Below are positions 1 through 64,000 of a stretch of DNA of 64,000 nt, one piece after another. The notes under the pieces were generated by a model. The model did not search any database. It had not been told where the DNA came from and saw nothing but the letters and a program-made list of their open reading frames with translations. Made by a program: the position numbers and the translations under genes. The stretch lies in IMG/VR virus record IMGVR_UViG_3300026484_000007, positions 208,603 to 272,602 of that record; one strand, written 5' to 3'. How positions within the stretch are numbered: the stretch's first letter is position 1; each line of letters starts with the position of its first letter.

Positions 1-2
1 TT

Positions 3-410
3 ACTAGTGGAAATCAATATCATAGAATGTGGAGAGTAATTAATTTTTGGAATTATCATAATTATAAAAATGGAATTATAATTACAGATTCGCCTATAAT
101 AAATGGTATATTTTATGATACTCATCCAAAAAAGGAATTACTCAAAAAAGTTTTAATCGAATACTCTGAATTCGACGAATACAAAAACAATTTTGCTGGA
201 CTTGAACAATTTAATTATTTATTAATAAGAGATCATGATTTTGAACAATCTGGAAGACTTCAGACTTCAGAAGAATCTGATAAAATTACGAATGATATTA
301 AAAAATTTTTTAATAAAAATAATAAGGATCTTTTAGAGATTCAAACTTCAAAAGCTCAAGAATTTATTTTGAATGATATTTTAAAAAATATAAAAAAGGA
401 AAAAACATGA
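3..410 (+). CDS. AAA_28/NadR-like P-loop kinase/ATPase, C-terminal part (runs off the left edge)
   Basis: Frame is open upstream of the ATG at 27 (TSGNQYHRMW...). Motifs IIITDSPI and GRLQTSEES resemble phage NadR/AAA_28-type proteins. Walker A is not in the window. Confidence 0.55.
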   Translation, partial: TSGNQYHRMWRVINFWNYHNYKNGIIITDSPIINGIFYDTHPKKELLKKVLIEYSEFDEYKNNFAGLEQFNYLLIRDHDFEQSGRLQTSEESDKITNDIKKFFNKNNKDLLEIQTSKAQEFILNDILKNIKKEKT

Positions 411-847
411 AAGAATTAGAATTGAACGCTTCGAACAAGCCAAATTTTTTATCGGATGAAGAAATTAATTCTCTTTTGGATGTAGTTTTCGATAAAAATT
501 TTATTGAAAACACTCAAAGAAAATATTTTACTAGCGATAATAAAGATGATATAATTAAAGGCCATCAATTAATACTAGAACATATTAGTGTTAGAATTGA
601 TAAGCTTTTACTTGGATTTAAAAATATAAAAATAGAAGGATCTTTAGCAGATCCAATAATAAAAATTCTTGGAGAAAATCAATATGATGATCACGTGAAT
701 TTATTTAAAATTATTCAATCGACAAAAAATCTAAATAACGATATTATCGAAGCTATTGCTCAAATGGATTATATTGAAAATAAAATAAGAAAAAAAGTGG
801 AAGAAAAGGAACTCGAAGATGAAAATACAGAAGAATGTCATTTTTGA
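407..847 (+). CDS. hypothetical protein (FliM-N-like LSDEEINSLL motif)
   Basis: 146-aa ORF with AAGGA RBS, overlapping both neighbours. Confidence 0.7.
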   Translation: MKELELNASNKPNFLSDEEINSLLDVVFDKNFIENTQRKYFTSDNKDDIIKGHQLILEHISVRIDKLLLGFKNIKIEGSLADPIIKILGENQYDDHVNLFKIIQSTKNLNNDIIEAIAQMDYIENKIRKKVEEKELEDENTEECHF

Positions 848-1307
848 TAATAATACTAAATTACTAATTTATGCAGATGGTAGTTGTCTCGGAAATCCTG
901 GAAAAGGAGGATGGGCAGCTCTTTTAATTTTTTTAAAAAATGGAGCGAAGAAAGCTGAAAAAATGATATCGGGTTGTTCTAAATCTAGCACTAATAATAA
1001 AATGGAATTACAAGCAGTTATCGAAGCTTTAAAAACTATAAAATTAAATACTATTTCGTATCCAATAGAGATTCATGTTGATTCTCAATATGTTCAAAAA
1101 GGGCTAACTGACTGGAGAGAATCTTGGGAGTATCGAAATTTTAGAGGAGTAAAGAATCCTGAGCAATGGAAAGAATTGATTGATTTAATAAATAAAATTG
1201 AACATAAAAAAATTAAAATATCTATCAATTATGTAAAAGCTCATAACGGGCATCCTGAAAACGAAAGAGTCGATGACGAAGCAAGAAAAAAAGCCGAGAG
1301 ATGCTAA
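819..1307 (+). CDS. rnhA: ribonuclease HI
   Basis: IYADGSCLGNPGKGGWAA, TNNKMELQAVIEAL, DSQYV, VKAHNGHPENERVD: all RNase HI catalytic motifs present. Confidence 0.97.
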   Translation: MKIQKNVIFDNNTKLLIYADGSCLGNPGKGGWAALLIFLKNGAKKAEKMISGCSKSSTNNKMELQAVIEALKTIKLNTISYPIEIHVDSQYVQKGLTDWRESWEYRNFRGVKNPEQWKELIDLINKIEHKKIKISINYVKAHNGHPENERVDDEARKKAERC

Positions 1308-1341
1308 AGAAATGCTAAAGAATGGCTAAAAGGGGAAGCGT

Positions 1342-1830
1342 ATGAAAAACATGAAAAACATGAAAAACATTTTTACATCCATAAAAGATCTTTTTAAAAA
1401 AGATTACGAAAAAATTATTGAAGAATTAAAAGATGAGCATAAATATTTACTCATTCTTTATCACGAAATTATTCATATTTGTACGGTAGAAAAAGATATT
1501 GAAAGATTAAATAATATGATCGATAATTTTTTAAATATCTTAAAAGAACATTTAGAAAAAGAAAATAAAGAGATCTATGAATTTTTTGACAATACAATTA
1601 CTGATGAATTGATAAAAGAACATATCGAAAAAATTAGAAAAGACATCAAAATTATTGATAAAAAATTGAAAATTATTTTAAAAAAGCATAGAAAAATCAA
1701 AGAGGAAACCCTTGATTCATTCCTAAGAGATTTTTCTTATTTAATACAAATGATAATCAAAAGAGTTGAGTTAGAAGAGAATATTATATATTCTTATTTT
1801 CTTCGTAAAAAATCTTCAAAAGCAATTTAA
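1342..1830 (+). CDS. hemerythrin/HHE cation-binding domain protein
   Basis: LKDEHKYL ... EHLEKENKEIY ... RVELEENIIY four-helix hemerythrin-like pattern. Confidence 0.7.
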   Translation: MKNMKNMKNIFTSIKDLFKKDYEKIIEELKDEHKYLLILYHEIIHICTVEKDIERLNNMIDNFLNILKEHLEKENKEIYEFFDNTITDELIKEHIEKIRKDIKIIDKKLKIILKKHRKIKEETLDSFLRDFSYLIQMIIKRVELEENIIYSYFLRKKSSKAI

Positions 1831-1927
1831 AGAAATAAAAATTCATTATCAAATTATAAGCATATGATAATCATACGAAAATCATTCAAATGTGATAAAA
1901 TTACAATAAAATCAAAGGAGACTAGAA

Positions 1928-2575
1928 ATGAAAAAAATTACATTAACTGAAGCATTATCTGAATTAAAATTATACGATAAAAAAATTACTAAAGAAATAT
2001 CAGAATTAAGTAGATCTAAAAGCACAGTCGATTATGTTATAGGTAAAAATAAATTAACTGAAATCAATAAAATGACTGAAGAAGAGTTAAAAGAATATGC
2101 TCAAAGCGCTGTAGATAAATTATTAAATTTAATTAAAAACAGAGGTATTCTTAAAGCAGCAATTGCTAAAGCAAACGCAATTACAACATTAAACGTTAAT
2201 GGAAAAGAATATACTATCGTAGAAGCTATTGAAAGAAAAAATAATATTTATAAAGAAAAAGAAATTTTAAATATTCTTGCAGAAAATTATAACAATGTTG
2301 CTTATAAAGTTTCAAGAATCAATGAAAATGCGAGAGATGAAGTAAATAGATTATTAGAAGCTAAATTATCTAGCGATAGTAAAAATCAATCGTCAGATGA
2401 AATTGAAAAACTATCTCAAGTTCTTTTAGAAGCTAAAGAAGCTAAAATTCTCGATCCATATAAAATCGGAGATTTAATAGTAAAAATGCAAGAAGAAATT
2501 GAAGAGTTCGAAACTAACATCGACGTAGCATTATCAATCGTAAATGCTAAAACAGAAATCGAAGTAGATCTTTAA
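1928..2575 (+). CDS. conserved coiled-coil protein (DIP1984-like family)
   Basis: N-terminal TLTEALSELKLYDKKI, central AIAKANAITTLNVNGKEYTIVEAIERK, C-terminal IDVALSIVNAKTEIEV; strong AAGGAG RBS. Confidence 0.6.
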   Translation: MKKITLTEALSELKLYDKKITKEISELSRSKSTVDYVIGKNKLTEINKMTEEELKEYAQSAVDKLLNLIKNRGILKAAIAKANAITTLNVNGKEYTIVEAIERKNNIYKEKEILNILAENYNNVAYKVSRINENARDEVNRLLEAKLSSDSKNQSSDEIEKLSQVLLEAKEAKILDPYKIGDLIVKMQEEIEEFETNIDVALSIVNAKTEIEVDL

Positions 2576-2600
2576 AAGATCTACTTTTTTTTGTCATTAG
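2562..2600 (+). terminator. intrinsic terminator built on a GATC-N7-GATC palindrome, with TTTTTTGTCATTAG tail
   Basis: AAGTAGATC-TTTAAAA-GATCTACTT hairpin followed by a T run. Confidence 0.7.
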
Positions 2601-2622
2601 AAAAAATTGTAAAGGAGAATAA

Positions 2623-4923
2623 ATGAACGATATTTACGTAATTAAAAGAGATGGAAGAAAAGAAAAATTTCAATTAAGCAAAATAAGAAAACAGATTGAA
2701 TTTGCATGCGCGCCTACTTCAGTAAGTCCTCTTGAAATCGAAAGTCTTTTAAAGATTGATCTTCATAAACCAGATTTAAAAACTTCAGACATTCAAGAAA
2801 TCATTATTGGATCAATTGTAAAAAATATTAATATTGATAATAAAGAGTGGGATTTAATTGCTGGTAGAGCAGCGATGTTTGATCTTTATAGAAACGTTTA
2901 TAAAGTTACAGGTTTTGATCCAAAAGATTGGAGAGAACATATTAAATGGCTTACTGAAAATAATAGATACAGAACTGATATTTTATCTAAATTAGAAAAA
3001 ATGGAGAAAGAAAGAAAATTAGAATTCTTAGATGATCTTTTAGAGAACTTTGTAACTGGAAATTATGATTTTCAAATGGTGTACTCGCAAGTACAAGTTA
3101 TTAAATCTAAGTATCTTTTAAAAAGCAAAAGAAAAATTATTGAATATCCAGTGTTGACTGATATAGTTAATAGTATTATTTTATGCGATGGAACTTATGA
3201 AGATTTTAAAATTCTTTTTGAAATGATTCATAATCAATATATTTCATTAGCGACTCCATTTAAAGCTAATCTTAGAATTCCAAATGGAAGTGTTACATCT
3301 TGTTTTATTGGAGAAAATATCGATAGTCTTGCGGGAATTGCTAAAGCTTGGAAAGATATGGCTAAGATATCTCAAGAAGGTGGAGGAATCGGTTGGGACT
3401 TTTCAAAAATTAGACCAGGAGATTCTTATACTGATAACGTTCCTAAATCAAATACTATCAATAAATGGCTTAAGATAGTTAATGATATTATGGTTGCTGT
3501 TAATCAAAGAGGAATTAGACCAGGAGCTTTAACTCCAGCAATACCTTGGTGGCATTTAGATGTTTTTGATTTTATCGATATGAAATCAGAATTAAATGGA
3601 GATCTTAGAGAAAAATGTTTTGACCTTTTCCCTCAAGTAACTGTAGATAATTATTTTATTGATGCGGTACTTAACGACGAAGAAGTTTATTTATTCGACC
3701 AAAAAGAATATAAAGATTTAACTTGCATCGATATTACTGAGTTAGTCGATGAAAAATTATATGAAACTCATAAACATGTTGAAAAATTAATCAATGAAAA
3801 TAAACTTACTCATTATAAAAAGATTAAAGCTAGAGATCTTTGGAAAAAAATCTTATGGGTATGGGTTGAGATAGGTGATTTTTATATCGCTCATAAAGAC
3901 AATATTAATAAAGCAAATTACTTAAAAAATGATCCTCAAGGAGGGATTACAAAGAATGTTAATCTATGTTGTGAAAGTTATAGTCTTACAAAAGCACCTA
4001 CTCAATGGGCTTCAAAATCAATTAATGATGGTGATAGAGAAATAACAATTGAAACGGATGGTAGATATCATGCTTGTAATCTTTGTAGTATCAATCTTAC
4101 AAATCTTGTAGATAAATCGGAAGAATTTATTAAATTAGTTTCTAAATACGCAGTAATTATTCTTGATAGAGGAATTGATTTAAGTACTTTCCCAGTTCTT
4201 GAAGCTGAATTAAATTCAAAAGAATTAAGAAACATAGGTATCGGATTTGTAGGTATGGCTGATTATATGGCTTATAATAATAAAATGTTTGACACTGAAG
4301 ATGGTCAAAGATTTGCGGAAGCTTTAATCGAAAGATTCTCTTGGTACGTTCATAATACAAGCGTAGAATTAGCTAAAGAAAAAGGATCTTATCCATTATT
4401 CAAACCAGAAAATTATTATAAAATTCTTGGGCATAAACCAGAAGAATTAGAAAATTTTAGTAAAGCAAATGGAAATAATTTCCCTTGGAGACAATTACAA
4501 CAAGATATTTTTGAACATGGAATTAGAAATTTTTATTTATTAAGTCCAGCACCAAACACATCAACTGCGATCTTAAATGGATCAACAGCGAGTTTCTTAC
4601 CAGTATATAATAAAGAAATGTATCAAACAATGAGCAATCAATCAGTTCCTATTATTCCTAAATTTATTAAAGAAAAATTCTGGTTGTATAAAACTAAATT
4701 CGATTATATTCCAAAAGATATCATCAATTATACTAGAAGACTTCAAAGATGGATTGACGCAGGAATTTCATTAGAAATTAATATTAATCCAGCTCTTACG
4801 AATATCAAAGAAATTTCAGATGCTATTCTAGATGGTTTTAAATCTGGAGAGCTTAAAGCAATATATTATTCATTGACAATTGATGGTAAAAAACAAGAAG
4901 GTTGTGTATCATGTGCGAATTAG
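2623..4923 (+). CDS. nrdA: ribonucleoside-diphosphate reductase class Ia alpha subunit
   Basis: ATP-cone start VIKRDGRKEKF, TSCF, GGGIG, NLCCE, CNLCSINL, APNTST, YY pair, C-terminal CVSC. Confidence 0.97.
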   Translation: MNDIYVIKRDGRKEKFQLSKIRKQIEFACAPTSVSPLEIESLLKIDLHKPDLKTSDIQEIIIGSIVKNINIDNKEWDLIAGRAAMFDLYRNVYKVTGFDPKDWREHIKWLTENNRYRTDILSKLEKMEKERKLEFLDDLLENFVTGNYDFQMVYSQVQVIKSKYLLKSKRKIIEYPVLTDIVNSIILCDGTYEDFKILFEMIHNQYISLATPFKANLRIPNGSVTSCFIGENIDSLAGIAKAWKDMAKISQEGGGIGWDFSKIRPGDSYTDNVPKSNTINKWLKIVNDIMVAVNQRGIRPGALTPAIPWWHLDVFDFIDMKSELNGDLREKCFDLFPQVTVDNYFIDAVLNDEEVYLFDQKEYKDLTCIDITELVDEKLYETHKHVEKLINENKLTHYKKIKARDLWKKILWVWVEIGDFYIAHKDNINKANYLKNDPQGGITKNVNLCCESYSLTKAPTQWASKSINDGDREITIETDGRYHACNLCSINLTNLVDKSEEFIKLVSKYAVIILDRGIDLSTFPVLEAELNSKELRNIGIGFVGMADYMAYNNKMFDTEDGQRFAEALIERFSWYVHNTSVELAKEKGSYPLFKPENYYKILGHKPEELENFSKANGNNFPWRQLQQDIFEHGIRNFYLLSPAPNTSTAILNGSTASFLPVYNKEMYQTMSNQSVPIIPKFIKEKFWLYKTKFDYIPKDIINYTRRLQRWIDAGISLEININPALTNIKEISDAILDGFKSGELKAIYYSLTIDGKKQEGCVSCAN

Positions 4924-5216
4924 ACCAAAATGCTAAAAATGAAATCTTAAAAGAAATAAGACAATTAAGGCAAAAATTTGAAGAGGATCTTAGAAATAAA
5001 AGATTCTCTTCGGATATACCAGAGAGATCTTTTGCAGATCAGTTTGAGCAAATTGTCCCACCATTAACATTTTTAATAGTGGTTTTATCTATATTGATTT
5101 TATTCATTGGTGATGTATACAATAAACATCAATTAAATAAATTAATTATCGAAAAAAATTGTAGTCAATTTTTAAATAAGATGCATGAAATAAGAGAAAT
5201 GAAGGAGAAAAAATGA
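4902..5216 (+). CDS. small membrane protein
   Basis: Single hydrophobic segment LTFLIVVLSILILFIG; lies between nrdA and nrdB. Confidence 0.6.
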   Translation: MCIMCELDQNAKNEILKEIRQLRQKFEEDLRNKRFSSDIPERSFADQFEQIVPPLTFLIVVLSILILFIGDVYNKHQLNKLIIEKNCSQFLNKMHEIREMKEKK

Positions 5217-6283
5217 GCCAAATATCAAATCAAGTAAATCATAATTGTAAAGTTAAAAAATTATTTAATCCAGATGTTCAGGATGAACACAAATTATACG
5301 GAGGTTGTACGACAAATACATTAGATCTTGCTAACGTAAAATATCCAGTGTTCGTTGATTGGGTGGATAAACAATACGCAAATAACTGGTTACCTCAAAA
5401 AGTTGATATGACTGGGGATTATAGTCAATACTGGAATGATTTAACAGATGATGAAAGAGTTGCGTTTGATAATATTTTATCTTTCTTAATATTCTTAGAT
5501 AGTATTCAAACGAACAATCTTCCTAATATTGCAGATTATATTACATTACCTGAGGTTGTATATGCATTAGCAAGACAAACATATGACGAAGCAATACATA
5601 GTCGTTCATATGGATTAATATTAAATTTTAATATTAAAGATAAAGCTAAAATAGAAGAAATTACTTATCTTTGGAGAAAAAATAAAATTCTTTTAGAAAG
5701 AAATAAAAAAATTGCAGAGATCTATCAAGACGCAAAAGATAATCATTCTGATCTTAATTTTATCAAAGGTCTTATAGGGAATTTTATGTTAGAAGGAATT
5801 TATTTTTATAATGGATTTCAGTTCTTTCATAATCTTGCATCAAGAGGTCTTATGATTGGAACAGATACTCAAATCAGATATATCCAAAGAGATGAATTAG
5901 GACATTTAAAGCTTTTCGCTGATATTATTAAAATATCGCAAGAAGAAAATCCAGAAATTTGGACAGACGAAGTTAAAGAAATCGTTTACGATATGTTTAG
6001 AGATGCTGTAGATCTTGAAATTAAATTTAGTCAAGATGTTATTGGAGATAAAATTCTTGGAATGAGTTCACAAGCAATCGAAGATTACGCTTATTGGCTT
6101 GGGAATAAAAGACTTAAAGAAATTAAATTAAAACCAATTTTTCCAGAAAGAAAAAATCCTTATTCTCATTTAGAAAAAATTGCTTCTGTCGAAGATGAAA
6201 GTTCAAATAGAACTAATAACTTCGAAAGCACATCAATTACTTATAAATCTCCAGAAATTCTTGATGGATGGGATCAAATTTAA
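5213..6283 (+). CDS. nrdB: ribonucleoside-diphosphate reductase class Ia beta subunit
   Basis: NNWLPQKV, FLDSIQ, EAIHSRSY, LEGIYFYNGF, IQRDELGH, NFESTSITY. Confidence 0.97.
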   Translation: MSQISNQVNHNCKVKKLFNPDVQDEHKLYGGCTTNTLDLANVKYPVFVDWVDKQYANNWLPQKVDMTGDYSQYWNDLTDDERVAFDNILSFLIFLDSIQTNNLPNIADYITLPEVVYALARQTYDEAIHSRSYGLILNFNIKDKAKIEEITYLWRKNKILLERNKKIAEIYQDAKDNHSDLNFIKGLIGNFMLEGIYFYNGFQFFHNLASRGLMIGTDTQIRYIQRDELGHLKLFADIIKISQEENPEIWTDEVKEIVYDMFRDAVDLEIKFSQDVIGDKILGMSSQAIEDYAYWLGNKRLKEIKLKPIFPERKNPYSHLEKIASVEDESSNRTNNFESTSITYKSPEILDGWDQI

Positions 6284-6305
6284 AACCGATTTAAAAAGGA
6301 ATCAA

Positions 6306-6491
6306 ATGTTACTTAAAGAATGTAATGGTTGCAAATATCTAGCTCGATTGATCGGTATAGGTCAAGGAGTTAGATGTACAAATCCAGAAAATCAAATAAC
6401 TGGAATGGATGGATCAAAAGCGATAGTTATATCTCAGATAGAGAATTGTAATTATTATAAGCAACATAAAAAAGATAAGAAAGAATCTTAA
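6306..6491 (+). CDS. small Cys4 (zinc-binding-like) protein
   Basis: AAAGGA RBS before the ATG at 6306; CNGC...C...C pattern. The track's start at 6180 overlaps nrdB and is unlikely. Confidence 0.6.
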   Translation: MLLKECNGCKYLARLIGIGQGVRCTNPENQITGMDGSKAIVISQIENCNYYKQHKKDKKES

Positions 6492-6512
6492 AAGGATCTT
6501 AAAAAGATCCAA

Positions 6513-6540
6513 TTGAAATATTTTTTTTGAAATTTAAGAT
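6513..6540 (+). promoter_or_regulatory. sigma70-like promoter for the large ncRNA
   Basis: TTGAAA-N16-TAAGAT ending about 9 nt before the first strand of the closing helix. Confidence 0.45.
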
Positions 6541-6672
6541 TTTCTTTAACTTTCTTTATCAGGCGATAAAAATCGAATAATCCCGCCTGACTGGAGCGAA
6601 ATACCAGTCACAAAATTATTTTACATGGGTTAAAATAAGGAGATCGCACTGAAGATGCGCTTTTATAATTAC

Positions 6673-6744
6673 ACCAAAAACGAAGGTTCGATTCCTTCCT
6701 TTCCCAACATAATAGGGAAAGTAGCCAAGAGGTAAGGCATTGGT
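6673..6744 (+). tRNA. circularly permuted tRNA-like domain (3' half precedes 5' half, no closed anticodon loop)
   Basis: ACCAA-aaac-GAAGG-TTCGATT-CCTTC-CTTTCCC-A, 8-nt linker, then GGGAAAG-TA-GCC-AAGAGGTAA-GGC-A-TTGGT. All four stems pair perfectly. Confidence 0.8.
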
Positions 6745-6775
6745 TCCAAAATATAAATATATAACAATCGAACGA

Positions 6776-6859
6776 AAAGTTCAAAGTAAAAAATTTAAAA
6801 TTTAATGCTTAAATACTAACTACTAAAAATTAACCTTCAAAATTTAAAATAAAAAGCTT
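6776..6859 (+). repeat. 12 consecutive degenerate 7-nt units, each starting AA
   Basis: aaagttc aaagtaa aaaattt aaaattt aatgctt aaatact aactact aaaaatt aaccttc aaaattt aaaataa aaagctt. Confidence 0.7.
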
Positions 6860-6938
6860 TTTAAAATCTTGGAGGAAGTTTTAAGTGGCGAGGATTAGCC
6901 CGATTTTTGATCCAAGCTGCTTGATAGAGAAAGACTTC

Positions 6939-6976
6939 AAAACCCTCGCATAGTGCGAGGGTTTTTTTGTCGTTAG
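6939..6976 (+). terminator. intrinsic terminator with GTCGTTAG tail
   Basis: AAAACCCTCGCA-TAG-TGCGAGGGTTTTTTT. Confidence 0.9.
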
Positions 6977-7015
6977 AAAAAATTAGATAAAATTAGAAAA
7001 ATAAAAAAATTTTGT

Positions 7016-7110
7016 AAATAAAATCTATGGGGAGCAATGCTCCCCATAGGGGGACTTTGTCCCCCTTGGAGGAGTGGAGACTTTTCGTCTCCACTCCTCT
7101 CTTTCTGCTA
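7016..7110 (-). ncRNA. GC-rich triple-hairpin cassette 1 (putative small RNA; strand uncertain)
   Basis: Hairpins CTATGGGGAGC/GCTCCCCATAG, GGGGGAC/GTCCCCC and GAGGAGTGGAGAC/GTCTCCACTCCTC. Leftward promoter-like motif at 7116-7145. On the - strand the last hairpin is followed by ATTTTATTT. Confidence 0.5.
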
Positions 7111-7115
7111 TTTAT

Positions 7116-7145
7116 ATATCAATTAAAACTAAAGCAGTTCTAAAA
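7116..7145 (-). promoter_or_regulatory. bipartite motif TTTTAGAACT-N14-(A/T)GATAT (putative phage promoter)
   Basis: Same motif and spacing at 7334-7363, 7966-7995 and 8695-8724, the last directly upstream of the only - strand gene. Confidence 0.55.
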
Positions 7146-7166
7146 AATCTCCGTAAATAAAATTAC

Positions 7167-7328
7167 AAATAAAATCTATGGGGAGCATTGCTCCCCATAG
7201 GGGGACTTTGTCCCCCACTCACTGGGGTGGTTGCCCACATTGGCAACGGGAGCAATCCCGCTCATTTGAGCGGGGCCCGACCACCCCGGAGGACTCACCT
7301 CCTTTCTTGGAGTCCTCCTTTTTTGCTA
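7167..7328 (-). ncRNA. GC-rich multi-hairpin cassette 2 with SD/anti-SD loop (putative small RNA; strand uncertain)
   Basis: Shares the two terminal hairpins with cassettes 1 and 3. Extra multibranch domain at 7224-7287. Hairpin 7288-7318 has loop ACCTCCTTTCTTG. Confidence 0.55.
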
Positions 7329-7333
7329 ATTAA

Positions 7334-7363
7334 ATATCTGATAAAACTAAAGCAGTTCTAAAA
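7334..7363 (-). promoter_or_regulatory. TTTTAGAACT-N14-AGATAT motif
   Basis: Copy of the bipartite motif, followed on the - strand by TAGCAAAA. Confidence 0.55.
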
Positions 7364-7442
7364 AATCTTTATAAATAAATTTAAAAAATCTTTTCTAAAA
7401 CAATATATAAATTATCAATTAAAATATATAAGGAGATTAATT

Positions 7443-7727
7443 ATGGCAACTGCTTTTCATAAAGATTACAATGCAGAATACGTAATCGGTGATGACGTTG
7501 TAAATTCTGAAGAAGTAAAAAATACTCAGCCAACTGTATTATCTAAAATTATAGATGGAAAACCAGCTGATGTTAATACCGAAACTAAAGATATGCTAAC
7601 CGAAGAAACTGTATGGTTTAGAAATGACAGAATCAGACAAACTCTTCAAGATCAATACACTGAAGTTTCTAGACAAACTTTTGAAATTGATCAATTTGAA
7701 ACTACTGATTTACCAGGAAATCCATAA
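7443..7727 (+). CDS. hypothetical protein
   Basis: 94 aa, AAGGAG RBS. Confidence 0.75.
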   Translation: MATAFHKDYNAEYVIGDDVVNSEEVKNTQPTVLSKIIDGKPADVNTETKDMLTEETVWFRNDRIRQTLQDQYTEVSRQTFEIDQFETTDLPGNP

Positions 7728-7778
7728 GCAAATATTGCGATGCATGGCGCTAATGGATAACTCGTATATATATCTCAT

Positions 7779-7826
7779 AAAACTCCGGAGTTCTAAAATA
7801 GAGCTCTGGAGTTTTTTTGTCGTTAG
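7779..7826 (+). terminator. intrinsic terminator with GTCGTTAG tail
   Basis: AAAACTCCGGAGTTCT...AGAGCTCTGGAGTTTTTTT. Confidence 0.7.
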
Positions 7827-7865
7827 AAAAAATTAGAAAAAATTAGAAAAAATAAAAAAATTTGC

Positions 7866-7960
7866 AAATAAAATCTATGGGGAGCAATGCTCCCCATAGG
7901 GGGACTTTGTCCCCCTTGGAGGAGTGGGGAATTTTCATCTCCACTCCTCTCTTTCTGCTA
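7866..7960 (-). ncRNA. GC-rich triple-hairpin cassette 3 (near copy of cassette 1)
   Basis: Part of a ~185-bp direct repeat (6961-7145 vs 7811-7995). Confidence 0.5.
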
Positions 7961-7965
7961 TTTAT

Positions 7966-7995
7966 ATATCTAATAAAACTAAAGTAGTTCTAAAA
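7966..7995 (-). promoter_or_regulatory. TTTTAGAACT-N14-AGATAT motif
   Basis: Copy of the bipartite motif. Confidence 0.55.
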
Positions 7996-8042
7996 ATAAT
8001 TAAAAATTAATGCGAAAAAAAGAGACAGAAGCGTCAGTAGGC

Positions 8043-8663
8043 TTAAGCCTCCGATTGATGCTTTTTAAGCAATTTATCGAAGGCTTTCAGATACCTACTA
8101 ATCTTGACAATATACACAATTGTCGCCCCTGAAATTATCCCGAATAGGAGTATAACTCCATTGTCGGGCAACTTCAGGTATGAATAGCCCATTAATAATA
8201 GGGCCACAACCAATTGCACTCTCGAGCGCGCTTTATTCACGTCACTCGAAAACGTCTCCGCCTCTTCTGAATTCAGCAAGACGTTCGTCAAAACTGAATT
8301 CATGTTCGCCTGAACGGCGAACAACAATACATACAGCGGAAAGATCAATACGACGATCTTTGCCGCTAATACTCTATCTATCTCCGGATGGAGATAGAAT
8401 AGGTACACTAGAATGCAGAAATACGCTACATCTAGTGTGCTTAATAACACGAAGCTCGCAAAGTAGCTAATTTTGTGTGTTAGCCACTTATTGAACTCCA
8501 TCATTGTAGCGCTCATTAGACTAATGAACGCGATAAACCCAACCGAGAACTCACCATAAAGGTGAGACTCAAATGGTTGAATTATTTGGAAAGCTAAGCT
8601 TCCCAGAATAACTATCTTTATTCTTAATGTTAAGAATAAAGACTTCAATACTTCCATCTTCAT
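8043..8663 (-). CDS. polytopic membrane protein (about 5-6 TM)
   Basis: AAGGAG RBS on the - strand, several hydrophobic helices, visibly more GC-rich than neighbours. Confidence 0.75.
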   Translation of the reverse strand: MKMEVLKSLFLTLRIKIVILGSLAFQIIQPFESHLYGEFSVGFIAFISLMSATMMEFNKWLTHKISYFASFVLLSTLDVAYFCILVYLFYLHPEIDRVLAAKIVVLIFPLYVLLFAVQANMNSVLTNVLLNSEEAETFSSDVNKARSRVQLVVALLLMGYSYLKLPDNGVILLFGIISGATIVYIVKISRYLKAFDKLLKKHQSEA

Positions 8664-8694
8664 CTTTTCTCCTTTGATTTTTTTGCTATTTTAG

Positions 8695-8724
8695 ATATCT
8701 CATAAGCCTTTACCAGTTCTAAAA
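8695..8724 (-). promoter_or_regulatory. TTTTAGAACT-N14-AGATAT motif upstream of the - strand gene
   Basis: - strand reads TTTTAGAACT ggtaaaggcttatg AGATAT ctaaaaTAGCAAAAAAATCAAAGGAG...ATG. Confidence 0.6.
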
Positions 8725-8824
8725 AAAACTTCGATTTTCTTAACAAAGATTTTCTTAACAAACGAAGAAAATTCATAAGAATAAAATACAAATAAATACA
8801 AAAATATTTAATTAAGGAGTATTA

Positions 8825-10273
8825 ATGGGTTTTGATTTACTCGATATAAATAAATTTATTAAAGAAAAGGATGCTAAAGAAGTAACATCCGAAAAAACAT
8901 TTTTATTTACAAAAGGCGATTTTATTCCAGATCCAAATGGTTTATATAGTCCACAGATCTTCGAAGGAACTGGTATTAAAGGACAACGGGATAAATACGG
9001 ATACATATCTTTAAAAAATACAATTATGCATCCATTAATTTATAAGAATCTAAAAAAGATTGCTACAATTTTTTATTATGTAGCAACTTCTGAAAAACAC
9101 GTTGAAATTATTGATGGTGAACTTATAGAAACACCACCAGAAAACGGTGGTAAAACTGGATTAGACTTTCTAATAAATAATTGGAAAAAAATTAATTTAG
9201 ATAAATACAAGAAAGAAACGAATGAATTCTTTATTGAGTTTCTAAAGAAAGTTCAAGAAAAATTAATTTTTATTAATAAACTTCCAGTTATTCCAGTACT
9301 TTATCGACCTTATACTTTTGAACACGGACGAGTAATTGAAGATGAAATTACTGAAAAGTATAAAAAAATTTTATTAGAATACAAAAAAACTATGGGAGGT
9401 CTTTCCGGTCAGCCTTTGAATTCGTTGAATTCTAAAAATTTAACTGCGTCTGAAGATGCAGTTAGTTTAACTGGAAGAAGATCTACTATATCTAACATTG
9501 ATAACCCATTAGGTATTTCTGATGATAATGGATTAGAATTATTAAATTCATTTATTCAGAATAATGTAAATTCTTCAGAAAAAGTTCAAAAATACGTTCA
9601 GGATCTATATGATTATTTTATTTCTAAATTAGAGAAAAAAGAAGGTTTCTTTAGAAGTAATTTAGTAGGTAAAAGATTAGATAATGTATCAAGATTAGTT
9701 GCTAATGCTCGTCCAGATATACCAGTAGATTGCGTAGGTATTCCTTGGCATGTATTAATTAATATTTTTGATTATTACGTATTAGCTGAGTTAGAGCATA
9801 ATAAAGATGTCGCTGAAAAACTTGGTCTTGCTGACATTAGTACAGTAGACTTTGGAAAACACATCTATTATATCTATAAAAACTGTGATATTTATTGCAA
9901 GTCGTTTCCTGAAAGACAACAGATATGGATAGAATTACTTACAGAAATCTTTGATAAACATGATTATCTTAGAGTAGTATTTAAACGGGATCCAGGTTGG
10001 TCAGCGAATTCATTCTGGTCAGTAAAACCATTAATCTTAAAAGGATGTTCGTATTACATTGTTGTAAATTCATTTTATTACAAACCACTTGGTGGAGATA
10101 GTTTTAATACTAATATTCTAATTAAAGAATCTACTCAAAAATCTATTACTAAAGATTTAATTTTATCAAAGGATCCAAAAAAGATCCAAAAAAGATATAC
10201 GTTAGAATTTCCAGTAGCTAATGAAGCAAAAACATTAAAAAATTATTACGAAAAAAATAAAAAGGAGAAATAA
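8825..10273 (+). CDS. DNA-directed RNA polymerase beta' subunit, N-terminal fragment
   Basis: GLYSPQIF, YGYISL, LPVIPVLYRP, KKEGFFRSNLVGKRLD, VVFKRDP. Ends at PLGGD (NADFDGD position) followed by an unrelated 57-aa tail. Confidence 0.88.
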   Translation: MGFDLLDINKFIKEKDAKEVTSEKTFLFTKGDFIPDPNGLYSPQIFEGTGIKGQRDKYGYISLKNTIMHPLIYKNLKKIATIFYYVATSEKHVEIIDGELIETPPENGGKTGLDFLINNWKKINLDKYKKETNEFFIEFLKKVQEKLIFINKLPVIPVLYRPYTFEHGRVIEDEITEKYKKILLEYKKTMGGLSGQPLNSLNSKNLTASEDAVSLTGRRSTISNIDNPLGISDDNGLELLNSFIQNNVNSSEKVQKYVQDLYDYFISKLEKKEGFFRSNLVGKRLDNVSRLVANARPDIPVDCVGIPWHVLINIFDYYVLAELEHNKDVAEKLGLADISTVDFGKHIYYIYKNCDIYCKSFPERQQIWIELLTEIFDKHDYLRVVFKRDPGWSANSFWSVKPLILKGCSYYIVVNSFYYKPLGGDSFNTNILIKESTQKSITKDLILSKDPKKIQKRYTLEFPVANEAKTLKNYYEKNKKEK

Positions 10274-10974
10274 TGGCTAGAGCACCTAAAACAACAAGAC
10301 GAAAAAGAAAAAATCAAGAAGAATTACAAACAGCACAAAATACTCAAGATGTACAAACAACGTTAAACGAAGAAGGATCTTTAAAAGATCCAAACAAGTT
10401 AACTGATTTAACGGAACCGACAGATTTAAAAGATCAATCTAATTTAACTGATTTAACTGAGCCAACAGTTGAAATCGATAATGAATCTAAAAATGAATCT
10501 TTAAAAGATCTAACTGAGCCTACTATATCTACTGGCGAAACAACTGAGCCAACAGTTGAAAATGTATCTCAAGAAGATCCAACTGCAGAAGAGCTTAAAG
10601 AAACTTCAGAAAAAGAAATTTTAGAAGAAGCTAAAGAAGAAGCTAAAGAAGATACCAAATCTGCAAAAAAACGTAATACTAAAAAGCGATCTAAAAAAGA
10701 TTCTGAGGTTGAAGTCGCTCAATCCAATCAATCTAATCAGATCAATCAAGAATCTAAAAAAGATCGAAAAAAGATCTCTTTTTTAGATAAAGTAAAAATG
10801 GCTGCAAGAAATGAATTATCGGAAACCGAAAAATTAAAACAAGAATTAATTAAAAAATCAGTTTCTGATGTTTTAACTCAAGAATATCAAAATACCGTTT
10901 ATGTATCTAAAGCAGATCAAAATAAAATAAAAGATAAACATGTTACTTATAATATGTCAGATCTTGGATTTTAA
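10273..10974 (+). CDS. low-complexity charged protein with DLTEPT repeats
   Basis: AAGGAG RBS; basic N-terminus and acidic repeats. Confidence 0.75.
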   Translation: MARAPKTTRRKRKNQEELQTAQNTQDVQTTLNEEGSLKDPNKLTDLTEPTDLKDQSNLTDLTEPTVEIDNESKNESLKDLTEPTISTGETTEPTVENVSQEDPTAEELKETSEKEILEEAKEEAKEDTKSAKKRNTKKRSKKDSEVEVAQSNQSNQINQESKKDRKKISFLDKVKMAARNELSETEKLKQELIKKSVSDVLTQEYQNTVYVSKADQNKIKDKHVTYNMSDLGF

Positions 10975-10992
10975 TATTAAAAAGGAGAATGT

Positions 10993-11724
10993 ATGTATTT
11001 AGCGTTAATGATCGAAGAATCATTTAATGAATTTCTTCAAAAAAATAATCTTCCTCAAACTACTTTAGAAGAAACCCACTATTTAAAAACCGGAAAAAAT
11101 CCTGGTTCTTTTAATTTAATTGAAGAAGGAGCTTTAGCTCGAGGAGCTGGGCTTGGGGCTCTTGTAGGTACTGCTGCGGTAGGAACTGCTCTTGGTATGG
11201 ATCATAGTCACATGCATGACATGCGCGACGCTTACGATTTCGCTCATAATGATGAAACTGGATTAGAAAATTCAAAAATAAATCAAGGGATTAAAGATGC
11301 TTTAAAATCAGATAATGAAACTGAATTTAAAGACAATAATGGAGAAGCTCCAAAAGATAAACCAGATTTAATTGATTCTGCGGAAGAAAGAAAGAAAATC
11401 GATGAATTCGTGAAAAACTGGAATGCGGAACATAAAGACCATCCATTGTCGACTAACGACATTATTAGTAAATACAATATGACTCAAAATAAAGAATTTA
11501 CTCAACTTCAAAGCAGAATCGATAATGCAGATTTAAATAAATCTAAAGCATTCCAATCTAATTGGGATAGTCTAAAACAAGGCGTTGGTAATCTTTGGAG
11601 TGGTTCTAAAGAAGGGCTTAACGATAAAGCGCTTGGAGCATTAAAAGTTGGTGGAGCAGCAATTGGTGGTGGAGCAGCAATTGGTGCAACATTAGGTGGA
11701 ATTCTTGGAAATAATAGAAGATAA
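10993..11724 (+). CDS. glycine-zipper virion-like protein (paralog family)
   Basis: IEES and IEEG motifs, N-terminal GAGLGALVG segment, C-terminal GGAAIGGGAAIGATLGG. Confidence 0.6.
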   Translation: MYLALMIEESFNEFLQKNNLPQTTLEETHYLKTGKNPGSFNLIEEGALARGAGLGALVGTAAVGTALGMDHSHMHDMRDAYDFAHNDETGLENSKINQGIKDALKSDNETEFKDNNGEAPKDKPDLIDSAEERKKIDEFVKNWNAEHKDHPLSTNDIISKYNMTQNKEFTQLQSRIDNADLNKSKAFQSNWDSLKQGVGNLWSGSKEGLNDKALGALKVGGAAIGGGAAIGATLGGILGNNRR

Positions 11725-11773
11725 TAGAAGATAATATAAAATAAAAATAAAAATTTTATAAAAGGAAGCGAAT

Positions 11774-13126
11774 ATGGCTTATGTTTTTAAAAAAGACAAA
11801 AACGGTAAATTAAAATTGATTAAACCATCAACCTCGGCTACCTCAACGACCGACAAAAGTGATCTTTTAAAGATCACTAATTCTCATAATTCTCATACTT
11901 CACTCAAAAGAACAATTGAGGAAAATTCATCTGCTATTTTAGAAGTTCCTATAGAAAAAGAAACCGAAAAATTTATCGAGACTCGAGACTGGGTAATTCC
12001 AAAAAAATTCATGATGCCAGATTGGGTAGAAAAAAATTTAAAAGACTTTAAAGATCAAGCAAGAGAAATTATCTCAAACGCAGACGAATCTTCTATAGAT
12101 TCAATTAATCCTAAAATTAAAAAATTAATTGAAGAATTAATTCTTGATAATAAAGTTAAACCTAAGTATCCTTTAAATAAAAAGACTCTTGGAAAATTAT
12201 CGAATGAAATGTGGAAAGTCTTCGGTGAAGATGAATTCATGTATCGATATTGGATACTACAAGAAGCTGGATTTTTTCTAAGTACTTTTAAACCATCTGG
12301 ATTTGAACCTGAGGCTCTACAATTACCTGAAAAATTCGTTAAAAGAAAAGACGCATTATTAAAAGAATTTGAAAAACGAGTTAAAGAACACGGTAAAGAT
12401 AAAGCGGTAGCTTGGATTGATAAAGAATTTAATAATTTAACCAACGAGGTAATCGATTACTGGGAAGAAAAAGGTATTAACGTTGTAGATATGATTAGAT
12501 CAGGAGCAAGAGGTGGTCCAGCGGATATTAGAAAAATGCTTGTTGCTGTTGGGTTAAGTATTGATAGTTCAGGAAAACCAAACGACGTTATTATGACGTC
12601 ACAAATCGAAGGTTTATCTCAAACTCAATTCTTTCATTATTCTTCACAAGCAATTATGGCATTATATGCAAAATCTTCAGAAACTGCTGTTCCAGGTTAT
12701 CTTGCAAGAAAATTAAGTACAGTTGCGGACGCGGTAAATCTTTCAGAAGTTGAAGATTGTAAAACGAAGAGATTTTTGGAAGTAACAGTTCTTGATTCAG
12801 ATGTTCTTAATGCGTTAGATGGTAGAGTATTGCATACAGGTAAAGTTATTGATTCTGAAAAAGATACTAATTTAATTGGTAAAAAAATTAAAATTAGATC
12901 GCCTTTATATTGTAAGGCAACTGATGGTATATGCGCTACATGTTATAATAAAAAAATTATTCAGAAAATGAATTGGCAGCCTGGAGAAAAAATTGGGTTG
13001 CATGCAGCTACAACTCTTGGAGATCAAGCATTAGTAAACTTAACACTTAAAAAATCTCATGTTGGTCTTTCATTAAATATGGAAACCGTAGATTTAGAAA
13101 AAGATATTTTTCAATTCGCAGAGTGA
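11774..13126 (+). CDS. RNA polymerase beta' subunit, middle fragment (bridge helix, Zn site, trigger loop)
   Basis: MIRSGARG, EGLSQTQFF, ETAVPGYLARKL, EDC, IRSPLYC...GICATCY, GEKIGLHAATTLGD...LTLKKSHVG. Confidence 0.9.
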   Translation: MAYVFKKDKNGKLKLIKPSTSATSTTDKSDLLKITNSHNSHTSLKRTIEENSSAILEVPIEKETEKFIETRDWVIPKKFMMPDWVEKNLKDFKDQAREIISNADESSIDSINPKIKKLIEELILDNKVKPKYPLNKKTLGKLSNEMWKVFGEDEFMYRYWILQEAGFFLSTFKPSGFEPEALQLPEKFVKRKDALLKEFEKRVKEHGKDKAVAWIDKEFNNLTNEVIDYWEEKGINVVDMIRSGARGGPADIRKMLVAVGLSIDSSGKPNDVIMTSQIEGLSQTQFFHYSSQAIMALYAKSSETAVPGYLARKLSTVADAVNLSEVEDCKTKRFLEVTVLDSDVLNALDGRVLHTGKVIDSEKDTNLIGKKIKIRSPLYCKATDGICATCYNKKIIQKMNWQPGEKIGLHAATTLGDQALVNLTLKKSHVGLSLNMETVDLEKDIFQFAE

Positions 13127-13164
13127 TCTTTTTTAGATCACTCTCTAGCTTTTTTTGTCATTAG
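13119..13164 (+). terminator. terminator on a GATC palindrome, with GTCATTAG tail
   Basis: AGAGTGATCTTTTTTAGATCACTCT...TTTTTTTGTCATTAG. Confidence 0.65.
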
Positions 13165-13176
13165 ATAATTTTTCCT

Positions 13177-13317
13177 GAAAACTCGTGATCTTAAAACGTT
13201 GAGCTTCATTAGATATCTAAAGATATATACGAGTTCTAAAATTTATAAAACCGTTTTAGAACTCGTATATATCCTTAGCATCGAAAAAAGATGCTACTTG
13301 AAAAATCAAAGTTTTTC
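13177..13317. repeat. ~140-bp dispersed palindromic element, copy A
   Basis: GAAAACTCGTGATC..AAAACGTTG..GATATATACGAGTTCTAAAA..TTTTAGAACTCGTATATATC..GATGCTAC..AGTTTTTC. Confidence 0.85.
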
Positions 13318-13372
13318 TTTTTCATTTTTTAAAAAATTGAATTTTTTAAACGAAGCCAAAAAAGGATTTTTT

Positions 13373-14464
13373 ATGAGCGCGGCAAGCACAACGAGAGTGA
13401 TAAATTTAAACAGATCAATCTTTTATCTTAATCAATCTTGTGTAAAAGAAATTCATGAATCTTCAATGTTAATTGAAGAAATTTCAAGTAAAGAAATAAT
13501 TTCAAAAATAAGATCATTTATGCCTAATTTAGATAATAAAATTGCTAAGCAATTTAATAATATATATAGAATTTTATCTAATGCGTTAGCATCTAAAAAA
13601 GATCTTGAAAGAATAAAAAAGATCAATGATGAGCAAATGAAAGCCATCGAAAAATATTTAAAAAAGAATGGTATAAATACTAAAAAATTAAAAGATAGAC
13701 TTAAAGAGAAAAAACAATTAACTCCAACCGATTTAGATTTAATCATCGAGATGGGATTAATTGAATTAAAACACACAACTGCGAAAGATTTTATTGAAGT
13801 CGTAGCTTTCGTTTTAGTAGCTTTTATTTTAAATACTTTTATTATTTATTCTATACTTGATCTTATATTTTTCATCAATCCATTGGCTAATTATAGTCAA
13901 GCTATGATGGTAGCTGTTTCAATTGGAGCAGTACTTTCAGCACCATTCGTTGAAGAAGCTGGTAAACGAGTAAGTATTGAAAGAAAAAAAGGTTTACTGT
14001 ATATTATAGGTTTTAATATTGCTGAATATACTTCTTATGTTTCTGCAGCTGCAGGAGCAGGTCTTGGATACATGATAATTATGATGATTGTTCGATTGTT
14101 ACCGGTTGCAATGCATTTCTCAAATTATAGTATTCATCAAAAAGGTGATATTGATCAAAAAATAGCAGATAAGTATAAAATTTCTACTGAAAGAGATTTC
14201 AGACAAGACGCTCAACGAATAGCAATGACAATACATAGATTTTGGAATATTGGATTAATATTTTTAGCTCCACTTGCAGGTTGGGCAAATTCTTATTTTA
14301 GCAATAAATTTCCTGTGAAAAAAATTGAAGAAAAAATTGAACCAAGATCATATTTAAACGAAATTCAAAAATTCTTTAAAGAAAAATCTAAAACTTTAAA
14401 ATACATTAATGCTAAAAAAGTAATCGAAAAAAATATCAAAAAAAATATCAAAAAGGATAAATAA
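13373..14464 (+). CDS. PrsW/M82-like intramembrane glutamic protease with soluble N-terminal extension
   Basis: APFVEEAGK, GFNIAE, AMHF and IHRFWN motifs in TM segments. AAGGA RBS before ATG 13373; the track's start at 13199 lies inside the repeat. Confidence 0.65.
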   Translation: MSAASTTRVINLNRSIFYLNQSCVKEIHESSMLIEEISSKEIISKIRSFMPNLDNKIAKQFNNIYRILSNALASKKDLERIKKINDEQMKAIEKYLKKNGINTKKLKDRLKEKKQLTPTDLDLIIEMGLIELKHTTAKDFIEVVAFVLVAFILNTFIIYSILDLIFFINPLANYSQAMMVAVSIGAVLSAPFVEEAGKRVSIERKKGLLYIIGFNIAEYTSYVSAAAGAGLGYMIIMMIVRLLPVAMHFSNYSIHQKGDIDQKIADKYKISTERDFRQDAQRIAMTIHRFWNIGLIFLAPLAGWANSYFSNKFPVKKIEEKIEPRSYLNEIQKFFKEKSKTLKYINAKKVIEKNIKKNIKKDK

Positions 14465-14736
14465 TGGCTTTAAAAACTTCATATATTGAATTAAATAAAG
14501 ATTATCAAATAATTTTAGATAACTCTGGGCAAAATTCCTCAGCAGATAATTTTATTCAAGTTAATCATGGAACAGCAGAATTGTTCTTTGATACCGATAC
14601 TCCAAGTTCATCTTCGATTGGATTAAGATGGTCCGCTGGAGCTCGAATTTTATTCGTGCCTCAAGGATCAAAATTATATGGAAGACTTTGGAAAAATTCC
14701 GATAGCTGTAGCGTAATCGTGAACAAAGACTCTTAA
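14464..14736 (+). CDS. small beta-rich hypothetical protein
   Basis: 90 aa, AAGGA RBS, translationally coupled. Confidence 0.7.
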   Translation: MALKTSYIELNKDYQIILDNSGQNSSADNFIQVNHGTAELFFDTDTPSSSSIGLRWSAGARILFVPQGSKLYGRLWKNSDSCSVIVNKDS

Positions 14737-14746
14737 AGGATAAAAT

Positions 14747-15154
14747 ATGGCTAATAAAAATTATACAGTTGGCCTTGATAAAAAATATTTAGATCTAGTT
14801 GACGCAGATCTAACTCCAGAAAATCAAAGATTTTTAAATGATTACGTTGCTAAAAAATTAAGAATGATAGATAACACTATCATCGCAAATCATCTTAAAA
14901 AAATGGATCAAGAAGCTTCTCATTATAAAAATCTTGATAACTTTGAAAAACAAGAGATAATTAATTCCGAAAGATGGAAAAATCCATTGATCGGTGCAAC
15001 TATTGGAGGAGCTCTTGGTTTTGGACTTACTGATGTAATCAGTGGAAATCCTACGACCGATGGAATATTTGGCGCTCTTGGGTTAGGAGTTGGAGCTTAT
15101 CAAGGTAAGAAATATACTGATTTTAAATTAAAAAGGCAAGGATTGATAAAATGA
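14747..15154 (+). CDS. glycine-zipper membrane-type protein
   Basis: GATIGGALGFG and GALGLGVGAY. Confidence 0.65.
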   Translation: MANKNYTVGLDKKYLDLVDADLTPENQRFLNDYVAKKLRMIDNTIIANHLKKMDQEASHYKNLDNFEKQEIINSERWKNPLIGATIGGALGFGLTDVISGNPTTDGIFGALGLGVGAYQGKKYTDFKLKRQGLIK

Positions 15155-15894
15155 AACGAAGAAATTATTTTAATTATTTAAAAGGATCTGCAAAAGATCT
15201 TTTAGAAGAAAATGATCGTTATCGAGCGTTCTATCCCACTTCCACTGCCGCTGCCGCTCCACAAAGATCAATTTGGTCGGATATGAAAAACGGCGCAAAA
15301 AATCTTGGGAATAGCATAGTAAATTCTGCTAGTAAATTTGGATCTAAAATAACTAATGACCCAAAAATTGCTGCAGCTACAGGAGCAGCGATAGGTGGAG
15401 CTCTTCATCTTTACGATGTTCATGATGCAAAATCTGATTTATCTGATCTTATGGGCAAAAATTTTGATGCAGAAAAAATTAATAAAGATACATTCAATAG
15501 CAATTATGAGCAATACAAAGATCTTTATAATAAAGAAGGTATTAATAAATTTGATGCGAATAACGATGGATACTTAGATAAAAACGAACTTCATAAACTT
15601 TATAATACATATAAAAATGATACAAGTTGGTTCCCGTGGTGGAATGATGCAGATGATAAAATCAGTGCGGCTAAAGAATATTATGATTATATTCAAAAAA
15701 CTCCAGCAATGGATTTTAATAAAGATGGAATTGTAGATTCTAATGACACTAAAGCAATGAAAGATGTTGATCGTGTCGTTAATAGTAGTTTACCTGCGAA
15801 CTTAATGGGTGGTGCTGCAATTGGAGGAGCTCTTGGATATGGAACTAATAAACTTAATTCAAAACTTAATTCAAAATTTGGAGGACATTCATGA
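15151..15894 (+). CDS. glycine-zipper protein with two EF-hand-like loops
   Basis: GAAIGG at both ends; DANNDGYLDKNE and DFNKDGIVDSND. Confidence 0.65.
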   Translation: MKRRNYFNYLKGSAKDLLEENDRYRAFYPTSTAAAAPQRSIWSDMKNGAKNLGNSIVNSASKFGSKITNDPKIAAATGAAIGGALHLYDVHDAKSDLSDLMGKNFDAEKINKDTFNSNYEQYKDLYNKEGINKFDANNDGYLDKNELHKLYNTYKNDTSWFPWWNDADDKISAAKEYYDYIQKTPAMDFNKDGIVDSNDTKAMKDVDRVVNSSLPANLMGGAAIGGALGYGTNKLNSKLNSKFGGHS

Positions 15895-16658
15895 AAAATA
15901 TAAAAAAGACAAGAACGCTTAATTATTTAAATGAGGCATCTAATAGAGATCTTTCAATTGCTTTAACTGGATTAGGTTTTGGAATTGGTGGAGCCGCTCT
16001 TGGCGACTCAATATATGATGCTCACTTAGATCATTATAATTCCGAATTCCAAAAACAATTTTCCGATATTAATGCCACCAAAGATCAATTATTGAATGAA
16101 AAATTTGGTGATCCTGAAAATAATAAAGAAGCTCTTCAATCATATCAAGATCAATACAATAAAATAAAATTTGCTGATTTTAATAAAGATGGTTTCGTTG
16201 ATGAACGAGAATACAACAAAGCACTTGAAAATTATAAAAATTATATTAACAGCGGAGGTAATAATCCATTCTCTGATAATTATAAAAATTTAGATTATAA
16301 ACCAGATACAGTAAAACAATTAAATACTTATAAAAATTTATTACATGATAAAGATTTTGTATCTAAATTCGATGTAAATCAAGATGGAACATTTAACGCA
16401 AGAGAATTACAGTTATTGAAAAAACTTCCAGAGTATCAAGACAGAATGAATTCTTTTGAATATCAACCATATTTATATGGAACTGCTGGAGCAATAGCGG
16501 GAATGAAATTAATGGATGCTGCGACTAGAGGCGAAAGTTCTGATAAAGATCGAATAAATTTTCCAAGTAATAGATTTGCTCCGTTTGGTGCTCCAAAAAG
16601 ACCAAACGAATCTCAAGAAATCGTAGATAAAGTTCCACTACCACCGATAGTAAAATAA
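15891..16658 (+). CDS. glycine-zipper protein with two EF-hand-like loops
   Basis: GLGFGIGGAALG; DFNKDGFVDERE and DVNQDGTFNARE; C-terminal GTAGAIAG. Confidence 0.65.
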   Translation: MKNIKKTRTLNYLNEASNRDLSIALTGLGFGIGGAALGDSIYDAHLDHYNSEFQKQFSDINATKDQLLNEKFGDPENNKEALQSYQDQYNKIKFADFNKDGFVDEREYNKALENYKNYINSGGNNPFSDNYKNLDYKPDTVKQLNTYKNLLHDKDFVSKFDVNQDGTFNARELQLLKKLPEYQDRMNSFEYQPYLYGTAGAIAGMKLMDAATRGESSDKDRINFPSNRFAPFGAPKRPNESQEIVDKVPLPPIVK

Positions 16659-16692
16659 AAAATTATATAAAATTTAAATCAAAGGAAAATCG

Positions 16693-17445
16693 ATGTTATC
16701 GAAAGACAAATTTAATAAATATTTAAAAATTGAAAATAATACTGTAATTGCAAAAGCACCTATCCGAATCGATCTTGATCTTTCAGAATACAAAAATATA
16801 TCGGAAGAATTTGATACGGATAATGATTCTGGAATTGCAGAGACTGCTAATGGAGTTTATGAGATTCCAGGATTTTTTACTTTAGAAATTCTTGATAATG
16901 ATAAGAATATCGTTGATAGTATTCAATTCTTTTTCCCATACAACGTATACTTATTAGGATCAAATAATTCTGAAATTAGTAGTACAAGATTTTTAATGGA
17001 ATACGAAGAAGGGGATTCAATATTCTTCGCGAAATTTAAAAAACAAGAAACTGATATTAGAATTCTTGACAAATTATTTGAAAACGGGATAAAATATCTT
17101 AGTACAAGAATGGATTTCTTAATTTATAATATTTGGAAACAAGTTGAACCAACGATTAACGTTCCTTGGCATCACTTTGAAGTAATTGTTTCTCAATTGT
17201 ATGGTAAAAGAGTTGAAGGAGGACATTACGTTCCTTTACGATTAACTAACGAAGAGTATTCTAAAAAATATGCTTTAAATACTAAACAAGCAGCGCACTA
17301 TTTTGGAGAATCAAGTGGATTCTTATATGGATATAGTAATGATGCGTTATTGACTAGTGTTTCTAAAGATAAAACAGTTCCGAAAAAATATAGACCAGAT
17401 TATTATATGGAAAAATTAATTGCCGGAGAAGTTAATGAAGTTTAA
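16693..17445 (+). CDS. probable RNA polymerase beta' subunit, C-terminal fragment
   Basis: INVPWHHFEVIVSQL matches the beta' INDKHIEVIVRQM motif; ends MEKLIAGE, like the ENxIxG motif. Confidence 0.6.
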   Translation: MLSKDKFNKYLKIENNTVIAKAPIRIDLDLSEYKNISEEFDTDNDSGIAETANGVYEIPGFFTLEILDNDKNIVDSIQFFFPYNVYLLGSNNSEISSTRFLMEYEEGDSIFFAKFKKQETDIRILDKLFENGIKYLSTRMDFLIYNIWKQVEPTINVPWHHFEVIVSQLYGKRVEGGHYVPLRLTNEEYSKKYALNTKQAAHYFGESSGFLYGYSNDALLTSVSKDKTVPKKYRPDYYMEKLIAGEVNEV

Positions 17446-17458
17446 AAACTTATAAAGT

Positions 17459-17505
17459 TTAAAAGTGATCTAAAAAAGATCACTTTTAATTTTTTTTGTC
17501 TTTAG
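17459..17505 (+). terminator. terminator on a GATC palindrome, with GTCTTTAG tail
   Basis: TTAAAAGTGATCTAAAAAAGATCACTTTTAA then T9. Confidence 0.65.
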
Positions 17506-17549
17506 CAAAATTTTAGCGAAGTTCTATCGAAGTCAATAAAAAAACTTTT

Positions 17550-17680
17550 GAAAACTTGAGTTTCCAGAACGTTGAGCTTCTATAGATATCTAAAGATATA
17601 TAGCAGTTCTAAAAATTTTAGAACTGCTTTTATATCGCTTGTATCTAAAAAAGATGCTACGTGGAAAATCAAAGTTTTTC
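17550..17680. repeat. ~140-bp dispersed palindromic element, copy B
   Basis: Same core, GCAGTTCTAAAA/TTTTAGAACTGC. Confidence 0.85.
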
Positions 17681-17741
17681 AAGTTTTAAATTTAAAAAAA
17701 TACAAAGAAAGAAAAAGAAAGAAAATTAAAAGGATAGTTAA

Positions 17742-19397
17742 ATGAAATTAGATCAATTATTAATGAAACAAAAAACATCTTTGAAAGACTCAGCATTTCC
17801 AGCTTTATTCGCTGGCGACGAAATTACTATAAGTTATTTACCTGAGATCGGAGCATCCGGAATAAATTTTATTAATAAATTAAGAAAGAAAAATATTTTC
17901 AATGAAGTTCTTATTTATCCATATTATACCCTTGGAGCGAAAAAAATTATTTCTAAAGATTACATTGCAGATTTTAAAAAATTAAATCCAAATATAAAGA
18001 CTGTTTATAAATTTAAAACTTTCATGAAAAACAGAGCAAACGTGATCGATCTAACTCCACTGATGGATCTTTTTTCGATCCTAATCAATCAGCAGCCAAA
18101 ATTTAAAGTTTTAAATGAAACGATTGATGCTATAAATAATTATTTTACTGAGAATGTATCTTCCCAAGATCCTACTGGAGAAAAACATTTTATTTTCGTG
18201 GATTGTAATTCTAAAAGCAATTTTAATTTCTTAGATTCTATTTATAGATTATTTAGAAAAAAAGCTTTCAAACTCAATCATGATCTTTTAAAGATCAAAG
18301 GTTTATTTGTAATAGCTTTAAACGAATCTGAAGAATTTGATATTTATCCATTAATCCATAAAAAAGAAAAACATTTAATCTTTCGACCTGATATTTATAG
18401 ATTAATCAAAAAAGATCTTACTGGGATCGAAGAAGAAGAAATAAACGAATTCGTTGATTCATATGAAAAAATCAATGAAGCTAGAAATAATATTTTAAAC
18501 ATTACTGATAAACTTTTAAATAAAATTGGGAAAGGATCTGCAAAAGATTCGAAAGAGACTGCAGACTTTCTAAATCAATTAGGAAATGCTAAAGAAAGAT
18601 TTGAAAACTACATCGATTTAATTTATCAAGAATTATCAAGTAATGATATTCCTGGAAATGATTATATAGAAAAACTTCATCGTTTATTTCCGAAAGACAC
18701 GACGGATCCAAAAAAGATCCAAAAGATTGAAAAATTAATTTCTTACATAGATGATCTTAATAAGATCTATAATGGATCAATTAAAATAAAAAAAGATTTA
18801 ATTAATAAATCTGCTGATATTTATTATGATCCAATGGAGATCGTTAAGTTAGATGAAATTTCTGTTTATAATAAGCAGAAAACAGAATTCGATGAAGTGC
18901 TAGATAAATCAATGTTTGATTTAATTAAAAGTATTGAGCGAGATAAAGATGCAGGAATTGAAGTTCTTGATATTAAAGTAGAAGTTCAAGACACTAATAA
19001 AAGTAGATTTAAAAAATACAAAGTTAAATTAAAGAATACTAAGTTCGGTAAAAAAACTCCATACGAAATAGAATTTCTTACTCCGTATCCTATCAAAGGA
19101 AAATATTTAAAAATAGGTGGAGTAAGATACATAATGTTAAATCAATTTATGGCTAAACCTATTTTAAAAATTAAGCCTAACATTGTAAGATTATATACTC
19201 ACTTCAGTACTTTCTCAGTAACTTTAAAAACTCATAAATATAATAATACTCAAGATTTCCACGAGATCTTAATGAAAGTTACTTCTAGTATAAAAGGATC
19301 TAAAATAGATTACGTCGAATCTACTAACAATGATCCGCGCGAAAAATATAAATTTTATATCGATAGAACTTTTATAGATAAAACTATAGAATTATAA
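17742..19397 (+). CDS. probable RNA polymerase beta subunit, N-terminal fragment with large extension
   Basis: PYPIKGKYLKIGGVRYIMLNQ resembles beta GTFxINGxERVxVSQ; directly precedes the main beta gene. Confidence 0.6.
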   Translation: MKLDQLLMKQKTSLKDSAFPALFAGDEITISYLPEIGASGINFINKLRKKNIFNEVLIYPYYTLGAKKIISKDYIADFKKLNPNIKTVYKFKTFMKNRANVIDLTPLMDLFSILINQQPKFKVLNETIDAINNYFTENVSSQDPTGEKHFIFVDCNSKSNFNFLDSIYRLFRKKAFKLNHDLLKIKGLFVIALNESEEFDIYPLIHKKEKHLIFRPDIYRLIKKDLTGIEEEEINEFVDSYEKINEARNNILNITDKLLNKIGKGSAKDSKETADFLNQLGNAKERFENYIDLIYQELSSNDIPGNDYIEKLHRLFPKDTTDPKKIQKIEKLISYIDDLNKIYNGSIKIKKDLINKSADIYYDPMEIVKLDEISVYNKQKTEFDEVLDKSMFDLIKSIERDKDAGIEVLDIKVEVQDTNKSRFKKYKVKLKNTKFGKKTPYEIEFLTPYPIKGKYLKIGGVRYIMLNQFMAKPILKIKPNIVRLYTHFSTFSVTLKTHKYNNTQDFHEILMKVTSSIKGSKIDYVESTNNDPREKYKFYIDRTFIDKTIEL

Positions 19398-19418
19398 ATT
19401 AATCATAAAGGACAAAAT

Positions 19419-22400
19419 ATGATCAAAAAAGATACGTCTGATGCTACATTAAAATTAAAATCTGCAAAATTTTATATAGATTTTCATAATGAAAAAAATA
19501 ATAAATTATTTTTTTATGAAGTTTATTCTAAGAAAAAAGGAACTGCTGGAGCAGAGCGTCTCGAATACGCTTATATGACTCCAGACGACGAAGTGATCTT
19601 TTACAAACCCATCGATGATATCGAAGAGCATGAAATACCAAAGAAAGATCTTCGAGAGTTTCTTCTTGGTAGAATTAATAGCATAGCGATGTTAAAATTA
19701 GGAGCTAGAGTTGATATTAAATCAAAATCTTCTAAACCTACTTTTAAAATTAAAGCGTTGAGCAATGAACCCGAAGTAATTCTTTTTGCTAGTATTATTT
19801 TAGGATTAAGACCTGCGCTAGATTTCATGGGAATAAAGTATAGTTTTAATAAGACTAAAGAAGGTTATAAATCTATAAAACTATCCACTCAAGATGGTAA
19901 AACTAAATATTTTAATATTTATGCTAACTCTTTATACGATGAATACGTTTTAAATGGAATGTCTTCTTTTATTAAGAAAATTGAATTCACTGAAGAAAAT
20001 TTATCTTCTAAAGATGTATTCATAACTTATTTCGATAATCGTTTTGGTAAAGGTTTATTTAATTCTTATAATCAAAAGTTAGTATCTTTTATAGATACAA
20101 CGACTGAGCAAATTTTAAGATCGTATGGTTATAGTACGGATCCATTAAAATTATTATGTATAACTATGCCTAAGAAAATACTAAACGAAGCAGTCGATGA
20201 TATCGATAATCTTGAAAATAAAAGAATTAGAATGGCTGAAAGTATTGCTCACTCAGCTTATAATGCAGTTTCGCAAGCTCTTGTAAAATTCAAGAAAGAA
20301 TCTAAATTAGATAACGTTAAATTACATATTCAAAAAGATTATATTATTAATAATCTTATTAACACTGGTATGGTTCAATGGAGTAATCCAGTTAACCCAT
20401 TAGAAGAATTAACTACTTCTGCAAAAATTACTAAAACTGGGGTTGGGAATCCATTAAAAGAACAGATCACTATAGACAAAAGGGATCTTAATGAAAGTTA
20501 TTTTGGAGTTGTATCTGCGACACATACTAATGAGTACGGTGGAATAGGTTTAAACCAAACTCTCGTAAATAAAATGATGATCAAAGATAGATTCGGAAGT
20601 ATTTTAATTAAAAAATTCCAAGATACTAATCCTTTTGAAATACTAAGTCCAATTGAAAGTATTGCTCCATTTATGGATACAGATGATACTACTAGAAAAG
20701 TTATGGGGAATCAGCAAACCTCACAATTCATTCAAGTTAAAAATCCAGATGTTCCTCTTGTTCAAACTGGTTTTGAAGCTTATATACCTTATATAGTATC
20801 TGATAGATTTGCAATGAAAGCTAAAAAACCTGGAACTGTTAAATTAGAAAAAGACTATATTATAATGAAATACAATGATGGTTCTGAAGAAATCTTTAGT
20901 ACTAAACCCACTAAAGCGAGAACTAAAAGAGGTCTTTATATTCCAATTGAATATAACGTTCTTGTAAAAGATGGTCAAAAAGTAAAAGAAGGAGAAATCC
21001 TTGCAGCAACTAATTCTTTAAAACACGGAAAATTAGGTATAGGAAAAAATTTAGTAGTCGCAGAAATGTCTTATCGAGGTATGAATTACGAAGATGGTTG
21101 GGTAATATGCGAAGACCTTAAAGAAAAATATCAAAGTTCTTTATATGAAAAAATTACTATAATTATTCCAGAAGGTGCTAAGATTCAAGATTTTAATATT
21201 GAATTAAATAAAAACACTAAACCTGGAGAAAAATTAATTTCGTATGTTACAAACGCAACTGAGTCTTTAGAATTCGATGAAGAAAATAGTATTACTGATG
21301 AAAATACTGATGATTTAAGTACAGGTAAAGAGATTAGAGGTAATACAGTAACTTACTATAGTATCGGTGGACAAATTGCAGATTTTGTAATAAAATTAAA
21401 TTCTACTAAAATTGATAAAAAAATTATAGAAAAATTTAAATTTCAAAATTCAGAAATTGAAAAAAAATTAAAGATTTGCGAAAAACTCAAAAATGAAATT
21501 AATAAATTAGATTGTAGAGATAACATTGAACATCTTGAAGCTCTTGAAGTTGGTGGACATAAAGCAAATAAAATGGAGCCAGAAGGAGCGATTATTGAAG
21601 TCTATATCGAAACAGAAAATCCAATCAGAAACGGATCAAAATTTACTTTAGCGAGTACTGGTGGTAAAGGTACTGTACAATACATTATTGATAAAGATAA
21701 AAAACCTTATACAAAAGAAACTGGATTAGAAATTGATTTTATTGCGACTCCGTTGTCAATCATTTCAAGAAAAAACCCAAGTATTATTTTACAATTGTAT
21801 CTTGGAAAAGTAATTTATTTTCTAAATAAAAAAGTTGAAGAATTAGCTAAAGAAAATAAAATTTCTTCGGTTAGAACTTTAATTACTAAAGTATTTGAAA
21901 GAATTGATAAATCAGATGATAAAGTTTATCTAAATCAATTAAAAGGATTCTTAAAAAATAAAGATGATTTTCTTAAAAAATATATTTTAAAACATGATCC
22001 TTTAAATAACCCAGCTTTCCCAGCAATTATGCCTCCATTCGGAAGTAAATTAAGTACGAAAGATATCGAAGATGCTGCAGATATTCTTGGAATTCCTTTA
22101 CAAGAACATGTAATAATTCCAGAAGAAGATAATAAAGAGACTAAATATAAAGTTACTGTTGGAATTATGCCAGTATTTTATTTAGAACATTTTCCAAAAG
22201 CTATGTCAGGGGTAAGAGGAAGTATTAATGTTAAAAATCAATTAACGACTGGACAAGGTCGTGCCGGAACTAAAGAAGGAAACGGAGCAATTAAACTTGG
22301 TTTATATGATATGTTTTCCGTTACATCAAGACGAGCAAATAAGTTCATTAAAGAAATGTGGGCAGTAAAATCAGATGATTACGAAGCGAAAAAAGAACTT

Positions 22401-22538
22401 CGAAAGAAAATCATTAAATCAGCCGAAACTGGCGAAGAAATAAATGTTTCTGATATTGAAGTAAAACCAGAAGATATTACTACCAAAAAATTGATTGAAG
22501 CATATTTTTATGGAGCATGTTTGCAGCCACGTTTCTAA
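19419..22538 (+). CDS. DNA-directed RNA polymerase beta subunit, main fragment
   Basis: NKRIR, NPLEEL, RDLNESYFGVV..THTNEYGGIGL, DDTTRKVMGNQQTSQ, GKNLVVA..GMNYEDG, GSKF..GGKGTV, PLSIISRKN, GAIKLG. Confidence 0.93.
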   Translation: MIKKDTSDATLKLKSAKFYIDFHNEKNNKLFFYEVYSKKKGTAGAERLEYAYMTPDDEVIFYKPIDDIEEHEIPKKDLREFLLGRINSIAMLKLGARVDIKSKSSKPTFKIKALSNEPEVILFASIILGLRPALDFMGIKYSFNKTKEGYKSIKLSTQDGKTKYFNIYANSLYDEYVLNGMSSFIKKIEFTEENLSSKDVFITYFDNRFGKGLFNSYNQKLVSFIDTTTEQILRSYGYSTDPLKLLCITMPKKILNEAVDDIDNLENKRIRMAESIAHSAYNAVSQALVKFKKESKLDNVKLHIQKDYIINNLINTGMVQWSNPVNPLEELTTSAKITKTGVGNPLKEQITIDKRDLNESYFGVVSATHTNEYGGIGLNQTLVNKMMIKDRFGSILIKKFQDTNPFEILSPIESIAPFMDTDDTTRKVMGNQQTSQFIQVKNPDVPLVQTGFEAYIPYIVSDRFAMKAKKPGTVKLEKDYIIMKYNDGSEEIFSTKPTKARTKRGLYIPIEYNVLVKDGQKVKEGEILAATNSLKHGKLGIGKNLVVAEMSYRGMNYEDGWVICEDLKEKYQSSLYEKITIIIPEGAKIQDFNIELNKNTKPGEKLISYVTNATESLEFDEENSITDENTDDLSTGKEIRGNTVTYYSIGGQIADFVIKLNSTKIDKKIIEKFKFQNSEIEKKLKICEKLKNEINKLDCRDNIEHLEALEVGGHKANKMEPEGAIIEVYIETENPIRNGSKFTLASTGGKGTVQYIIDKDKKPYTKETGLEIDFIATPLSIISRKNPSIILQLYLGKVIYFLNKKVEELAKENKISSVRTLITKVFERIDKSDDKVYLNQLKGFLKNKDDFLKKYILKHDPLNNPAFPAIMPPFGSKLSTKDIEDAADILGIPLQEHVIIPEEDNKETKYKVTVGIMPVFYLEHFPKAMSGVRGSINVKNQLTTGQGRAGTKEGNGAIKLGLYDMFSVTSRRANKFIKEMWAVKSDDYEAKKELRKKIIKSAETGEEINVSDIEVKPEDITTKKLIEAYFYGACLQPRF

Positions 22539-22574
22539 ATTATAAGTATTTAGAAGATTTAGAAGGAGTCGACA

Positions 22575-23576
22575 ATGAAAAAAATGACTAAATTTTTATC
22601 AGTGATCTTTTTAGGATCACTTTTTTTAAATCCACTTTCAGCCAATGATTATAATGATTATAATGATTATAATGATTGTAATGATTGTTTTGAATTTAAC
22701 GATGGAATCGCTATTCCTACAAATCCTATATTAAAAAATAGACTATCGACAAAAATTAGCAATAAAGAATTTTATATCAATGTGCTAAACACTTGTCCAG
22801 GTTTAACATCAAATGAAAAAATTTATTTTGAATTAAACAGAACGAGAATTGATAGTAAAACTGGAAATTGTTATACGGAAAGTAAAATTGTATCTATCGA
22901 AGATCCAACGATTCGTCTTTTTTTGCCAGAGAATGTTTTAAAATTAAAAGTTAAAGATAGTTGGAATATCGCAAAAATTTCGATCGATTACAATTTAAGA
23001 CAAATGATTTATCCATTCAAAATAGTATCTAAAAAAGATTCTTCTGATACTTTTGCGGTAAGACCTGATCATTTTCGAATAAAAGTTTTTAAATCTTCAG
23101 CGTCTGATCCAACCGTATCATCTACATCATCCACATCATCTATACCATCTATACCAGCGGGAAATTTTATTTCACTTAAAATAGAAGCATTAGATTATCA
23201 AGGGAATGTTGTGACGTACGATAAATCTACAGATGATTATTTAACTATAGAACTTTCTCCTGGAAATAAAATACAATTTATTCCTTATAATATAAAAAAC
23301 GGGCAAGGTTTAATAAGAATGATGTTTTCTTTATCTGCAGAAGATCAAGAAATTAAATTAATAGATGAAACTTTTTCTAATATAGATATAAACGATTCTT
23401 TAGAAGATCAACGATATTTTGAAGGAAAAGTTAATTTACGAATCTCAGAAAGATTCAAATCTTGGTGTGGAACTGGAACTGGTGAGAAAGAAAACGATCC
23501 AAATAAAAATACAGTTCAGCCTAATATAAGAAATAATGTAAATAAAAATTTACAATACCATAAAATGCAATGGTAA
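22575..23576 (+). CDS. secreted protein (Sec signal peptide, Ig-like)
   Basis: MKKMTKFLSVIFLGSLFLNPLSA signal; DTFAVRPDHF and AGNFISLKIEALD motifs; NDY repeats. Confidence 0.65.
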   Translation: MKKMTKFLSVIFLGSLFLNPLSANDYNDYNDYNDCNDCFEFNDGIAIPTNPILKNRLSTKISNKEFYINVLNTCPGLTSNEKIYFELNRTRIDSKTGNCYTESKIVSIEDPTIRLFLPENVLKLKVKDSWNIAKISIDYNLRQMIYPFKIVSKKDSSDTFAVRPDHFRIKVFKSSASDPTVSSTSSTSSIPSIPAGNFISLKIEALDYQGNVVTYDKSTDDYLTIELSPGNKIQFIPYNIKNGQGLIRMMFSLSAEDQEIKLIDETFSNIDINDSLEDQRYFEGKVNLRISERFKSWCGTGTGEKENDPNKNTVQPNIRNNVNKNLQYHKMQW

Positions 23577-23624
23577 AAAATGGTAAAAACGATAAAAATG
23601 GTATATTAAATTAAGGATTTAATA

Positions 23625-24818
23625 ATGATTATTACACACAATTATTATATTGATTTTTTTAAAGCCTTTAATCAGTTTCTTAAAAAGATTCTTGATCCTC
23701 GCGCTTTAAAAGACGGTAGAGGTATTCAAAAAATTGAATACTCTATCGCATCTAAAACACTTCTGAGTCATAAATTATATGGAAATGAATCTTTTGAATA
23801 TCCAAATTTAATTATTGATCTTCAAGATATCCATGCTGACGAAGGTGTAAGTACAATTAAAAATAATGCTTATGGTTTAATTGATAATATTAATACGGTT
23901 TATCTCGCGGATAATCTTGATAAGAATCAGTTTATTAAAGCAGAAATGAAAAAATATATTCTTAATTTTAATATTACTATTAATTTAGAAGAATCTGCTG
24001 ATATGTTAAATTTTTATCATTTAATTACGAATCATGTTCCTGTTAATTTTACATTCGTGGATTTTTCATTCTTTTATGGAATAGACATTACTGAGTTTGT
24101 AAATGATGGGAATTGGGATTTTGATAATGATAATATTTTTAACGTATTTAAACAACCTGATCCAACAGAGAGAGATAAAGAGTATTATTATTCTTATTTA
24201 AAAACTCAACCAGAATTAGAATTAACTGGAATTTCTAAAAATGAAGATAAAGAAGGAATGAAGTACAGTATTCAAATGAATTTTCTTGCATCGTTCTTAA
24301 TTCCTTCTTATATTTACGGAACGAATTTTATTAACATTGAAAGAATTGTTCTTCAAATAGATACTACTGATAAAGATGATTATCCTATCATCACTGACAC
24401 AGAAAATATATTTAGTACAAATAAAATTAAAAAAGGATCTTTTTTAGATCCTAATAGTTTTATTTTAAATGAGGAAAACGAATCTTTTGATATAATTTTG
24501 AAAAATGAAGCTAGCGATGAAGAAACTTTAAATTCATTAAAACAATTTAATTATATTTTAAAACTCGAACCTGATCTTTTGGAGATCTTTTCTCAAAAAA
24601 CTCCACATAAGACAGAGAAAAGATTAAATCTTTATTTAGAGAATTTTGAAATTGTATCTGAAGAAGATAAAACAATACTGAGAATCACTAAAGAATCTCA
24701 AAAGACGCATTTTTCTTTATTAGAAGATTTTTTTATAAATTATATAAACTATATAAAAAATGAGGAGAGCGAATCTTCTCAATTTTACAACTTTCAATTA
24801 TTTTATGCGGAGAAGTGA
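23625..24818 (+). CDS. virion structural protein, possibly T4 gp15-like tail terminator
   Basis: N-terminal YYIDFFKAF, YPNLIIDLQDI, YILNFNITI pattern; position in morphogenesis region. Confidence 0.35.
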   Translation: MIITHNYYIDFFKAFNQFLKKILDPRALKDGRGIQKIEYSIASKTLLSHKLYGNESFEYPNLIIDLQDIHADEGVSTIKNNAYGLIDNINTVYLADNLDKNQFIKAEMKKYILNFNITINLEESADMLNFYHLITNHVPVNFTFVDFSFFYGIDITEFVNDGNWDFDNDNIFNVFKQPDPTERDKEYYYSYLKTQPELELTGISKNEDKEGMKYSIQMNFLASFLIPSYIYGTNFINIERIVLQIDTTDKDDYPIITDTENIFSTNKIKKGSFLDPNSFILNEENESFDIILKNEASDEETLNSLKQFNYILKLEPDLLEIFSQKTPHKTEKRLNLYLENFEIVSEEDKTILRITKESQKTHFSLLEDFFINYINYIKNEESESSQFYNFQLFYAEK

Positions 24819-24880
24819 TCTTTTTTAGATCACTTTTTAACCAACTATAAAATTCTAGAAAATTAATTAAGGAGATTTAA

Positions 24881-25714
24881 ATGTCAAAATATTCTGAAAT
24901 CTTAGGGCAACTTATTAATGAAAATATAAGCAAAGCTCATGATTATATCACAAATCAATTAATTATGGAACATCTTTTAAAAACTGGTAAAGTTACAATT
25001 GAAGAAGCTCAATTATTCAATCAAATGACGTATTCAGTGCTTTATGAAAGTTCTCATTTAATGGTACCAACAGTTGAAGAAATTCAAGAAGCGATGATGC
25101 CACCTGCGCCAGCTCAAATGGGTGCGCCAGCTCCAGGAGCAGCAGGAGAGGAACCAGTTCCAGCAATGAACGAAGCGCCAGCTCCAGCTCCAGCAGATGG
25201 AATTCCAAATGAGGGAGAACCAAGTCCTCAAGAAATTCAAGCTGCAATCGATGGTGGAGAAGCTCCAGCAGGTTTAAAAACATTAGTTGATCCAGAAACA
25301 GGAGAAAAATTTCAATTTGATCCAACAAGCGGATCTGTAATGCCTGAAGCTAAAGACGACATGCCAGTACCAGGAGATACAATGGGAGATTCTGCAGAAC
25401 CAGTTCCAGCCCCAGAAGCAGAACCAGCAGCTCCAACAGATGAACCAGCAGCTCCAACTGATCAAGCAGGTTTACCTAAAAAAGACGTAAGTGCTAGCGA
25501 AGGAAATGTTGAAGAATCTACTGCTGCAGAAGCTACAGCAGCTACTGCGGAAGAATCTAAAAAAGATCAAAATATTGAAGAATCTGCGAATGTAGACGCT
25601 TCTGCAAAAGAAGAAGCAAAAGAAGAAGCAAAAGAAGAAGCAAAAGAAGAAGCAAAAGAAGAATTAAATGAAAATGAATTACTAGTTCAATCATTAATGA
25701 ATCTTATAAAATAA
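24881..25714 (+). CDS. acidic Pro/Ala-rich prohead core/scaffold-like protein
   Basis: Many (I/L/V)xE motifs, (EEAK)4 repeat, N-terminal domain paralogous to the next gene. Confidence 0.5.
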   Translation: MSKYSEILGQLINENISKAHDYITNQLIMEHLLKTGKVTIEEAQLFNQMTYSVLYESSHLMVPTVEEIQEAMMPPAPAQMGAPAPGAAGEEPVPAMNEAPAPAPADGIPNEGEPSPQEIQAAIDGGEAPAGLKTLVDPETGEKFQFDPTSGSVMPEAKDDMPVPGDTMGDSAEPVPAPEAEPAAPTDEPAAPTDQAGLPKKDVSASEGNVEESTAAEATAATAEESKKDQNIEESANVDASAKEEAKEEAKEEAKEEAKEELNENELLVQSLMNLIK

Positions 25715-25745
25715 GATAAAATAATATTTTTAAAAGGATTAAATT

Positions 25746-26108
25746 ATGGAAAACAATCCTACTATAGTAGATAAGGTACTTTCGAAGATTATCTTCGAAA
25801 ACCTTATTAAAAACGGAAAAGTTACTTTAGAAGAAGCTCAAATCATCAATGAAGCAATTATCGAAATCGTTGATAGATATAATCATACTATTATTGAAGA
25901 AACTGCAAAAATCAATACTTTAATGAATGTTCAAAATTCTCAGCCTCAGCAACCTCAACAACCTCAAATTAATGAAGCTGAAATGAATAGAATACTTCAA
26001 AGTATTGAGGAAGCAGCAATCGAAGCTACACAAAACAATCAAAAAATTATTGAAGAATCTGAAGAAATGTCAATTGCAGAAAAACTTGCATCTAAAGTTT
26101 TAAAATAA
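25746..26108 (+). CDS. paralog of preceding gene; prohead core-like
   Basis: ENLIKNGKVTLEEAQIIN vs EHLLKTGKVTIEEAQLFN; repeated IEE motifs. Confidence 0.55.
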   Translation: MENNPTIVDKVLSKIIFENLIKNGKVTLEEAQIINEAIIEIVDRYNHTIIEETAKINTLMNVQNSQPQQPQQPQINEAEMNRILQSIEEAAIEATQNNQKIIEESEEMSIAEKLASKVLK

Positions 26109-26144
26109 TTTTTAAAAAAATAAAAATCAAATTAAGGAGTACTA

Positions 26145-26653
26145 ATGAATTACTTTGAAAGAGTAAAATTACATGAAATTTGCGAAAGTGTAAAAGAAAC
26201 TTATCTTTTAAATAGCATCGAAGAAAATGCTAATGAAATCGAAGTTCTAAGAACTAAAAAATTCTTAACTGAAACATTTAATACAATTGAAAAATTATTA
26301 ATTGAAGAAGCAATTGCTGATGGTGTAAAAAAAGCAGCAATTATTGGAGCAGCAGGGTTAGCTGGAACAGCTGCAGGTTATGAACTTGGTCATGCTGCTG
26401 ATGCAGGGGAATTAGCAGCGGGAAAGTAATTGATCCAGCTGCCCCAGAAGAAGTTGTAGTTGATAAAAATTTAATTACTGCAGATGACGTTGAAAAGCGA
26501 GAGATGAATGCTTTTGCGTTATCTGACTTATACAAACTTGCTCAGCAAAATCCTAATGCTGTTTTATATGGAGGAGCGTTAGGAACAGCTGGGTTAGCTT
26601 CTGGTGCAGTCGCTGCTCAAGCAATGAATTCTCAGAATCCAAGAAGTAGATAA
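26145..26653 (+). CDS. glycine-zipper protein expressed as a 94-aa form and a ~169-aa -1 frameshift form
   Basis: 0-frame stops at 26429 right after G GGA AAG. The -1 frame stays open for 75 codons to TAA 26651-26653 and encodes the family's C-terminal GGALGTAGLASG zipper. Confidence 0.65.
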
Positions 26654-26667
26654 AAATTATAAAAATA

Positions 26668-26715
26668 TGGAGTTGTGATCTTTTTTAGATCGCTCTCCAG
26701 TTTTTTTGTCGTTAG
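26668..26715 (+). terminator. terminator on a GATC palindrome, with GTCGTTAG tail
   Basis: TGGAG..GATCTTTTTTAGATC..CTCCA then T7. Confidence 0.65.
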
Positions 26716-26750
26716 AAAAAATTCTGAAAAAATTCTGAAAAAAATTATAA

Positions 26751-26890
26751 AAAACTTGAGATTCGCGGACGTTGCGCTTCTGTAGATATCTAAAGATATA
26801 TAGCAGTTCTAAAATTATCAGAGTGGTTTTAGAACTCGTATATATCTTTGTGTATCCAAAATAGATGCTACATAGAAAATCAAGTTTTTC
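26751..26890. repeat. ~140-bp dispersed palindromic element, copy C
   Basis: Same core. Confidence 0.85.
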
Positions 26891-27033
26891 AATGTTTTCT
26901 TTTGATTGATTTTGATTAAGATTAATTTTAATTTTAATTTTAATTTTAATTAAATTTTATTTATAGCCAAAATCGATCTAACGAAGATAAAAATCTTTAA
27001 TTTAAAAATAATATTATATACTAAGGAGAAATA

Positions 27034-27876
27034 ATGAGTCTTTATACTTTAATTGAAGAAGCTTATAATTCTAAAGAAAAAGCTCTCGCGACAATGGGAC
27101 TTGGTGCTCTTGGAGCAGGAGTAGCTGCATATCATGGTCATAGCGTTGATCAATTAGATAATTTGATAGATAAAGAAACTGGATTAACCGATTTAGAAGC
27201 GAATAACTTTAGAGCAGACGCTGCTTTATCAAAAGATGGAATACTAGGGAAAGTGAAAGGAGTTTTTGATTTATCTACTGGTAAATTAGATCCTCGAGAA
27301 TTAGCTAAAGCTTATCAAACAGATCCAGATGTTAAAAATTTAATAGATGAAAAACTAGATCCTGAAAGCAAAAAATATATATTAAAAATTATGAATCTTC
27401 AAGATAAATTCAATGATCATCTTTTTCATATTGAGAATGATAAAAAAGAATTACCTGGGGTATTTAATGGTCATGCAAACGCAACTGCTTACGGAGCAGC
27501 AGGATTAATGGGTGGGGCAGCTCTTGGAGCAGCAGCGACATCAGATACGCTTAATCCTAAAAAAGAAACTAAGCAGTTAAAGAAAATTGAAAAAGATTAT
27601 GAAAAAATTTTAAAAGATAAGCAAAAGCTAGCAGAAGAGCTTGAAAAAGAAAAAGCTTTACAATCGACTGTAAAAGATTATCATTTAGAGTCGACTCCAG
27701 CGCCTCCAGCGCCTCAAGCGCCTCAAGCTCAACCAGCGCCAGTTCAGATACCATTTCATCCAAACGTTCAATATTATTATGATCCATTAAATCCATATGG
27801 TTTACCAGCTCAATCTACACAACCTACCCAACCTATTCAACCTATTCAACCTATTCAACCTACTTTATTAAGATAA
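27034..27876 (+). CDS. glycine-zipper virion-like protein with Pro/Gln tail
   Basis: LIEEA, GLGALGAG, GAAGLMGGAALGAA. Confidence 0.6.
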   Translation: MSLYTLIEEAYNSKEKALATMGLGALGAGVAAYHGHSVDQLDNLIDKETGLTDLEANNFRADAALSKDGILGKVKGVFDLSTGKLDPRELAKAYQTDPDVKNLIDEKLDPESKKYILKIMNLQDKFNDHLFHIENDKKELPGVFNGHANATAYGAAGLMGGAALGAAATSDTLNPKKETKQLKKIEKDYEKILKDKQKLAEELEKEKALQSTVKDYHLESTPAPPAPQAPQAQPAPVQIPFHPNVQYYYDPLNPYGLPAQSTQPTQPIQPIQPIQPTLLR

Positions 27877-27894
27877 CTTTTAAAGGAATTAATT

Positions 27895-29682
27895 ATGAAA
27901 AACGAGAAAAAAGAAATGAATTTTAAACCAAAAAAATTTAGAGAAATCGAAGAAAGTTTTTTAAAAAATCTTGGATTATATGGTGGATTGGGAGCAGCAG
28001 GAGCTGCTGCTGCAATCTATGGAAACGATCATTGGGATCCGAATGCGACTCATACTGAAGTTGTTGAAAAAGTAAAACATGGAGTAGGCGCGACTGGGGA
28101 TAAAGCTGCATGGGACGCGCATGTAAAAAAGGAAAATGAATTTATAAATAATGAAACAGCTTCCGATTTTAATAAATTAATGAAGGGTAATTTTAGTAAT
28201 TCTAAGAACGATTACCAGGAATACCTAAAACAAACAGAGACTATCGATGATTTTAGAAAACTGACACCAGAACAGCAAAAACATTATATTCTTAGCTTAG
28301 CGGGATATGATTTCGATCATCCTGAAGCTTCTAAAAATACTTTAGCATTAAAGTTTGCTCAAGATTTTTATGCTCAAGAATTAGCTAAACAGTATCCTGA
28401 GGCTAAAAACCCTGAAATTTTTCAAACTATGGCTAAGAATTTCTTTGATAATAATAATACTAATGATACTTGGATGTTTAATAAAGATAATAAATTCGTT
28501 CAAGCTCAAGCAGGAGCTGAAAATTCATTCAACGATGCTTTAAAATTAAACAGTCCTAAAATTGATTTTAAAAATGATTGGACTACTTTTACTCAAAATA
28601 AAAATCAAGATTATATGAACATGGGAAGAATTTTATCAACAGTTGATGGAAATGGTAATGATAATGGCAACAATTTAGTAAATTTTGGAGATTTTATTAA
28701 AAAAGATGGAACGTTTGATTTCAATAAAGCTTCGCAATTTTATAATGGAGATGTTAATAAAGTTAAAGAATTATATAAAACATTTATCGATGCCGCTGAT
28801 ACTGACGCAGGCGATACGTTTTCAGGAGACAATATTAAAAATAAAAATCCTTACCCAAATCCGAATGGATTTTTTGATCATATTTCAAATTATTTTTCAA
28901 AAGGTAATATGCCTTTTAATAAAATTAATTCCATTGATGATTTAAAAGCTTGGAATGAAAAACTTTTAGAGACACAACCAAATGCTGCAAAAATATCAAA
29001 TTATGATGCTGTTTATAGTGGATTTTTTAATCCTGATACTATGCATCCAGCTGGAACATTAAACAGTTCTCAAGGGACTGATCTTGATTCTAATTTAGAT
29101 TTTTCAAAATTAACTTTAAAAAGCGATACTACGACACCGTCACCTGTAAAAACAGATTTTGATCAATTCAATAAAAAATATGAATCCTATAAACCATACG
29201 GAGACCAGGCAAATATTTTTATAAAAAACTGGAGTAATTCTACTGTCTTTGATGGACAAGGTAATGTAAAAGATACAGATTCTGTAGTTAATCCAAATGA
29301 AAAGTGGAGAGAATTTGATTATGATAAAAATGGTAAGATAGATGAAAAAGATTTTGAAGCTTTTAAAAAGTCGGACGAATATCATAAAAAATTAGAAGAA
29401 TACAGAAACAAACATCATTCTGAATACGAAAAAAAATTTTTAGAAAATTATAAAGGCAAAATTCCCGAAAAATATAATCCGGGGCATGATGAAATAATCA
29501 AAGAAAAGAAAGAAGTAAAAGGTATTACTACTAAACCGATGGCTGGTCTTGTAGGAGCTGGAGCTGGACTTGCTGCAGCAGGTATAAGTTCTGCAATCGC
29601 TAACGCAGCAAAAAAACCTAATCATTCGCAGTTCCCAGCTCATCCAACGTATTCGCCGTATCCAGCATATCCTCATAGATAA
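27895..29682 (+). CDS. large glycine-zipper protein with EF-hand-like loop
   Basis: IEES, GGLGAAGAAA, DYDKNGKIDEKD, GLVGAGAGLAAAG. Confidence 0.6.
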   Translation: MKNEKKEMNFKPKKFREIEESFLKNLGLYGGLGAAGAAAAIYGNDHWDPNATHTEVVEKVKHGVGATGDKAAWDAHVKKENEFINNETASDFNKLMKGNFSNSKNDYQEYLKQTETIDDFRKLTPEQQKHYILSLAGYDFDHPEASKNTLALKFAQDFYAQELAKQYPEAKNPEIFQTMAKNFFDNNNTNDTWMFNKDNKFVQAQAGAENSFNDALKLNSPKIDFKNDWTTFTQNKNQDYMNMGRILSTVDGNGNDNGNNLVNFGDFIKKDGTFDFNKASQFYNGDVNKVKELYKTFIDAADTDAGDTFSGDNIKNKNPYPNPNGFFDHISNYFSKGNMPFNKINSIDDLKAWNEKLLETQPNAAKISNYDAVYSGFFNPDTMHPAGTLNSSQGTDLDSNLDFSKLTLKSDTTTPSPVKTDFDQFNKKYESYKPYGDQANIFIKNWSNSTVFDGQGNVKDTDSVVNPNEKWREFDYDKNGKIDEKDFEAFKKSDEYHKKLEEYRNKHHSEYEKKFLENYKGKIPEKYNPGHDEIIKEKKEVKGITTKPMAGLVGAGAGLAAAGISSAIANAAKKPNHSQFPAHPTYSPYPAYPHR

Positions 29683-29694
29683 AAGGAGGATTTA

Positions 29695-30243
29695 ATGTTA
29701 AATTATTTACAAGAGCAATCTATAGGGCTTCAAGTTCTAAAATCAAAATTGGTTCCAGAAGAATCAAAAGAAGAATCTAAAAAAGATTCGAAAGAATCTT
29801 CTGGTCTTTTTAAGAAAACAGGTATCTTTACTGGATTAAGAGCTAGCGATAATTTTAGTAAAAATAAAGTAAAAGATGCGATAGATAAAACTTCAGAAGC
29901 CGCTTTCGATTCAATTGGAATGACCGAAAATAAACCTAAAAAAGATAATGAAAAATCTTTTGGTTACATTGCTGACAGCGCGTATCAAAAACTTCAAAAG
30001 ATCGATGAAGTAATTAATATTTTTGAAACAACATTTCGCAATAACGTATTGACCGTCAAAGGAACTCATAAAAGAGGTTTACCGTATGTTTCTCTCACTA
30101 AAGAAAAAATGGCTAAAACTTACAAAAAACCTCGAGCGCATGCTACTGATCCTCTTGGGAAAGATCCAAAACAAGCTGCGATAGATTTAAGAAAAAATAC
30201 AAGAGTTCTTCAAAAGATCAAACAAGGAACACAAAATGGCTAG
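29695..30243 (+). CDS. hypothetical protein
   Basis: AGGAGG RBS, 182 aa. Confidence 0.7.
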   Translation: MLNYLQEQSIGLQVLKSKLVPEESKEESKKDSKESSGLFKKTGIFTGLRASDNFSKNKVKDAIDKTSEAAFDSIGMTENKPKKDNEKSFGYIADSAYQKLQKIDEVINIFETTFRNNVLTVKGTHKRGLPYVSLTKEKMAKTYKKPRAHATDPLGKDPKQAAIDLRKNTRVLQKIKQGTQNG

Positions 30244-30571
30244 TATTCTTGTTGGTGATATTGATACGACAATGATCAACGGAATTCCAAATGAATTAAT
30301 TTTTAAAAATATATTAAATAATAATATTCAATTTTTTCAAGAAAACGAATTGAAAGCGTTAGATACTTTTAAGATCGATGAATCTTATAAATACCGTCCA
30401 GATAAAGTAGCTTTCGAATACTACGGAGAAGACGGCTATTATCCTCTCGTGCTTTACGCAAATAATATTGGATCAATTTTACAATTTAATCCAGAGATTA
30501 TTGGAGATGAGATAAAATTATTAAAACCAGAATATGCATTAAAATTAATAATTGATTATAGGCATAAATAA
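30236..30571 (+). CDS. baseplate wedge protein, T4 gp53/LysM-like
   Basis: YRPDKVAFEYYGEDGYYPLVLYANNI. Confidence 0.7.
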   Translation: MASILVGDIDTTMINGIPNELIFKNILNNNIQFFQENELKALDTFKIDESYKYRPDKVAFEYYGEDGYYPLVLYANNIGSILQFNPEIIGDEIKLLKPEYALKLIIDYRHK

Positions 30572-30660
30572 TATAATAAATAATATAATAAATAATATAA
30601 TAAATAATATAATAAATAATATAATAAATAATATAATAAATAATATAATAAATAATATAA
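30565..30660. repeat. tandem repeat (TAAATAATATAA)x8
   Basis: Direct reading. Confidence 0.95.
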
Positions 30661-30743
30661 TACATATATGCGAACAGACGCAGTCAATTAACTGACCTTA
30701 CTGACCTTACTGACTACGTCAAAACGATTAAAAGGAGATTTAA

Positions 30744-31772
30744 ATGTTATATCGAGAAATTAAAAGATTTCATCTCGAGAAAGTCCCGTTAAATCAAGAA
30801 ACATTTGACGAATTAAAAAGAAGACTTTTTTTAGCTTTATCCAAATATAAAAGTTCTAAAAAAACAAGAATCGTTCATAAAATTATAGAAAATAATCTTT
30901 TTCAACTTTATTTTTTCAATAAAGATATTTCTGACGAAGTGATATTAATTTTTTCAGAGAATAATAAAATTACATTATTTCCTATAAATATTGATTTAAT
31001 TGCAGATTACTCGCCTGATGATATAGTTCATATCGCGGACCAAATTATTTTAACTCATAGAAAATTAAAAGAAGAAAAAGAAGTTTTAAGCGCGCACCAA
31101 ATATACAATATTGAAAAATTAAATAAAAAATTAGAAGATTTATATGAAAGATATTTAGACGCTTTTGATTATTTTAAAATAATTGATATTCTTTATTATG
31201 GATTTTTAAAATTCTTAGCGGGAAGAATATTCCTTACGAATCAAAAGTTATCGAAAGAAGTCCTTGAAGAACTATCAAGCATCATCTTTGAAATTATTTC
31301 AAAAATCTATACAAAAAGTGTTAAAAAATATTTAAATTCATATGAAGAAAAGATAGTTAAAGCTATCGCAGGTATCTATGTTTTAAGTGCTTTTAAAGAA
31401 GAAAATTCTTCAATGATTCTAAAAAAGATTCAAAAAATTTATGACGAAGAAGTTTTTTCAGCAATTAAAAAAATTAGAAAAGTAAGTATGAAATCTTTAG
31501 ATGATCTTATTGAAGCTTTATTCGATACAGAAGTTTTTAAAGTTTCAAAAAATATTTTCAAAATCAATCTTAGACAAATCCTTGGTGACAAAGCAGAATA
31601 TTTTATACAAGGTCCAGCAAATGAATTCATTGCATTCTTGTGTTCTTTGAATCATAAAAATCAATTATTTAATGCTTTATCTCCGAATGAAAAGAAAACT
31701 GTTAGATTAGAAGAACTTGTTTTTAATGAAAAAGGAAATGTGATCTTAAATAAATTAAGGCCAATGCTATGA
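30744..31772 (+). CDS. hypothetical helical protein
   Basis: 342 aa, AAGGAG RBS. Confidence 0.75.
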   Translation: MLYREIKRFHLEKVPLNQETFDELKRRLFLALSKYKSSKKTRIVHKIIENNLFQLYFFNKDISDEVILIFSENNKITLFPINIDLIADYSPDDIVHIADQIILTHRKLKEEKEVLSAHQIYNIEKLNKKLEDLYERYLDAFDYFKIIDILYYGFLKFLAGRIFLTNQKLSKEVLEELSSIIFEIISKIYTKSVKKYLNSYEEKIVKAIAGIYVLSAFKEENSSMILKKIQKIYDEEVFSAIKKIRKVSMKSLDDLIEALFDTEVFKVSKNIFKINLRQILGDKAEYFIQGPANEFIAFLCSLNHKNQLFNALSPNEKKTVRLEELVFNEKGNVILNKLRPML

Positions 31773-32080
31773 CGCCTACTATTATAAGAAAAGGATCTAA
31801 AAAAGATTCAGAAAAGAAAAAATTTTCTTTTCTATTTGAATATACGCCAGATGGCGAAATGTATCTTACAAAGATCACTCGACCTGTAAGCTATTTTATT
31901 ATGCTTTTTATTTTTATATTTTTATTAATTCTCAATAGTTTCAATGTAATTCATACTGACGAATTATATATTGAAACATTAAAACAAGTTCTGCTTTTAA
32001 TGACAGGATTTTATTTTACTGCGCGCACGCTCGAAAAAATTCAAAAAGGATCTAAAAAAGATCCTTTGGATGAGAAATAA
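31769..32080 (+). CDS. holin-like two-TM protein
   Basis: Two TM helices, GFYFTARTLEK motif and charged tail typical of holin families. Confidence 0.55.
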   Translation: MTPTIIRKGSKKDSEKKKFSFLFEYTPDGEMYLTKITRPVSYFIMLFIFIFLLILNSFNVIHTDELYIETLKQVLLLMTGFYFTARTLEKIQKGSKKDPLDEK

Positions 32081-32201
32081 AAAATAATTTTTTAAATTAA
32101 TTTTTTAAAACGATTTTCCCTAAAAGGATCCTAAAAGGATCCTTTTAGGATTTTTGTCGTTAAACGAAAACCAAATTAATTTAATATTTTAAGGAGACCT
32201 A

Positions 32202-35200
32202 ATGGGTGCTTTAGGTAATGAATATTTATATAAAAAATTGGTCGAAGAACAACAAGCGCAAGAAATGCGTAATAAAATGGCTTCGAAAAATAGTTTTTTT
32301 AATAAAAATATAATCGGAGGAACTCAGCGTATGACTGGTAGTCCATTGATTGGAGCTCTTGCTCCTACAATGGCTGCTGGAATGGGTAAAACGATGGTGA
32401 CTGCTCACACAACTGACGCAGCTCTTCAAATGGCAGGATCTATTCCTTATTTATTTTTAAAAGCTGGTCAAGGAGCAAATTATTTAAATAAATATAAACA
32501 ATTAGATCTTAAATTTCAAAGCGGTTTGATGGATAATTATAGTGGCTTTAGTCATACGATGCATAATGCTATGAAAGTTCAAACTGCTTCTGCGGGAGCT
32601 AGTGCGGCTGCCGCTGCGCTTGGTCATACTGGAGCAGCTCAATGGATAGCTGCTCATAACCCAATGCTTATGGCTTTTCATGGATTAGGACCAAGTAGTG
32701 GGCTGGGATCTTTAACAGGAGCAATTGGAAAAGGAACCGCAGGACTTTTAGGTTTAAAAGGTGGTGCTGCGACAGCTCTTGGAACTCTTGGATCTTTCGC
32801 TCCTATGGCGTTAGCCCTTGGTGGGTTAATGTATGGTGCTCATAAATTTAATAAAATGGGTGGAAGCGATACAACCATCCAAAATAAAAAAATTAGAAAC
32901 GAGACTCCAAAAGTCAATGGTATTCAAAAGTTGATCTCCGAAGGATCATATAAGACACATGCGAATACTATTCAAATGCTTCAGGCTCAAAATTTATTAG
33001 ATCCTTTTCAGACTTTACAATTAACTATCTTAAATGATATTAATCTTAATACCACAGCTAATAAATTAAGTTATATTGAAAAACACACGAAATCAACAGA
33101 TAATGCTAGAGTAAGTAATGAATTAGCTAATAGATTTTATCAAGATGAATTTCGATCGAGCTCGTTGAGTGGTTCAAAAAATTTAAATAAAAATATTTGG
33201 TATAATGTAAACCAAGGGATCTCTTTAGGATCATTTAGATTATTTGCAAACTTAATGGGTCCTTTATCTCGAGTTATGTTTGGTCAACATGTTGGAGAAA
33301 TTAATTCTCAAATCGATAGCATGCTGACTTCAGACAGCAGAAATTCTTTTCATAATGCTTTAACGAAAAGCGCAAATAAATTAAACATTCCTCATAATTT
33401 ACTTTCATCAGTTCACGCGAGCGCAAATGATTTTCTTAAGTATGAATCTTTTGAAGATCAATTATTAGGTTTAACTGCAAACATTCATGAAATATCAAGA
33501 ACAAGTGCGTTAGCCCTTTTAGATATACGAACTGGTATGGGTTATAATCAAAGCACTTCTCTTGGTGATGGAGCAAAAACATCTGCTTTTAGTATCATCG
33601 GAGACACCAAAGATTATCTAAAAAGAACAGCAGGAGTAAAATCATTTGAAGATAAATCTTTTGCTCAAAAATATTTTGGAAGCTTTTGGGGAACCTTACT
33701 TGAAGGTGGATTAAGTTTTGCTCACGGATTAAGCACAAATGTATTAAAAGAAACAGCAAAACTCGGTGGTAAGCAATTAGATAAAGGATTAGTAAAATTA
33801 TTTGGAGCAGGATTCTCTGACGATCTTAATTACAAAGAAGCGGTTAAACAGAAAAAGATAAATAACTTACTTAAGTTAGCTGCTAAAAAAGGCGACATCA
33901 ACGAAGCATTTAATTCAATGACTAATTCTGATTATGATTTAAGTCAGTCGCTTCATATAGCGACCATCTTACATAAAGAAAGAAAAAAAGAACATTTCAC
34001 TGGAAATTATTCTGACGACATTGAAAAAGCTTTAAATGGTTTAGATCTTGAAACAGAGATAAATGAAAGTAATATCACAAAAGAACACGTTAAAAACGCT
34101 GAAAAAGTTCTAGATAAAATTAATAATACAATCAGAAAACTTAACGATGAAAAGAAAAGAATTACTAATCCAGATAGATTAGAAGAAATTAATAAAAAGA
34201 TTAAATCATTCAGAAGAATAAAAACAATTGTAGAATCTCGATATTCTAAATTGAATCTTTTATGGATCGCTAAAAAGAATGGTGGAATTGAAAAAGCAAT
34301 CCAATCTGGTAAATTAAATTCTGATAAAGATGCTTTTTTAGCTTATAAAGAATTTGATCCTACTCAATCCGGAGGAAGCAATAGTTACGTTCAGAATTTA
34401 TTAAATCCATTTTTAGATCCATTCAGACAAATGCGATCTTCTTTTATAAATTATAAAGAAAATCTTGCTCGAAAATTAAGAAATTCATTCAATATTTATT
34501 CTCAAAAAGATATTGAAAAATTATACGACGACGCTAAAAGTAAACTTAGAAAAGTCGATTATGAAAAATCTGGTAGGGAATTTCTTGGTAAAAAATTCCC
34601 AGATATGATGATCCAAATTCTAAACGAACTTAAAACACAGAGTTCGTATTTAAAAGATCTCTTACGTTGTAATGGTTGTAGCGTTAAGCAAGTAAAAGGA
34701 TTAATTTCAGGAAAATGGCGAGGTCAGTTTGGTGATATAATGACTGACTCAGAATACGATAGAAGACTTTCAACAGAAGCTTTATCCCAAGTGGAAGGAC
34801 AATTAGAAACCGGTAAAAGCAAAAGATTAATTGGAGGTCTTACTAAACACATAGGAATTAATCTTTTAAAATTGATGACTCTTGGATCAATCAAAGCGGA
34901 AGAATTCAATACTGGATCATCCGTTATGAAAAAATTTAGAATGTATACAAGATTAAATGACGATCAGCTTCAAAGAATTCAGGAAAAAGAAAATAAAGAA
35001 AAAGAATTCGAAAAAGAATTAAAAGAAAAAGTAGAATCTGAGAAAAAAAGTTCTAAAACTTTAGAAGTAATTGAAACGACTGTTAAAAAATGGTTTTCTT
35101 TTGAAAAAGAATCTAAAAAAGATTCAGAGAAGAAAGAAGAATCAAAGAAAAAATGGTTGGAAAATTTATTAGTTGGAGGTTTAGGTTTATCTCTTGGAGG

Positions 35201-36713
35201 TTTATTATATAGTGGGTTCGGTTATCTTGCAGAACATTTAGATCATATGATAGATAGCGCATATGAATGGATGCAAGATAACTCTTCAACATTAAAAAGT
35301 GTAGCTGCTACACTTGGTGGAATAGGAGCTGCATACGGTATTAAAAAAGCGAAAGACGCCGTTTTCGGAAAGAAACAGAAACCTAAAACAGATACTTCTG
35401 AAAAACCTAAAAACGATAAATCCAAAAATAAAAAAACTAATAAAACTAATAAACCTAAAAACAATAAACCTAATAAAATTAAGAAAATCGTAAAAAATAC
35501 GAAACGATCATTAAAAGGTTTCTGGGGAATTTTCCTTGAAAAGCTTAAGAATGTTTGGGATCGAGCGCTTGATTTATTCAAGAAAAAGAATCCAGGCAAA
35601 GTCGATAAAAAATCTTATAATTTTATCAAAACTATTAAAAATTTTATATCTAAGGCTCCAGAAGCTTTCGTAAAATTATTTAAGAGTTTTAGATCTGTAA
35701 GCGGATTTTTAAAAGCTACTAAAATAGTAAGAGCTTTCTTTTCAATGTTAGCAGTTGGTGGAGCTGTTGTTTTAGGTTCCGCTGGAATTGGATCAGCAAT
35801 GATCGCAATATTCACTTCATTTATTATTTTCTTAGTAACTGATTTCTTAATCGATATTGTAATTGATTTAATTAATTCTACAGGTGAAGCTGAAAACTAC
35901 GAAGCTCAAATTGTTTTAGAATCATTGAATAATATTAAAGATTTATCAAATGATGTAGAATACTATAAATTTTTATCTTCGCTTGATTCATTAGGTAATA
36001 TTGATGCGGCGAACACGTTAGTAAAACATTATACACGGACTGGAGATCTTAAACATAATTTATCAGCACTGATTGGAGGCGTTGAAGATAATTATTTTGA
36101 GAACGATGGAATAATATTTAACTTCAAAGAAAAAAATAAAAATGGCGCTAAAATAAGTAAAGATTTTATAAAAAATACATTATACAATCATCTTCGATTT
36201 AATGATACTAGTAATGTTATTAGAGAGATGAATGCATTTGAATTATATGCAAAAGATAAAGATGATATAAAAAATATGCAAGCAATTGCTAACTTTAAAG
36301 TAATAGTAGAAATGCTTGATGAAAAGAAAAAACAAGAAATCTTTAGTTCTCCAGAAGTCTTTATGAGAAACTTCAATGACTTCCTTAAACAGCCAGATAA
36401 CTGGATCAACTCTCACGGTTTAACTGGTAGAGTAAAAAAGAAAAATATTGAATTCACTAATAAATTTGGAGAAGATTTTAATAAAGCTATTTATTATGAA
36501 AACGAAATTACTCCGAAATATAAAGCTGGTGCATCAGCAATATCGGAAGTTGATTTCAAAAAACCATTAGAAGAAGCAGTACAACAAATTACATTAAGTA
36601 TATCAGAAGCAGCATCAATAATCACTTCAGCAATTAATAATCAGACGGTTAGTCTTTCAGGAACTTTAGCAGCAACAAAAGTTGAAAGTATTTCGTCTAT
36701 ATCCGAAAAATAA
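32202..36713 (+). CDS. probable tape measure protein
   Basis: 1503 aa, helical, Gly/Ala-rich and hydrophobic stretches, located between baseplate-like genes. Confidence 0.5.
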   Translation: MGALGNEYLYKKLVEEQQAQEMRNKMASKNSFFNKNIIGGTQRMTGSPLIGALAPTMAAGMGKTMVTAHTTDAALQMAGSIPYLFLKAGQGANYLNKYKQLDLKFQSGLMDNYSGFSHTMHNAMKVQTASAGASAAAAALGHTGAAQWIAAHNPMLMAFHGLGPSSGLGSLTGAIGKGTAGLLGLKGGAATALGTLGSFAPMALALGGLMYGAHKFNKMGGSDTTIQNKKIRNETPKVNGIQKLISEGSYKTHANTIQMLQAQNLLDPFQTLQLTILNDINLNTTANKLSYIEKHTKSTDNARVSNELANRFYQDEFRSSSLSGSKNLNKNIWYNVNQGISLGSFRLFANLMGPLSRVMFGQHVGEINSQIDSMLTSDSRNSFHNALTKSANKLNIPHNLLSSVHASANDFLKYESFEDQLLGLTANIHEISRTSALALLDIRTGMGYNQSTSLGDGAKTSAFSIIGDTKDYLKRTAGVKSFEDKSFAQKYFGSFWGTLLEGGLSFAHGLSTNVLKETAKLGGKQLDKGLVKLFGAGFSDDLNYKEAVKQKKINNLLKLAAKKGDINEAFNSMTNSDYDLSQSLHIATILHKERKKEHFTGNYSDDIEKALNGLDLETEINESNITKEHVKNAEKVLDKINNTIRKLNDEKKRITNPDRLEEINKKIKSFRRIKTIVESRYSKLNLLWIAKKNGGIEKAIQSGKLNSDKDAFLAYKEFDPTQSGGSNSYVQNLLNPFLDPFRQMRSSFINYKENLARKLRNSFNIYSQKDIEKLYDDAKSKLRKVDYEKSGREFLGKKFPDMMIQILNELKTQSSYLKDLLRCNGCSVKQVKGLISGKWRGQFGDIMTDSEYDRRLSTEALSQVEGQLETGKSKRLIGGLTKHIGINLLKLMTLGSIKAEEFNTGSSVMKKFRMYTRLNDDQLQRIQEKENKEKEFEKELKEKVESEKKSSKTLEVIETTVKKWFSFEKESKKDSEKKEESKKKWLENLLVGGLGLSLGGLLYSGFGYLAEHLDHMIDSAYEWMQDNSSTLKSVAATLGGIGAAYGIKKAKDAVFGKKQKPKTDTSEKPKNDKSKNKKTNKTNKPKNNKPNKIKKIVKNTKRSLKGFWGIFLEKLKNVWDRALDLFKKKNPGKVDKKSYNFIKTIKNFISKAPEAFVKLFKSFRSVSGFLKATKIVRAFFSMLAVGGAVVLGSAGIGSAMIAIFTSFIIFLVTDFLIDIVIDLINSTGEAENYEAQIVLESLNNIKDLSNDVEYYKFLSSLDSLGNIDAANTLVKHYTRTGDLKHNLSALIGGVEDNYFENDGIIFNFKEKNKNGAKISKDFIKNTLYNHLRFNDTSNVIREMNAFELYAKDKDDIKNMQAIANFKVIVEMLDEKKKQEIFSSPEVFMRNFNDFLKQPDNWINSHGLTGRVKKKNIEFTNKFGEDFNKAIYYENEITPKYKAGASAISEVDFKKPLEEAVQQITLSISEAASIITSAINNQTVSLSGTLAATKVESISSISEK

Positions 36714-36729
36714 TTTTTAAGGAGCTTTT

Positions 36730-38181
36730 ATGGGTAAAAATAACACCGGTAACTCTAGTCCACAAATTCCAGGAATGGAAATTGAAGAACTTGATATAAA
36801 AACTTTAGCAAATTCCGGATCAGGTATTAAAGCAAATAAAATTCATTTAGTTGTTTTGGGTCAATTACCTGGATTCAATTCCGAAATTGATCCAAATTTT
36901 GCTTTAGAAAAATTAAATTTAAGAAACATTCCATTGATTGATTTTATTCCAGTTTCTTATAGTATACCTTTAATTAATAAAATGATGTCAGGAGCTTCAG
37001 AAGGATTATCTAAATTTAGCGCGATGTTAGCTGAAGGTGAATTTGGAACTATGGGATTATATTTAAAAAATGGATTAAGTTCAAGTTATAACTCTTTTAA
37101 ATCTCTTCTTTCATCGGCAGCAAATTCTGTCAATCAAAAAGGATTCGTAGGCGCTTCGACATCTGCTCTTGCTGATGGAGTTCAGAATTTGACAAAGTTA
37201 GCAGATTCTACTTCATTGTATAACTATGAAGCTTCTCCAGAAAACGAATGTAATTTTTTATTTAATTTACTTTTAATGAGATACGTGAATTTGAATTGGG
37301 GGGTAGACGCCAAATCGCATATTTCTTCTTACCTTAAAGAAGATAAAAAAAATAAACAAGATGAAGCTAAAATAAAACAAGGATCGGAAGAATACTTAGG
37401 AGTAAGATTAATTGCTGCAAATGATGCTATGTATAATGAATCAATTAGTAATTCATTTGGACAAAATGAAGCTTTAAATGTCTTATCAAATAACCCGTTA
37501 GTTAACGCATTTTCTGGAGCGGCGACGTCTCTTTTCAATAAAGGAGCAAACGCAATTACAAACGCTACAAAAATTAATGCTCTGAATACAGTACAGAATC
37601 TCCCTAAACTAAGTTATGGAGATGCATTGAAAGTCTTTGAAGGATCTAGTACTGGTAATATAATTACTCAAATTGCTCAAAGTAAATTTCTTGGAATGAA
37701 TATAGCTTTACCAAAAGCTTTTAATAGTTCAAATTTTTCGGATAATTTTAGTATAACAGTGAAGTTATCTTCTCCGAGTGGACATCCAATTGATATTCAA
37801 AATTATATTATAAATCCTTTAAAAATTTTCTTATCTATGGCAGCTCCAATTACGCAAAATCTTGAAACATATTATTTACCATTATTATGGAAAGTACAAG
37901 GTTATGGTATTCATAATGATTTAGTAGCTTATATAAATAATATAACTATAATGAAAGGCGGAATGGAAAATTCAGTCAATGATTATCTTCAACCAACAAT
38001 GATTGAAGTAAGATTAACTTTAAGTACGATTTCTGAAACAATGGCTGCTGTAGCTGCTCCAGATGTGCTTGTTTCAGATACAAACGAACGAAACGCGATT
38101 GGTATGACTACTCCTTTAAGATCAGCTGAATCTATGGACCAATCCAAATATAAAAGAGAAAAATACACTGTGAAATTATAA
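36730..38181 (+). CDS. probable baseplate/tail-tube initiator (gp48/gp54-like)
   Basis: C-terminal tube-fold pattern FSITVKL...YINNITIMKGG...PTMIEVRLTL; follows the tape-measure candidate. Confidence 0.45.
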   Translation: MGKNNTGNSSPQIPGMEIEELDIKTLANSGSGIKANKIHLVVLGQLPGFNSEIDPNFALEKLNLRNIPLIDFIPVSYSIPLINKMMSGASEGLSKFSAMLAEGEFGTMGLYLKNGLSSSYNSFKSLLSSAANSVNQKGFVGASTSALADGVQNLTKLADSTSLYNYEASPENECNFLFNLLLMRYVNLNWGVDAKSHISSYLKEDKKNKQDEAKIKQGSEEYLGVRLIAANDAMYNESISNSFGQNEALNVLSNNPLVNAFSGAATSLFNKGANAITNATKINALNTVQNLPKLSYGDALKVFEGSSTGNIITQIAQSKFLGMNIALPKAFNSSNFSDNFSITVKLSSPSGHPIDIQNYIINPLKIFLSMAAPITQNLETYYLPLLWKVQGYGIHNDLVAYINNITIMKGGMENSVNDYLQPTMIEVRLTLSTISETMAAVAAPDVLVSDTNERNAIGMTTPLRSAESMDQSKYKREKYTVKL

Positions 38182-38223
38182 TAAAAATACAATAAATTAT
38201 AAAATTTTTTACAAAGGATTCAA

Positions 38224-38397
38224 ATGAAAAAAACAGAAAATGATAAAAATGATAAAAAAATTTTAGAAATAAAAGATCCTTTATCTAAAAAAGATTTAGA
38301 AATAGAAACAATCGTTTGCGATGAATTCTTAGAAGAAGGATCTTTTATAGAAATCGATTTAGACGTTATCGATTTCGTAGAAAAACTTAAAAAATAA
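38224..38397 (+). CDS. 57-aa hypothetical protein (below ORF-track cutoff)
   Basis: AAAGGA RBS, MKKTENDK...FVEKLKK. Confidence 0.55.
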   Translation: MKKTENDKNDKKILEIKDPLSKKDLEIETIVCDEFLEEGSFIEIDLDVIDFVEKLKK

Positions 38398-38453
38398 AAA
38401 AGGATCTTTTTTAGATCCTTTTTAAAAATTAAAAATATAAAGGGAGATTAATA

Positions 38454-39032
38454 ATGTTAGATGATATTCAAAAACCACTTACAACGCTTATAAATATTTT
38501 TAATATTAATTTTATAGTAGGAATTATTTTATTTTCAATCGTTTTTACTATTGGAATGATTTTATTCAAAGATCAAATTAAATATTTATTTTATTCATTT
38601 ATGGATTTTATGAGATCTTTTATAGATCGCAAGTCTACTCAAAAATCTATAAAAGATCAACAGAAGCAATCTTCTTCGTCTTCTCCGCGCGCTCAGCTTT
38701 CTATACAAGAAGCGCAAGAAGTTAGACGATTATTAAACGATATCATTAAAGAAAAATTTAATTTTTATTTAATCAATGAATTATTACCTATGTACTATGG
38801 TAATAAAAAACCAGATAAAAATGATATTAATGAATTGCAAGAAAGATTTTTCACTGATGTATCGTTATTGATCACAAAGGATCTAAAAAAGATCTTTTTA
38901 AAATATTATACTACAGAAGGTATAAAAATATACATTAATGAACAATTTTTGTATTACGTGAATAAAATTGATAAAGCTTTCTATACTGATCAGACTTCGA
39001 TAGTTTCCGACGATTTATATAAATCGATATAA
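38454..39032 (+). CDS. membrane-anchored hypothetical protein
   Basis: N-terminal TM FIVGIILFSIVFTIGMILF. Confidence 0.7.
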   Translation: MLDDIQKPLTTLINIFNINFIVGIILFSIVFTIGMILFKDQIKYLFYSFMDFMRSFIDRKSTQKSIKDQQKQSSSSSPRAQLSIQEAQEVRRLLNDIIKEKFNFYLINELLPMYYGNKKPDKNDINELQERFFTDVSLLITKDLKKIFLKYYTTEGIKIYINEQFLYYVNKIDKAFYTDQTSIVSDDLYKSI

Positions 39033-39094
39033 CAACGTAATAAACGTAAAACGTAATAAAACGTAACAACACGCAACAACGTAAAGGAGAATAA

Positions 39095-41458
39095 ATGCCT
39101 ACAAACACAAACAATATAAATCATAAAAATTATAAATTAAAAATTCTTCAAGAGGCATCTTGGGAAGATGCTTTTGAAGATGAAGATCCAGTTGATGATG
39201 TTGTGGATAGTGCGTCAGCGCTAAACTCTCACGAACAGTCGCTTAAAGCAATATCATCTTTAGAAGATCTCGAAAAGATCGATAAACAGTTTGATTCATT
39301 ATATAAAAATTTTCTTGATAAAAATGATGATATTAATCTTTTTTCAGCGAAAGTTCAACGAATTGAATTGAGTAAAACATCTCAATTATATAAAAGAGAA
39401 AAAGAAAAAGAAGAGCCTGATGATCCTTTCGATGATCATAAACAAGCTCAGGAAGAATTAAATAAACTTTTCAATAATGAATCTAATGATATTCTTAAGA
39501 TTTTCCAATCTCAAACTATTCATAATAATAGAAAAGATCTTTATGAGATGTACGATGAAATCGCTGATATAAATTATATTGCGTATAAAATGCTAAGAGT
39601 GTATCTTGATAATATTTTAATTAAGAATGCTCAAACTAAAACATTCATTAATATCAAAGAAAATGAAGATAATAAAAATTTAGCTAAAATCGATGATACT
39701 AAATTAGATTTTATTAAAAAGATGCTTGATATGTTTTTAGTATTTTTTGATATTCAAAATAAGTTAAAAAACCAAATTGTTCCAAAGACTTTAAAGTACG
39801 GAGATTTTTATATTGAAGTTGTTGATCTTTCAAAGATCGATAATATTCTTTATAGACAACCTCAATTATTAACTGAAAATTTCGTAATTGAAAATAATGG
39901 AAGGAAAAAAACTTATAAAAATGTTTCTTACGCTTATCTTGAATTACCGTATAAAGAAAATTTTATGGAGTCTATGGATGCTGAAAACATTAATGAATCT
40001 AAATTCGGATCTAAAAAAGATTCGATTCATGATTTAAATAATTTAGCTCCAGCAGGCAATAATTTTGAAAATTTGGAAGAATCCTTTCAATACAAACTTG
40101 AAAAATTACGAGATAAATTATCGGCGAGAGTTCTTGAAGAAAGCGATATTCCTTTTTTAAAAAGAAATGATAATGAAGAATTTGATATTGAAAATTTATT
40201 TAAAATGGATCTTGATAAGATCGAAAATATTTATTTAAGATTACAAGACCCAAGTAAAGTTCTTAAAGTAGAGCAAGATGGAGTACTTTATGGGTATTTA
40301 GTAATCGAAGATGTCGATAGAGAAAAAAATGGGGATGAAGAAGAGATAAACATATACAAACGATTTTTATCGGATAATGAAAGTGGATCAAATGATGATG
40401 TAAATAAAAATGTTACAAAAAATATTGCTGGAGAAATTTCAGAGAAAATCTCAGAAAGACTTGCGGAATTTATTAATCAGAAAGGTGATTTTGAAGCTAT
40501 TCCAGATGAACTTAAAGCATCATTAAGAGTAATTATTTATCAAAAATTACTTAAGAAATCTAAGATAAAATTTAGATTTTTAGAAACTTCTGATATGGTA
40601 AATTTTCATACAGTGATTGATAAATTTGCTCCATATGGAACGTCAATTTTCGATCCAATTATTCAACCAGTAAAAATGTATACTATTGGATTAATGACTT
40701 CGATAGTATCAAGACTTAGTAGAGCTGCAGTGATTCGAAAATGGAATATTGAAGTAGGTAATAAAAGAAACTATCAAGCTGTAATCGAGCAAGTTAAAAA
40801 AGATCTTCGTAATAAATCAGTAACATACGATAGTCTTACTAGTATTAAAAATATATCAAAAATGATTACCGATTTTAAAGATATTGCGACAGTTACTAGA
40901 GATGGTCAAAGATTTATCGATCTTGAAGTGATGCCAATGCATGATCGATCTTTACCTATTCAAGAATTACAAGATCTAAAAACAGAATTAATTGCTGCGA
41001 CTGGAATTCCTGCGACTTATTTAAATATGCCAGATGCAGTTGATCTTAGAGAGACTCTTGTAAATATTAATATCAATTTTGCAAATACTATTATTAGTCA
41101 GCAAAGTTATATCGAAGATGGTCTGAATATTTTATTTAATATTATTATTAAAAAATTATTAAATTTAAATGGAATACCAGATAAAGGTTTCAATATATCT
41201 AGTATTTTTAAATTAACTTTAAACACTCCATTAGTACTTCAATTACAACAGAGTGAAGCTCTTGTTGGAAGTATAATTAATATTATTGGAGCATTGAATC
41301 AAGCTCAGCTTCAGATAGATCCATTAAAATTATTAGAAATGTATATACCTCAAATGAATTGGGAAGCATTGAAAAAATCTGGAGAAGAATTAACTCGAGA
41401 CGAAATCAAAAAGCAAATTATGATGCAACAAGACGGTCAGCAAGCTGGAGGATTTTAA
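39095..41458 (+). CDS. portal protein, T4 gp20-like
   Basis: LYEMYDEI, LKYGDFYIE, PYGTSIFDP, SRLSRAAVIRKWNIEVGN, LIAATGIPATYL. Confidence 0.8.
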   Translation: MPTNTNNINHKNYKLKILQEASWEDAFEDEDPVDDVVDSASALNSHEQSLKAISSLEDLEKIDKQFDSLYKNFLDKNDDINLFSAKVQRIELSKTSQLYKREKEKEEPDDPFDDHKQAQEELNKLFNNESNDILKIFQSQTIHNNRKDLYEMYDEIADINYIAYKMLRVYLDNILIKNAQTKTFINIKENEDNKNLAKIDDTKLDFIKKMLDMFLVFFDIQNKLKNQIVPKTLKYGDFYIEVVDLSKIDNILYRQPQLLTENFVIENNGRKKTYKNVSYAYLELPYKENFMESMDAENINESKFGSKKDSIHDLNNLAPAGNNFENLEESFQYKLEKLRDKLSARVLEESDIPFLKRNDNEEFDIENLFKMDLDKIENIYLRLQDPSKVLKVEQDGVLYGYLVIEDVDREKNGDEEEINIYKRFLSDNESGSNDDVNKNVTKNIAGEISEKISERLAEFINQKGDFEAIPDELKASLRVIIYQKLLKKSKIKFRFLETSDMVNFHTVIDKFAPYGTSIFDPIIQPVKMYTIGLMTSIVSRLSRAAVIRKWNIEVGNKRNYQAVIEQVKKDLRNKSVTYDSLTSIKNISKMITDFKDIATVTRDGQRFIDLEVMPMHDRSLPIQELQDLKTELIAATGIPATYLNMPDAVDLRETLVNININFANTIISQQSYIEDGLNILFNIIIKKLLNLNGIPDKGFNISSIFKLTLNTPLVLQLQQSEALVGSIINIIGALNQAQLQIDPLKLLEMYIPQMNWEALKKSGEELTRDEIKKQIMMQQDGQQAGGF

Positions 41459-41484
41459 AATCCTCCAGCTTTTTTTGTCGTTAG
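41442..41484 (+). terminator. intrinsic terminator with GTCGTTAG tail
   Basis: AGCTGGAGGATT-TTAA-AATCCTCCAGCT-TTTTTT. Confidence 0.85.
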
Positions 41485-41494
41485 AAAAAACTTT

Positions 41495-41625
41495 GAAAAC
41501 TCGTGATCCTAAAACGTTAAGCAACGATAGATATCTAAAGATATATAGCAGTTCTAAAATTTTTAGAACTGCTTTTATATCGCTTGTATCTAAAAAAGAT
41601 GCTACGTGGAAAATCAAAGTTTTTC
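41495..41625. repeat. ~140-bp dispersed palindromic element, copy D
   Basis: Same core. Confidence 0.85.
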
Positions 41626-41650
41626 AATATAATTTTAAATAATTTTTATT

Positions 41651-41791
41651 GAAAACTCGTGATCTTAAAACGTTGAGCAACGATAGATATCTAAAGATAT
41701 ATACGAGTTCTAAAACCACTTTAGAAATTTTAGAACTGCTTTTATATCGCTTGTATCTAAAATAGATGCTACTTTAAAAAACAAGTTTTTC
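41651..41791. repeat. ~140-bp dispersed palindromic element, copy E (tandem with D)
   Basis: Same core. Confidence 0.85.
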
Positions 41792-41892
41792 AAAAGTTTT
41801 TTTTGCCCTCTTAATTATTTTTAATTAAAAAATACAAAGAAAAAATTAAACGAAGTTTTAAACGAAGTTAAAGAAGATAAAAAGGAGATAAA

Positions 41893-43599
41893 ATGTCAAA
41901 ATTCGAAAACTTTTTTGGAGCGCTTCCTATTTTAAAACATATGAAATCTGAAGATTTTAAAGCTTTAAAATTACTAACAGAAAATGAAAAATATTCAGAA
42001 GATCTTCAAAAACTTGAAAATATTAATTCTAAATTAATCAATATTATCAATAACCCTTATTTAAAATATCCTAATTATTTAAAAGAACAAGATGAATCTT
42101 TTATAGATACATTTTATAATAATAAAGAAGGTAAAGAAAAATTAAAAAAAACATTAAGTGATAGATATCGATCTTCAATAGATACATTAGAAGAATATTC
42201 TAAAAATTTAGATAAAATAGATTATACTTTTGAAATTCTTTTTGAAGCTCAAGAAGAAGTAAATTCCGAAAGCCAATCAGATCCTTCTCAATCTCAAAAT
42301 GGCGAAAATAGAAAATTATCTGACGAACAGATTCAGCAGATAGCTCAAGGTATCCAAGATGGATCAATATCCGAAGAAGAGATTCAATCTGCGATACAGC
42401 AAGGTCAAATTGGAGAAGGAGATGTTGAATTAATTCAACAAGCGATGGGTCAGCAATCTGAAGAATCTGCTCAACAAAAAGAGGAAATTTCTAAACAACA
42501 AGTTGATCAAATTACTGATTCTTTTATTCGATTAAATTTATTTGATAAAATTAATGATCTTGAAGAAAAATTTGAAAGTTTTATCAATACTTCAAATGAT
42601 GCTGAAATGGTCGAAAAAATTAAACAATTAAAAAATTATTTAGATATAATTCTTTCTTTAGTGTATAATATGGATGTAAATTTGCTTTACCAATTATACG
42701 CTACTATCGAATTAAAAGCAATTACATTATTTAAAGAAAAAATGGGAATAAAAACTATAGATGATGATGACGAATACTTAATTAATCTTCAACGTCAAGC
42801 ATATGCTCAAGAATTAAAAAGTAAATTTCCAAAAGAAATTCTTATGGAAAAATTAGCTTCTGGCGAATTAGAAGGTACTACGATTCTTGAAGATTTAGTA
42901 AAATATCAAATATATTCAGAAGAAGAAATTCAACAGATGATGCAAGAGGCACAGCAGCAACAGGAACAACAACAGGCGCAAGAACAAGGGCAACCAGAAC
43001 AAGGATCCCCAGCAGATCAACAACCTGGAACACCTGATCCAGCAGCAGCTCAAGCGCAACCTCAGCCAGATCAACCTGCTCAGCAAGCTAATCCTCAACA
43101 AGTTGATCCAGCGCAAGCGGGACAAGCTCAAGCTCAACCTCAACCAACACAAGGATCTCCAGCAGATCAACAAGCTCAAGCGGGACAAGCTCAAGCACAA
43201 CCTCAAAATAATCAAGAACAATTAGCTCAGCAGATGATGCAATCTGCTGAAGAATTAAAACAAGCTGCTCAAGTAATGTTAAATAATTCAGAACAAGATG
43301 AAATTACGCAAATCGCTAACGCAATCGTATCTGGGCAAATGTCAGCTGATGAATTAATTCAACAATTTATGAATAATCAGATTTCGAAAGAAGATTTTAA
43401 AAAGATTATTTCAAAAATCGATGAAATTAAAAAAGCTGGTGGAGAAGGATCTTCTGGAGATCAAGCTCAAAGCCAAGCTCAAAGTCAAGGCGAACAGCAA
43501 ATTACAGATGATGAATCTAAAGATTTAAAAGCAAAAGAATCGAAAGAACCTAAAAAGAAAAAGAATGTTGACGTTAGTAGCGACGCAGTTGATGTATAA
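41893..43599 (+). CDS. Gln-rich acidic protein, possible scaffold/head protein
   Basis: 568 aa downstream of portal; QAGQAQAQPQ repeats; LxE motifs. Confidence 0.5.
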   Translation: MSKFENFFGALPILKHMKSEDFKALKLLTENEKYSEDLQKLENINSKLINIINNPYLKYPNYLKEQDESFIDTFYNNKEGKEKLKKTLSDRYRSSIDTLEEYSKNLDKIDYTFEILFEAQEEVNSESQSDPSQSQNGENRKLSDEQIQQIAQGIQDGSISEEEIQSAIQQGQIGEGDVELIQQAMGQQSEESAQQKEEISKQQVDQITDSFIRLNLFDKINDLEEKFESFINTSNDAEMVEKIKQLKNYLDIILSLVYNMDVNLLYQLYATIELKAITLFKEKMGIKTIDDDDEYLINLQRQAYAQELKSKFPKEILMEKLASGELEGTTILEDLVKYQIYSEEEIQQMMQEAQQQQEQQQAQEQGQPEQGSPADQQPGTPDPAAAQAQPQPDQPAQQANPQQVDPAQAGQAQAQPQPTQGSPADQQAQAGQAQAQPQNNQEQLAQQMMQSAEELKQAAQVMLNNSEQDEITQIANAIVSGQMSADELIQQFMNNQISKEDFKKIISKIDEIKKAGGEGSSGDQAQSQAQSQGEQQITDDESKDLKAKESKEPKKKKNVDVSSDAVDV

Positions 43600-43600
43600 G

Positions 43601-43670
43601 AATTATTAAAAATCATTAAGAATTATTAAGAATTATTAAGAATTATTAAAAATTATTAAGAATTATTAAA
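43601..43670. repeat. tandem repeat (AATTATTAAR)x7
   Basis: Direct reading. Confidence 0.9.
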
Positions 43671-43708
43671 AATATATAGAATTATAAAAAATTATAAAAA
43701 GGATTACG

Positions 43709-46621
43709 ATGGCTACTGAAATAGTAACGAATGAAGATTATAAAAAAGTAGAAATTCTTGGATTATTGCCAACCGCTAGAGATCCATCCGATTGGCTTCG
43801 AATGGTCGCAAGAATTTTTGGGGCTTATAAACAAGTCGATTTAAATAAATCCATCGCAGCTTATATCGATGGATTCGATATTAAAGTTACCGAAGAAGGT
43901 GATCGATATAAATTCGAGATCTCTGCTGGATCATGTTTTATTGATGATCAATTTATTGGATTTAAAGATGACGTCGTATGGTATCTTTATAAAAATACCA
44001 TAGTACCAAACTCTGATAAAATTTTAGTCCTTTATTATCAATGGTCTTTAGAATTTAATTATAATCTCGCTGAGTTTAAAGTAATTGATGAATCTGAGTT
44101 CGTTCCTCAAAATATGATTAGAATTCGAAGATTTAAAATTAATGCTGATTATAGTATTACATTAGAACCATCTGATTTAGATCAACAATTCGCAGATAAC
44201 TTTAAAAAATTATTTGAAATTGCTTCAGATAAAGTTGTATCTTCAATGGATTCATTAAAGTATCATTTTGAATCGTATGATGTTGAAGAAAATAAAATTG
44301 CTCCAGAAACTAAGTCAGGTGACTTTGTATATTTAGATTATATTACTGGACAATATCGCCCTGCTAGATCATGTACTAAAAAATACGATAAAGCAGTAGG
44401 AATTTATTTAAAAAATATTAATAATAATAAACAATATGTAATTTTTTCTGGGATAGTGAATTTCGATGAATCTCAATGGTACATCGATGATGAAAGAAGT
44501 TATCTAAAAAATTTAGAAAAAGGTACTAGTTATTACTTAGCGGACAATTGTCTGGAAACCAACGTTTATACTGGAGAAGTGAAAGTAATCAATCCAGGAG
44601 CTATAAGTTCAAAATTTTATCCAGGGCTGGTTAGAGTAGGATTTTCAATCGATGAAAATTCTTTATTTATTCAATTAGATTATTCTTCTGAAATGAACGT
44701 GAATAATATATTAGAATTATTTGGAGATAAAGAAAGATTCTCTTTAAGATACACTCAGTTTTATGATTATTTTTCTATAGTAAATCAATTAAATAAATAT
44801 AATGAATACACTGCGGGAGATTATTTATCTCATAAAGATTTAATTGATTCAAATATAGATGAAATTGATTCTCGTATAAATACGGATCTTTCAGATCTTA
44901 ATACAGCTTATTCAAATTGGAGCACTGCTAAATCTAATTTAGAAAATCATGTTTCATCTACATCAAGTTCATCAGATTACAAAACGAATTTTGAATCTAT
45001 ATTTAATCAGTATCATAAAAAGATCTATAATCAATTGAAAGCAATTTATAATGGAGACCAAATCAAAAACGTTCGTGATAATATTAAATTTATTTTAGAT
45101 TTAATTAAAGCAAATATTGATGCTAGTCAAAGTGCTTATGATGATATTGCTACTGCAAATACATCATTTGAGACAAAAACGATTGGTAAAAAATGGCAAG
45201 CATTAATAGATGATATGAATGATATTTACGACATGATTAATTATTGGTATCAATTATTAGGAACTGGCACTGACGATAAAACCTTACTAGCAAATTCTGA
45301 AAAAAGAATTCAGGATATTATAATAAATTATTTTAATAAAACTAACGATCTATCAACGACTATTAATAATTCAAATACATATTTGGATATTACTACTGAA
45401 AATGACGATGGTAGTACAACAACCACTACTGGTTATATTTCAAAAATTATTAATAGTATTCAAGATTCATTAAATTCTTTCAGTTCAAATCATTTAACAG
45501 TTATGTCTGTAGCTCAAGATCCAAATAATTATAGATTTGATGATACATTCTTTACTTTAGACTATCAAAAAATTACTGATTATTATCAATTATCAAAAAC
45601 TTTAACTTGGGATGATGTAAGATATTATAAGGATTCTGATTTAACGGTTGATAATGTGGATGAAGAAACTGGAGAAGGAACTTATAGTTATTCGACTGAA
45701 ACTGACGCTGATGGTATTGCAAATATTCAAACCAATGACGTATTATTTAATACGACTACTGAAGTAAACGATACTTACGTAAATATTTATGATAATACTA
45801 GTCCAGATTCGGATAATTACAAAGATGAAACTTTATATACTGAAATGAAATTAGGTCTAGCTTTATTAAGCAATAATCTTTTATATATAAATAAAGTTCA
45901 TGATAGTTTATTATACATGCGTGGATATATTATTGAATTCCAAAAATTAATTACTTATTTTGATAATTATTTTAGTGCTGTTAGTATCTCAACAGAAACC
46001 TCAAATATAGAAACAATCAATACTAATTTTAATACATTAGCAGTAACTTTAATGAATAAAAAAGATCTTTTAAATAATCATCAAATCGAAACATATACTG
46101 ATAAAATGATTAAAGATAAATTAAATATCCATTTAAATGAATTAAATTCTATCAAAGCTGATAATGAAAATACGGTAATTGATTTAAGTACTAAAATGAC
46201 AACAGTGAAAGAAAATCTTGGAGTAGATTTAGATCAAAATAATCCTGTTTTAAGTATCTTTAGTATAAATAATTATCAGCGAATAATTTATAATTACACT
46301 TACATCGTTCAACGTTTAAGAATCAAATTTACTGATAAAAAAGTTATCGAAGATCGAATTCAGATCATTGATAATAAAATTGCTTTTGTGACTAGTCAAC
46401 CAGTAATTGATCAAGCTTTATTAACTCAATTGCAAGATCTTAAAGCATCATATGTTAATACATTAAATCAAGTGAATTTTGAAATTGAAACTTTAGCTAC
46501 TGAATTTAATAGATTAAGAACAGAGCATTTAGGTTTACCAGCGACAGCTGTTGAATCCGCAGATTTCGATGATGGAGGATTAGCTGTTAGTAATTTAGAT
46601 TGCTTAGATACCTCAGAGTGA
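43709..46621 (+). CDS. large virion/tail-fibre-associated protein with long coiled coils
   Basis: N-terminal FEISAGSCFIDD and GDFVY...AVGI beta modules seen in fibre proteins. Confidence 0.5.
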   Translation: MATEIVTNEDYKKVEILGLLPTARDPSDWLRMVARIFGAYKQVDLNKSIAAYIDGFDIKVTEEGDRYKFEISAGSCFIDDQFIGFKDDVVWYLYKNTIVPNSDKILVLYYQWSLEFNYNLAEFKVIDESEFVPQNMIRIRRFKINADYSITLEPSDLDQQFADNFKKLFEIASDKVVSSMDSLKYHFESYDVEENKIAPETKSGDFVYLDYITGQYRPARSCTKKYDKAVGIYLKNINNNKQYVIFSGIVNFDESQWYIDDERSYLKNLEKGTSYYLADNCLETNVYTGEVKVINPGAISSKFYPGLVRVGFSIDENSLFIQLDYSSEMNVNNILELFGDKERFSLRYTQFYDYFSIVNQLNKYNEYTAGDYLSHKDLIDSNIDEIDSRINTDLSDLNTAYSNWSTAKSNLENHVSSTSSSSDYKTNFESIFNQYHKKIYNQLKAIYNGDQIKNVRDNIKFILDLIKANIDASQSAYDDIATANTSFETKTIGKKWQALIDDMNDIYDMINYWYQLLGTGTDDKTLLANSEKRIQDIIINYFNKTNDLSTTINNSNTYLDITTENDDGSTTTTTGYISKIINSIQDSLNSFSSNHLTVMSVAQDPNNYRFDDTFFTLDYQKITDYYQLSKTLTWDDVRYYKDSDLTVDNVDEETGEGTYSYSTETDADGIANIQTNDVLFNTTTEVNDTYVNIYDNTSPDSDNYKDETLYTEMKLGLALLSNNLLYINKVHDSLLYMRGYIIEFQKLITYFDNYFSAVSISTETSNIETINTNFNTLAVTLMNKKDLLNNHQIETYTDKMIKDKLNIHLNELNSIKADNENTVIDLSTKMTTVKENLGVDLDQNNPVLSIFSINNYQRIIYNYTYIVQRLRIKFTDKKVIEDRIQIIDNKIAFVTSQPVIDQALLTQLQDLKASYVNTLNQVNFEIETLATEFNRLRTEHLGLPATAVESADFDDGGLAVSNLDCLDTSE

Positions 46622-46737
46622 TCTTTTTTAGATCACTTCTACGGGAGTGATCTTTTTTAGATCACTTTCAAAATTGAATTAAAAATAATTAAAAATAATT
46701 AAAAATAATTAAAAATAAAAAACTTAAAGGATTCAAA

Positions 46738-47046
46738 ATGGGATTAAAAAGATACATCACGATAATGAACGAAGATAATCAAACGAAAACCGTCGGGACA
46801 GATGTTACTGGTTTACTATTTGAAGTTTTCGTGTATAACGATCACGACACAAATGATTCTCGACAACCAACAATAAAATTTTATTTTCAAACAGATGACG
46901 ATTTAGAGATTACTGTTTTTAAAAAGAAATTAGAAGTGAATGAAACTTTTATTTTAAAGCCAGAGATATCGTTAATATCAGATGATTTAAAAATCTACTG
47001 CGATTTAAAAGGAGTTCAAGTAGTAACTCAAGTTCTTCAAAATTAA
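46738..47046 (+). CDS. small beta-rich hypothetical protein
   Basis: 102 aa with RBS. Confidence 0.7.
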   Translation: MGLKRYITIMNEDNQTKTVGTDVTGLLFEVFVYNDHDTNDSRQPTIKFYFQTDDDLEITVFKKKLEVNETFILKPEISLISDDLKIYCDLKGVQVVTQVLQN

Positions 47047-47057
47047 AGGATCGAAAA

Positions 47058-49277
47058 ATGGGAATAGTAGTAAAGACTAAAGAAATATATCCAATTTACG
47101 AAGAAAATTGTAAAGCGAATCAAGAGATTGCTCTTGTCGAAGCAGCTCGAGATGATAATAATGAAAATAATATACATTATAAAGCTAAAGATAGCACTCA
47201 AGTATATTCATATATTCATATAAATGGAGATACTGGAGAAATCACTTTAACCACTCAAGGGGTCGAAGCAGTAAATACAGATTACGATGATAAATCATTA
47301 GAATTATGGTCTCTTGATTTTACGGTGATAGCTGAAGATACTGAACTTGGAGATTCAATAGAGATTGATCTTAGTGTTCCAGTTGTAAGAGTTAACGACA
47401 GCGCTCCTGTTGTAACAGATGAAATTAAATATCCTATTTATAGTAAAGATGTTAAAGAAGGTCAAAGAGTTCTAGATGTAAGAACTATGTATCCAAGTTA
47501 TTATAGAGTAATTAATACATCTTCAAAATATTTTACATTTAATGATTCTCAATTTGGTGCTTGTACATTAACTGCTGATGGAGTAGAACAAGCACAAAAA
47601 ATCTTTGAAAACGGCGGAAATCAAATGAGATTAGATGTCGAATTCGAAGATCAATATTGTGGATTAAAAACCACTCGTACTTATTATATTGATTTAATTG
47701 AAGGTTCTGCGGTTGAATACGTTCCTAAGAAATCAATTCTTGAGAATATCGGAGTTGTTCTTGGAATAGATATTTCTTCAAAATTTGAAACTTTTAAAAC
47801 CGATGCTGAAATAAAAAATAAATATTTATTAAATCAATATTTTGATTCTTTAAGTATAGATGATTTAGGTTTACTTGAAAATATTTTCAAAGGTGTAGCT
47901 TATTTTGAAACTGAAATGGGCAATAAATATAATGACACTAATCAATCAAATGAAATCATTAATGAATATAAATTAATGAAATCAATCGAAACTAACAGAA
48001 CTTCTTTAATCAATAAAGGTATAAAACATTATTTACAAGCGCTTGATAAAGATTATACTTTAAATTATAATTTTCAAGGGAAGATTAGCAATTCCAATTT
48101 TAATCTTGGGACAAATTTATTTAATTATCAGGATGATCAATCAATTAAAAATATTTTTTATAATGTAATGTATTTAAAAGATCAAATTGAGAATCTTGTT
48201 GATAAAAAAATTCAATCGAACAATGAATCAATTTCATCAGTTGTTGGTCAAGCTTTTAAAGCAGTACATGATGAATTCAATTATGTGAATAAAAGTATTC
48301 TGATGAATCATTTTACAAAACTTGGTAAATATATTTGGAATACAAATAAACGGGTTTATAAAATCTTGACTAATCAAAATAAATTAACTAATGAAGTTTC
48401 TGTGGATTCATCAAGAATTCAAGATATAATAAATTTATTATTTATTGATGATACTAGTACTTTACCTACGTCAGCGGCAGCTAATTATGATACATATAAA
48501 GGTGATCATACTACGGAAACTCTTACTGGAACATCAAAAGGATTTTTTGGATGGATCAAAGCGATCGATGATAGATACTTAGAAGACTGGGGAGTTAATG
48601 ATAACGATCGTTGGCAATTCACGAATAGCACTGATGGTGATGGTGAATTAAAATATGATAAATTAACTAGATTAATTGCTGCTACAGCTGGTGATGCAGA
48701 CGAAGTTGCTCGAATACTAATGGAAACAGATGATATTACTTTTGAGCAAGGTAAATCAAAATTTTATTTTATCGGTGGAGATAGTAATTGTAAATTACAA
48801 TTATCCGCAGATGCAGGTGTTACGACTATAGTTGAAGCTGATGAATTCGATGGAACTGCATCTTCTGCGAAATACGCGGATATCGCCGAATATTATTTAG
48901 CAGATAAAAATTATGAAAAAGGAACTGTATTAGTATTTGATTCTTCAGATTCCGATTTTGAAATTACCCTTGGATCTTCTAAAGATCAATATCCGATAGG
49001 GATCGTTTCTTCAAGACCAGGATATATATTAAATTCATCTAAAGCAGAAATTCCAAATTGGAATTTAATTGCGTTAAAAGGAAGAGTTCCTGTAAAAATT
49101 AATTCAAAAATAAAAGAGATCAAAAAAGGATCTTTATTGTATGCTAGTGTATCTGAGCCAGGAACTGCTACGCCAGAAAAAGATGATTCTATAGGAAACA
49201 AACCTATCGCAATTATCATTCAAAGATATAATAAAACTGATGATGAAAACATACTCGTTAATTGCTACGTTATTTAA
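47058..49277 (+). CDS. tail fibre/spike with cadherin-like Ig domains and C-terminal intramolecular chaperone (peptidase G2-like)
   Basis: INGDTGEITL...VVRVNDSAPV cadherin motif; GTASSAKYADIAEYY...IGIVSSRPGYILN...IALKGRVPVK. Confidence 0.75.
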   Translation: MGIVVKTKEIYPIYEENCKANQEIALVEAARDDNNENNIHYKAKDSTQVYSYIHINGDTGEITLTTQGVEAVNTDYDDKSLELWSLDFTVIAEDTELGDSIEIDLSVPVVRVNDSAPVVTDEIKYPIYSKDVKEGQRVLDVRTMYPSYYRVINTSSKYFTFNDSQFGACTLTADGVEQAQKIFENGGNQMRLDVEFEDQYCGLKTTRTYYIDLIEGSAVEYVPKKSILENIGVVLGIDISSKFETFKTDAEIKNKYLLNQYFDSLSIDDLGLLENIFKGVAYFETEMGNKYNDTNQSNEIINEYKLMKSIETNRTSLINKGIKHYLQALDKDYTLNYNFQGKISNSNFNLGTNLFNYQDDQSIKNIFYNVMYLKDQIENLVDKKIQSNNESISSVVGQAFKAVHDEFNYVNKSILMNHFTKLGKYIWNTNKRVYKILTNQNKLTNEVSVDSSRIQDIINLLFIDDTSTLPTSAAANYDTYKGDHTTETLTGTSKGFFGWIKAIDDRYLEDWGVNDNDRWQFTNSTDGDGELKYDKLTRLIAATAGDADEVARILMETDDITFEQGKSKFYFIGGDSNCKLQLSADAGVTTIVEADEFDGTASSAKYADIAEYYLADKNYEKGTVLVFDSSDSDFEITLGSSKDQYPIGIVSSRPGYILNSSKAEIPNWNLIALKGRVPVKINSKIKEIKKGSLLYASVSEPGTATPEKDDSIGNKPIAIIIQRYNKTDDENILVNCYVI

Positions 49278-49307
49278 ATTTATTTAAACGTAGATCAAAC
49301 GTCATTT

Positions 49308-49345
49308 AAAAGTGATCTTTTTAAGATCACTTTTTTTGTCGTTAG
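49308..49345 (+). terminator. terminator on a GATC palindrome, with GTCGTTAG tail
   Basis: AAAAGTGATCTTTTTAAGATCACTTTTTTT. Confidence 0.7.
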
Positions 49346-49377
49346 AAAAAATCCATAGAAAAGATTATAAAAATTAA

Positions 49378-49515
49378 GAAAAAACAGCGATCCTAAAACG
49401 TTGCGCTTCTATGGATACACAAAGATATATACGAGTTCTAAAGTTTTATAGTTTTAGAACTCGTATATATCCTTAGTATCGAAAAAAGATGCTACTTAGA
49501 AAATCAAAATTTTTC
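49378..49515. repeat. ~140-bp dispersed palindromic element, copy F
   Basis: Same core. Confidence 0.85.
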
Positions 49516-49546
49516 AAGAAAAAAATAAAAAAATAAAGGAAAATAA

Positions 49547-50509
49547 ATGCTAAATGAAATTACTTTATTTATCACAAAAGAATGCAATATGAACTGCGAT
49601 TATTGTACTCAAGAAAATAATAAAGATTCGATAGATGATAATGAATCGCTAGAGTTAACAATCAAAACAATTGAAAGTTTAATCAAAGATAAAAAATTAA
49701 GTTCAAAAACTTCGTGGCATTTTTTTGGAGGAGAACCTACTTTAAAATTCGATAAAATGTTAAAATTATATAAGTATTTAAAAACTCAAGGCTTTAAAAA
49801 TTTTAAATTATTTACTAATGGATTAATAAAAGAATCTTTTTTAGATCACATTCCAAATGATATAATGATTTCGATATCCTACGATGGATTGTCTCAGAAA
49901 AATCGATCTTCAAAAGATCGTGATAAAATTATTAATAATATTAAATATTTAATTACTAAAAATAATTTTGAAAAAATAAATTTCATTTATGATGAATTTT
50001 TATTAAAAAATTATTTTTTTATTAGTGATCTTTTAAAGATCCCTGAGTGGAAAATTACACATAGTTTAAATAGAAATTTTTATTGGTGGACTCCAGAAAG
50101 AATTGAAAAATATTTAACCGAATTTAATGCTTTAGCAGAATATAATTTTTTTGCAAATATATATAGAAAAAATAAAGATATCGAAGATATATATTTTATG
50201 TATTTTCAAAATATATTTAATCAATCAAAAAGATCGATTTTAGGATGTGGGCTTAAAGATTCTCGAATAAGTATATATCCAGATGGATCTATCAAAAATT
50301 GCGGAATTAGATCATTTAATGAAGATGATTATGTTTCTCAAAAAGAGATTGAATCTTTTTGTAAAAATTGTGAAGCTTATAAATTCTGCGATAAAAAATG
50401 CCCTATCGAAATGAAAAAATTTCCAGAGCTTTTTCAATATTCTTTTTGTGAAATAAAAATAAATGAAATTAAAACGCTTGAAAAATATTTTAAAAAGGAA
50501 CTTAAATGA
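49547..50509 (+). CDS. radical SAM protein with SPASM-type C-terminus
   Basis: CNMNCDYC, FFGGEP, TNG, SYDG; CG...C...CKNC..FCDKKCP. Confidence 0.9.
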   Translation: MLNEITLFITKECNMNCDYCTQENNKDSIDDNESLELTIKTIESLIKDKKLSSKTSWHFFGGEPTLKFDKMLKLYKYLKTQGFKNFKLFTNGLIKESFLDHIPNDIMISISYDGLSQKNRSSKDRDKIINNIKYLITKNNFEKINFIYDEFLLKNYFFISDLLKIPEWKITHSLNRNFYWWTPERIEKYLTEFNALAEYNFFANIYRKNKDIEDIYFMYFQNIFNQSKRSILGCGLKDSRISIYPDGSIKNCGIRSFNEDDYVSQKEIESFCKNCEAYKFCDKKCPIEMKKFPELFQYSFCEIKINEIKTLEKYFKKELK

Positions 50510-50916
50510 ATTCAGAACTTATCTTATACAAGTATCTTATTACAGATAAAATACGATCTTTAAAAGATCTTTTTAATCTTAATCCAGATGAAAAATTAAT
50601 TTATGCAATAGATAATTTATTAGAGAGCGCTATTCTTTTTGAATCTTTAAATGATTCAAAACTAGAAAAAATTTCAGAAGAATTATTTAATCTTCATGAA
50701 AGATTATATTCGGAAATAGAAAATATAGTTCATAAAAAATTCCAAAATGAATTATTAAATGAAAAAATTATTAAAGAAAAGCAAGAGTACTACGAAGAGA
50801 TCTTAAAAAGATCACAAACTGATTTAGACAAAAAAGAATATGAAGATATCGAATCTCTCGAATTTCAATTGAAAAAGGATATAAGAAAGGATACAAGAAA
50901 GGATACTAAAAAATGA
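50506..50916 (+). CDS. hypothetical helical protein
   Basis: Translationally coupled to both neighbours. Confidence 0.7.
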   Translation: MNSELILYKYLITDKIRSLKDLFNLNPDEKLIYAIDNLLESAILFESLNDSKLEKISEELFNLHERLYSEIENIVHKKFQNELLNEKIIKEKQEYYEEILKRSQTDLDKKEYEDIESLEFQLKKDIRKDTRKDTKK

Positions 50917-52100
50917 AAGAAGCATCAAAAAATACAATAGAAAACACGGTAGTGATCGATTTAATTACTAATAAAGATTGCAATATGAATTGCAAGTATT
51001 GCTTTGAGCAAGGACATTTTAAGAATACTCAGCTAACCGAAGAAACAATAAATAATATTTTTAATTATATTAAATTATTAAAAGAAAAAGATCCTTCGGT
51101 AAATTTTGAATTTATTTTAATTGGTGGAGAACCGAGCATCGCAAAAAATTTAAATTTATTTTTAGAAAAATTGAAAACCTTAGACGAAAAGGATCTAAAA
51201 AAGATCACTTATATGACAAATGGATTATCAAAAGAAAAAATTGAAAATCATTTAAATCAAATAAATAATCTAATTGATCCTAAAAAGATCGAACTTCAAA
51301 TTTCTTATGATGGAAAAGGTTTTCATGATAAAAATAGATTATTTAAACAACAAGGGAATTTAATTCCTACAAGTGCTATTATAAAAGAGAATATCGATTA
51401 TTTTTATAATTCTGGTAAATGTTATGTTACTATAAAAAGTACAATAACTTATCAAGATTTATTAGATAAAGGATCTTTATTAGATACATTAAACGATTTT
51501 GAAGAATTAAATGAAAAATACCATATATTATATTCCGTTTCAGAAGACAAAACATCGTTCGAAATTCCTGAGAATTTATTTAAAAATAATTTAAATAAAT
51601 TATTAGAATCGTTATTGATCTTAGAAAGATTCGAAAAAGATTTCTTTAAAAAGAAAGGATATTTTTTGACTAAATGGTTTAATGGTGCTAGTTATAGAGC
51701 AGATAATAAAACTTGTGGTATGGGAAATAAAATTATTAGTTTTTCTCCAACGGGAGATGCAATGGCTTGCCATGCAATTGAATACTACGACACTAATGAA
51801 TCTAAAAAAGATCTTTTATACGGAAATATCAATCAAGACTCTTTAGATAGCATTTATGAAAATTTTGAAAGAATTAAAAAAGAAATCAATAATAATAAAT
51901 ACAACCAATGCATAGATTGCAAAACTTTATATTGTAGCAAATGTCCAGCATACACTTTCGAATCTTTAAAAGATCTAAAAAAGATCTATACTGGATCTAA
52001 ATTAAATAATCAAAATTTATGCAACTTTTTTAATTTATTAAGCATAAATATTTATAGAGTTTATAAAGAATTAAATATTCTTGATAAGCTGAAAAAATAA
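50913..52100 (+). CDS. radical SAM/SPASM protein
   Basis: CNMNCKYC, IGGEP, TNG, ISYDG; CGMG...ACH...CIDC...CSKCP...C. Confidence 0.92.
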   Translation: MKEASKNTIENTVVIDLITNKDCNMNCKYCFEQGHFKNTQLTEETINNIFNYIKLLKEKDPSVNFEFILIGGEPSIAKNLNLFLEKLKTLDEKDLKKITYMTNGLSKEKIENHLNQINNLIDPKKIELQISYDGKGFHDKNRLFKQQGNLIPTSAIIKENIDYFYNSGKCYVTIKSTITYQDLLDKGSLLDTLNDFEELNEKYHILYSVSEDKTSFEIPENLFKNNLNKLLESLLILERFEKDFFKKKGYFLTKWFNGASYRADNKTCGMGNKIISFSPTGDAMACHAIEYYDTNESKKDLLYGNINQDSLDSIYENFERIKKEINNNKYNQCIDCKTLYCSKCPAYTFESLKDLKKIYTGSKLNNQNLCNFFNLLSINIYRVYKELNILDKLKK

Positions 52101-52112
52101 AAAGGAGAAATT

Positions 52113-52682
52113 ATGGCTAAGTGTACGTGCGAAGTGATTAGTGCGTGTTCTTCCACTTGGAACTCAAAGTATTGTAGTACAGTTTGTGCATGTAATGACG
52201 TTACATCTTGTTATGACGATTGTAGCGCTTATCTTTCGACATCTCAAGCTAGAGACGATTTTGATAGCACTAAAGAAGATGAGGTTAATACTGCTAGAGA
52301 TAATTTTAAAGGTAAAAAAGTAATTAAAATTTCCGATTTAAAAGCAATTCGAAAATATTTGAATGATATTGCTAAAAGTAAAAAAGATAGTTCTATCACA
52401 ATAGATGAATTAGATAAAAGTAAAGGAGATACCGTTGAAGCAGCTGACGCAGATGATCCAAGAAAAACTAGTTTAAAAATTGGCCTTTTATCTGGAGTAA
52501 ACGCTGCGAGCGCAACATATGATCTTGGAAATATGGGAGAAATTGAATCAGAAGACATCATTGATGGATCGCAATTAAAAACTATAGCCGAATCAATTGT
52601 TGATATAGCTTTATCATGCAGATGTGTTGGTTATTCAGCACAAACTTGTAATGATCAATGTGTTTGCGATTGTAATTATTAA
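52113..52682 (+). CDS. Cys-rich protein, candidate radical-SAM substrate / tail-tip component
   Basis: 8 Cys in the first 37 aa and 6 Cys in the last 21 aa (CVCDCNY end). Confidence 0.6.
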   Translation: MAKCTCEVISACSSTWNSKYCSTVCACNDVTSCYDDCSAYLSTSQARDDFDSTKEDEVNTARDNFKGKKVIKISDLKAIRKYLNDIAKSKKDSSITIDELDKSKGDTVEAADADDPRKTSLKIGLLSGVNAASATYDLGNMGEIESEDIIDGSQLKTIAESIVDIALSCRCVGYSAQTCNDQCVCDCNY

Positions 52683-52729
52683 AAAATTATTAAAATTATT
52701 AAATTTAAATTTATTAAAAAGGAGAAAAT

Positions 52730-53521
52730 ATGTATTATACTTATGTATTTATGAAAAAAGTTTCAGACAATTATTATCAACCGATATCAATAGATAGAGT
52801 TTTTCAAACAGTAGCACCATTCTTAAAATTAGATAATTTTGATTTAGCAGCAAGAATTGATGATCAAGCAATTCGATTAATAGAATATGCGTGGAAGAAT
52901 AAAGAATTTCCTTTAATAAAAGCAGATTATGGAGATATGGTTAGCGTCGACAAAATCATTGTTTTTTCAATGGAAGAATTCAGAAAAGAAATTCTCGCGA
53001 CTAGAAATCCTAATAAATTAAAAGGTAAAACAATTGAAGAGCTATTCGACGATGAAGATTTAAAAAATGAATATCTTTTTGAAAAAAGAAAAGAAGAAAT
53101 TCTTAAAGAGATTCTTAATCAATTCTTCCCAATGTTTAACGTTTGGGATTTAATGAATATGATTAAATATTTAGAATACTGGGGAATTTTATTTAATGAA
53201 GGAATTGTAATTTCTGAAAAAAATAAAGAAGACAAATTCATCGAAATCATTGAAAAAGACGATGATTATCTTTTAGAGATCCTTGAAAAATTCTTAGAAG
53301 CAAAAGAAAGATTTGATAAATTCAATAAAAGTTATTCAGTATATAATAATTTAATTCAAGAGATGGATGAAGTTATGTATTGGGATTTTGATACTTTCGA
53401 AGAAGCTATAGGCACTCTTGATAAAATAAGAAATACATATGTAGCACCAGAAAATTATACTTGGGATAGCGATCTTTATTTATTTAGAAAAATAAGAAAG
53501 GAATATCTTGATAAAAAATAA
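52730..53521 (+). CDS. hypothetical protein
   Basis: 263 aa, AAGGAG RBS. Confidence 0.75.
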   Translation: MYYTYVFMKKVSDNYYQPISIDRVFQTVAPFLKLDNFDLAARIDDQAIRLIEYAWKNKEFPLIKADYGDMVSVDKIIVFSMEEFRKEILATRNPNKLKGKTIEELFDDEDLKNEYLFEKRKEEILKEILNQFFPMFNVWDLMNMIKYLEYWGILFNEGIVISEKNKEDKFIEIIEKDDDYLLEILEKFLEAKERFDKFNKSYSVYNNLIQEMDEVMYWDFDTFEEAIGTLDKIRNTYVAPENYTWDSDLYLFRKIRKEYLDKK

Positions 53522-54377
53522 AAAGGATCGTAAGACTCATTATCATATAATCCTTTCGGATTATTGTGATCGAAGCTGTCCTTATTGTATAAATTCTTCG
53601 GATCAAAATGAGATCATATCAAAAGACGATTACGATTTAATTTTAAAAGAATTAAAAAAAGTTATTACAACAGATGATCTGCAAAAGATCGTTATCGAAT
53701 TTAATGGAGGGGAATTTACTTTAATAAAAAATATTGAATGGTATTTTGAAAGATTATCTTTTATTTTTCAAGATCTATCTAAAAGTGATCTAAAAAAGAT
53801 ACAAATAATACTTACTACGAATTTCATAGCAGAAAATATTATTTATAATAATATTTATGATCACTTGAGATCTTTTTTAGATCATGATCAAATATGGTTT
53901 TGGGTAAGCACGCACTATGATTATACTGAAGAAAATTATATTCAAAAATTAAAAGATTTTTTAAGTTATCATAAAATTAAAAATAATAAAATAAATTACT
54001 GGTTTAACACATTAACCGTTTCGAAAAAACATAATAAATACATTAATGATCTTAGAAAGATCGCAAAAGAAAAATTAAAAGAATTATTTGATTTTCATAA
54101 CATTATTTTTAGTACTTCCAATTTAATTCCAGTTTCTTCGCTGAAAAAGAATATATATTGGTATGACACCAAACCTAAATTATGCTCGGGAAATATTTAT
54201 TTAATTATGTATAAAGGAGTGAGCAATTATTGTAAAGAAGAATTTTTTTCTTTCAATGAGATCTTTAAAAGATACGAACAGGATAATCAAGGTAATCGAA
54301 GTATACTTTGTAAGAAATCCTGCACCGATCAAAAATTTGATGAAGAATTATTTAAGCCTAAATATTTAAAAAAATAA
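53508..54377 (+). CDS. radical SAM protein
   Basis: CDRSCPYC, NGGEF, TTN. Confidence 0.85.
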   Translation: MIKNKKDRKTHYHIILSDYCDRSCPYCINSSDQNEIISKDDYDLILKELKKVITTDDLQKIVIEFNGGEFTLIKNIEWYFERLSFIFQDLSKSDLKKIQIILTTNFIAENIIYNNIYDHLRSFLDHDQIWFWVSTHYDYTEENYIQKLKDFLSYHKIKNNKINYWFNTLTVSKKHNKYINDLRKIAKEKLKELFDFHNIIFSTSNLIPVSSLKKNIYWYDTKPKLCSGNIYLIMYKGVSNYCKEEFFSFNEIFKRYEQDNQGNRSILCKKSCTDQKFDEELFKPKYLKK

Positions 54378-54423
54378 TTAAAATAATTAAAATAATAAAA
54401 ATAATAAAAAGCAAGGGAAATTA

Positions 54424-55191
54424 ATGCAATATGTATATTATAGACTCGACCCTAAATATTTACAAGAAAAATATAAATTAGAAAGTACTCTTCAAGATTT
54501 TTTTTATGGATATCAAACGTTTATAAATCCAGAAAAGAAATACATAATTAAAAACATTCCTCCATTAATCAATCAAGATAAAGACGGCTATTTTTATTTT
54601 TGGAATAAATTTTTATCGTTATTTTCATATGCTAGCGATCATCATCGATTTACTTCGCAAGATATATATATTGATCACGATGTTTTTTTATTTAATTTGC
54701 CTTCCAAAGATACCGAGAATTCCAATAATTTTTATTATACTTATGGGATTTATAATAGCACTAATAAAGTTAGTGCAGCTTGTTTTTCTTTAAAAAAATT
54801 TGAAGATTTTAAATATTATTTTAAAGTTTTTTTTAGTTGTAATGATTATATTAGAAAGAAGCCAGAAAAATTCGAAGAATTTTTATTAACAGAGTGGATA
54901 AAATCATTCATGTCCGACAAAAATTCTGAAAAATTAAAGAAAAAAATCATAAAGTTTTCAGAAAATAAGATAACGTTAGAAAAGCAAAAAACCTTTAAAA
55001 ATTTTATACTACATTATCAGACAAATTTTTTATATCAATTTATTATAAAAAATAAAGATAGTATTAAAATATTTTTAAAAGAAAAATTTTATATTAAAAC
55101 ATTACATGATCTTTTAAAGATCCTTAAAGATCTTGAAAAGATTTATAAGGATTTAAAAAATGAAAAAATATCAAAAAGTTATTTTTTATAA
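54424..55191 (+). CDS. DxD-motif (GT-A-like) protein, paralog of 56135-56761
   Basis: RLDPKY..KY and YIDHD shared with the paralog. Confidence 0.45.
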   Translation: MQYVYYRLDPKYLQEKYKLESTLQDFFYGYQTFINPEKKYIIKNIPPLINQDKDGYFYFWNKFLSLFSYASDHHRFTSQDIYIDHDVFLFNLPSKDTENSNNFYYTYGIYNSTNKVSAACFSLKKFEDFKYYFKVFFSCNDYIRKKPEKFEEFLLTEWIKSFMSDKNSEKLKKKIIKFSENKITLEKQKTFKNFILHYQTNFLYQFIIKNKDSIKIFLKEKFYIKTLHDLLKILKDLEKIYKDLKNEKISKSYFL

Positions 55192-55945
55192 ATTAAATTT
55201 TTTCAATGGTAATCTTTTTTACGCATTTGAATATTTTGAATATCTACGAAAAAATAATTGGAAATTAATAATAGATTTAAATGGATCTTTAAAAGATCCA
55301 TTTAAACTTCCAATAAATAAAAAAATTTTATTTGAAGCGTTTCGAGAAAAATACAGTAAAAAATATCATAATTTATTTACTGAAATTATTTTCTTGAAAC
55401 CTTCAACTTTTTTTGTCGCCGATAAAATCCTTGTATTAGATCAAACCAGCATAAAATATTTAAATAAAACATTCGTGTCTAAAAAGATTATTTATAATTA
55501 TGGAGACGATGAGCGATCTTTAAAAGATCCTTTGAATAATAAAAATAATAAAAATAATAAAAATATTATTACGATAGGAGATAAAGATATCGGTTGTAAA
55601 ATTCAATATCATTATCCATTAAAATTAAATTTTAAAATCTTAAAACGTTTAAATTATAAAAGGATCCAAAAAAGATCCTTTTTGGAAAATAAAACAAAAA
55701 ACATCTATGAAAGAAAAAGAAATGTTAAAGATTTTCATTATACTTTCGATACTTTAATTTATAAAAAAGAAAATTTCTGGGAAAGAGCAAATCGATTAAT
55801 TCCAGAATGTAAATTTTATAATAAAGAAATAATATTTGAAAATAAAGATAAAAGAATTGATAGCGCAAATCTTCGCTATCAATCGTCGTGGAAAGATTAT
55901 AGTTTATATCATAGTGATTTTAAAGATTTCGTGGAAAATCTTTGA
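55160..55945 (+). CDS. glycosyltransferase-like (GT-B?) protein, paralog of 59644-60579
   Basis: GNLFYAFEY, AFREKY and RLIPECKFYNKEI shared with the paralog. Confidence 0.4.
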   Translation: MKKYQKVIFYKLNFFNGNLFYAFEYFEYLRKNNWKLIIDLNGSLKDPFKLPINKKILFEAFREKYSKKYHNLFTEIIFLKPSTFFVADKILVLDQTSIKYLNKTFVSKKIIYNYGDDERSLKDPLNNKNNKNNKNIITIGDKDIGCKIQYHYPLKLNFKILKRLNYKRIQKRSFLENKTKNIYERKRNVKDFHYTFDTLIYKKENFWERANRLIPECKFYNKEIIFENKDKRIDSANLRYQSSWKDYSLYHSDFKDFVENL

Positions 55946-56075
55946 TTTTTAAAGTAGCATCTATTTTCGATACAAGCGATATAAAAGCAGTTCTAAAAAA
56001 TTTAGAACTGCTTTAGAACTCGTATATATCTTTGGGTATCTAATGAAGCGCAACGTTTTAGGATCACGAGTTTTC
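55934..56075. repeat. ~140-bp dispersed palindromic element, copy G (inverted)
   Basis: Reverse complement reads GAAAACTCGTGATCCTAAAACGTTGCGCTTC...GATGCTAC. Confidence 0.85.
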
Positions 56076-56134
56076 AAAGGAAAAAATGAAAGTATAAATA
56101 AATTTATAAATAAATCAAAGTCAAGGAATTATTT

Positions 56135-56761
56135 ATGGACGATTTAAAATTTATTAGAATAGATCCAAAATATATGGAGGATAAATATAAATACGAAGAC
56201 GAAATAACTTATATTATTTTTAAAGATCTTTTTAATATAGAAATAAAATACATTGAACCGATTTATAAAAATTTTTATAAAGAAAGAAAATATATAGATA
56301 AAAAATGGGAAAAGATTTTGACACTGATACATTATTCTTTTTCAGATTCATCTAAAAAATATTATATAGATCATGATATAATTATTAACCCTCGTGTATT
56401 ATCAATGAATAAAATAAACGCGACTTTTGGAGCATATTGCAAGACAGGTAATAAGCTAATGGCTAGTTTTATAGATATGAAAATTATTCAAAATTATAAA
56501 AATATTTTATCTGAAAATATTTTTTTATTAAAAGATATAAATAATGAAGAAATATTATTTAAAGAAATTATTTCAAAATTTAATAAATTTAACAATGTAA
56601 ATTATTTCGATTTACCATTTAATACTATAGAAAATTTAACTTTTCAAATGCATTATAATATTAATTTTATACAACCTTTAATTATAAAAAATAAAAAAAT
56701 AAAAAATAAAAAATATTTAATAAATTTGACAAAAAAACTTAGGAGAATTTATGAAAAATAA
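56135..56761 (+). CDS. DxD-motif protein, paralog of 54424-55191
   Basis: RIDPKYMEDKY, YIDHD. Confidence 0.45.
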   Translation: MDDLKFIRIDPKYMEDKYKYEDEITYIIFKDLFNIEIKYIEPIYKNFYKERKYIDKKWEKILTLIHYSFSDSSKKYYIDHDIIINPRVLSMNKINATFGAYCKTGNKLMASFIDMKIIQNYKNILSENIFLLKDINNEEILFKEIISKFNKFNNVNYFDLPFNTIENLTFQMHYNINFIQPLIIKNKKIKNKKYLINLTKKLRRIYEK

Positions 56762-57845
56762 AAATGATAGATTAAATAAATTTAATAAATTTAATAAATT
56801 TAATAAATTTAATAAATTTAACTCTATAGAAGATCTTTATAATAACTCATGTTTAAAATATGATCATTCGATAATAGATATCAAAAATGAATTTATTAAA
56901 TTAAATAAAATTTTAAAATTAAATGATGAGAGAATTAAAATTGATACGGGATTTGCTTGTAATGCTAAATGTTATTTTTGCTATTATCGATCTCATTTAA
57001 AAGATCCATTTCTTGAATTATCAGAAATTAAAAAACAGATCTTTCATGCAAAACAAATGAATTTTAAACAGGTGGAATTTAGTGGAGGAGAAAGTACTTA
57101 TCATCCTAAATGGTTTGATATGCTTGAAATTGCTCAAAAGTTAAATTTAAAATCCAGTTTGGTTTCAAATGGATTATTATTATCAAACTATGATTTTATT
57201 AAAAAAAGTTATAATTTAGGACTTAAAGAAGTTTTATTTAGTGTTCATGGTTATAAAGAAAATCATGATAAAATGATTGGGGTTGAAGGAGCGTTCGAGA
57301 AGATAATCCAAGCTATAAAATATTCTAAAGAACTGGGTATTCTACCAAGGATAAATATAACAGTCAATCTCATGAATATCAAAGTAATTCCTAATATAGT
57401 AAATTATTTATTGAATATAGGAGTGTATCAATTTAATTTTATAGAAATAAATAATTCTCATGAAGCTTTTAAAACAGCAAGAAAACAGCATTCGGAAATA
57501 TATAATTCTTTTAAAGAGCTTGAACCGATTTTTGATAAAATAATTGAAACTTATAAAAGAGATGATTGTTTAAATATTAGATATTTACCGTATTGTAAAA
57601 TCAATGAAAAGTATCATAAATACATGAAAAATTATATCCATCACTGGTTCGATCATTTTGATTGGAATCCATTGTTTGTGCATAGAACCGATTTTACCAC
57701 GGATAAAATTAAAACTTGGAAAAAAAGAGATTTATCTGTTTTCATAAAACAATTAAAAGCAACAAGAGATTATTGGTATTATAAAGATGAAGATTGCGAA
57801 AGTTGTAAATTTAATGGAGTATGCGATGGATATAAAAAACAATAA
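56751..57845 (+). CDS. radical SAM protein
   Basis: CNAKCYFC, FSGGE, SNG, SVHG; C-terminal CESC...CDG; N-terminal NKF repeats. Confidence 0.92.
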   Translation: MKNKNDRLNKFNKFNKFNKFNKFNSIEDLYNNSCLKYDHSIIDIKNEFIKLNKILKLNDERIKIDTGFACNAKCYFCYYRSHLKDPFLELSEIKKQIFHAKQMNFKQVEFSGGESTYHPKWFDMLEIAQKLNLKSSLVSNGLLLSNYDFIKKSYNLGLKEVLFSVHGYKENHDKMIGVEGAFEKIIQAIKYSKELGILPRINITVNLMNIKVIPNIVNYLLNIGVYQFNFIEINNSHEAFKTARKQHSEIYNSFKELEPIFDKIIETYKRDDCLNIRYLPYCKINEKYHKYMKNYIHHWFDHFDWNPLFVHRTDFTTDKIKTWKKRDLSVFIKQLKATRDYWYYKDEDCESCKFNGVCDGYKKQ

Positions 57846-57865
57846 AAAATTTAAGGATTAATTTT

Positions 57866-58732
57866 ATGCGAAATACAGATGAAATACAAAATTTTTATTT
57901 AAAATCAATGGCTCAGACTCCACTTTACAATACATTATATTTAAATACAGTTTTTACTAAAAAATGCAATTTTAATTGCAGTTATTGTTTCCAAGATAAA
58001 ACAGATGAAATTCTCGATTTGAACGTATTTGAAAATATTTTAAAAAAATTATTAAAATTTAAAAATATTGATAAATATATTTTTTCCATAATGGGAGGGG
58101 AATTATCTTTATTAGATGCTAAGTATATAAATAATATTTTTAATATATTTAATAAAGAATTTAAAGAATTAAAAAAATTAAAAAAAGATATCAAAATAGT
58201 CTTCGTTACTAATTTTTCTACGGATTTTAAAAATATTTATGAATTATATTTTTCAAAAGATTTTCTTAGTAAAAACGTTTTATTAGATTTAGCTATATCT
58301 CATCATCATCAAAATGAAAATCAATTATTCAATAAAGCAATAAATGATTTTATTGATCATAAATTATTGCTTCAAGAAAATATATTATTTACTATCAAGA
58401 CATTTAATATTAATTCATACGAAAAATTTATCAATTTAAAAAACGAATTCTTTAAAAAACATAAAAAATATCAAAATGATTTTTTAATCGAATTCGGTGA
58501 TAAAAATTGGAAAATTCAAAAAAGAATTTTTGCAAAAATAAAAAAATTTACAAGACCAGTAATATGTAATTCTTGGAATTATAATTTAGATTCAAATGGA
58601 AAATTATATCATTTATGTAATTTAAAAGAAATCGATATAAATGAAATAAAACAGATCCCTATTTTTTGCAATAAAAGGTGTAGCAATTATGAAATCGAAC
58701 AAGACACTTATAAAAGACATATACAAAAATAA
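57866..58732 (+). CDS. radical SAM protein
   Basis: CNFNCSYC, MGGELS, TNFS. Confidence 0.88.
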   Translation: MRNTDEIQNFYLKSMAQTPLYNTLYLNTVFTKKCNFNCSYCFQDKTDEILDLNVFENILKKLLKFKNIDKYIFSIMGGELSLLDAKYINNIFNIFNKEFKELKKLKKDIKIVFVTNFSTDFKNIYELYFSKDFLSKNVLLDLAISHHHQNENQLFNKAINDFIDHKLLLQENILFTIKTFNINSYEKFINLKNEFFKKHKKYQNDFLIEFGDKNWKIQKRIFAKIKKFTRPVICNSWNYNLDSNGKLYHLCNLKEIDINEIKQIPIFCNKRCSNYEIEQDTYKRHIQK

Positions 58733-59657
58733 ATTGATAAGATTTTCTGATCATTTAGCTCAGCCAATAAAACCCAAAATAAATATCAGCACCGTTGTTA
58801 CATATCAATGTTCTCTTAATTGTCCGTATTGTAATCAAAAAATAGATAGAAATAATATTTTAAAATCAAAAAAAGATTTTAAATTAATTAATTTAATTCT
58901 TTATGAAAAAGTATTACAAAAAATGTTTGATGAATTTTTAAGAAATAAAAATATCAATTTAAACGATTTTAATGTTGCTTTTAATATTTTAGGAGGAGAA
59001 TTATCAGAATTGCCTTTAAATTATAATATCGAATTAATTAACATTCATCAGAGAATTATTAAAAAATATAATCTAAACGTCGAAATAACATGGTTATCAA
59101 ATTTTACTCAAAATAATAATTATTTTAAAAAGATATTCGATGAGTTAAATAATTTTAATCATAAAGAAAATGATAAAATATATAATTTTGAATTATTATT
59201 TAGCATTCATGGGGAATATTTAAAAAATCATTCAAAAGAAAAAATAAAAGATAAATTTATTGATTTATTTAAATACAAGAATATTAACGAACATACATGT
59301 ATTAAAATATTTGGAAAACATCTCAGCAAATACTTTATAAATGAACTTCATAAAAATCATAATTTTAATAATTCTTTTGAAATTGGAGATTTAAATTTTC
59401 TATCTTACTCAAGACAATTTAAAAATAATTATGATTTAATTAGACCGGTTAAATGTTATAATTTTAATTATGATATAACGCCTGACTTATCAATTATTAA
59501 TCAATGTAATAAAGATCCCGAAGGGAAAACTATAAGAATGAATTATTTTAATTTTAAATGCAATGATATTAAAAAATGTAATAAAAAATGCCCGATAGGG
59601 GATTTTGAATTCAATGTTTATAAAAAGGTTATGAAAAAGGATAATGAAAATGAATAA
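58689..59657 (+). CDS. radical SAM protein (paralog of preceding gene)
   Basis: CSLNCPYC, LGGELS, SNFT, RPVKC. Confidence 0.88.
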   Translation: MKSNKTLIKDIYKNKLIRFSDHLAQPIKPKINISTVVTYQCSLNCPYCNQKIDRNNILKSKKDFKLINLILYEKVLQKMFDEFLRNKNINLNDFNVAFNILGGELSELPLNYNIELINIHQRIIKKYNLNVEITWLSNFTQNNNYFKKIFDELNNFNHKENDKIYNFELLFSIHGEYLKNHSKEKIKDKFIDLFKYKNINEHTCIKIFGKHLSKYFINELHKNHNFNNSFEIGDLNFLSYSRQFKNNYDLIRPVKCYNFNYDITPDLSIINQCNKDPEGKTIRMNYFNFKCNDIKKCNKKCPIGDFEFNVYKKVMKKDNENE

Positions 59658-60579
59658 AATTAATTTGAGCAAAAATGATAAAATATTTAATTTTATTGAT
59701 AATAAAAATACTATTTATTTAACATATTCCCCCGCTAAAGATGAATACGAAAGAATTTGTGGACATACTTTCGAAGTAATGGATTATTATCTTTTATTAA
59801 AAGATAATGGTTACAATGCAAAAATATTGATTTTTGATAAATTTAAAAATAAAAATAAATTATTTAACGCATGGGAAGATAAATACGTTTTGGATGATTA
59901 TCCAAATTATAAAAAAGATGTAATATTTAAAAATATTAATTTTAATTCTATAAATAGATTATATATTCCTGGATATTTAATTATTACTTCTGGAATTGAT
60001 ATTTTTTGGGACCAAATATTTAAAACATTGACTAAAAAAATAATTTCTTTTCAATGCGAAGAATTTGATTATTCTGAGTATTTAAAATTTAAAAATTTTT
60101 ATTTGCTTAGAGATGAAAGAATTTATCAAAATAAAAATTCTTCAGAAAAGACATTTAATTATCTTAAAAAAATATATTTTAAAAGATATAAAAAAATAAA
60201 TAATATAAAAACCAAAAAAACACTTGTATATGTAAATTCAAAATTAAAAGATTTATCAGAGGATCAAATACGATTTTTCATTAAAAACTACAAAATCGAA
60301 AATATATTATTTATATCTGGAACTATACTTACCAAAGAACAAGAGCAAAAATATTTAAAATATGGTGAATTAAAATATGCTCCAGTTGAAAATTTATTTG
60401 ATCAATTCGATAATTATTTAGTAACTCCTAATACAAGGAACTTCGATTGTAGTCCAAGATTCGTAGCGGAATGTAAATTTTATAATAAAGAAATATTCGT
60501 TCCTTTTAATCCAAAAGAAGATTTAGGTTTTTATTGGAGATGGTATGATATAAAAATTGATCGAAAAATTTTATTTTAA
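59644..60579 (+). CDS. glycosyltransferase-like protein, paralog of 55160-55945
   Basis: GHTFEVMDY, AWEDKY, PRFVAECKFYNKEI. Confidence 0.4.
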   Translation: MKMNKINLSKNDKIFNFIDNKNTIYLTYSPAKDEYERICGHTFEVMDYYLLLKDNGYNAKILIFDKFKNKNKLFNAWEDKYVLDDYPNYKKDVIFKNINFNSINRLYIPGYLIITSGIDIFWDQIFKTLTKKIISFQCEEFDYSEYLKFKNFYLLRDERIYQNKNSSEKTFNYLKKIYFKRYKKINNIKTKKTLVYVNSKLKDLSEDQIRFFIKNYKIENILFISGTILTKEQEQKYLKYGELKYAPVENLFDQFDNYLVTPNTRNFDCSPRFVAECKFYNKEIFVPFNPKEDLGFYWRWYDIKIDRKILF

Positions 60580-60617
60580 AAATAATTTTTTTTACTAGAA
60601 TTATCAAAAGGAATAAT

Positions 60618-61622
60618 ATGGATAAAATTTTAACTTTAGAAAATATTAAAGCATTAGAAATCGGTTTAAATAATACATGCAATCTTGCTTGCCCAATGTG
60701 CACGAGACAAGAATTGAAATCAAAAGTAAAAAATTTATTAAATAACTGTGAACTCAATTTAGATATTCTGAAAAAAAGGATAAATGAATTAAATATTGAA
60801 AGAATAGAGATCGTTGGTTCAATAGGAGAACCATTATTTTATTCTTCTATTTTTAATTTAATTGAATTTTTAAATGAAAAGAATATAAGAATAATTATTA
60901 GTACTAATGGTTCTATTAAAAATTTTAATTTTGAAAAGCTTGGAAGATTATTAAAAGAAAATGATATAATTAGATTTCCTATGGATGGAACTTTTGAAAC
61001 TCATTCAATTTATAGAAAAAATAGTGACTTAAACTTAGTATTAAATAATATAAAAAAATTAAAAAAAGAAACTAAAGCTACAATAATTCTTCAAACTATT
61101 ATATTTAAATATAATGAAAATCAATTAGATGAAATTTTTAAAATATTTAAAGAATCAGAAGCTGATTTATTTGAACTTACTCATACAGGGTATTCCGAAT
61201 ATTTAGATGATCAAGTTAGACCAGTTGATGAATTATTAAAATTATATAAAAAAAACGATAAGATCGCCAATGAGAAAAAAAATATTATAAACTGCGAAGC
61301 GATAAAAGATAAAAAAATTTATCTTAATTGTTTTGGATATTTTTTACCATGCGAAAATCTTGATGAATATGTATTTTTGCATAAAGATGATATTCATTCT
61401 TGCTCGGAAGCTAATCTTAATAAATTATTTTATCAAAATAATATGCAAGAAATAATTAAAGAAATTAATTCTATAATAAAAAATAAACAGAATTTCGTAG
61501 AATGCCATCAATCTTGCGGATTATTTAATAATATAATTAGAAAAAAATTTGATGTTTTCCAATTTACAAAAAACGGTGAAAAATATAAATTAAAAAAATA
61601 TAGATTATTATATAATGATTAA
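60618..61622 (+). CDS. radical SAM protein (twitch/SPASM-like tail)
   Basis: CNLACPMC, GSIGEP, STNG, MDG, PC..C...C. Confidence 0.9.
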   Translation: MDKILTLENIKALEIGLNNTCNLACPMCTRQELKSKVKNLLNNCELNLDILKKRINELNIERIEIVGSIGEPLFYSSIFNLIEFLNEKNIRIIISTNGSIKNFNFEKLGRLLKENDIIRFPMDGTFETHSIYRKNSDLNLVLNNIKKLKKETKATIILQTIIFKYNENQLDEIFKIFKESEADLFELTHTGYSEYLDDQVRPVDELLKLYKKNDKIANEKKNIINCEAIKDKKIYLNCFGYFLPCENLDEYVFLHKDDIHSCSEANLNKLFYQNNMQEIIKEINSIIKNKQNFVECHQSCGLFNNIIRKKFDVFQFTKNGEKYKLKKYRLLYND

Positions 61623-61690
61623 TAAATAATTATAAATAATTATAAATAATTATAAATAATTATAAATAATTATAAATAATTATAAATAAT
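61621..61690. repeat. tandem repeat (TATAAATAAT)x7
   Basis: Direct reading. Confidence 0.95.
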
Positions 61691-61704
61691 TAATGGGAGA
61701 TATT

Positions 61705-62787
61705 ATGGTAATTAATGAATTTGGTAAACTTAAAGAAGTAATAGTTGGTCGCGAATTAAAAGTATCTAAACGCGCTCTAGATTTATCTTTTAAAGTTCTT
61801 TATAGTAAAATTATGAAAGATAAAGAATGGGATGAATTTGAAGAATATAAAATTTCTCAAAAATTTATCGATGAAAGAAATGAAGATTTAGATAATTTTG
61901 CTAAACTTTTAGAAAATATGGGGGTTAATGTTATTCGTCCAGAAAAACAAACCGATATGAAAAAAATAAAAACCCCTTATTTTGAATCTTTAGATCTAAC
62001 ATCCTCTAATGTAAGAGATTTGACTTTAGTGTATAAAGATGCTATTTTTGAATTTCCCCCTATTTATAGAGGAAGATATTTTGAACATCATTATCTTTAT
62101 AATTATTTTAAAAAGAAAATGTATAAAGATAATTATTTATGGATTAAAGCACCATTAAATAGATTAATGGATGATAGTATCGATTATCTTGATTGGGATG
62201 AAAAAAGAAATTTTGAAAATTTTAATATAGATAAATATGATATAGCAATTGATGCTGCTCAATATTTAAAAATTAATGATATTTTATTATGCAATTATAG
62301 TCTTTATAATCATAAATTAGGAACTAAATGGTTTGAATTAAATTTTAAAAGATTATTTCCTGATACAAAAATAATTTATACTAAAGCATTAATTGATAAT
62401 CATTTAGATGGAAATATTATACCTTTAAGAGAAGGTGTTTTGCTTATAAATGATTATAATTTATATAAACCTATAGAATATTATTTACCTAATGAATTTA
62501 AAAAATGGAAATTAATAAAAATTAATAATGATAGAATGTCTTCTGATCAAATAAAAAAATATTTAGATTATTATACAAGTATTCCTCAAATAGCTTCCTT
62601 GAGAGGAATGGATATTAACGTTCTTAGTTATGATAGAAATACTGTATTCGTGAATAAAGATAGCATGAATGTTATTAAAGCTTTGGAAAAAGAAAAGTTC
62701 GATGTTATTCCAGTACAACTTAGGCATTCTGAGATATTTGGTGGAGGTTTACATTGCGTAACATTAGATGTCAATCGTGAAGAGTAA
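61705..62787 (+). CDS. amidinotransferase (glycine/inosamine-phosphate amidinotransferase family)
   Basis: NEFGKLKEVIVGR, VRD, DAA, HLD, GGGLHCVTLD (Asp-His-Cys triad). GGGAGA RBS favours ATG 61705. Confidence 0.92.
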   Translation: MVINEFGKLKEVIVGRELKVSKRALDLSFKVLYSKIMKDKEWDEFEEYKISQKFIDERNEDLDNFAKLLENMGVNVIRPEKQTDMKKIKTPYFESLDLTSSNVRDLTLVYKDAIFEFPPIYRGRYFEHHYLYNYFKKKMYKDNYLWIKAPLNRLMDDSIDYLDWDEKRNFENFNIDKYDIAIDAAQYLKINDILLCNYSLYNHKLGTKWFELNFKRLFPDTKIIYTKALIDNHLDGNIIPLREGVLLINDYNLYKPIEYYLPNEFKKWKLIKINNDRMSSDQIKKYLDYYTSIPQIASLRGMDINVLSYDRNTVFVNKDSMNVIKALEKEKFDVIPVQLRHSEIFGGGLHCVTLDVNREE

Positions 62788-62855
62788 AAGAGTAAAAAGA
62801 GTAAAGAAAAGCAAATATAAAAAAATATAAAAAAAATAAAAATAAAAGGATTATT

Positions 62856-63671
62856 ATGCTAAATATAGAAAAAAAATTAAATGATTTAAAAGAAAGTTAT
62901 TATGATAAAATAATTTTAAAAAATTCTGAAATCTTTAAAAAAAATAATTTAAATCCTCATGATATAAAGATAACCAATAAAGTTATTTATATTCCTTTTA
63001 CCTACTGCGAATTTTTTCCAGTATATGAAATTAAAAACACGAAAGAAAAATTTGTTTTAAAATACGAATTTGAAGAATATAAAGAAATTTTAAAACAAGA
63101 ACTTGAAATATACATAAAGATTTTTGAAAAATTTAAAAACGATTTAAAAGAATCAAATATTAATATAAAAACGGAATTTTATAATATTGATTATTATAAA
63201 GATTATTTAGAAAATTATAAAATTTTTAAAAAAAATGATAAAGATTTATTATATATTCCATCGATAAAAAAAGATGAAAAAATAAAATATCTTAAAATTT
63301 TTAATTTTAAAAATCTAAATTTATTATATAAAGAATATGTTGGAACGAATTTTATTTATTTAGATTGGTACGATCTTGATCAAAAATTTACTTTAAAAAC
63401 TATTAATTTATTTGATCTTCTTAGTTTTGAATTTATTTATCCTCTTAAAAAATTAAATATTGATTTATTTTTATTTTATTACTATCTAGTAATTATTAGA
63501 AAATTCAATATATTTGAAGATAAAAATTTATCAAGTGAAAAATTTTGTAAAAGAATAATAGAATTTGAAAATTTTTTTACCGATATTAATGATTTTATAT
63601 TCAAAACACCTCAATTCAAAATATTTTTATCAAAAATAAAAAAATTTAAAGAGGAAAACGATGATTTATAA
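62856..63671 (+). CDS. hypothetical protein
   Basis: 271 aa with RBS. Confidence 0.7.
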   Translation: MLNIEKKLNDLKESYYDKIILKNSEIFKKNNLNPHDIKITNKVIYIPFTYCEFFPVYEIKNTKEKFVLKYEFEEYKEILKQELEIYIKIFEKFKNDLKESNINIKTEFYNIDYYKDYLENYKIFKKNDKDLLYIPSIKKDEKIKYLKIFNFKNLNLLYKEYVGTNFIYLDWYDLDQKFTLKTINLFDLLSFEFIYPLKKLNIDLFLFYYYLVIIRKFNIFEDKNLSSEKFCKRIIEFENFFTDINDFIFKTPQFKIFLSKIKKFKEENDDL

Positions 63672-64000
63672 TATTAAATTTGAAGATATAAAAACATTTG
63701 AAATAAATTTAGTCAATGCATGTAATCTTAAATGTCCTCTTTGTCTTAGACAATCTAATGATTTTAAAAACAGCTTATATAATAATAAAAGAAATGAAAT
63801 AGATTTTAATGATTTAATAACTTTTTTAGATAAACTTCCTAATTTAAAAAGAGCGATTCTGATGGGAGCTACATCAGAACCAACTCTTTATTCCAAGTTT
63901 TTTGATTTTATTAAATACTTAAAATCAAGAGATATTGTTCTGAGAATTAGTACTAATGGTAGTACTCATAATCCTAAATGGTGGACTGAGTTAGGTCAAT
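63661..64000 (+). CDS. radical SAM protein, truncated by window end
   Basis: Translated by hand: MIYNIKFEDIKTFEINLVNACNLKCPLCLRQ...MGATSEP...STNGS. Confidence 0.88.
   Translation, partial: MIYNIKFEDIKTFEINLVNACNLKCPLCLRQSNDFKNSLYNNKRNEIDFNDLITFLDKLPNLKRAILMGATSEPTLYSKFFDFIKYLKSRDIVLRISTNGSTHNPKWWTELGQ

What the first reader, a model, noticed from the sequence alone, without database searches (positions are those of the whole stretch)
6673..6744. Circularly permuted tRNA grafted into the large RNA through its anticodon stem
Seen: the 3' half of a tRNA (ACCAA, variable AAAC, T arm GAAGG-TTCGATT-CCTTC, acceptor strand CTTTCCC-A) comes first, then an 8-nt linker, then the 5' half (GGGAAAG, U8-A9, D arm GCC-AAGAGGTAA-GGC, TTGGT). 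The anticodon loop is replaced by the rest of the RNA, and TTTATA/TATAAA extends the stem. Known: this gene order is that of two-piece tmRNAs and permuted tRNAs, where RNase P and 3' trimming remove the linker. However, there is a full D stem, G3-C70 rather than G3-U70, and no ssrA-like tag. Inference: host tRNA-processing enzymes cut the RNA into two pieces with a CCA-addable, possibly aminoacylated end; alternatively it is a decoy for tRNA-targeting anti-phage nucleases or a ribosome-binding module. Standard tRNA finders may miss it.
Basis: partly seen in the sequence, partly recalled or inferred. Interest (0 to 1): 0.92.

Follow-up and report, generated by a model that had tools for sequence, protein, structure and literature searches.

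The report
tRNA mimic inside phage noncoding RNA
A jumbo phage encodes a roughly 400-base structured RNA whose core is a perfect tRNA cloverleaf wired in reverse order (closed acceptor stem, open anticodon stem), the layout already known from bacterial Y RNAs (YrlA); here it has no Ro-type partner gene nearby and no relatives in the databases searched.

Summary
Bases 6673-6744 (+) form a complete cloverleaf in permuted order: T arm, acceptor stem closed by a 9-nt loop, D arm, and an anticodon stem that opens into the surrounding RNA. ARAGORN calls a tRNA once the halves are re-ordered, and at no other position in the window. The module lies in a non-coding gap, inside an RNA of about 385 nt closed by a 35-bp long-range helix and followed by an intrinsic terminator.

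It has the same topology. Its 7-bp-stem version in M. smegmatis is cut by RNase P and CCA-tailed.

The window element is not a canonical YrlA:
- It scores 22.7 bits against an Rfam threshold of 69.
- It lacks the Ro60-binding motif.
- No TROVE/DUF2828 gene was found in the 91 kb of the contig that was examined.

It is not a tmRNA either: it has G3-C70, a full D arm and no tag.

Similar permuted modules occur in other viral contigs. Some sit beside Ro-like genes, and one sits inside a GOLLD RNA. No homologue of this particular RNA was found, so its conservation is untested.

Verdict: a real feature and a new variant of a known kind. Processing and function are inferred, not shown.

The parts
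6513..6540 (+). Weak sigma-70-like promoter candidate (TTGAAA, 16 nt, TAAGAT) upstream of the RNA
   Evidence: 9 of 12 consensus matches. The region as a whole holds no more such sites than shuffles do, so this is only a candidate. The true 5' end is unknown.
6551..6587 (+). 5' strand of the long-range closing helix of the large RNA
   Evidence: pairs with 6887-6932 in 35 bp split into 5 segments, pair probabilities 0.72-1.0. RNAduplex -43.0 kcal/mol, against -9.4 +/- 3.7 (minimum -27.0) for 1694 controls slid along the window.
6588..6610 (+). Hairpin (7 bp, 9-nt loop AGCGAAAUA)
   Evidence: pair probability 0.97.
6645..6659 (+). Small hairpin CGCA/UGCG, preceded by a Shine-Dalgarno-like AAGGAG (6638-6643)
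   Evidence: pair probability 0.92.
6662..6667 (+). TTTATA, 5' strand of the helix that extends the anticodon stem
   Evidence: pairs with TATAAA 6752-6757 in the local minimum-energy fold. Not part of the full-length minimum-energy fold.
6673..6681 (+). Anticodon-stem 3' strand ACCAA (tRNA positions 39-43) and 4-nt variable region AAAC ending in C48
6682..6698 (+). T arm GAAGG-TTCGATT-CCTTC
   Evidence: pair probability 0.98.
6699..6706 (+). Acceptor 3' strand CTTTCCC plus discriminator A73
   Evidence: pair probability 0.99.
6707..6714 (+). 8-nt linker ACATAATA that caps the acceptor stem. With A73 it forms a 9-nt loop. It is the predicted site of RNase P cleavage (6714/6715) and of 3' trimming (after 6706).
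   Evidence: Sequence. Cleavage is inferred from the M. smegmatis YrlA precedent and was not tested.
6715..6739 (+). Acceptor 5' strand GGGAAAG, U8 A9, D arm GCC-AAGAGGTAA-GGC, A26
   Evidence: In one search the D arm TAGCCAAGAGGTAAGGC is identical in all 23 genomic hits (the GCCAAGAGGTAAGGC part was fixed by the search pattern); those whose titles name a taxon are Bacillota, and the downstream anticodons seen were GCA and TTG (tRNA-Cys/Gln).
6740..6744 (+). Anticodon-stem 5' strand TTGGT (positions 27-31), which runs on into the rest of the RNA instead of an anticodon loop
6752..6757 (+). TATAAA, 3' strand of the extension helix
6770..6782 (+). Hairpin GAAC-GAAAA-GUUC
   Evidence: pair probability 0.95.
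6822..6886 (+). Long interrupted hairpin (23 bp in 4 segments)
   Evidence: pair probabilities 0.71-0.98.
6887..6932 (+). 3' strand of the long-range closing helix
6939..6971 (+). Intrinsic terminator (12-bp G+C-rich stem, 3-nt loop, T7 run) ending the RNA
   Evidence: Rfam leader models align only to this terminator.

Best explanation
Bases about 6551-6971 (+) encode a stand-alone structured phage RNA of roughly 385-420 nt. Its ends pair in a 35-bp helix, and an intrinsic terminator follows.

Its central domain (6673-6744) is a tRNA mimic of the YrlA (Y-RNA-like) type. It is a four-way junction with a T arm, a 7-bp acceptor stem closed by a 9-nt loop, and a D arm. The 5-bp anticodon stem serves as the stalk that connects it to the rest of the RNA. 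All elbow-forming bases are kept, so it should fold into the tRNA L-shape.

Proposed mechanism (inferred): the module presents a tRNA elbow and acceptor arm to proteins that recognise tRNA shape, such as RNase P, RNase Z, the CCA-adding enzyme, modification enzymes, or a still unidentified Ro-like partner. The rest of the RNA acts as scaffold or effector.

The module has the full 12-bp acceptor/T-arm stack, A73 and a single-stranded loop without an encoded CCA. I therefore think it more likely than not (about 55%) that host RNase P nicks it at 6714/6715 and that the 3' side is trimmed to A6706 and CCA-tailed, as happens to M. smegmatis YrlA. The two pieces would stay held together by the acceptor stem and the 35-bp helix.

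Shown: the sequence, the fold potential, uniqueness in the window, and the existence of the class in other viral contigs.
Inferred: expression, processing and binding partners.
For: - Exact cloverleaf in permuted order with every conserved tRNA base.
- ARAGORN calls a tRNA only after re-ordering, and only at this site in the window.
- Rfam's YrlA model aligns over its full length, 1-114, at 6661-6761 (22.7 bits, E=0.011). The tmRNA models match only the tRNA-like part.
- The module lies in a 950-nt gap without credible ORFs.
- The 446-nt stretch folds far better than shuffles (z = -6.6).
- The long-range helix scores -43 kcal/mol against -9.4 +/- 3.7 in slid controls.
- A terminator lies at 6939-6971.
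- Literature: YrlA has the order T arm, acceptor-like stem-loop, D arm. It occurs in more than 250 bacteria and 22 phages. The 7-bp-stem M. smegmatis form is cut by RNase P and CCA-tailed (PMC4201824).
- The class exists elsewhere. Among about 125 viral T-loop-to-D-arm pattern matches, 10 had 7/7 acceptor complementarity against about 0.13 expected, and 7 of those are not tRNAs. In a table of 14 modules the closing stem, which was not used to pick the first set of modules (the later ones came from a covariance model that scores that stem), is 5/5 in 11 and 4/5 in 3, with eight different sequences.
- Modules co-occur with Ro-like genes. TROVE/DUF2828 proteins (phrog_850) or phrog_33734 proteins were found in 5 of 12 module loci and in 0 of 101 other tRNA-array loci (p = 5.6e-6).
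- A GOLLD RNA in L100 carries a permuted tRNA-like insert in its linker.
Against: - No homologue of this RNA was found anywhere: INPHARED, IMG/VR, JGI metagenomes and GTDB genomes.
- Phages related by RNR-beta lack it near that gene. There is therefore no covariation or conservation evidence for this RNA.
- The score is below Rfam's YrlA threshold (22.7 against 69 bits).
- The GNCGAAN0-1G Ro60-binding motif is absent. The nearest match is AUCGAAUA at 6572-6579.
- No TROVE, DUF2828, phrog_850 or phrog_33734 gene was found in contig positions 181.7-272.6 kb, whereas YrlA genes normally lie within 4 kb of rsr.
- Only about 5 of 80 phrog_850 loci carry such a module within 5 kb.
- The anticodon and D stems are thermodynamically weak in the full-length ensemble.
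- The promoter is only a weak consensus match, and expression is unverified.
Confidence: 0.5

Rival explanations
1. It is a canonical Ro60/Rsr-binding Y RNA. The partner gene would lie in the unseen 181 kb of the phage genome or in the host. The RNA would tether Ro to an exoribonuclease or gate its cavity, as in Deinococcus and Salmonella.
For: - Same module topology as YrlA.
- The long terminal helix with bulges resembles a Y RNA stem.
- Some jumbo phages encode ROT/TROVE proteins with a tRNA-like partner (PMC7824862).
- Other viral permuted modules lie next to TROVE/DUF2828 genes.
Against: - The GNCGAAN0-1G motif is absent.
- No Ro-like gene was found in the 91 kb examined, although YrlA is nearly always within 4 kb of rsr and on the same strand.
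- The RNA is three to four times longer than YrlA.
- The window's contig is not among the best 80 of 248 phrog_850 relatives in IMG/VR.
Confidence: 0.15
2. It is a two-piece, aminoacylatable RNA. After RNase P cleavage, 3' trimming and CCA addition, the acceptor end would be charged with an amino acid other than alanine and would act on the ribosome like a tmRNA, or as a tRNA-like cofactor.
For: - The gene order and overall length (about 385 nt) resemble two-piece tmRNA.
- Rfam's permuted tmRNA models match the tRNA-like part.
- The module has a 7-bp acceptor stem and A73.
- M. smegmatis YrlA is a precedent for cleavage and CCA addition.
Against: - G3-C70 removes the alanine identity that all tmRNAs share.
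- The D arm is full rather than reduced.
- No tag frame or PK1 was found. ARAGORN finds no tmRNA even at 80% thresholds.
- The window scores 18.7-22.5 bits against thresholds of 47-84, whereas a true phage two-piece tmRNA (L224) scores 119 bits.
- There is no anticodon, so most synthetases would lack identity elements.
Confidence: 0.06
3. It is a processing signal. The tRNA-like fold would serve only to recruit RNase P and RNase Z so that a longer transcript is cut at a defined place (tRNA punctuation), releasing or stabilising flanking RNAs.
For: - The module meets the known shape determinants of RNase P and RNase Z substrates (established knowledge).
- No strong promoter lies directly upstream, so it may be co-transcribed with the RNR operon.
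Against: - The 35-bp helix that joins the two flanks, and the module's own terminator, suggest one folded RNA rather than two products to be separated.
- Class members with tetraloop-capped acceptor stems are poorly suited to cleavage.
Confidence: 0.1
4. It is a decoy or sponge for a host anti-phage factor that recognises tRNA shape or acceptor ends. Candidates are toxins that modify or cleave the acceptor/CCA end, or enzymes titrated by a tRNA elbow.
For: - A perfect elbow and acceptor arm are kept in a genome of 27% G+C.
- Phages are known to carry tRNA-related counter-defence genes (general knowledge).
Against: - There is no anticodon loop, so it cannot decoy anticodon nucleases.
- No defence or counter-defence gene was recognised next to it.
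- The idea is purely speculative.
Confidence: 0.09
5. It is a non-functional relic. Two tandem copies of one tRNA gene would have lost the 5' half of the first copy and the 3' half of the second, leaving a permuted-looking pseudogene.
For: - Tandem tRNA-Gln genes with short spacers are common in phage tRNA arrays and look similar to the search tools.
- No homologue shows conservation.
Against: - All 20 pairs and all tertiary bases are intact in a very A+T-rich genome that has no tRNA gene in 64 kb.
- No anticodon-loop remnants are present on either side.
- The module is framed by an extension helix, a 35-bp closing helix and a terminator.
- The same design recurs independently in other viral contigs with different stem sequences.
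Confidence: 0.08

Closest known systems
YrlA, the tRNA-like bacterial/phage Y RNA (Rfam RF02553; Chen et al. 2014, PMC4201824)
   Same: - Order is T arm, acceptor-like stem closed by a loop, then D arm.
- The tRNA tertiary bases, including the 15:48 Levitt pair, are kept.
- The junction is closed by a helix leading to the RNA's 5' and 3' parts.
- The 7-bp acceptor version (M. smegmatis) is an RNase P and CCA-adding substrate.
- It is found in phages.
   Different: - The window scores 22.7 bits against a gathering score of 69.
- No GNCGAAN0-1G motif.
- No Ro60/TROVE gene within the 91 kb examined.
- The RNA is about 385-420 nt rather than about 100-130 nt, with extra hairpins and a 35-bp terminal helix.
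- The D arm is of the Bacillota tRNA-Cys/Gln type, not the GCUCA...GAGC type of the family consensus.
Two-piece (circularly permuted) tmRNA of alpha-/beta-proteobacteria and cyanobacteria (Rfam RF01849, RF01850, RF04321)
   Same: - Gene order: T arm and acceptor 3' strand, an intervening segment, then the acceptor 5' strand.
- Total length is similar.
- A helix extends from the tRNA-like domain.
- It is processed into two base-paired pieces.
   Different: - G3-C70 instead of G3-U70.
- A full D arm.
- No tag reading frame or pseudoknot detected.
- Rfam matches only the tRNA-like part at 18.7-22.5 bits, whereas a genuine phage example (L224) scores 119 bits.
GOLLD RNA with tRNAs in its linker (Rfam RF02032; Kretsch et al. 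2024, bioRxiv 10.1101/2024.12.08.627333)
   Same: A large ornate phage-encoded RNA that carries a covalently linked tRNA-shaped unit. In L100 the GOLLD linker holds a tRNA-like unit in permuted order.
   Different: - No match to the GOLLD or ROOL models in the window.
- The RNA is about half the size of GOLLD.
- It is not in a tRNA island: there are no tRNA genes in 64 kb.
- Multimerisation is unknown.
Circularly permuted tRNA genes of Cyanidioschyzon, prasinophyte algae and Thermofilum (Soma 2014, cited in PMC10085705)
   Same: The 3' half of a tRNA is encoded upstream of its 5' half, and the acceptor ends are joined by a short intervening sequence that RNase P and 3' processing remove.
   Different: - Those genes encode a complete tRNA. 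Its anticodon loop is restored by circularisation at a bulge-helix-bulge motif cut by the splicing endonuclease.
- Here there is no anticodon loop and no such motif.
- Bacteria and their phages lack that endonuclease.

Membership tests
YrlA (Y RNA-like A) | tRNA-like domain in the order T arm, acceptor-like stem-loop, D arm, with conserved tRNA tertiary bases | tested here: met
YrlA (Y RNA-like A) | Reaches the Rfam RF02553 gathering score (69 bits) | tested here: not met
   22.7 bits, E=0.011, full-length alignment.
YrlA (Y RNA-like A) | GNCGAAN0-1G motif near the 5' end (presumed Ro60/Rsr contact) | tested here: not met
   At the Rfam-aligned position the window has UUUUAUAAUUAC. The nearest look-alike is AUCGAAUA at 6572-6579, which lacks both flanking G.
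YrlA (Y RNA-like A) | Encoded within about 4 kb of a Ro60 (TROVE) gene and on the same strand | tested here: not met
   No TROVE, DUF2828 or phrog_850 hit among the ORFs scanned. In the window all but one of the 45 ORFs of 150 aa or more were run through Pfam, and the upstream genes were covered by precomputed Pfam hits plus PHROG scans of the larger ones. Together these span contig positions 181.7-272.6 kb. The first 181 kb of the contig were not seen.
YrlA (Y RNA-like A) | Bound by Rsr/Ro60 in vivo | not testable with these tools
   Needs immunoprecipitation.
Two-piece tmRNA | Permuted gene order of the tRNA-like domain | tested here: met
Two-piece tmRNA | G3:U70 alanine identity pair | tested here: not met
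   G6717 pairs with C6703, giving G3-C70.
Two-piece tmRNA | Tag reading frame with a resume codon downstream of pseudoknot PK1 | tested here: not met
   ARAGORN finds no tmRNA at default thresholds or at 95-80% thresholds. The Rfam tmRNA models cover only the tRNA-like part, at 18.7-22.5 bits against gathering scores of 47-84. The yardstick L224 scores 119 bits.
Two-piece tmRNA | Reduced D arm (no D stem) | tested here: not met
   A 3-bp D stem and a 9-nt D loop with G18 G19 are present.
Circularly permuted tRNA gene (Cyanidioschyzon type) | The two halves together encode a complete tRNA, including a 7-nt anticodon loop | tested here: not met
   The anticodon stem is flanked by AUUAC (5' side) and UCCAAAA (3' side). 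These cannot be joined into a canonical loop with U33.
Circularly permuted tRNA gene (Cyanidioschyzon type) | Bulge-helix-bulge motif formed by leader and trailer for the splicing endonuclease | tested here: not met
   The flanks form a 6-bp helix after a 5/7-nt internal loop, not a 3-4-3 bulge-helix-bulge motif.
GOLLD / ROOL large phage RNAs | Match to the Rfam covariance model | tested here: not met
   No hit at gathering score in the window, and none at E<=10 in 6400-7500. The same tool finds GOLLD at 156 bits in L100.
Canonical tRNA | Contiguous 5'-to-3' cloverleaf with an anticodon loop | tested here: not met
   ARAGORN finds 0 genes in the window. There is no Rfam tRNA hit.

The most novel reading that the evidence does not exclude
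The roughly 400-nt RNA would be the founding member of a new class of large phage RNAs that display a covalently attached tRNA mimic. Host RNase P, RNase Z and the CCA-adding enzyme would convert it into a nicked two-piece particle with a free, possibly chargeable CCA end. Such a particle could be a Ro-independent and alanine-independent counterpart of Y RNA and tmRNA, acting on the translation or tRNA-surveillance machinery during jumbo-phage infection.
Probability: 0.1. Interest if true: 0.85.

Novelty: new variant of a known kind. Interest (0 to 1): 0.58.

Why it matters
tRNA mimicry by Y RNAs is known, but its purpose is still unclear, and it has so far been tied to Ro60. A perfect, RNase-P-competent tRNA mimic built into a much larger phage RNA, with no Ro-type gene nearby, would show that the module is a portable handle used in other RNA machines.

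The side results point the same way:
- arrays of permuted modules in viral tRNA islands;
- a permuted tRNA-like unit inside a GOLLD linker;
- two protein families (phrog_850 and phrog_33734) that co-occur with these modules.

Together they give testable entry points to the long-standing question of what large ornate phage RNAs and bacterial Y RNAs do. Standard tRNA finders and Rfam thresholds miss all of these modules.

Tried and rejected
Searches for homologues of the window RNA all failed:
- blastn of 6480-7445 against INPHARED phages gave no match.
- The window-specific permuted pattern found only the source contig in IMG/VR and in JGI metagenomes.
- A looser pattern in GTDB genomes found 23 ordinary tRNA dimers and no permuted module.
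- 17-mers from two other parts of the RNA gave only chance hits in coding DNA.

Relatives of the phage did not help:
- RNR-beta relatives in IMG/VR (at most 65% identity) and in the 5.8-billion-protein set (best 82%, on a 1.2-kb contig) do not carry the RNA next to the gene.
- RNAP-subunit relatives were too distant.
- Exact-protein look-ups of the flanking small ORFs returned only the same contig.

Readings that were rejected:
- tmRNA.
- GOLLD or ROOL membership.
- A mobile element with terminal inverted repeats: the repeat has no second copy in the loci held.
- A protein-coding reading: the minus-strand 58-aa ORF 6608-6784 and the plus-strand 26-codon ORF 6655-6735 overlap the cloverleaf and have no support.

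Other dead ends:
- Sequence search of the DUF2828 protein against PDB chains gave nothing.
- A literature search for DUF2828 was uninformative.
- Walking the contig upstream was stopped after 27 kb.

Caveat on the class evidence: the acceptor complementarity of the other viral modules was a selection criterion, so only the closing-stem pairing of the first, acceptor-selected set, the enrichment over expectation and the gene neighbourhood count as independent evidence.
Full report
WHERE THE WINDOW COMES FROM

The window is the last 64 kb of a 272,602-bp viral contig (IMGVR_UViG_3300026484_000007 = Ga0256837_1000001). It has 27% G+C. It encodes split multisubunit RNA polymerase pieces, a T4-like portal, terminase, ribonucleotide reductase and several radical SAM proteins, so it is a jumbo phage. 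A dockerin/EF-hand ORF and a D arm identical to that of Bacillota tRNA-Cys/Gln hint weakly at a Bacillota host.

THE OBSERVATION

- ACCAA 6673-6677
- AAAC 6678-6681
- T arm 6682-6698
- CTTTCCC 6699-6705
- A73 at 6706
- linker ACATAATA 6707-6714
- GGGAAAG 6715-6721
- T8 A9
- D arm 6724-6738
- A26
- TTGGT 6740-6744
- TTTATA 6662-6667 and TATAAA 6752-6757

All 20 stem pairs are Watson-Crick. The bases that build the tRNA elbow are present (U8, A14, G15:C48, G18 G19, A21, G53, T54 T55 C56, A58, C61).

ARAGORN and Rfam (gathering thresholds) find nothing in native order. When the halves are re-ordered around any anticodon loop, ARAGORN calls a tRNA. The same re-ordering at all 127,856 positions on both strands gives calls only at this site, plus two junk calls. 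The feature is real and far beyond chance.

The local minimum-energy fold is the cloverleaf plus the TTTATA/TATAAA extension. In the full-length ensemble the T and acceptor stems are solid (0.98-0.99). The A/T-rich anticodon and D stems are weak (0.09, 0.23). This is usual for A/T-rich tRNAs, which depend on tertiary contacts, but it is a caveat.

THE SURROUNDING RNA

The module lies in a 950-nt gap (6492-7442) between a small ORF that follows the RNR-beta gene and a 94-aa ORF.

Bases 6530-6975 fold with z = -6.6 against dinucleotide shuffles. Bases 6551-6587 pair with 6887-6932 in 35 bp (pair probabilities 0.72-1.0). RNAduplex gives -43.0 kcal/mol, against -9.4 +/- 3.7 (minimum -27) for 1694 same-geometry controls along the window.

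Inside this closing helix lie several hairpins and the cloverleaf. An intrinsic terminator follows at 6939-6971. Only a weak promoter-like site precedes the RNA (6513-6540). So "a large RNA of about 385-420 nt" is well supported by single-sequence evidence. It is not supported by comparative evidence.

WHAT IT RESEMBLES

With relaxed thresholds, Rfam's YrlA model (RF02553) aligns over its full length at 6661-6761 (22.7 bits, gathering score 69, E=0.011). The permuted tmRNA models match only the T arm/acceptor part (18.7-22.5 bits).

Chen et al. 2014 (PMC4201824) describe YrlA as follows:
- a T stem-loop, an acceptor-like stem-loop and a D stem-loop in that order;
- tRNA tertiary pairs, including a covarying 15:48 pair;
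- a GNCGAAN0-1G motif near the 5' end, thought to contact Ro60/Rsr;
- a location within 4 kb of rsr, on the same strand.

It is found in 254 bacterial species and 22 phages. M. smegmatis YrlA is the one with a 7-bp acceptor stem. M1 RNA cleaves it in vitro at the predicted site, and in vivo it is cleaved and CCA-tailed. The Salmonella and Deinococcus RNAs are not cleaved.

MEMBERSHIP TESTS

The window element meets the topological definition of YrlA but fails the other tests:
- the score is below threshold;
- the Ro60 motif is absent (the nearest match is AUCGAAUA, 6572-6579);
- no TROVE, DUF2828, phrog_850 or phrog_33734 protein was found in the window's ORFs or in 27 kb further upstream, reached by walking the contig.

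It is not a tmRNA. It has G3-C70 and a full D arm, and ARAGORN finds no tag even at 80% thresholds. A genuine phage two-piece tmRNA met in passing (L224) scores 119 bits.

It is not a Cyanidioschyzon-type permuted tRNA gene, because it has no anticodon loop and no bulge-helix-bulge motif. It is not GOLLD or ROOL.

RELATED SEQUENCES

No homologue of this RNA was found in INPHARED, IMG/VR, JGI metagenomes or GTDB genomes. The nearest phages by RNR-beta (at most 65-67% identity; one 82% hit on a 1.2-kb contig) have unrelated sequence downstream of that gene.

THE CLASS IN OTHER VIRAL CONTIGS

A pattern "T loop, 18-48 nt, Gln/Cys-type D arm" in IMG/VR gave about 125 matches, mostly adjacent tRNAs. 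Ten had 7/7 complementarity between the strand after the T arm and the strand before the D arm, against about 0.13 expected. Three of the ten were tandem tRNA-Gln genes. Seven are not tRNAs according to ARAGORN.

With a covariance model of the window module (R1) and scripts, I collected 14 modules from 11 contigs.
- The closing "anticodon" stem was not used to pick the first set of modules; the later ones came from the covariance model, which does score that stem. It is 5/5 in 11 modules and 4/5 in 3, with eight different sequences.
- The T stems are 5/5 in all.
- The variable region always ends in C.
- The caps of the acceptor stem range from 3 nt and GNRA-like tetraloops to 21 nt with a hairpin. 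A few contain an encoded N-CCA.
- Several contigs carry two or three modules in tandem within tRNA islands, each subfamily with its own conserved flank motifs.
- Two modules reach 36.7-38.1 bits on Rfam YrlA.

Next to the modules lie proteins of PHROG 850 ("RNA-binding protein"). This family unites a Pfam TROVE fragment (L104) and DUF2828+DUF7788 proteins (L091, L120, L146). Proteins of PHROG 33734 lie next to the modules in L100 and L122. Within the 113 loci fetched by the same pattern, such genes occur in 5 of 12 module loci and 0 of 101 others (Fisher p = 5.6e-6).

The converse is weak. Of the 80 best phrog_850 loci fetched from the protein side, only 4-5 have a recognisable module within 5 kb, and none of 13 sampled has YrlA above threshold. 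Seventy of the 80 sit in tRNA arrays.

One GOLLD RNA (L100:9181-9694, 156 bits) carries in its linker a T arm, an acceptor 3' strand with CCA, a 40-nt hairpin linker, an acceptor 5' strand, a D arm and an anticodon-like arm. That is a permuted tRNA-like unit that ARAGORN does not call. Grafting a permuted tRNA shape into a large phage RNA is therefore not unique to this window.

MECHANISM

Shown:
- the sequence can form a canonical L-shaped tRNA body;
- its acceptor arm is closed by a 9-nt loop;
- its anticodon stem is the stalk to a larger folded RNA.

Inferred:
- The module is a handle for tRNA-shape-recognising proteins.
- It has the 12-bp acceptor/T stack, an intact elbow, A73 and a loop lacking CCA. 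Established knowledge of RNase P and of RNase Z in Bacillota, together with the M. smegmatis precedent, therefore makes a nick at 6714/6715, trimming to A6706 and CCA addition somewhat more likely than not.
- The pieces would remain joined by the acceptor stem and the 35-bp helix.

What the particle then does is unknown. It could tether a Ro-like or other protein, titrate a tRNA-binding factor, or act on ribosomes. I rank the canonical Ro60 reading, the aminoacylation/tmRNA-like reading, a pure processing signal, a decoy and a relic as rivals, each at 6-15%.

VERDICT

The element is a new variant of a known kind: a YrlA-type tRNA mimic in an orphan large phage RNA with no Ro-type partner in view.

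Interest is moderate to high for RNA specialists. It is limited by the complete lack of comparative or expression evidence for this particular RNA.

Noticed in passing
window 6961-7146, 7154-7330, 7811-7996: A cassette of three consecutive G+C-rich hairpins (CTATGGGGAGCA..., GGGGGAC..., GGAGGAGTGGAGAC...) followed by a T-rich tail occurs three times around the 94-aa ORF. Bases 6961-7146 and 7811-7996 are 94% identical over 186 nt. The cassettes may be terminator clusters or stable RNA elements. They stand out at about 55-60% G+C in a genome of 27% G+C.
   Followed up: partly
window 7134, 7352, 17603/17611, 41548/41556, 41723, 55987: The motif GCAGTTCTAAAAAATCT (up to 3 mismatches allowed) occurs 8 times against about 1 expected, twice as overlapping palindromic pairs. 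It lies just upstream of TAAATAAA-like boxes and may be a phage promoter or regulatory site.
   Followed up: partly
window 6638-6735: A Shine-Dalgarno-like AAGGAG lies 11 nt before an ATG (6655) that opens a 26-codon frame. The frame runs through the cloverleaf and stops at 6733-6735. It is probably coincidental, but the AAGGAG is unusual in such an A+T-rich region and could be an RNA-RNA contact.
   Followed up: no
window 49547-61622: Five radical SAM ORFs (49547, 50913 with a SPASM domain, 56751, 57866, 60618) cluster in the most A+T-rich part of the window (19-26% G+C). This suggests a phage-borne peptide- or nucleotide-modification cluster.
   Followed up: no
window 15151-16658: Two adjacent ORFs carry EF-hand motifs, and the second also has a dockerin type I motif. 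This hints at a cellulosome-related Bacillota host or environment.
   Followed up: no
L100:9240-9390 (inside GOLLD RF02032 at 9181-9694): The GOLLD linker holds a tRNA-like unit in permuted order: T arm, CCGGTGT-G-CCA, a 40-nt hairpin linker, ACACCGG, a D arm, and an anticodon-like arm with a 9-nt loop. ARAGORN calls no tRNA there. The papers read here mention tRNAs embedded in GOLLD linkers but not a permuted one.
   Followed up: partly
L100:2700-3130, L120:3700-4050, L091:4720-5050, L122:3130-3530, L154:1270-1480: Tandem arrays of two or three permuted tRNA-like modules lie within viral tRNA islands. Each unit is framed by a helix. Conserved flank motifs are specific to each subfamily: GGATCRTTTCAGCAA ... 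AAAAAGTTRATCC in L091/L120; TCATCCTTCT ... AAATTTCC in L122/L125; GCCAATRCTTATTTCTT ... TTGGCCAAAAA in L100.
   Followed up: partly
L122:3762-5993(-), L100:651-2627(+): Proteins of PHROG 33734 (unknown function, about 660-740 aa) lie immediately upstream of permuted-module arrays on the same strand in two unrelated contigs. They are a candidate second partner family besides the TROVE/DUF2828 family, phrog_850.
   Followed up: partly
L100:3273-5707, L089:1473-1585 and 5244-5356, L244:3630-4327: Many phage tRNA genes in these islands match the Rfam tRNA model over 113-196 nt. They therefore carry insertions of 40-125 nt, probably in the anticodon loop, which is unusually short for group I introns.
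   Followed up: no
L224:1774-2139: A genuine two-piece (permuted) alpha-proteobacterial-type tmRNA gene (119 bits) lies on a viral contig, 3 kb upstream of a phrog_850 Ro-like gene.
   Followed up: no
L183 (Logan SRR7968107_19031): A 1.5-kb contig from an independent sequencing run encodes a protein identical to window ORF 407-847. The same phage or a very close relative is therefore present in SRR7968107, and reads from that run could give variants of the RNA.
   Followed up: no

What the first reader, a model, noticed from the sequence alone, without database searches (positions are those of the whole stretch)
7016..7995. Three GC-rich stacked-hairpin cassettes, each with its own promoter-like motif: a small-RNA family
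Seen: in a very AT-rich genome, three units of back-to-back perfect hairpins with 3-5 nt loops share two constant hairpins and differ in the third domain. Each is preceded on the - strand by TTTTAGAACT-N14-(A/T)GATAT-N5-TAGCA, the same arrangement found upstream of the RBS of the - strand gene at 8663, and each ends in hairpin + ATTTTATTT. Inference: 95-160 nt leftward sRNAs with a constant scaffold and variable effector domain. Caveat: a few G-U pairs and a GCAA tetraloop fit the + strand better, and the 3-nt loops (AAT vs ATT, TTT) would also fit DNA cruciforms such as an origin or hairpin promoter.
Basis: partly seen in the sequence, partly recalled or inferred. Interest (0 to 1): 0.75.

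Follow-up and report, generated by a model that had tools for sequence, protein, structure and literature searches.

The report
Hairpin-only small RNA genes in phage
Three short units in an uncultivated deep-sea-vent jumbo phage each pair a phage promoter with two to five very stable hairpins and a terminator, with no protein-coding frame, so they most likely make small structured RNAs of unknown function, expressed from the same promoter type as the phage's anti-CRISPR gene.

Summary
Three units (c1 7016-7145, c2 7167-7363, c3 7866-7995) each carry the motif TTTTAGAACT-N14-WGATAT-N5-TAGCA on the minus strand. Perfect GC-rich hairpins follow, then a shared 41-nt double hairpin and ATTTTATTT. 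They fold more densely than anything else in this 272.6-kb, 27% GC jumbo phage from a hydrothermal vent.

The motif is one of three classes sharing TTTTAGAACT ("class C", about 14 copies). It also precedes ordinary minus-strand genes, including a Csx3 ring nuclease. It precedes three other ORF-less structured RNAs that fold better, or carry cUUCGg loops, on the promoter's strand. Relatives (52-62% RNAP identity) have the same promoter-leader-hairpin-TTTTATTTAC units, but with small ORFs.

Best reading: independent leftward units making about 93-nt (c1, c3) and about 160-nt (c2) non-coding, nuclease-resistant RNAs. A fourth, divergent member lies at genome 53.45 kb.

Function is not shown. With almost no unpaired sequence, protein binding or decoy action is likelier than antisense pairing.

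No expression data exist, and there are no homologues outside this contig and no Rfam match. Rivals are empty relic cassettes, terminators or insulators, and a DNA-level role. The "constant scaffold" is mainly the terminator module, and c1 and c3 are duplicates.

The parts
7106..7145 (-). c1 class C promoter-like element: TTTTAGAACT (7136-7145), 14-nt spacer, TGATAT (7116-7121), 5 nt, TAGCA (7106-7110)
   Evidence: Exact pattern match with 0 expected by chance. The same class stands before minus-strand genes and other structured RNAs.
7069..7099 (-). c1 5' hairpin (HP3): 13 perfect pairs and a 5-nt loop. The 5' arm is purine-rich and Shine-Dalgarno-like (GAGGAGUGGAG).
   Evidence: Inverted repeat I10; folds.
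7048..7066 (-). c1 HP2: GGGGGAC/GTCCCCC stem with a 3-nt loop, directly abutting HP1
7016..7049 (-). c1 HP1 (25-nt palindrome, 7025-7049) followed on the minus strand by AUUUUAUUU (7016-7024): an intrinsic-terminator-like 3' end
   Evidence: Terminator scan.
7324..7363 (-). c2 class C promoter-like element
7288..7318 (-). c2 5' hairpin: 9-bp stem GGAGGACUC/GAGUCCUCC. Its 13-nt loop reads, on the minus strand, as a 12-nt perfect Shine-Dalgarno sequence (AGAAAGGAGGUG). On the plus strand the loop copies the 16S rRNA 3' end.
   Evidence: Sequence; folds. The 7-nt arms GAGGACU/AGUCCUC are shared with the middle hairpin of the 53-kb unit.
7224..7287 (-). c2-specific branched domain: outer 8-bp stem GGGGUGGU/ACCACCCC enclosing two hairpins
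7167..7216 (-). c2 HP2 (7200-7216), HP1 (7176-7200) and U-tract (7167-7175)
7956..7995 (-). c3 class C promoter-like element
7866..7949 (-). c3 RNA body: HP3 (7919-7949; apex differs from c1 at 7928, 7931 and 7937), HP2 (7898-7916), HP1 (7875-7899) and U-tract (7866-7874)
6973..7002 (.). Three phased 10-bp repeats TTAGAWAAAA between the plus-strand terminator and c1. The same triplet lies at 7823-7852 next to c3 and next to the 53-kb unit.
   Evidence: The pattern occurs only at these three loci in the genome.
6939..6975 (+). Plus-strand terminator of the phage's standard type (hairpin + T7 + GTCGTTAGAAAAAA) just upstream of c1. Its twin at 7779-7820 precedes c3.
   Evidence: About 33 copies genome-wide.
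8684..8724 (-). Class C promoter-like element of the 206-aa membrane-protein gene (8043-8663, minus strand). That gene has no strong terminator of its own and runs into c3.

Best explanation
c1, c2 and c3 are three autonomous leftward transcription units, similar in layout to phage 'morons'. Each consists of a phage promoter of the TTTTAGAACT family (class C), a purine-rich leader, two to five perfect GC-rich hairpins and an intrinsic terminator (HP1 plus a U-tract). There is no reading frame.

They would yield very stable non-coding RNAs of about 93 nt (c1, c3) and about 160 nt (c2). Together with a divergent fourth unit at genome 53.45 kb they form a small family.

The 5' hairpin starts within a few nucleotides of the presumed start site, and the 3' end is a double hairpin. 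The RNA should therefore resist exonucleases at both ends and accumulate.

c1 and c3 have only about 10 unpaired nucleotides plus 3-5-nt loops. I infer that they act by being bound, titrating or decoying a hairpin- or SD-recognising host or phage protein, rather than by long antisense pairing. c2 additionally displays a 12-nt perfect Shine-Dalgarno sequence in a loop.

Shown: the anatomy, the promoter class and the paralogous and orthologous architecture. Inferred: transcription, strand, start site and timing (probably early, by analogy with other RNAP-encoding jumbo phages). Speculative: the decoy function.
For: **The motif is a recurrent, directional element.**
- The exact 40-nt pattern matches at all three units, with 0 expected by chance.
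- About 14 class C copies lie genome-wide. Each points at a minus-strand ORF with SD and ATG at a fixed distance, or at a structured ORF-less stretch ending in a hairpin plus T-run.
- One driven gene is a Csx3 ring nuclease (Pfam E=1.5e-26, PADLOC E=3e-27).

**Strand of the other class C non-coding units.**
- They fold better on the promoter's strand: -66 vs -54 and -110.5 vs -89 kcal/mol.
- They carry cUUCGg tetraloops only on that strand.
- Their first helices begin 3-5 nt after the TAG(C/T) box. This places the start site there.

**Class C transcripts are specially structured.** The median for the first 120 nt is -0.40 kcal/mol per nt, against -0.16/-0.17 for classes A/B and -0.12 for background.

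**Relatives with 52-62% RNAP identity carry the same unit type.** The unit is TTTAGAA(C/G)T-N13/14-TG(A/G)(A/T)A(A/T)T...TAGCA-A-run-SD, then a long hairpin plus TTTTATTTAC. It runs opposite to the flanking genes at the same hot spot next to the gene-94 homologue and the RNAP gene.

**Other points.**
- Plus-strand terminators stand immediately upstream of c1 and c3, so plus-strand read-through is unlikely.
- c1 and c3 differ at 11 of 186 positions. None falls in HP1, HP2, the lower HP3 stem or the promoter boxes.
- No frame has a start codon with a usable SD, and no frame is shared between copies.
Against: - There are no expression data at all. No RNA run holds the sequence.
- No homologue of the cassettes exists outside this one contig, so no real covariation test is possible.
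- The stems are almost entirely Watson-Crick and fold equally well on both strands. This also fits a DNA-level or two-strand role.
- The single G-U in c3 favours the plus strand.
- In every relative examined, units of this promoter class carry ORFs. The ORF-less units here could therefore be relics.
- The polymerase, start site and timing are inferred by analogy only (PMC7598289, PMC5312081).
- The proposed protein partner is unknown.
Confidence: 0.55

Rival explanations
1. Empty or decaying expression cassettes. These would be class C 'moron' units that lost their small ORF by deletion, leaving promoter, SD leader, 5' stem-loop and terminator. They may still be transcribed but have no function of their own.
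For: - All class C-type units in relatives encode something: Csx3, a 67-aa protein, a 49-aa membrane peptide, or a conserved 13-aa mini-ORF whose 3' half forms the terminator arm.
- The c1 leader and HP3 resemble the end of that mini-ORF unit in L039, with four paired changes.
- The cassettes keep an SD-like tract but no start codon. c3 has an ATG where c1 has ACG.
Against: - The stems are flawless, although c1 and c3 have diverged by 6%, with changes confined to flanks, spacer and the HP3 apex.
- Four ORF-less hairpin-only units exist in one genome, plus two clearly RNA-selected class C non-coding RNAs.
- The HP3-type hairpin (GGAGTGGAG/CTCCACTCC) also turns up in 42 unrelated viral contigs, so the L039 resemblance may be convergence.
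Confidence: 0.18
2. Transcription terminators or insulators. The hairpin stacks would stop transcription from both directions between convergent and divergent units and give protective 3' ends to leftward mRNAs. The promoters would be incidental.
For: - The terminator scan calls sites on both strands in each unit.
- c3 lies just downstream of the 206-aa gene, which lacks a strong terminator of its own.
- Perfect palindromes work in both directions.
Against: - Standard plus-strand terminators already stand immediately upstream of c1 and c3.
- c1 and c2 have no upstream leftward gene to terminate.
- This reading does not explain three complete, conserved promoters, or the c2 branched domain.
Confidence: 0.1
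3. DNA-level element. The palindromes would extrude as cruciforms or bind a protein, acting with the adjacent 10-bp repeats and AT-rich DNA as a replication origin (promoter-primed, as in T7 or T4) or another DNA signal.
For: - The stems are almost purely Watson-Crick and symmetric.
- Three phased TTAGAWAAAA repeats occur only beside c1, c3 and the 53-kb unit.
- Tandem promoters face an AT-rich stretch.
Against: - The cumulative GC-skew extremes and gene-orientation switches lie at about 70 kb and about 188 kb, not at 215.6-216.6 kb.
- The 10-bp unit is simply the tail of the phage's standard terminator, tripled.
- Everything in this genome is AT-rich.
- U-tracts and promoter boxes are explained better by RNA.
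- Loops of the homologous 53-kb unit are cUUCGg, an RNA-specific signature.
Confidence: 0.08
4. Plus-strand RNAs. The hairpins would be transcribed rightward, presenting a 16S 3'-end mimic (ACCUCCUUUCU) in the c2 loop that could mask Shine-Dalgarno sequences.
For: - c3 folds 4 kcal/mol better on the plus strand because of one G-U pair.
- c2 ends on the plus strand in a hairpin plus T6.
- At the 53-kb unit a class A promoter does point rightward into the hairpins.
Against: - No TTTTAGAACT-type promoter lies on the plus strand near the cassettes.
- Strong plus-strand terminators sit directly upstream.
- A natural variant gives the opposite G-U bias.
Confidence: 0.05

Closest known systems
Phage 'morons' (autonomous promoter-gene-terminator inserts of lambdoid phages; from my own knowledge)
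   Same: Each unit is self-contained, with its own promoter and terminator. It sits between, and opposite to, the flanking genes at a hot spot where relatives carry different cargo: Csx3, small membrane peptides or a mini-ORF.
   Different: The cargo here is RNA structure only, with no ORF. The promoter is a phage-specific motif of a jumbo phage that encodes multisubunit RNAPs, not an evident host sigma-70 promoter.
Stable small RNAs of virulent phages with no assigned function, such as T4 RNA C and RNA D in the tRNA region (from my own knowledge)
   Same: They are short, highly structured and ORF-less. They lie in an RNA-gene neighbourhood; a permuted tRNA-like gene lies 270 nt away.
   Different: There is no sequence or Rfam relationship. 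These units have their own promoters rather than being processed from a tRNA precursor.
RNA anti-CRISPRs / solitary repeat units (Racr; Camara-Wilpert et al. 2023, from my own knowledge)
   Same: They are small phage RNAs with their own promoter, encoded among anti-defence genes. This promoter class drives Csx3, and a relative carries CRISPR-like repeats behind its Csx3 at the same hot spot.
   Different: The defining feature, likeness to a host CRISPR repeat, was not found. HP1 occurs only as single chance sites in 8 unrelated genomes.
5' stem-loop mRNA stabilisers plus intrinsic terminators (E. coli ompA leader, B. subtilis ermC/aprE leaders; from my own knowledge)
   Same: A hairpin starts within a few nucleotides of the presumed 5' end, and a terminator hairpin sits at the 3' end. 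Class C mRNAs in this phage and its relatives show the same 5' hairpins.
   Different: There is no message between the two ends.
Early (virion-RNAP) promoters of RNAP-encoding jumbo phages (AR9, phiKZ, phiR1-37; PMC5312081, PMC7598289)
   Same: A long, highly conserved, over-represented motif heads many operons. This phage encodes split beta/beta' RNAP subunits, and its nearest isolates are phiR1-37 and AR9-type phages.
   Different: The motif sequence is unrelated to AAATATATATTAT-N6-G. It comes in three classes, two of them arranged as about 28 divergent pairs. Timing and polymerase are untested, and the AR9 late motif is not enriched here.

Membership tests
Any described RNA family (Rfam 15) | Covariance-model score at or above the family's gathering threshold | tested here: not met
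   There were no gathering-level hits in the window. The rest of the genome gave only six tRNAs. Permissive hits over the cassettes are all far below threshold and are generic hairpin matches.
Intrinsic (Rho-independent) terminator | GC-rich hairpin followed directly by a T/U-rich tract | tested here: met
   HP1 plus ATTTTATTT on the minus strand in all three units. There are also plus-strand calls at HP3 and at the c2 5' hairpin.
Independent sRNA gene | Own promoter upstream and own terminator downstream on one strand, with no ORF between | tested here: met
   Promoter-class motif, terminator, and no usable start codon or shared frame. 'Promoter' is defined by recurrence and context, not by assay.
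Independent sRNA gene | A discrete transcript is detected | not testable with these tools
   No RNA run was listed. Only DNA runs from vent metagenomes hold the sequence.
Base-pairing (antisense, seed-type) sRNA | Accessible single-stranded seed, with complementary targets | tested here: inconclusive
   c1 and c3 leave about 10 nt at the 5' end plus 3-5-nt loops unpaired. Only c2 has a 13-nt loop. Matches in the phage genome are limited to RBS complements. The host is unknown.
RNA anti-CRISPR / solitary repeat unit | Sequence and structure copy a CRISPR repeat of the host | tested here: not met
   An exact scan for HP1 in one genome each of 185,579 species gave 8 single, non-repeated sites in unrelated taxa. 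The host may be unsampled, and near matches were not searched.
Small protein or leader-peptide gene | Start codon at proper distance from an SD, with the frame conserved between copies | tested here: not met
   Three-frame translations. The c3 ATG is ACG in c1 and in the natural variants.
Replication origin | Coincides with a strand-compositional or gene-orientation switch | tested here: not met
   The switches lie at about 70 kb and about 188 kb, and the cassettes at 215.6-216.6 kb.
Replication origin | Iterons plus an unwinding element plus initiator binding | tested here: inconclusive
   Three 10-bp repeats adjoin c1 and c3, but they are the tripled tail of the standard terminator. No initiator is known.
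Dispersed palindromic repeats (REP/BIME, MITE) | Many dispersed copies, terminal inverted repeats or target duplications | tested here: not met
   There are three copies, all within 1 kb. None occurs elsewhere.
N4-type DNA hairpin promoter | Short 5-7-bp hairpin with a 3-nt loop, read by a giant single-subunit virion RNAP | not tested
   The loops are 3 nt, but HP1 and HP3 have 11-13-bp stems. The RNAP genes found are multisubunit phiKZ/AR9-type. I made no genome-wide search for an N4-like RNAP.

The most novel reading that the evidence does not exclude
The hairpin-only RNAs are an RNA arm of the phage's anti-defence set. They would be made from the same promoter class as the Csx3 ring nuclease and would act as nuclease-proof decoys. 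The targets would be a host RNA-guided or RNA-sensing immune component, such as a Cas6-type hairpin binder, a type III complex or a structured-RNA sensor, or an SD-cleaving or SD-binding factor.
Probability: 0.12. Interest if true: 0.8.

Novelty: new member of a known kind. Interest (0 to 1): 0.45.

Why it matters
Small RNAs of virulent and jumbo phages are barely charted. The phiKZ dRNA-seq study predicted one sRNA and could not confirm it (PMC8244752).

This uncultivated vent jumbo phage appears to devote at least six units of one promoter class to structured non-coding RNAs. They sit beside a Csx3 anti-CRISPR candidate and a CRISPR-linked DNA-binding homologue.

If the RNAs are made and bind a host factor, they would be a compact and easily synthesised handle on RNA-based host takeover or counter-defence in thermophile phages. 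The promoter class itself would give a ready map of accessory units in this phage group.

If they are relics, they show how such units decay.

Tried and rejected
- **Rfam.** Gathering and permissive thresholds gave nothing for the cassettes.
- **Homologues of the HP1+HP2 block.** I searched IMG/VR and JGI metagenomes and found only the window's own contig.
- **The promoter core in IMG/VR.** It gave ten single, probably chance, hits.
- **HP1 as a mimic of a repeated host element.** I found 8 isolated sites in unrelated genomes and no arrays.
- **RNA sequencing runs.** None was listed. Laying DNA contigs gave only a few variants, and assemblies break at the repeats.
- **Antisense targets within the phage.** Only RBS complements turned up.
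- **HP1/HP2 as fragments of a Csx3 gene.** Csx3 genes encode G-x-I-x-P with similar palindromes. The alignment scores are no better than shuffles, so I rejected this.
- **AR9-type late promoter AACA-N6-TA.** I looked for it as a way to label the TTTTAGAACT class 'early' by exclusion. It is not enriched upstream of genes (12 vs 8.7 expected).
- **HP3-type hairpins in IMG/VR.** 42 hits in unrelated phages of 28-59% GC are ordinary intergenic hairpins. This weakens the L039 homology argument.
- **Neighbouring proteins.** The 94-aa and 206-aa products matched no family, and only the 94-aa product was searched in the protein atlas, which gave no informative match.
- **Kin search.** It is not available for a virus record.
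Full report
**What the window is.**
- The window is the right-hand 64 kb of a 272,602-bp virus record (97% complete by CheckV, 27% GC). It was assembled from a hydrothermal-vent metagenome.
- It encodes ribonucleotide reductase and split beta/beta'-like RNA polymerase subunits of the phiKZ/AR9 type.
- The nearest isolates are Yersinia phage phiR1-37 and AR9-like Bacillus, Listeria and Staphylococcus jumbo phages, at only about 24-27% identity for one RNAP subunit.
- Genes run rightward at 0-70 kb, leftward at 70-190 kb and rightward again to the end. GC skew turns at the same points.
- The finding lies in a rightward block, between the reductase genes and an RNAP gene cluster.

**The observation.**
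- Three units are present exactly as described. They share a 41-nt block of two abutting perfect hairpins.
  - HP1 is a 25-nt palindrome.
  - HP2 has a 7-8-bp stem and a 3-nt loop.
- This block occurs three times in the genome and never in shuffles.
- c1 and c3 add a 13-bp hairpin (HP3). c2 adds a 9-bp hairpin with a 13-nt loop and a branched domain.
- Fold energies are 6-10 standard deviations below shuffles on either strand. These are the most densely folded stretches of the whole genome.
- On the minus strand each unit is preceded by TTTTAGAACT-N14-WGATAT-N5-TAGCA and followed by ATTTTATTT.
- c1 and c3, with their flanks, are 94% identical over 186 nt.

**The motif is a promoter-type element of this phage.**
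- TTTTAGAACT occurs about 75 times in three extended classes.
- Classes A and B form about 28 back-to-back divergent pairs between operons. In at least one place class A leads straight into an SD and ATG.
- Some class C copies stand 20-25 nt before an SD and ATG. These include:
  - the 206-aa membrane-protein gene at 8043-8663;
  - several small proteins at 171-175 kb;
  - a 98-aa Csx3 homologue (Pfam PF09620 E=1.5e-26, PADLOC Csx3 E=3e-27).
- Other class C copies stand before ORF-less, GC-rich, structured stretches that end in a hairpin plus T-run. These are the three cassettes and units at genome 53.5 kb, 128.6 kb and 174.8 kb.
- In reviews of RNAP-encoding jumbo phages, the over-represented conserved motif has in every tested case proved to be the early, virion-RNAP promoter (PMC7598289; AR9 in PMC5312081). 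By analogy the TTTTAGAACT family is probably that. Neither the polymerase nor the timing can be tested here.
- A simple sigma-70 scan does not call the motif. The AR9 late motif is not enriched.

**Which strand.**
- The cassettes cannot decide the strand on their own. The stems are almost purely Watson-Crick, so both strands fold alike.
- One G-U pair in c3 favours the plus strand. A natural variant in another run creates one that favours the minus strand.
- The paralogous units do decide.
  - The 174.8-kb RNA folds at -66 vs -54 kcal/mol on the promoter's strand, and the 128.6-kb RNA at -110.5 vs -89 kcal/mol.
  - The 53.5-kb and 174.8-kb units carry cUUCGg tetraloops only on the promoter's strand.
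  - In all of them the first helix starts 3-5 nt after the TAG(C/T) box. This places the start site there and makes TTTTAGAACT and WGATAT the upstream boxes (inference).
- Standard plus-strand terminators (hairpin, T7, GTCGTTAGAAAAAA; about 33 copies) sit immediately upstream of c1 and c3. No plus-strand TTTTAGAACT is nearby.
- I therefore take the units to be transcribed leftward, giving RNAs of about 93, 160 and 93 nt.

**A fourth family member.** The 53.5-kb unit has the following features.
- It has the same promoter variant and purine-rich leader as c1.
- It has three perfect hairpins in a long-short-long order, enclosed by a 6-bp closing stem.
- Its middle hairpin has arms (GAGGACU/AGUCCUC) that recur in the c2 5' hairpin.
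- Its 3' flank matches that of c1 and c3. This flank includes the triplet of TTAGAWAAAA repeats, which occurs nowhere else.

**Relatives.**
- The cassettes have no match outside this contig. Proteins 52-62% identical to the RNAP subunit led to contigs of related vent phages.
- These carry the same kind of unit in the same orientation relative to their neighbours. It has a TTTAGAA(C/G)T box, a 13-14-nt spacer, a TG(A/G)(A/T)A(A/T)T-type box, TAGCA, an A-run and an SD. It ends in a long perfect hairpin with a TTTTATTTAC tail.
- Their cargo differs:
  - a Csx3 gene followed by two 37-nt CRISPR-like repeats (L041);
  - a 49-aa membrane peptide (L044);
  - a 67-aa protein (L037);
  - a conserved 13-codon mini-ORF running into its terminator (L039, L043).
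- In three of five genomes the unit sits divergently upstream of the homologue of the 94-aa gene (7443-7727), next to the RNAP gene. That position is therefore a hot spot for such inserts.
- Class C transcripts are specially structured, whether coding or not. The median is -0.40 kcal/mol per nt, against -0.16/-0.17 for classes A/B and -0.12 for background. Perfect 12-15-bp hairpins even lie inside the coding sequences at 160-175 kb.

**What the cassettes most likely are.**
- They are promoter-to-terminator units without a message. Each has a 5' hairpin that sequesters an SD-like purine tract, the HP2 hairpin, and the HP1 terminator.
- No frame has a start codon at a workable distance from an SD, and none is shared among copies.
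- c1 and c3 differ at 11 positions. Five are in the AT-rich flank, three in the promoter spacer and three at the HP3 apex. None is in HP1, HP2, the lower HP3 stem or the promoter boxes. If substitutions fell evenly, about five would be expected in those parts.
- This, together with four such units and two clearly RNA-selected class C RNAs in one genome, makes functional small RNAs the best reading (about 0.55).
- With so little unpaired sequence, c1 and c3 are poor antisense regulators. A stable, exonuclease-proof RNA that is bound by something is more plausible, but I cannot name the partner.
- c2 is the only one with an exposed element: a 12-nt perfect complement to the 16S rRNA 3' end in a 13-nt loop.

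**Rivals.**
- *Relics of class C genes that lost their ORFs* (0.18). All relatives' units encode something, and the c1 leader and HP3 resemble the tail of the L039 mini-ORF unit with four paired changes. That hairpin type also occurs in 42 unrelated viral contigs, so the resemblance may be convergent.
- *Terminators or insulators* (0.10). Both strands score as terminators, and c3 probably does end the 206-aa mRNA. But standard terminators already flank the units, and the promoters remain unexplained.
- *A DNA-level role such as an origin* (0.08). The stems are symmetric and 10-bp repeats adjoin them. But the skew and orientation switches are elsewhere, and the repeats are the tripled tail of the standard terminator.
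- *Plus-strand RNAs* (0.05).

**Comparison with known kinds.**
- In layout the units work like phage morons whose cargo is RNA. In content they resemble the stable, function-unknown small RNAs of T4.
- Membership in any Rfam family, in the RNA anti-CRISPR class (likeness to a host repeat), in dispersed palindromic repeats, or among small protein genes was tested and not met.
- They are a new family within the known kind 'phage-encoded small non-coding RNA gene'.

**Limits.**
- There is no transcript evidence and no cultured host.
- No close relative carries the cassettes.
- Start site, polymerase and timing are inferred.
- The mechanism beyond 'stable structured RNA' is a reasoned guess.

Noticed in passing
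window 6672-6750 (+): A circularly permuted tRNA-like gene. The anticodon-stem 3' strand, T-arm and acceptor 3' strand come first. An 8-nt linker follows, then the acceptor 5' strand, D-arm and an anticodon stem-loop reading UUCCAAA. ARAGORN finds nothing in the native order. It calls a 69-nt tRNA-Trp(CCA) when the halves are rejoined in silico. Rfam gives weak permuted-tmRNA hits, but the 3:70 pair is G-C, so alanine identity is lacking. An AT-rich 200 nt and the terminator at 6939-6975 follow. A permuted tRNA in a phage would be unusual.
   Followed up: partly
genome 173339-173635 (-) = L014:14939-15235; genome ~166446-166829 (-) = L014:8046-8429: The phage encodes a 98-aa Csx3 homologue (a cA4 ring-nuclease family) under a class C promoter. 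It also encodes a 127-aa homologue of the CRISPR-linked 'Mvol_0529' DNA-binding family (E=4e-33). Both lie in a GC-rich, hairpin-rich leftward region at 160-176 kb and are likely counter-defence genes against type III CRISPR.
   Followed up: partly
L041:6-120 (relative, 62% RNAP identity): Two 37-nt direct repeats separated by a 41-nt spacer lie directly behind, and cut into, a class C-driven Csx3 gene. This looks like a CRISPR-like mini-array or solitary repeats at the same hot spot as the cassettes. The contig ends there.
   Followed up: no
genome-wide; in the window e.g. 13232-13263, 17605-17625, 26805-26836, 41550-41570, 41706-41737, 55989-56020: About 28 back-to-back divergent pairs of TTTTAGAACT elements (classes A and B) lie between operons. 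Each has about 55-65 nt of conserved downstream sequence. One of each pair usually fires against the upstream gene's terminator.
   Followed up: partly
genome-wide, about 33 copies; in the window 6939-6982, 7779-7832, 26708, 41477, 49338: The phage's terminators share a fixed tail after the hairpin: T7-GTCGTTAGAAAAAA. Many stems contain GTGATC...GATCAC. Relatives have similar tails (TTTTTTTGTC...), which suggests a polymerase-specific termination or processing signal.
   Followed up: no
genome ~128440-128688 (-) and ~174770-174905 (-): Two larger class C-driven structured RNAs (about 250 and 135 nt) have identical promoters and the same first 14 nt. They show a strong strand bias in folding and have no Rfam match. 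The first is followed by an SD and a gene, so it may be a leader or riboswitch-like element.
   Followed up: partly
genome 160.8-175.3 kb (-), e.g. inside the Csx3 gene; L036:5655-5780 (+): Perfect 8-15-bp GC-rich hairpins lie inside the coding sequences of small class C genes; about half of all such hairpins in the genome fall in this 15 kb. A relative has a 39-codon ORF made of four stacked hairpins with GAAA, UUCG and GCAA loops.
   Followed up: no
L036:9400-9940: Six tandem copies of a roughly 100-nt AT-rich repeat lie immediately upstream of the RNAP subunit gene in the closest relative.
   Followed up: no
window 7789-7798 (-), within the terminator at 7779-7820: A further TTTTAGAACT-N14-GATAT element without the TAGCA box overlaps the plus-strand terminator of the 94-aa gene. 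It points antisense into that gene.
   Followed up: no
genome ~164.8-165.7 kb (-) = L014:6409-7320: A 303-aa ORF has an actin/ParM-like N-terminal phosphate-binding motif (DIGYSSTK). This rests on reading the sequence only; no family search was run.
   Followed up: no

What the first reader, a model, noticed from the sequence alone, without database searches (positions are those of the whole stretch)
7288..7318. Hairpin loop presenting a 13-nt match to the 16S rRNA 3' end
Seen: stem GGAGGACTC/GAGTCCTCC with loop ACCTCCTTTCTTG; 7295-7307 reads TCACCTCCTTTCT. Known: many bacterial 16S rRNAs end GAUCACCUCCUUUCU. On the - strand, the orientation implied by the promoter motif, the RNA displays AGAAAGGAGGUGA, a maximal Shine-Dalgarno with no start codon at normal spacing. 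Inference: a 30S-subunit trap or decoy if - strand, or an anti-SD mimic that masks strong host RBSs if + strand. Either would be an RNA-based translation takeover device.
Basis: partly seen in the sequence, partly recalled or inferred. Interest (0 to 1): 0.85.

Follow-up and report, generated by a model that had tools for sequence, protein, structure and literature searches.

The report
Orphan ribosome-binding loop in phage RNA
A hairpin in a giant phage of deep-sea Campylobacterales shows in its loop a perfect 13-base ribosome-binding sequence with no gene behind it. It is one variant copy of a three-times-repeated small non-coding RNA cassette that a CRISPR array of a type III-linked repeat family in the same sample has spacers against. 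It more likely anchors a ribosome on its own RNA than hijacks translation.

Summary
A 9-bp stem with a 13-nt loop lies at 7288-7318, and 7295-7307 matches the 16S rRNA 3' tail exactly. No shuffle gave a match. The longest other SD-type match in the 64 kb is 8 nt.

The hairpin is not a stand-alone device. It is the variant third stem-loop of copy B of a cassette present three times (A about 7016-7146, B 7167-7365, C 7866-7996). The window is part of a 272-kb, 27% GC jumbo phage with its own split RNA polymerase. Copies A and C lack this loop.

Three lines point to minus-strand transcription:
- A promoter-like motif shared with minus-strand protein genes here and in relatives.
- A U-run after hairpin 1 on the minus strand.
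- Two exact spacers in a CRISPR array from the same metagenome. Its repeat family sits next to type III cas genes in vent Campylobacterales, and its spacers show strong strand bias.

On the minus strand the loop exposes a maximal Shine-Dalgarno sequence with no usable start codon. My best reading is a cis-acting ribosome anchor of the STAB-SD type on a phage small RNA. A duplication by-product is nearly as likely. A translation-takeover role is not supported: the phage's own genes use the same SD, and only one of three copies carries the loop.

The parts
7288..7318 (-). The hairpin of the finding. It is the third stem-loop (hp3) of cassette copy B, with a 9-bp stem and a 13-nt loop. On the minus strand it is the first hairpin after the leader.
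   Evidence: Sequence; folds; coordinates.
7295..7307 (-). 13-nt orphan Shine-Dalgarno AGAAAGGAGGUGA on the minus strand (equal to the 16S-tail sequence on the plus strand). Its first 9 nt are unpaired with probability >= 0.89.
   Evidence: Duplex with the 16S tail is -21.4 kcal/mol, against -7.7 to -12.2 for real RBSs.
7314..7321 (-). First SD-like element (AAAGGAGG). It partly lies in the 5' arm and sits where real minus-strand genes have their RBS.
7319..7365 (-). Promoter-like module plus A-rich leader of copy B: TTTAGAACTG, 14-15 nt, GATAT.., ..TAGCA, A-run. The plus-strand T6 'terminator tail' is part of this leader.
   Evidence: Homologous to L055 330-416.
7224..7287 (-). 64-nt Y-shaped (three-way junction) GC-rich insert found only in copy B.
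7176..7216 (-). Hairpins hp1 (7176-7200) and hp2 (7200-7216) of copy B. Positions 7176-7213 are the exact protospacer of CRISPR spacer 13.
7167..7175 (-). AUUUUAUUU run after hp1 on the minus strand, a terminator-like end of the copy B unit.
7016..7146 (-). Cassette copy A: promoter-like module 7100-7146, hp3 7068-7099, hp2 7049-7065, hp1 7025-7049, U-run 7016-7024. Positions 7073-7110 are the exact protospacer of CRISPR spacer 17.
7866..7996 (-). Cassette copy C, 94% identical to A. It lies just downstream of the only minus-strand protein gene. Spacer 13 matches 37/38 and spacer 17 matches 35/38.
7443..7727 (+). Conserved 94-aa ORF between copies B and C. It is context and not part of the RNA element.
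   Evidence: 55% identical to the L055 ORF, E = 3e-36. No Pfam or PHROG family.
8043..8725 (-). The only minus-strand protein gene (206 aa, membrane-like, 40% GC), with the same promoter-like motif (about 8685-8725) upstream. It serves as the reference for the motif's orientation.

Best explanation
The hairpin is the 5'-proximal stem-loop of a roughly 160-nt minus-strand small non-coding RNA. This RNA is copy B of a three-copy cassette in a jumbo phage that infects hydrothermal-vent Campylobacterales.

Each cassette has the same layout on the minus strand:
- a phage promoter-like motif;
- an A/G-rich leader that keeps the RBS-like element of the promoter-RBS module;
- three GC-rich hairpins in place of an ORF;
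- a U-run.

In copy B the leader and SD element appear to have been locally duplicated. One SD is now locked in the stem. A second SD, perfectly complementary to the 16S 3' tail over 12-13 nt, is displayed in the loop.

Proposed mechanism (inferred, not shown): a 30S subunit or ribosome docks on this orphan SD and stays there because there is no start codon. This shields the 5' region of the RNA from 5'-to-3' decay by RNase J. The effect would be in cis, like the STAB-SD or polypurine 5' stabilisers of Bacillus mRNAs. It would not be a global trap for ribosomes. What the small RNA itself does is unknown.

Shown here: the anatomy, the repeat family, the accessibility of the loop, the pairing strength, the motif homology and the CRISPR spacer matches. 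Inferred: the transcription strand, the 5' end, 30S binding and stabilisation.
For: Repeat family and origin of the loop:
- Three copies share hp1, hp2 and the base of hp3. Copy B's loop aligns to the 3' arm of copies A and C plus an 8-nt insertion that resembles the tail.

Minus-strand unit:
- The motif TTTAGAACT(G), 14-15 nt, GATAT.., ..TAGCA, A-run, RBS, ATG precedes minus-strand protein genes in the window (ATG 8663), in L006 (5858), in L009 (14080) and in L055 (csx3-like).
- The three cassettes align to this motif on the minus strand, with their SD-like element at the RBS position.
- Window 7354-7450 is homologous to L055 330-416. There the leftward motif drives a real minus-strand gene at the place copy B occupies.
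- hp1 is followed by AUUUUAUUU on the minus strand in all three copies.

CRISPR evidence:
- Contig L021 from the same metagenome is a 20-spacer CRISPR array. Spacer 13 equals 7176-7213 and spacer 17 equals 7073-7110, both 38/38, and both crRNAs have plus-strand sense.
- In Campylobacterales MAGs the repeat family lies downstream of, and co-directional with, cas6-cas10-RAMP-cas2-cas1, or next to an RT-Cas1 fusion.
- Its spacers are strongly pyrimidine-rich in crRNA sense: 16/18 in L021 (p = 0.0013) and 145/178 across the family (p = 6e-18). This is the bias expected when protective type III spacers are selected to pair with transcripts (PMC7515739).
- By that rule the cassette target is minus-strand RNA.

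Orphan SD:
- 13 nt against a maximum of 8 nt elsewhere in the window.
- Duplex of -21.4 kcal/mol against -7.7 to -12.2 for real RBSs, and the loop is >= 0.89 unpaired.

Precedent:
- A strong SD without an initiation codon stabilises Bacillus RNAs (PMC3997798 section 16; hbs, PMC5737220).
- Helicobacter lacks RNase E and uses an RNase J degradosome (PMC3592473).
- The C. jejuni 16S tail is GAUCACCUCCUUUC.
Against: - There are no transcript data. The strand, the 5' end and expression all rest on motif alignment and on two CRISPR spacers.
- The hairpins are palindromic. Spacer 13 nt 1-25 are also perfectly complementary to plus-strand RNA of copies A and C, which weakens the strand inference.
- The array in L021 has no cas genes on its 1.7-kb contig. 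Its type is inferred from relatives whose repeats are 30-31/35 identical.
- Copies A and C bury their SD-like element in a 13-14-bp stem and have no exposed SD. An exposed SD is therefore not needed by the cassette family.
- A 5' hairpin alone could protect the RNA.
- STAB-SD elements are documented in Firmicutes and not in Campylobacterota.
- The promoter-like motif also occurs in palindromic pairs in other intergenic regions. It could be an operator or an AT-rich terminator arm rather than a promoter.
Confidence: 0.38

Rival explanations
1. Evolutionary by-product. The cassette is a repeated promoter-plus-stem-loop module or small structured RNA. Copy B's odd loop is just the scar of a local duplication of its RBS-like leader (AAAAAAGGAGGAC / AAGAAAGGAGGTG), with no selected interaction with the ribosome.
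For: - Only one of three copies has the loop, while A and C conserve the hairpin base and a short apical loop.
- The two SD-like strings in copy B are near-repeats of each other, and the first sits at the RBS position of the parent module.
- Two of the 13 matching bases (GA) are fixed by stem pairing.
- No homologous cassette was found in any other contig, so there is no conservation evidence.
Against: - The match exceeds the usual 8-nt RBS core by 5 bases and is the longest in 128 kb of sequence counting both strands.
- None of 100 shuffles contained it. A composition-based estimate of mine, not a tool result, gives about 1e-3 per window.
- It is held single-stranded in a loop.
Confidence: 0.3
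2. Plus-strand reading. The hairpin plus T6 is an intrinsic (possibly bidirectional) transcription terminator or insulator between plus-strand operons, and the 16S-like loop is incidental.
For: - There is a GC-rich 9-bp stem followed directly by TTTTTT on the strand that carries nearly all genes.
- The nested GGAGG-ACTCA-CCTCC + TTTCTT is called terminator-like, and hp3 of copies A and C is called terminator-like too.
- The scan finds 14 terminator-like sites in the region against 2.2 expected.
Against: - A 13-nt loop is outside the 3-8 nt used for terminators.
- A strong conventional terminator already ends the upstream operon at 6939-6965, and no plus-strand gene ends at the cassette.
- The T-run aligns with the A-run leader of minus-strand genes.
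- The phage's usual terminators carry a different, conserved tail, TTTTTTTGTCGTTAG.
- The CRISPR spacer orientation points to the other strand.
Confidence: 0.15
3. The small RNA acts in trans as a 30S decoy or sponge that sequesters ribosomal subunits or otherwise reprogrammes translation during infection.
For: - The SD is exposed, maximal and start-less, with -21.4 kcal/mol pairing to the 16S tail.
- Minus-strand transcription is favoured.
- Two of 20 spacers in one array hit this small cassette and none hit the other 63 kb. This would fit a very abundant RNA if spacers are taken from RNA by an RT-Cas1, which is present in a related MAG.
Against: - Phage genes use the same SD, so a trap would not discriminate between host and phage.
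- Titrating thousands of 30S subunits needs extreme copy numbers.
- Only one binding site exists in one of three copies.
- I know of no precedent.
Confidence: 0.08
4. A plus-strand small RNA uses the C/U-rich loop as a 16S-tail mimic to pair with and mask strong SD sequences, as C/U-rich-loop sRNAs do at G-rich ribosome-binding sites.
For: - The loop is >= 0.78 unpaired on the plus strand over CCUCCUUUCU.
- CJnc190 in C. jejuni, and RepG in H. pylori as cited in that paper, use C/U-rich loops to pair with G-rich target sequences. For CJnc190 the target is a G-rich RBS (PMC8687705).
- A T6 terminator follows the hairpin.
Against: - No promoter-like motif faces this way upstream of hp1.
- The spacer orientation and the leader homology favour the minus strand.
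- There is no specificity, because the loop complements the generic SD shared by phage genes.
- There is no Rfam similarity to any known sRNA.
Confidence: 0.05

Closest known systems
STAB-SD / polypurine 5' mRNA stabilisers of Bacillus (cryIIIA leader, hbs; the polypurine stabiliser of Hue et al. 1995 is listed as reference 179 in PMC3997798)
   Same: An SD-like sequence with extended complementarity to the 16S 3' end lies near the 5' end of an RNA, without a functional start codon. A bound ribosome or 30S blocks 5'-to-3' decay (PMC3997798 section 16; PMC5737220). Campylobacterota, like Bacillus, rely on RNase J (PMC3592473).
   Different: Here the SD is displayed in a hairpin loop of a putative non-coding RNA rather than in an mRNA leader. 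It is longer, 13 nt; the cryIIIA element is about 9 nt by my recollection, which I did not check here. It sits in a phage of Campylobacterales, and no stability effect has been measured.
PeSL (promoter-early stem-loop) mobile regulatory cassettes of T4-type phages
   Same: Short repeated promoter-plus-stem-loop modules cluster in a variable region and flank small genes of unknown function (PMC2839356, PMC4122927). Here three copies flank a 94-aa ORF and a 206-aa ORF that both lack a known family (the 94-aa ORF has a homolog in relative L055), at a locus that differs between related phages.
   Different: The promoter motif is not sigma-70-like. Each unit has three or four GC-rich hairpins (z about -9) and looks like a discrete RNA. 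The cassette is oriented against the flanking genes. Recombination or mini-circles were not examined.
C/U-rich-loop small RNAs of Campylobacterota (CJnc190, RepG)
   Same: If the plus strand is read, a C/U-rich hairpin loop next to a U-tract could pair with G-rich ribosome-binding sites (PMC8687705).
   Different: There is no sequence or Rfam similarity. The orientation evidence favours the other strand. The loop complements the generic SD rather than a specific target.
Rho-independent terminators
   Same: A GC-rich stem is followed by a run of six U on the plus strand.
   Different: The 13-nt loop is atypically large. The U-run is better explained as the complement of an A-rich leader.

Membership tests
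STAB-SD-type 5' stabiliser | SD-like sequence with strong complementarity to the 16S rRNA 3' end | tested here: met
   13/13 to UCACCUCCUUUCU, with a -21.4 kcal/mol duplex. The C. jejuni tail is GAUCACCUCCUUUC.
STAB-SD-type 5' stabiliser | No initiation codon at functional spacing | tested here: met
   One GTG overlaps the SD. The next GTG is 12-13 nt downstream inside the closing stem of the Y insert. Minus-strand ORFs of copies A/C and B read the shared hairpins in different frames.
STAB-SD-type 5' stabiliser | Located near the 5' end of the transcript | tested here: inconclusive
   By alignment with minus-strand gene leaders the 5' end would lie about 20-30 nt upstream. No transcription start site data exist.
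STAB-SD-type 5' stabiliser | Host decays RNA 5'-to-3' (RNase J), and the element lengthens RNA half-life | not testable with these tools
   An RNase J-based degradosome is known in Helicobacter (PMC3592473). The actual host and the effect on half-life are untested.
Intrinsic (Rho-independent) terminator, plus strand | GC-rich stem immediately followed by a U-run | tested here: met
   9-bp stem followed by TTTTTT.
Intrinsic (Rho-independent) terminator, plus strand | Short loop (about 3-8 nt) and position at the end of a transcription unit on that strand | tested here: not met
   The loop is 13 nt. Only the weak 5-bp inner hairpin passes the scan. The upstream operon already ends at the 6939-6965 terminator, and no plus-strand ORF ends here.
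C/U-rich-loop sRNAs (CJnc190 / RepG type) | Independent transcript on the strand that shows the C/U-rich loop | tested here: inconclusive
   No promoter-like motif faces rightward upstream of hp1. The motif and the spacers favour the opposite strand.
C/U-rich-loop sRNAs (CJnc190 / RepG type) | Homology to a described family | tested here: not met
   No Rfam hit at gathering score. Only chance-level hits appear at E <= 5.
PeSL-like regulatory cassette | Repeated promoter-plus-stem-loop unit flanking small genes of unknown function in a variable region | tested here: met
   Three copies within 1 kb flank a 94-aa ORF and a 206-aa ORF without a known family. The locus content differs in relatives.
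PeSL-like regulatory cassette | Sigma-70-type early promoter; recombination between copies | tested here: not met
   The motif is not sigma-70-like in spacing. Recombination is not testable here.
Target of type III CRISPR immunity | Exact protospacers, no shared PAM, crRNA complementary to a transcript | tested here: inconclusive
   There are two 38/38 protospacers. Their flanks differ (AAT vs AGG on the 5' side, CCC vs TTT on the 3' side). The type is inferred from related arrays. The transcript was not observed.

The most novel reading that the evidence does not exclude
A jumbo phage makes an abundant small RNA whose hairpin loop is a perfect 12-13-nt partner of the 16S rRNA tail. The RNA would dock on free 30S subunits and act on the ribosome pool itself, either by sequestration or by marking or re-routing ribosomes during infection. 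The RNA would be abundant enough to be the only part of the window the array has spacers against (all 20 spacers were tested on the 64-kb window; four of the other 18 were tested on the whole contig).
Probability: 0.1. Interest if true: 0.85.

Novelty: new variant of a known kind. Interest (0 to 1): 0.5.

Why it matters
If the orphan SD binds 30S subunits, this would extend the ribosome-as-RNA-protector principle (STAB-SD). That principle would then reach beyond Firmicute mRNA leaders to a phage non-coding RNA in Campylobacterota. It would also give a compact natural module, a 13-nt SD in a loop, for RNA stabilisation.

The cassette matters independently of the loop. It is a family of highly structured putative phage RNAs without relatives in Rfam or in the collections searched. 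It occupies a locus where a related phage carries a Csx3-like gene. It is also the only part of the 64-kb window matched by spacers of a co-occurring array from a type III-linked repeat family. Together these make it a concrete entry point to the RNA-level conflict between jumbo phages and type III CRISPR systems at hydrothermal vents.

If the loop is only a duplication scar, the finding is ordinary. The lesson is then that GGAGG/CCUCC-based stems next to U or A runs readily imitate the 16S tail.

Tried and rejected
- Rfam search at gathering score over the whole window, and at E <= 5 over 6400-8100. There were no meaningful hits for the cassette.
- ARAGORN tRNA and tmRNA search: none found.
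- blastn of 6500-8900 against 50,697 phage records: no match.
- Search for the cassette elsewhere. The hp1+hp2 pattern in IMG/VR matched only the source contig, at 3 sites. The species-representative genomes gave none.
- The hp1 pattern in metagenomes gave the source contig, the CRISPR array, and 16 unrelated contigs. Those 16 carry an isolated GGGGAGCAnTGCTCCCC hairpin after genes, with no hp2 or hp3.
- Relatives found through the RNA polymerase beta' N-terminal piece (25-62% identity; L003-L009, L055) have no GC-rich hairpin cluster. Loop conservation in orthologues therefore could not be tested.
- Coding readings were rejected. Plus- and minus-strand mini-ORFs across the cassette lack a properly spaced RBS or start. 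They read the shared hairpins in different frames in A/C and in B, run past the U-run, and have no Pfam hit.
- Four other spacers (6, 9, 14, 18) were scanned in IMG/VR to get protospacers with known gene orientation. None matched.
- No spacer from the related MAG arrays matches the window.
- No 16S gene end is present in any fetched locus, so the true host tail could not be read. A published C. jejuni tail was used instead.
- A sigma-70-like 11/12 site at 7576->7548 on the minus strand was considered as the driver. It was set aside because such sites are at chance frequency here, 22 found against 23.6 expected.

Full report
**1. What is there**

Window 7288-7318 is a perfect 9-bp stem (GGAGGACTC / GAGTCCTCC) closing a 13-nt loop, and 7295-7307 reads TCACCTCCTTTCT. 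The hairpin is the minimum-energy structure on both strands. This holds in a 47-nt context (-16.2 kcal/mol) and inside the whole 161-nt element.

The exact 13-mer occurs once, and none of 100 dinucleotide-preserving shuffles contained it. Read in SD sense, it is the longest match to the complement of the 16S tail on either strand of the 64 kb. The next best matches are 8 nt: two on the plus strand (one is a real RBS at 29682) and one at 7321->7314 in the leader of the same hairpin.

**2. Genomic setting**

The window is part of IMGVR_UViG_3300026484_000007, also known as Ga0256837_1000001, a 272,602-bp contig.
- It is about 27% GC.
- Nearly every ORF of 100 aa or more is on the plus strand.
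- It encodes ribonucleotide reductase and split beta/beta' RNA polymerase subunits. It is therefore a jumbo phage with its own multisubunit polymerase.
- Its genes carry canonical SD sites. An AAGGAG-type site gives a 16S duplex of -6 kcal/mol or better for 81% of 58 ORFs.
- No INPHARED phage is similar at the DNA level.
- The closest relatives, found through the beta' N-terminal piece, are 52-62% identical metagenomic contigs.

**3. The hairpin is one module of a repeated cassette**

Positions 6961-8019 hold three copies of a modular element. Each copy has these parts:
- hp1, a stem of GGGGAGC with a 3-nt loop, extended to 10-11 bp by its CTAT/ATAG flanks.
- hp2 (GGGGGAC-TTT-GTCCCCC).
- hp3.
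- A conserved 47-nt AT-rich module.

The units fold far better than shuffles. The z-score is about -9 for A and C and -7 for B. They are the only GC-rich non-coding stretches in the window or in any relative fetched.

In copies A and C, hp3 is a 13-14-bp stem on the same GGAGGA.../...TCCTC base with a short loop. Copy B carries the hairpin of the finding instead, plus a 64-nt Y-shaped insert (7224-7287). In the alignment, B's loop corresponds to part of the A/C 3' arm plus an 8-nt insertion, TTTCTTGG, that resembles the tail. Read on the minus strand, B has two near-identical SD strings in tandem: AAAAAAGGAGGAC and AAGAAAGGAGGTG. The 16S-like loop is therefore copy-specific and looks like a local duplication. 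The paralogues keep the stem base but not the loop.

**4. Which strand is read?**

The flanking genes suggest the plus strand, and the hairpin is followed by T6. Three lines of evidence point the other way.

(a) Promoter-like motif.
- The motif is TTTAGAACT(G), 14-15 nt, GATAT.., ..TAGCA, an A-rich leader, RBS, ATG.
- It precedes the only minus-strand protein gene of the window (ATG 8663). It also precedes minus-strand genes in relatives L006 (5858), L009 (14080) and L055.
- The AT-rich module of all three cassettes aligns to it on the minus strand.
- In that alignment the cassettes' SD-like element sits where the genes have their RBS, and B's A6 run (the plus-strand 'terminator tail') sits where the genes have their A-run.

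(b) Synteny.
- The 94-aa ORF downstream of copy B has a 55% identical homologue in L055 (E = 3e-36).
- Window 7354-7450 is homologous to L055 330-416.
- At the place of copy B, L055 has the leftward motif driving a real minus-strand gene.

(c) Minus-strand end. hp1 is followed by AUUUUAUUU on the minus strand in all three copies.

One caveat applies. Elsewhere in the genome the motif occurs in palindromic pairs, so it might be an operator or a terminator arm rather than a promoter.

**5. CRISPR evidence**

A metagenome scan for hp1 returned a 1,698-bp contig from the same sample, Ga0256837_1026025 (L021). It is a CRISPR array of 20 repeats plus a degenerate terminal one.

Its orientation is set by three features: the ATTGAAAC 3' end of the repeat, an AT-rich 177-nt leader, and the degenerate distal repeat.

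In that orientation:
- Spacer 13 equals window 7176-7213 (copy B hp1+hp2, 38/38; copies A and C 37/38).
- Spacer 17 equals 7073-7110 (copy A hp3 plus tail, 38/38; copy C 35/38).
- No other spacer matches the 64 kb.
- Four other spacers tested against IMG/VR match nothing, including the rest of this contig.

The three cassettes span roughly 335 nt (summed). Two hits both falling in that span of a 64-kb window is unlikely under uniform sampling; my estimate is about 3e-5.

The 3' half of the repeat occurs in arrays of several hydrothermal-vent Campylobacterales MAGs.
- In JALVTE010000076 the array lies downstream of, and on the same strand as, cas6-cas10-RAMPs-cas2-cas1-cas2.
- In JALULO010000264 an RT-Cas1 fusion, a SAVED protein and a WYL protein lie nearby.

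This is a type III, RNA-targeting context, and it makes Campylobacterales the likely host.

Spacers of this family are strongly pyrimidine-rich in crRNA sense: 16/18 in L021 and 145/178 family-wide, p = 6e-18. The phage coding strand is purine-rich. This is the bias expected when protective type III spacers are selected to pair with transcripts (PMC7515739). The two cassette crRNAs have plus-strand sense, so their full-length targets are minus-strand RNAs.

Caveats:
- The hairpins are palindromes. The first 25 nt of spacer 13 also pair perfectly with plus-strand RNA of copies A and C.
- L021 itself carries no cas gene.

The two protospacers abut the predicted 5' end (..UAGCAG) and the base of the last hairpin before the U-run. 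Acquisition from the ends of a discrete RNA would produce this pattern, but that is speculation.

I put minus-strand transcription at about 0.65.

**6. What the loop would do**

On the minus strand the RNA starts with an A/G-rich leader. In copy B one SD (AAAGGAGG) is locked in the stem. The loop shows AGAAAGGAGGUGA, and the first nine bases are unpaired with probability 0.89 or higher.

Its duplex with the 16S tail is -21.4 kcal/mol, against -7.7 to -12.2 for the phage's real RBSs. The mature tail measured in C. jejuni is GAUCACCUCCUUUC (PMC6288834).

No start codon is usable. The mini-ORFs across the cassette are in different frames in A/C and in B and run past the U-run.

The closest documented mechanism is the orphan-SD 5' stabiliser. 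In Bacillus, a strong SD even without an initiation codon stabilises RNA by occluding the 5' region from RNase J1 (PMC3997798 section 16; PMC5737220). Helicobacter, a member of the host phylum, lacks RNase E and uses an RNase J degradosome (PMC3592473).

I therefore favour a cis-acting ribosome anchor, with confidence 0.38. A neutral duplication scar is nearly as likely (0.30), because copies A and C do without an exposed SD.

**7.

A global 30S trap or an anti-SD mask is not supported.
- The phage's own genes need the same SD.
- There is one site in one of three copies.
- Titrating ribosomes would need extreme abundance.
- The plus-strand mimic lacks a rightward promoter-like motif, and its T-run is explained otherwise.

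I keep these readings at 0.08 and 0.05. The plain plus-strand terminator reading is at 0.15. It fails on loop size and on position, because a conventional terminator with the phage's usual TTTTTTTGTCGTTAG tail already closes the upstream operon at 6939-6965.

**8. Comparison with known systems and novelty**

The element works most like a STAB-SD element. Its genomic behaviour resembles the PeSL promoter/stem-loop cassettes of T4-type phages (PMC2839356). It belongs to no described RNA family.

It is best classed as a new variant of a known kind. The cassette family itself is new, and its targeting by a type III-linked array is the most interesting part.

Interest is 0.5. The sequence facts are striking and testable, but the function is unproven and an ordinary explanation remains likely.

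Noticed in passing
window 6660-6752 (+): A circularly permuted tRNA-like gene. The 3' half (anticodon-stem strand, T-arm GAAGG-TTCGATT-CCTTC, acceptor strand CTTTCCC, A) lies 8 nt upstream of the 5' half (GGGAAAG, D-arm, TTGGT, TCCAAAA). The acceptor pairing is 7/7. ARAGORN finds nothing in the natural order but calls a tRNA when the halves are re-joined in silico: Leu-CAA or Trp-CCA, depending on the junction. Rfam gives a local sub-threshold hit to the junction of permuted tmRNAs, E = 2.9e-5. The 3:70 pair is G-C and not G-U, so it is not a canonical tmRNA. A decayed tandem tRNA pair is not excluded.
   Followed up: partly
L021 (Ga0256837_1026025, whole 1,698-bp contig): A CRISPR array from the same metagenome as the phage, with 20 spacers of 33-44 nt. 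The repeat ends in ATTGAAAC and belongs to a family found in vent Campylobacterales MAGs next to type III cas genes and, in one MAG, an RT-Cas1 fusion. This links the phage to a Campylobacterales host.
   Followed up: yes
L055:1-410 (closest relative, ENA FORT17-1 scaffold_13210): At the position syntenic to cassette B, the related phage carries a minus-strand Csx3-like ORF (PF09620, E = 9.5e-8; only the N-terminal half of the profile matches). It is followed by two 37-nt direct repeats starting at 8 and 86, at the contig end. This may be a phage-borne mini CRISPR array or an anti-type-III module.
   Followed up: partly
L005:9400-9940: In another relative, the space upstream of the RNA polymerase beta' gene holds about 6.5 tandem copies of an 82-bp AT-rich unit with a small palindrome (AGAGCTTTTTTAGATAGCTCT...). 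The locus upstream of this gene seems to collect repeats in the whole clade.
   Followed up: no
window 13178-13328, 17551-17691, 26751-26902, 41496-41803, 49380-49526, 55935-56080: Genome-wide intergenic modules built on an 18-bp inverted repeat (TATATAGCAGTTCTAAAA / TTTTAGAACTGCTTTTATA), each arm followed by a GATATCT/GTATCTAAAA box. They may be divergent promoters, operators or AT-rich bidirectional terminators. At 55997/56001 the two flavours are inverted relative to the other six.
   Followed up: partly
window 6961-6985, 7811-7835, 26698-26725, 49328-49355: Terminator hairpins are followed by a conserved tail, TTTTTTTGTCGTTAGAAAAAAT, and phased A-tracts. This is a fixed 'end of operon' module.
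   Followed up: no
window 8043-8663 (-): The only minus-strand protein gene: 206 aa, membrane-like, 40% GC in a 27% GC genome, with no Pfam or PHROG family. It may have been acquired horizontally together with the cassettes.
   Followed up: partly
window 7576->7548 (-): A near-consensus sigma-70-like site (TTAACA, 17 nt, TATAAT; 11 of 12) inside the 94-aa ORF and pointing at cassette B. Such sites are at chance frequency in this AT-rich DNA.
   Followed up: no
window 30545-30681, 43597-43687, 46667-46721, 61608-61692: AT-rich tandem repeats with 12-nt and 10-nt periods in intergenic spacers.
   Followed up: no
window 7224-7287: A 64-nt GC-rich three-way-junction insert unique to cassette copy B, with an 8-bp closing stem and two hairpins. 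There is no Rfam match and no other copy in the collections searched.
   Followed up: partly
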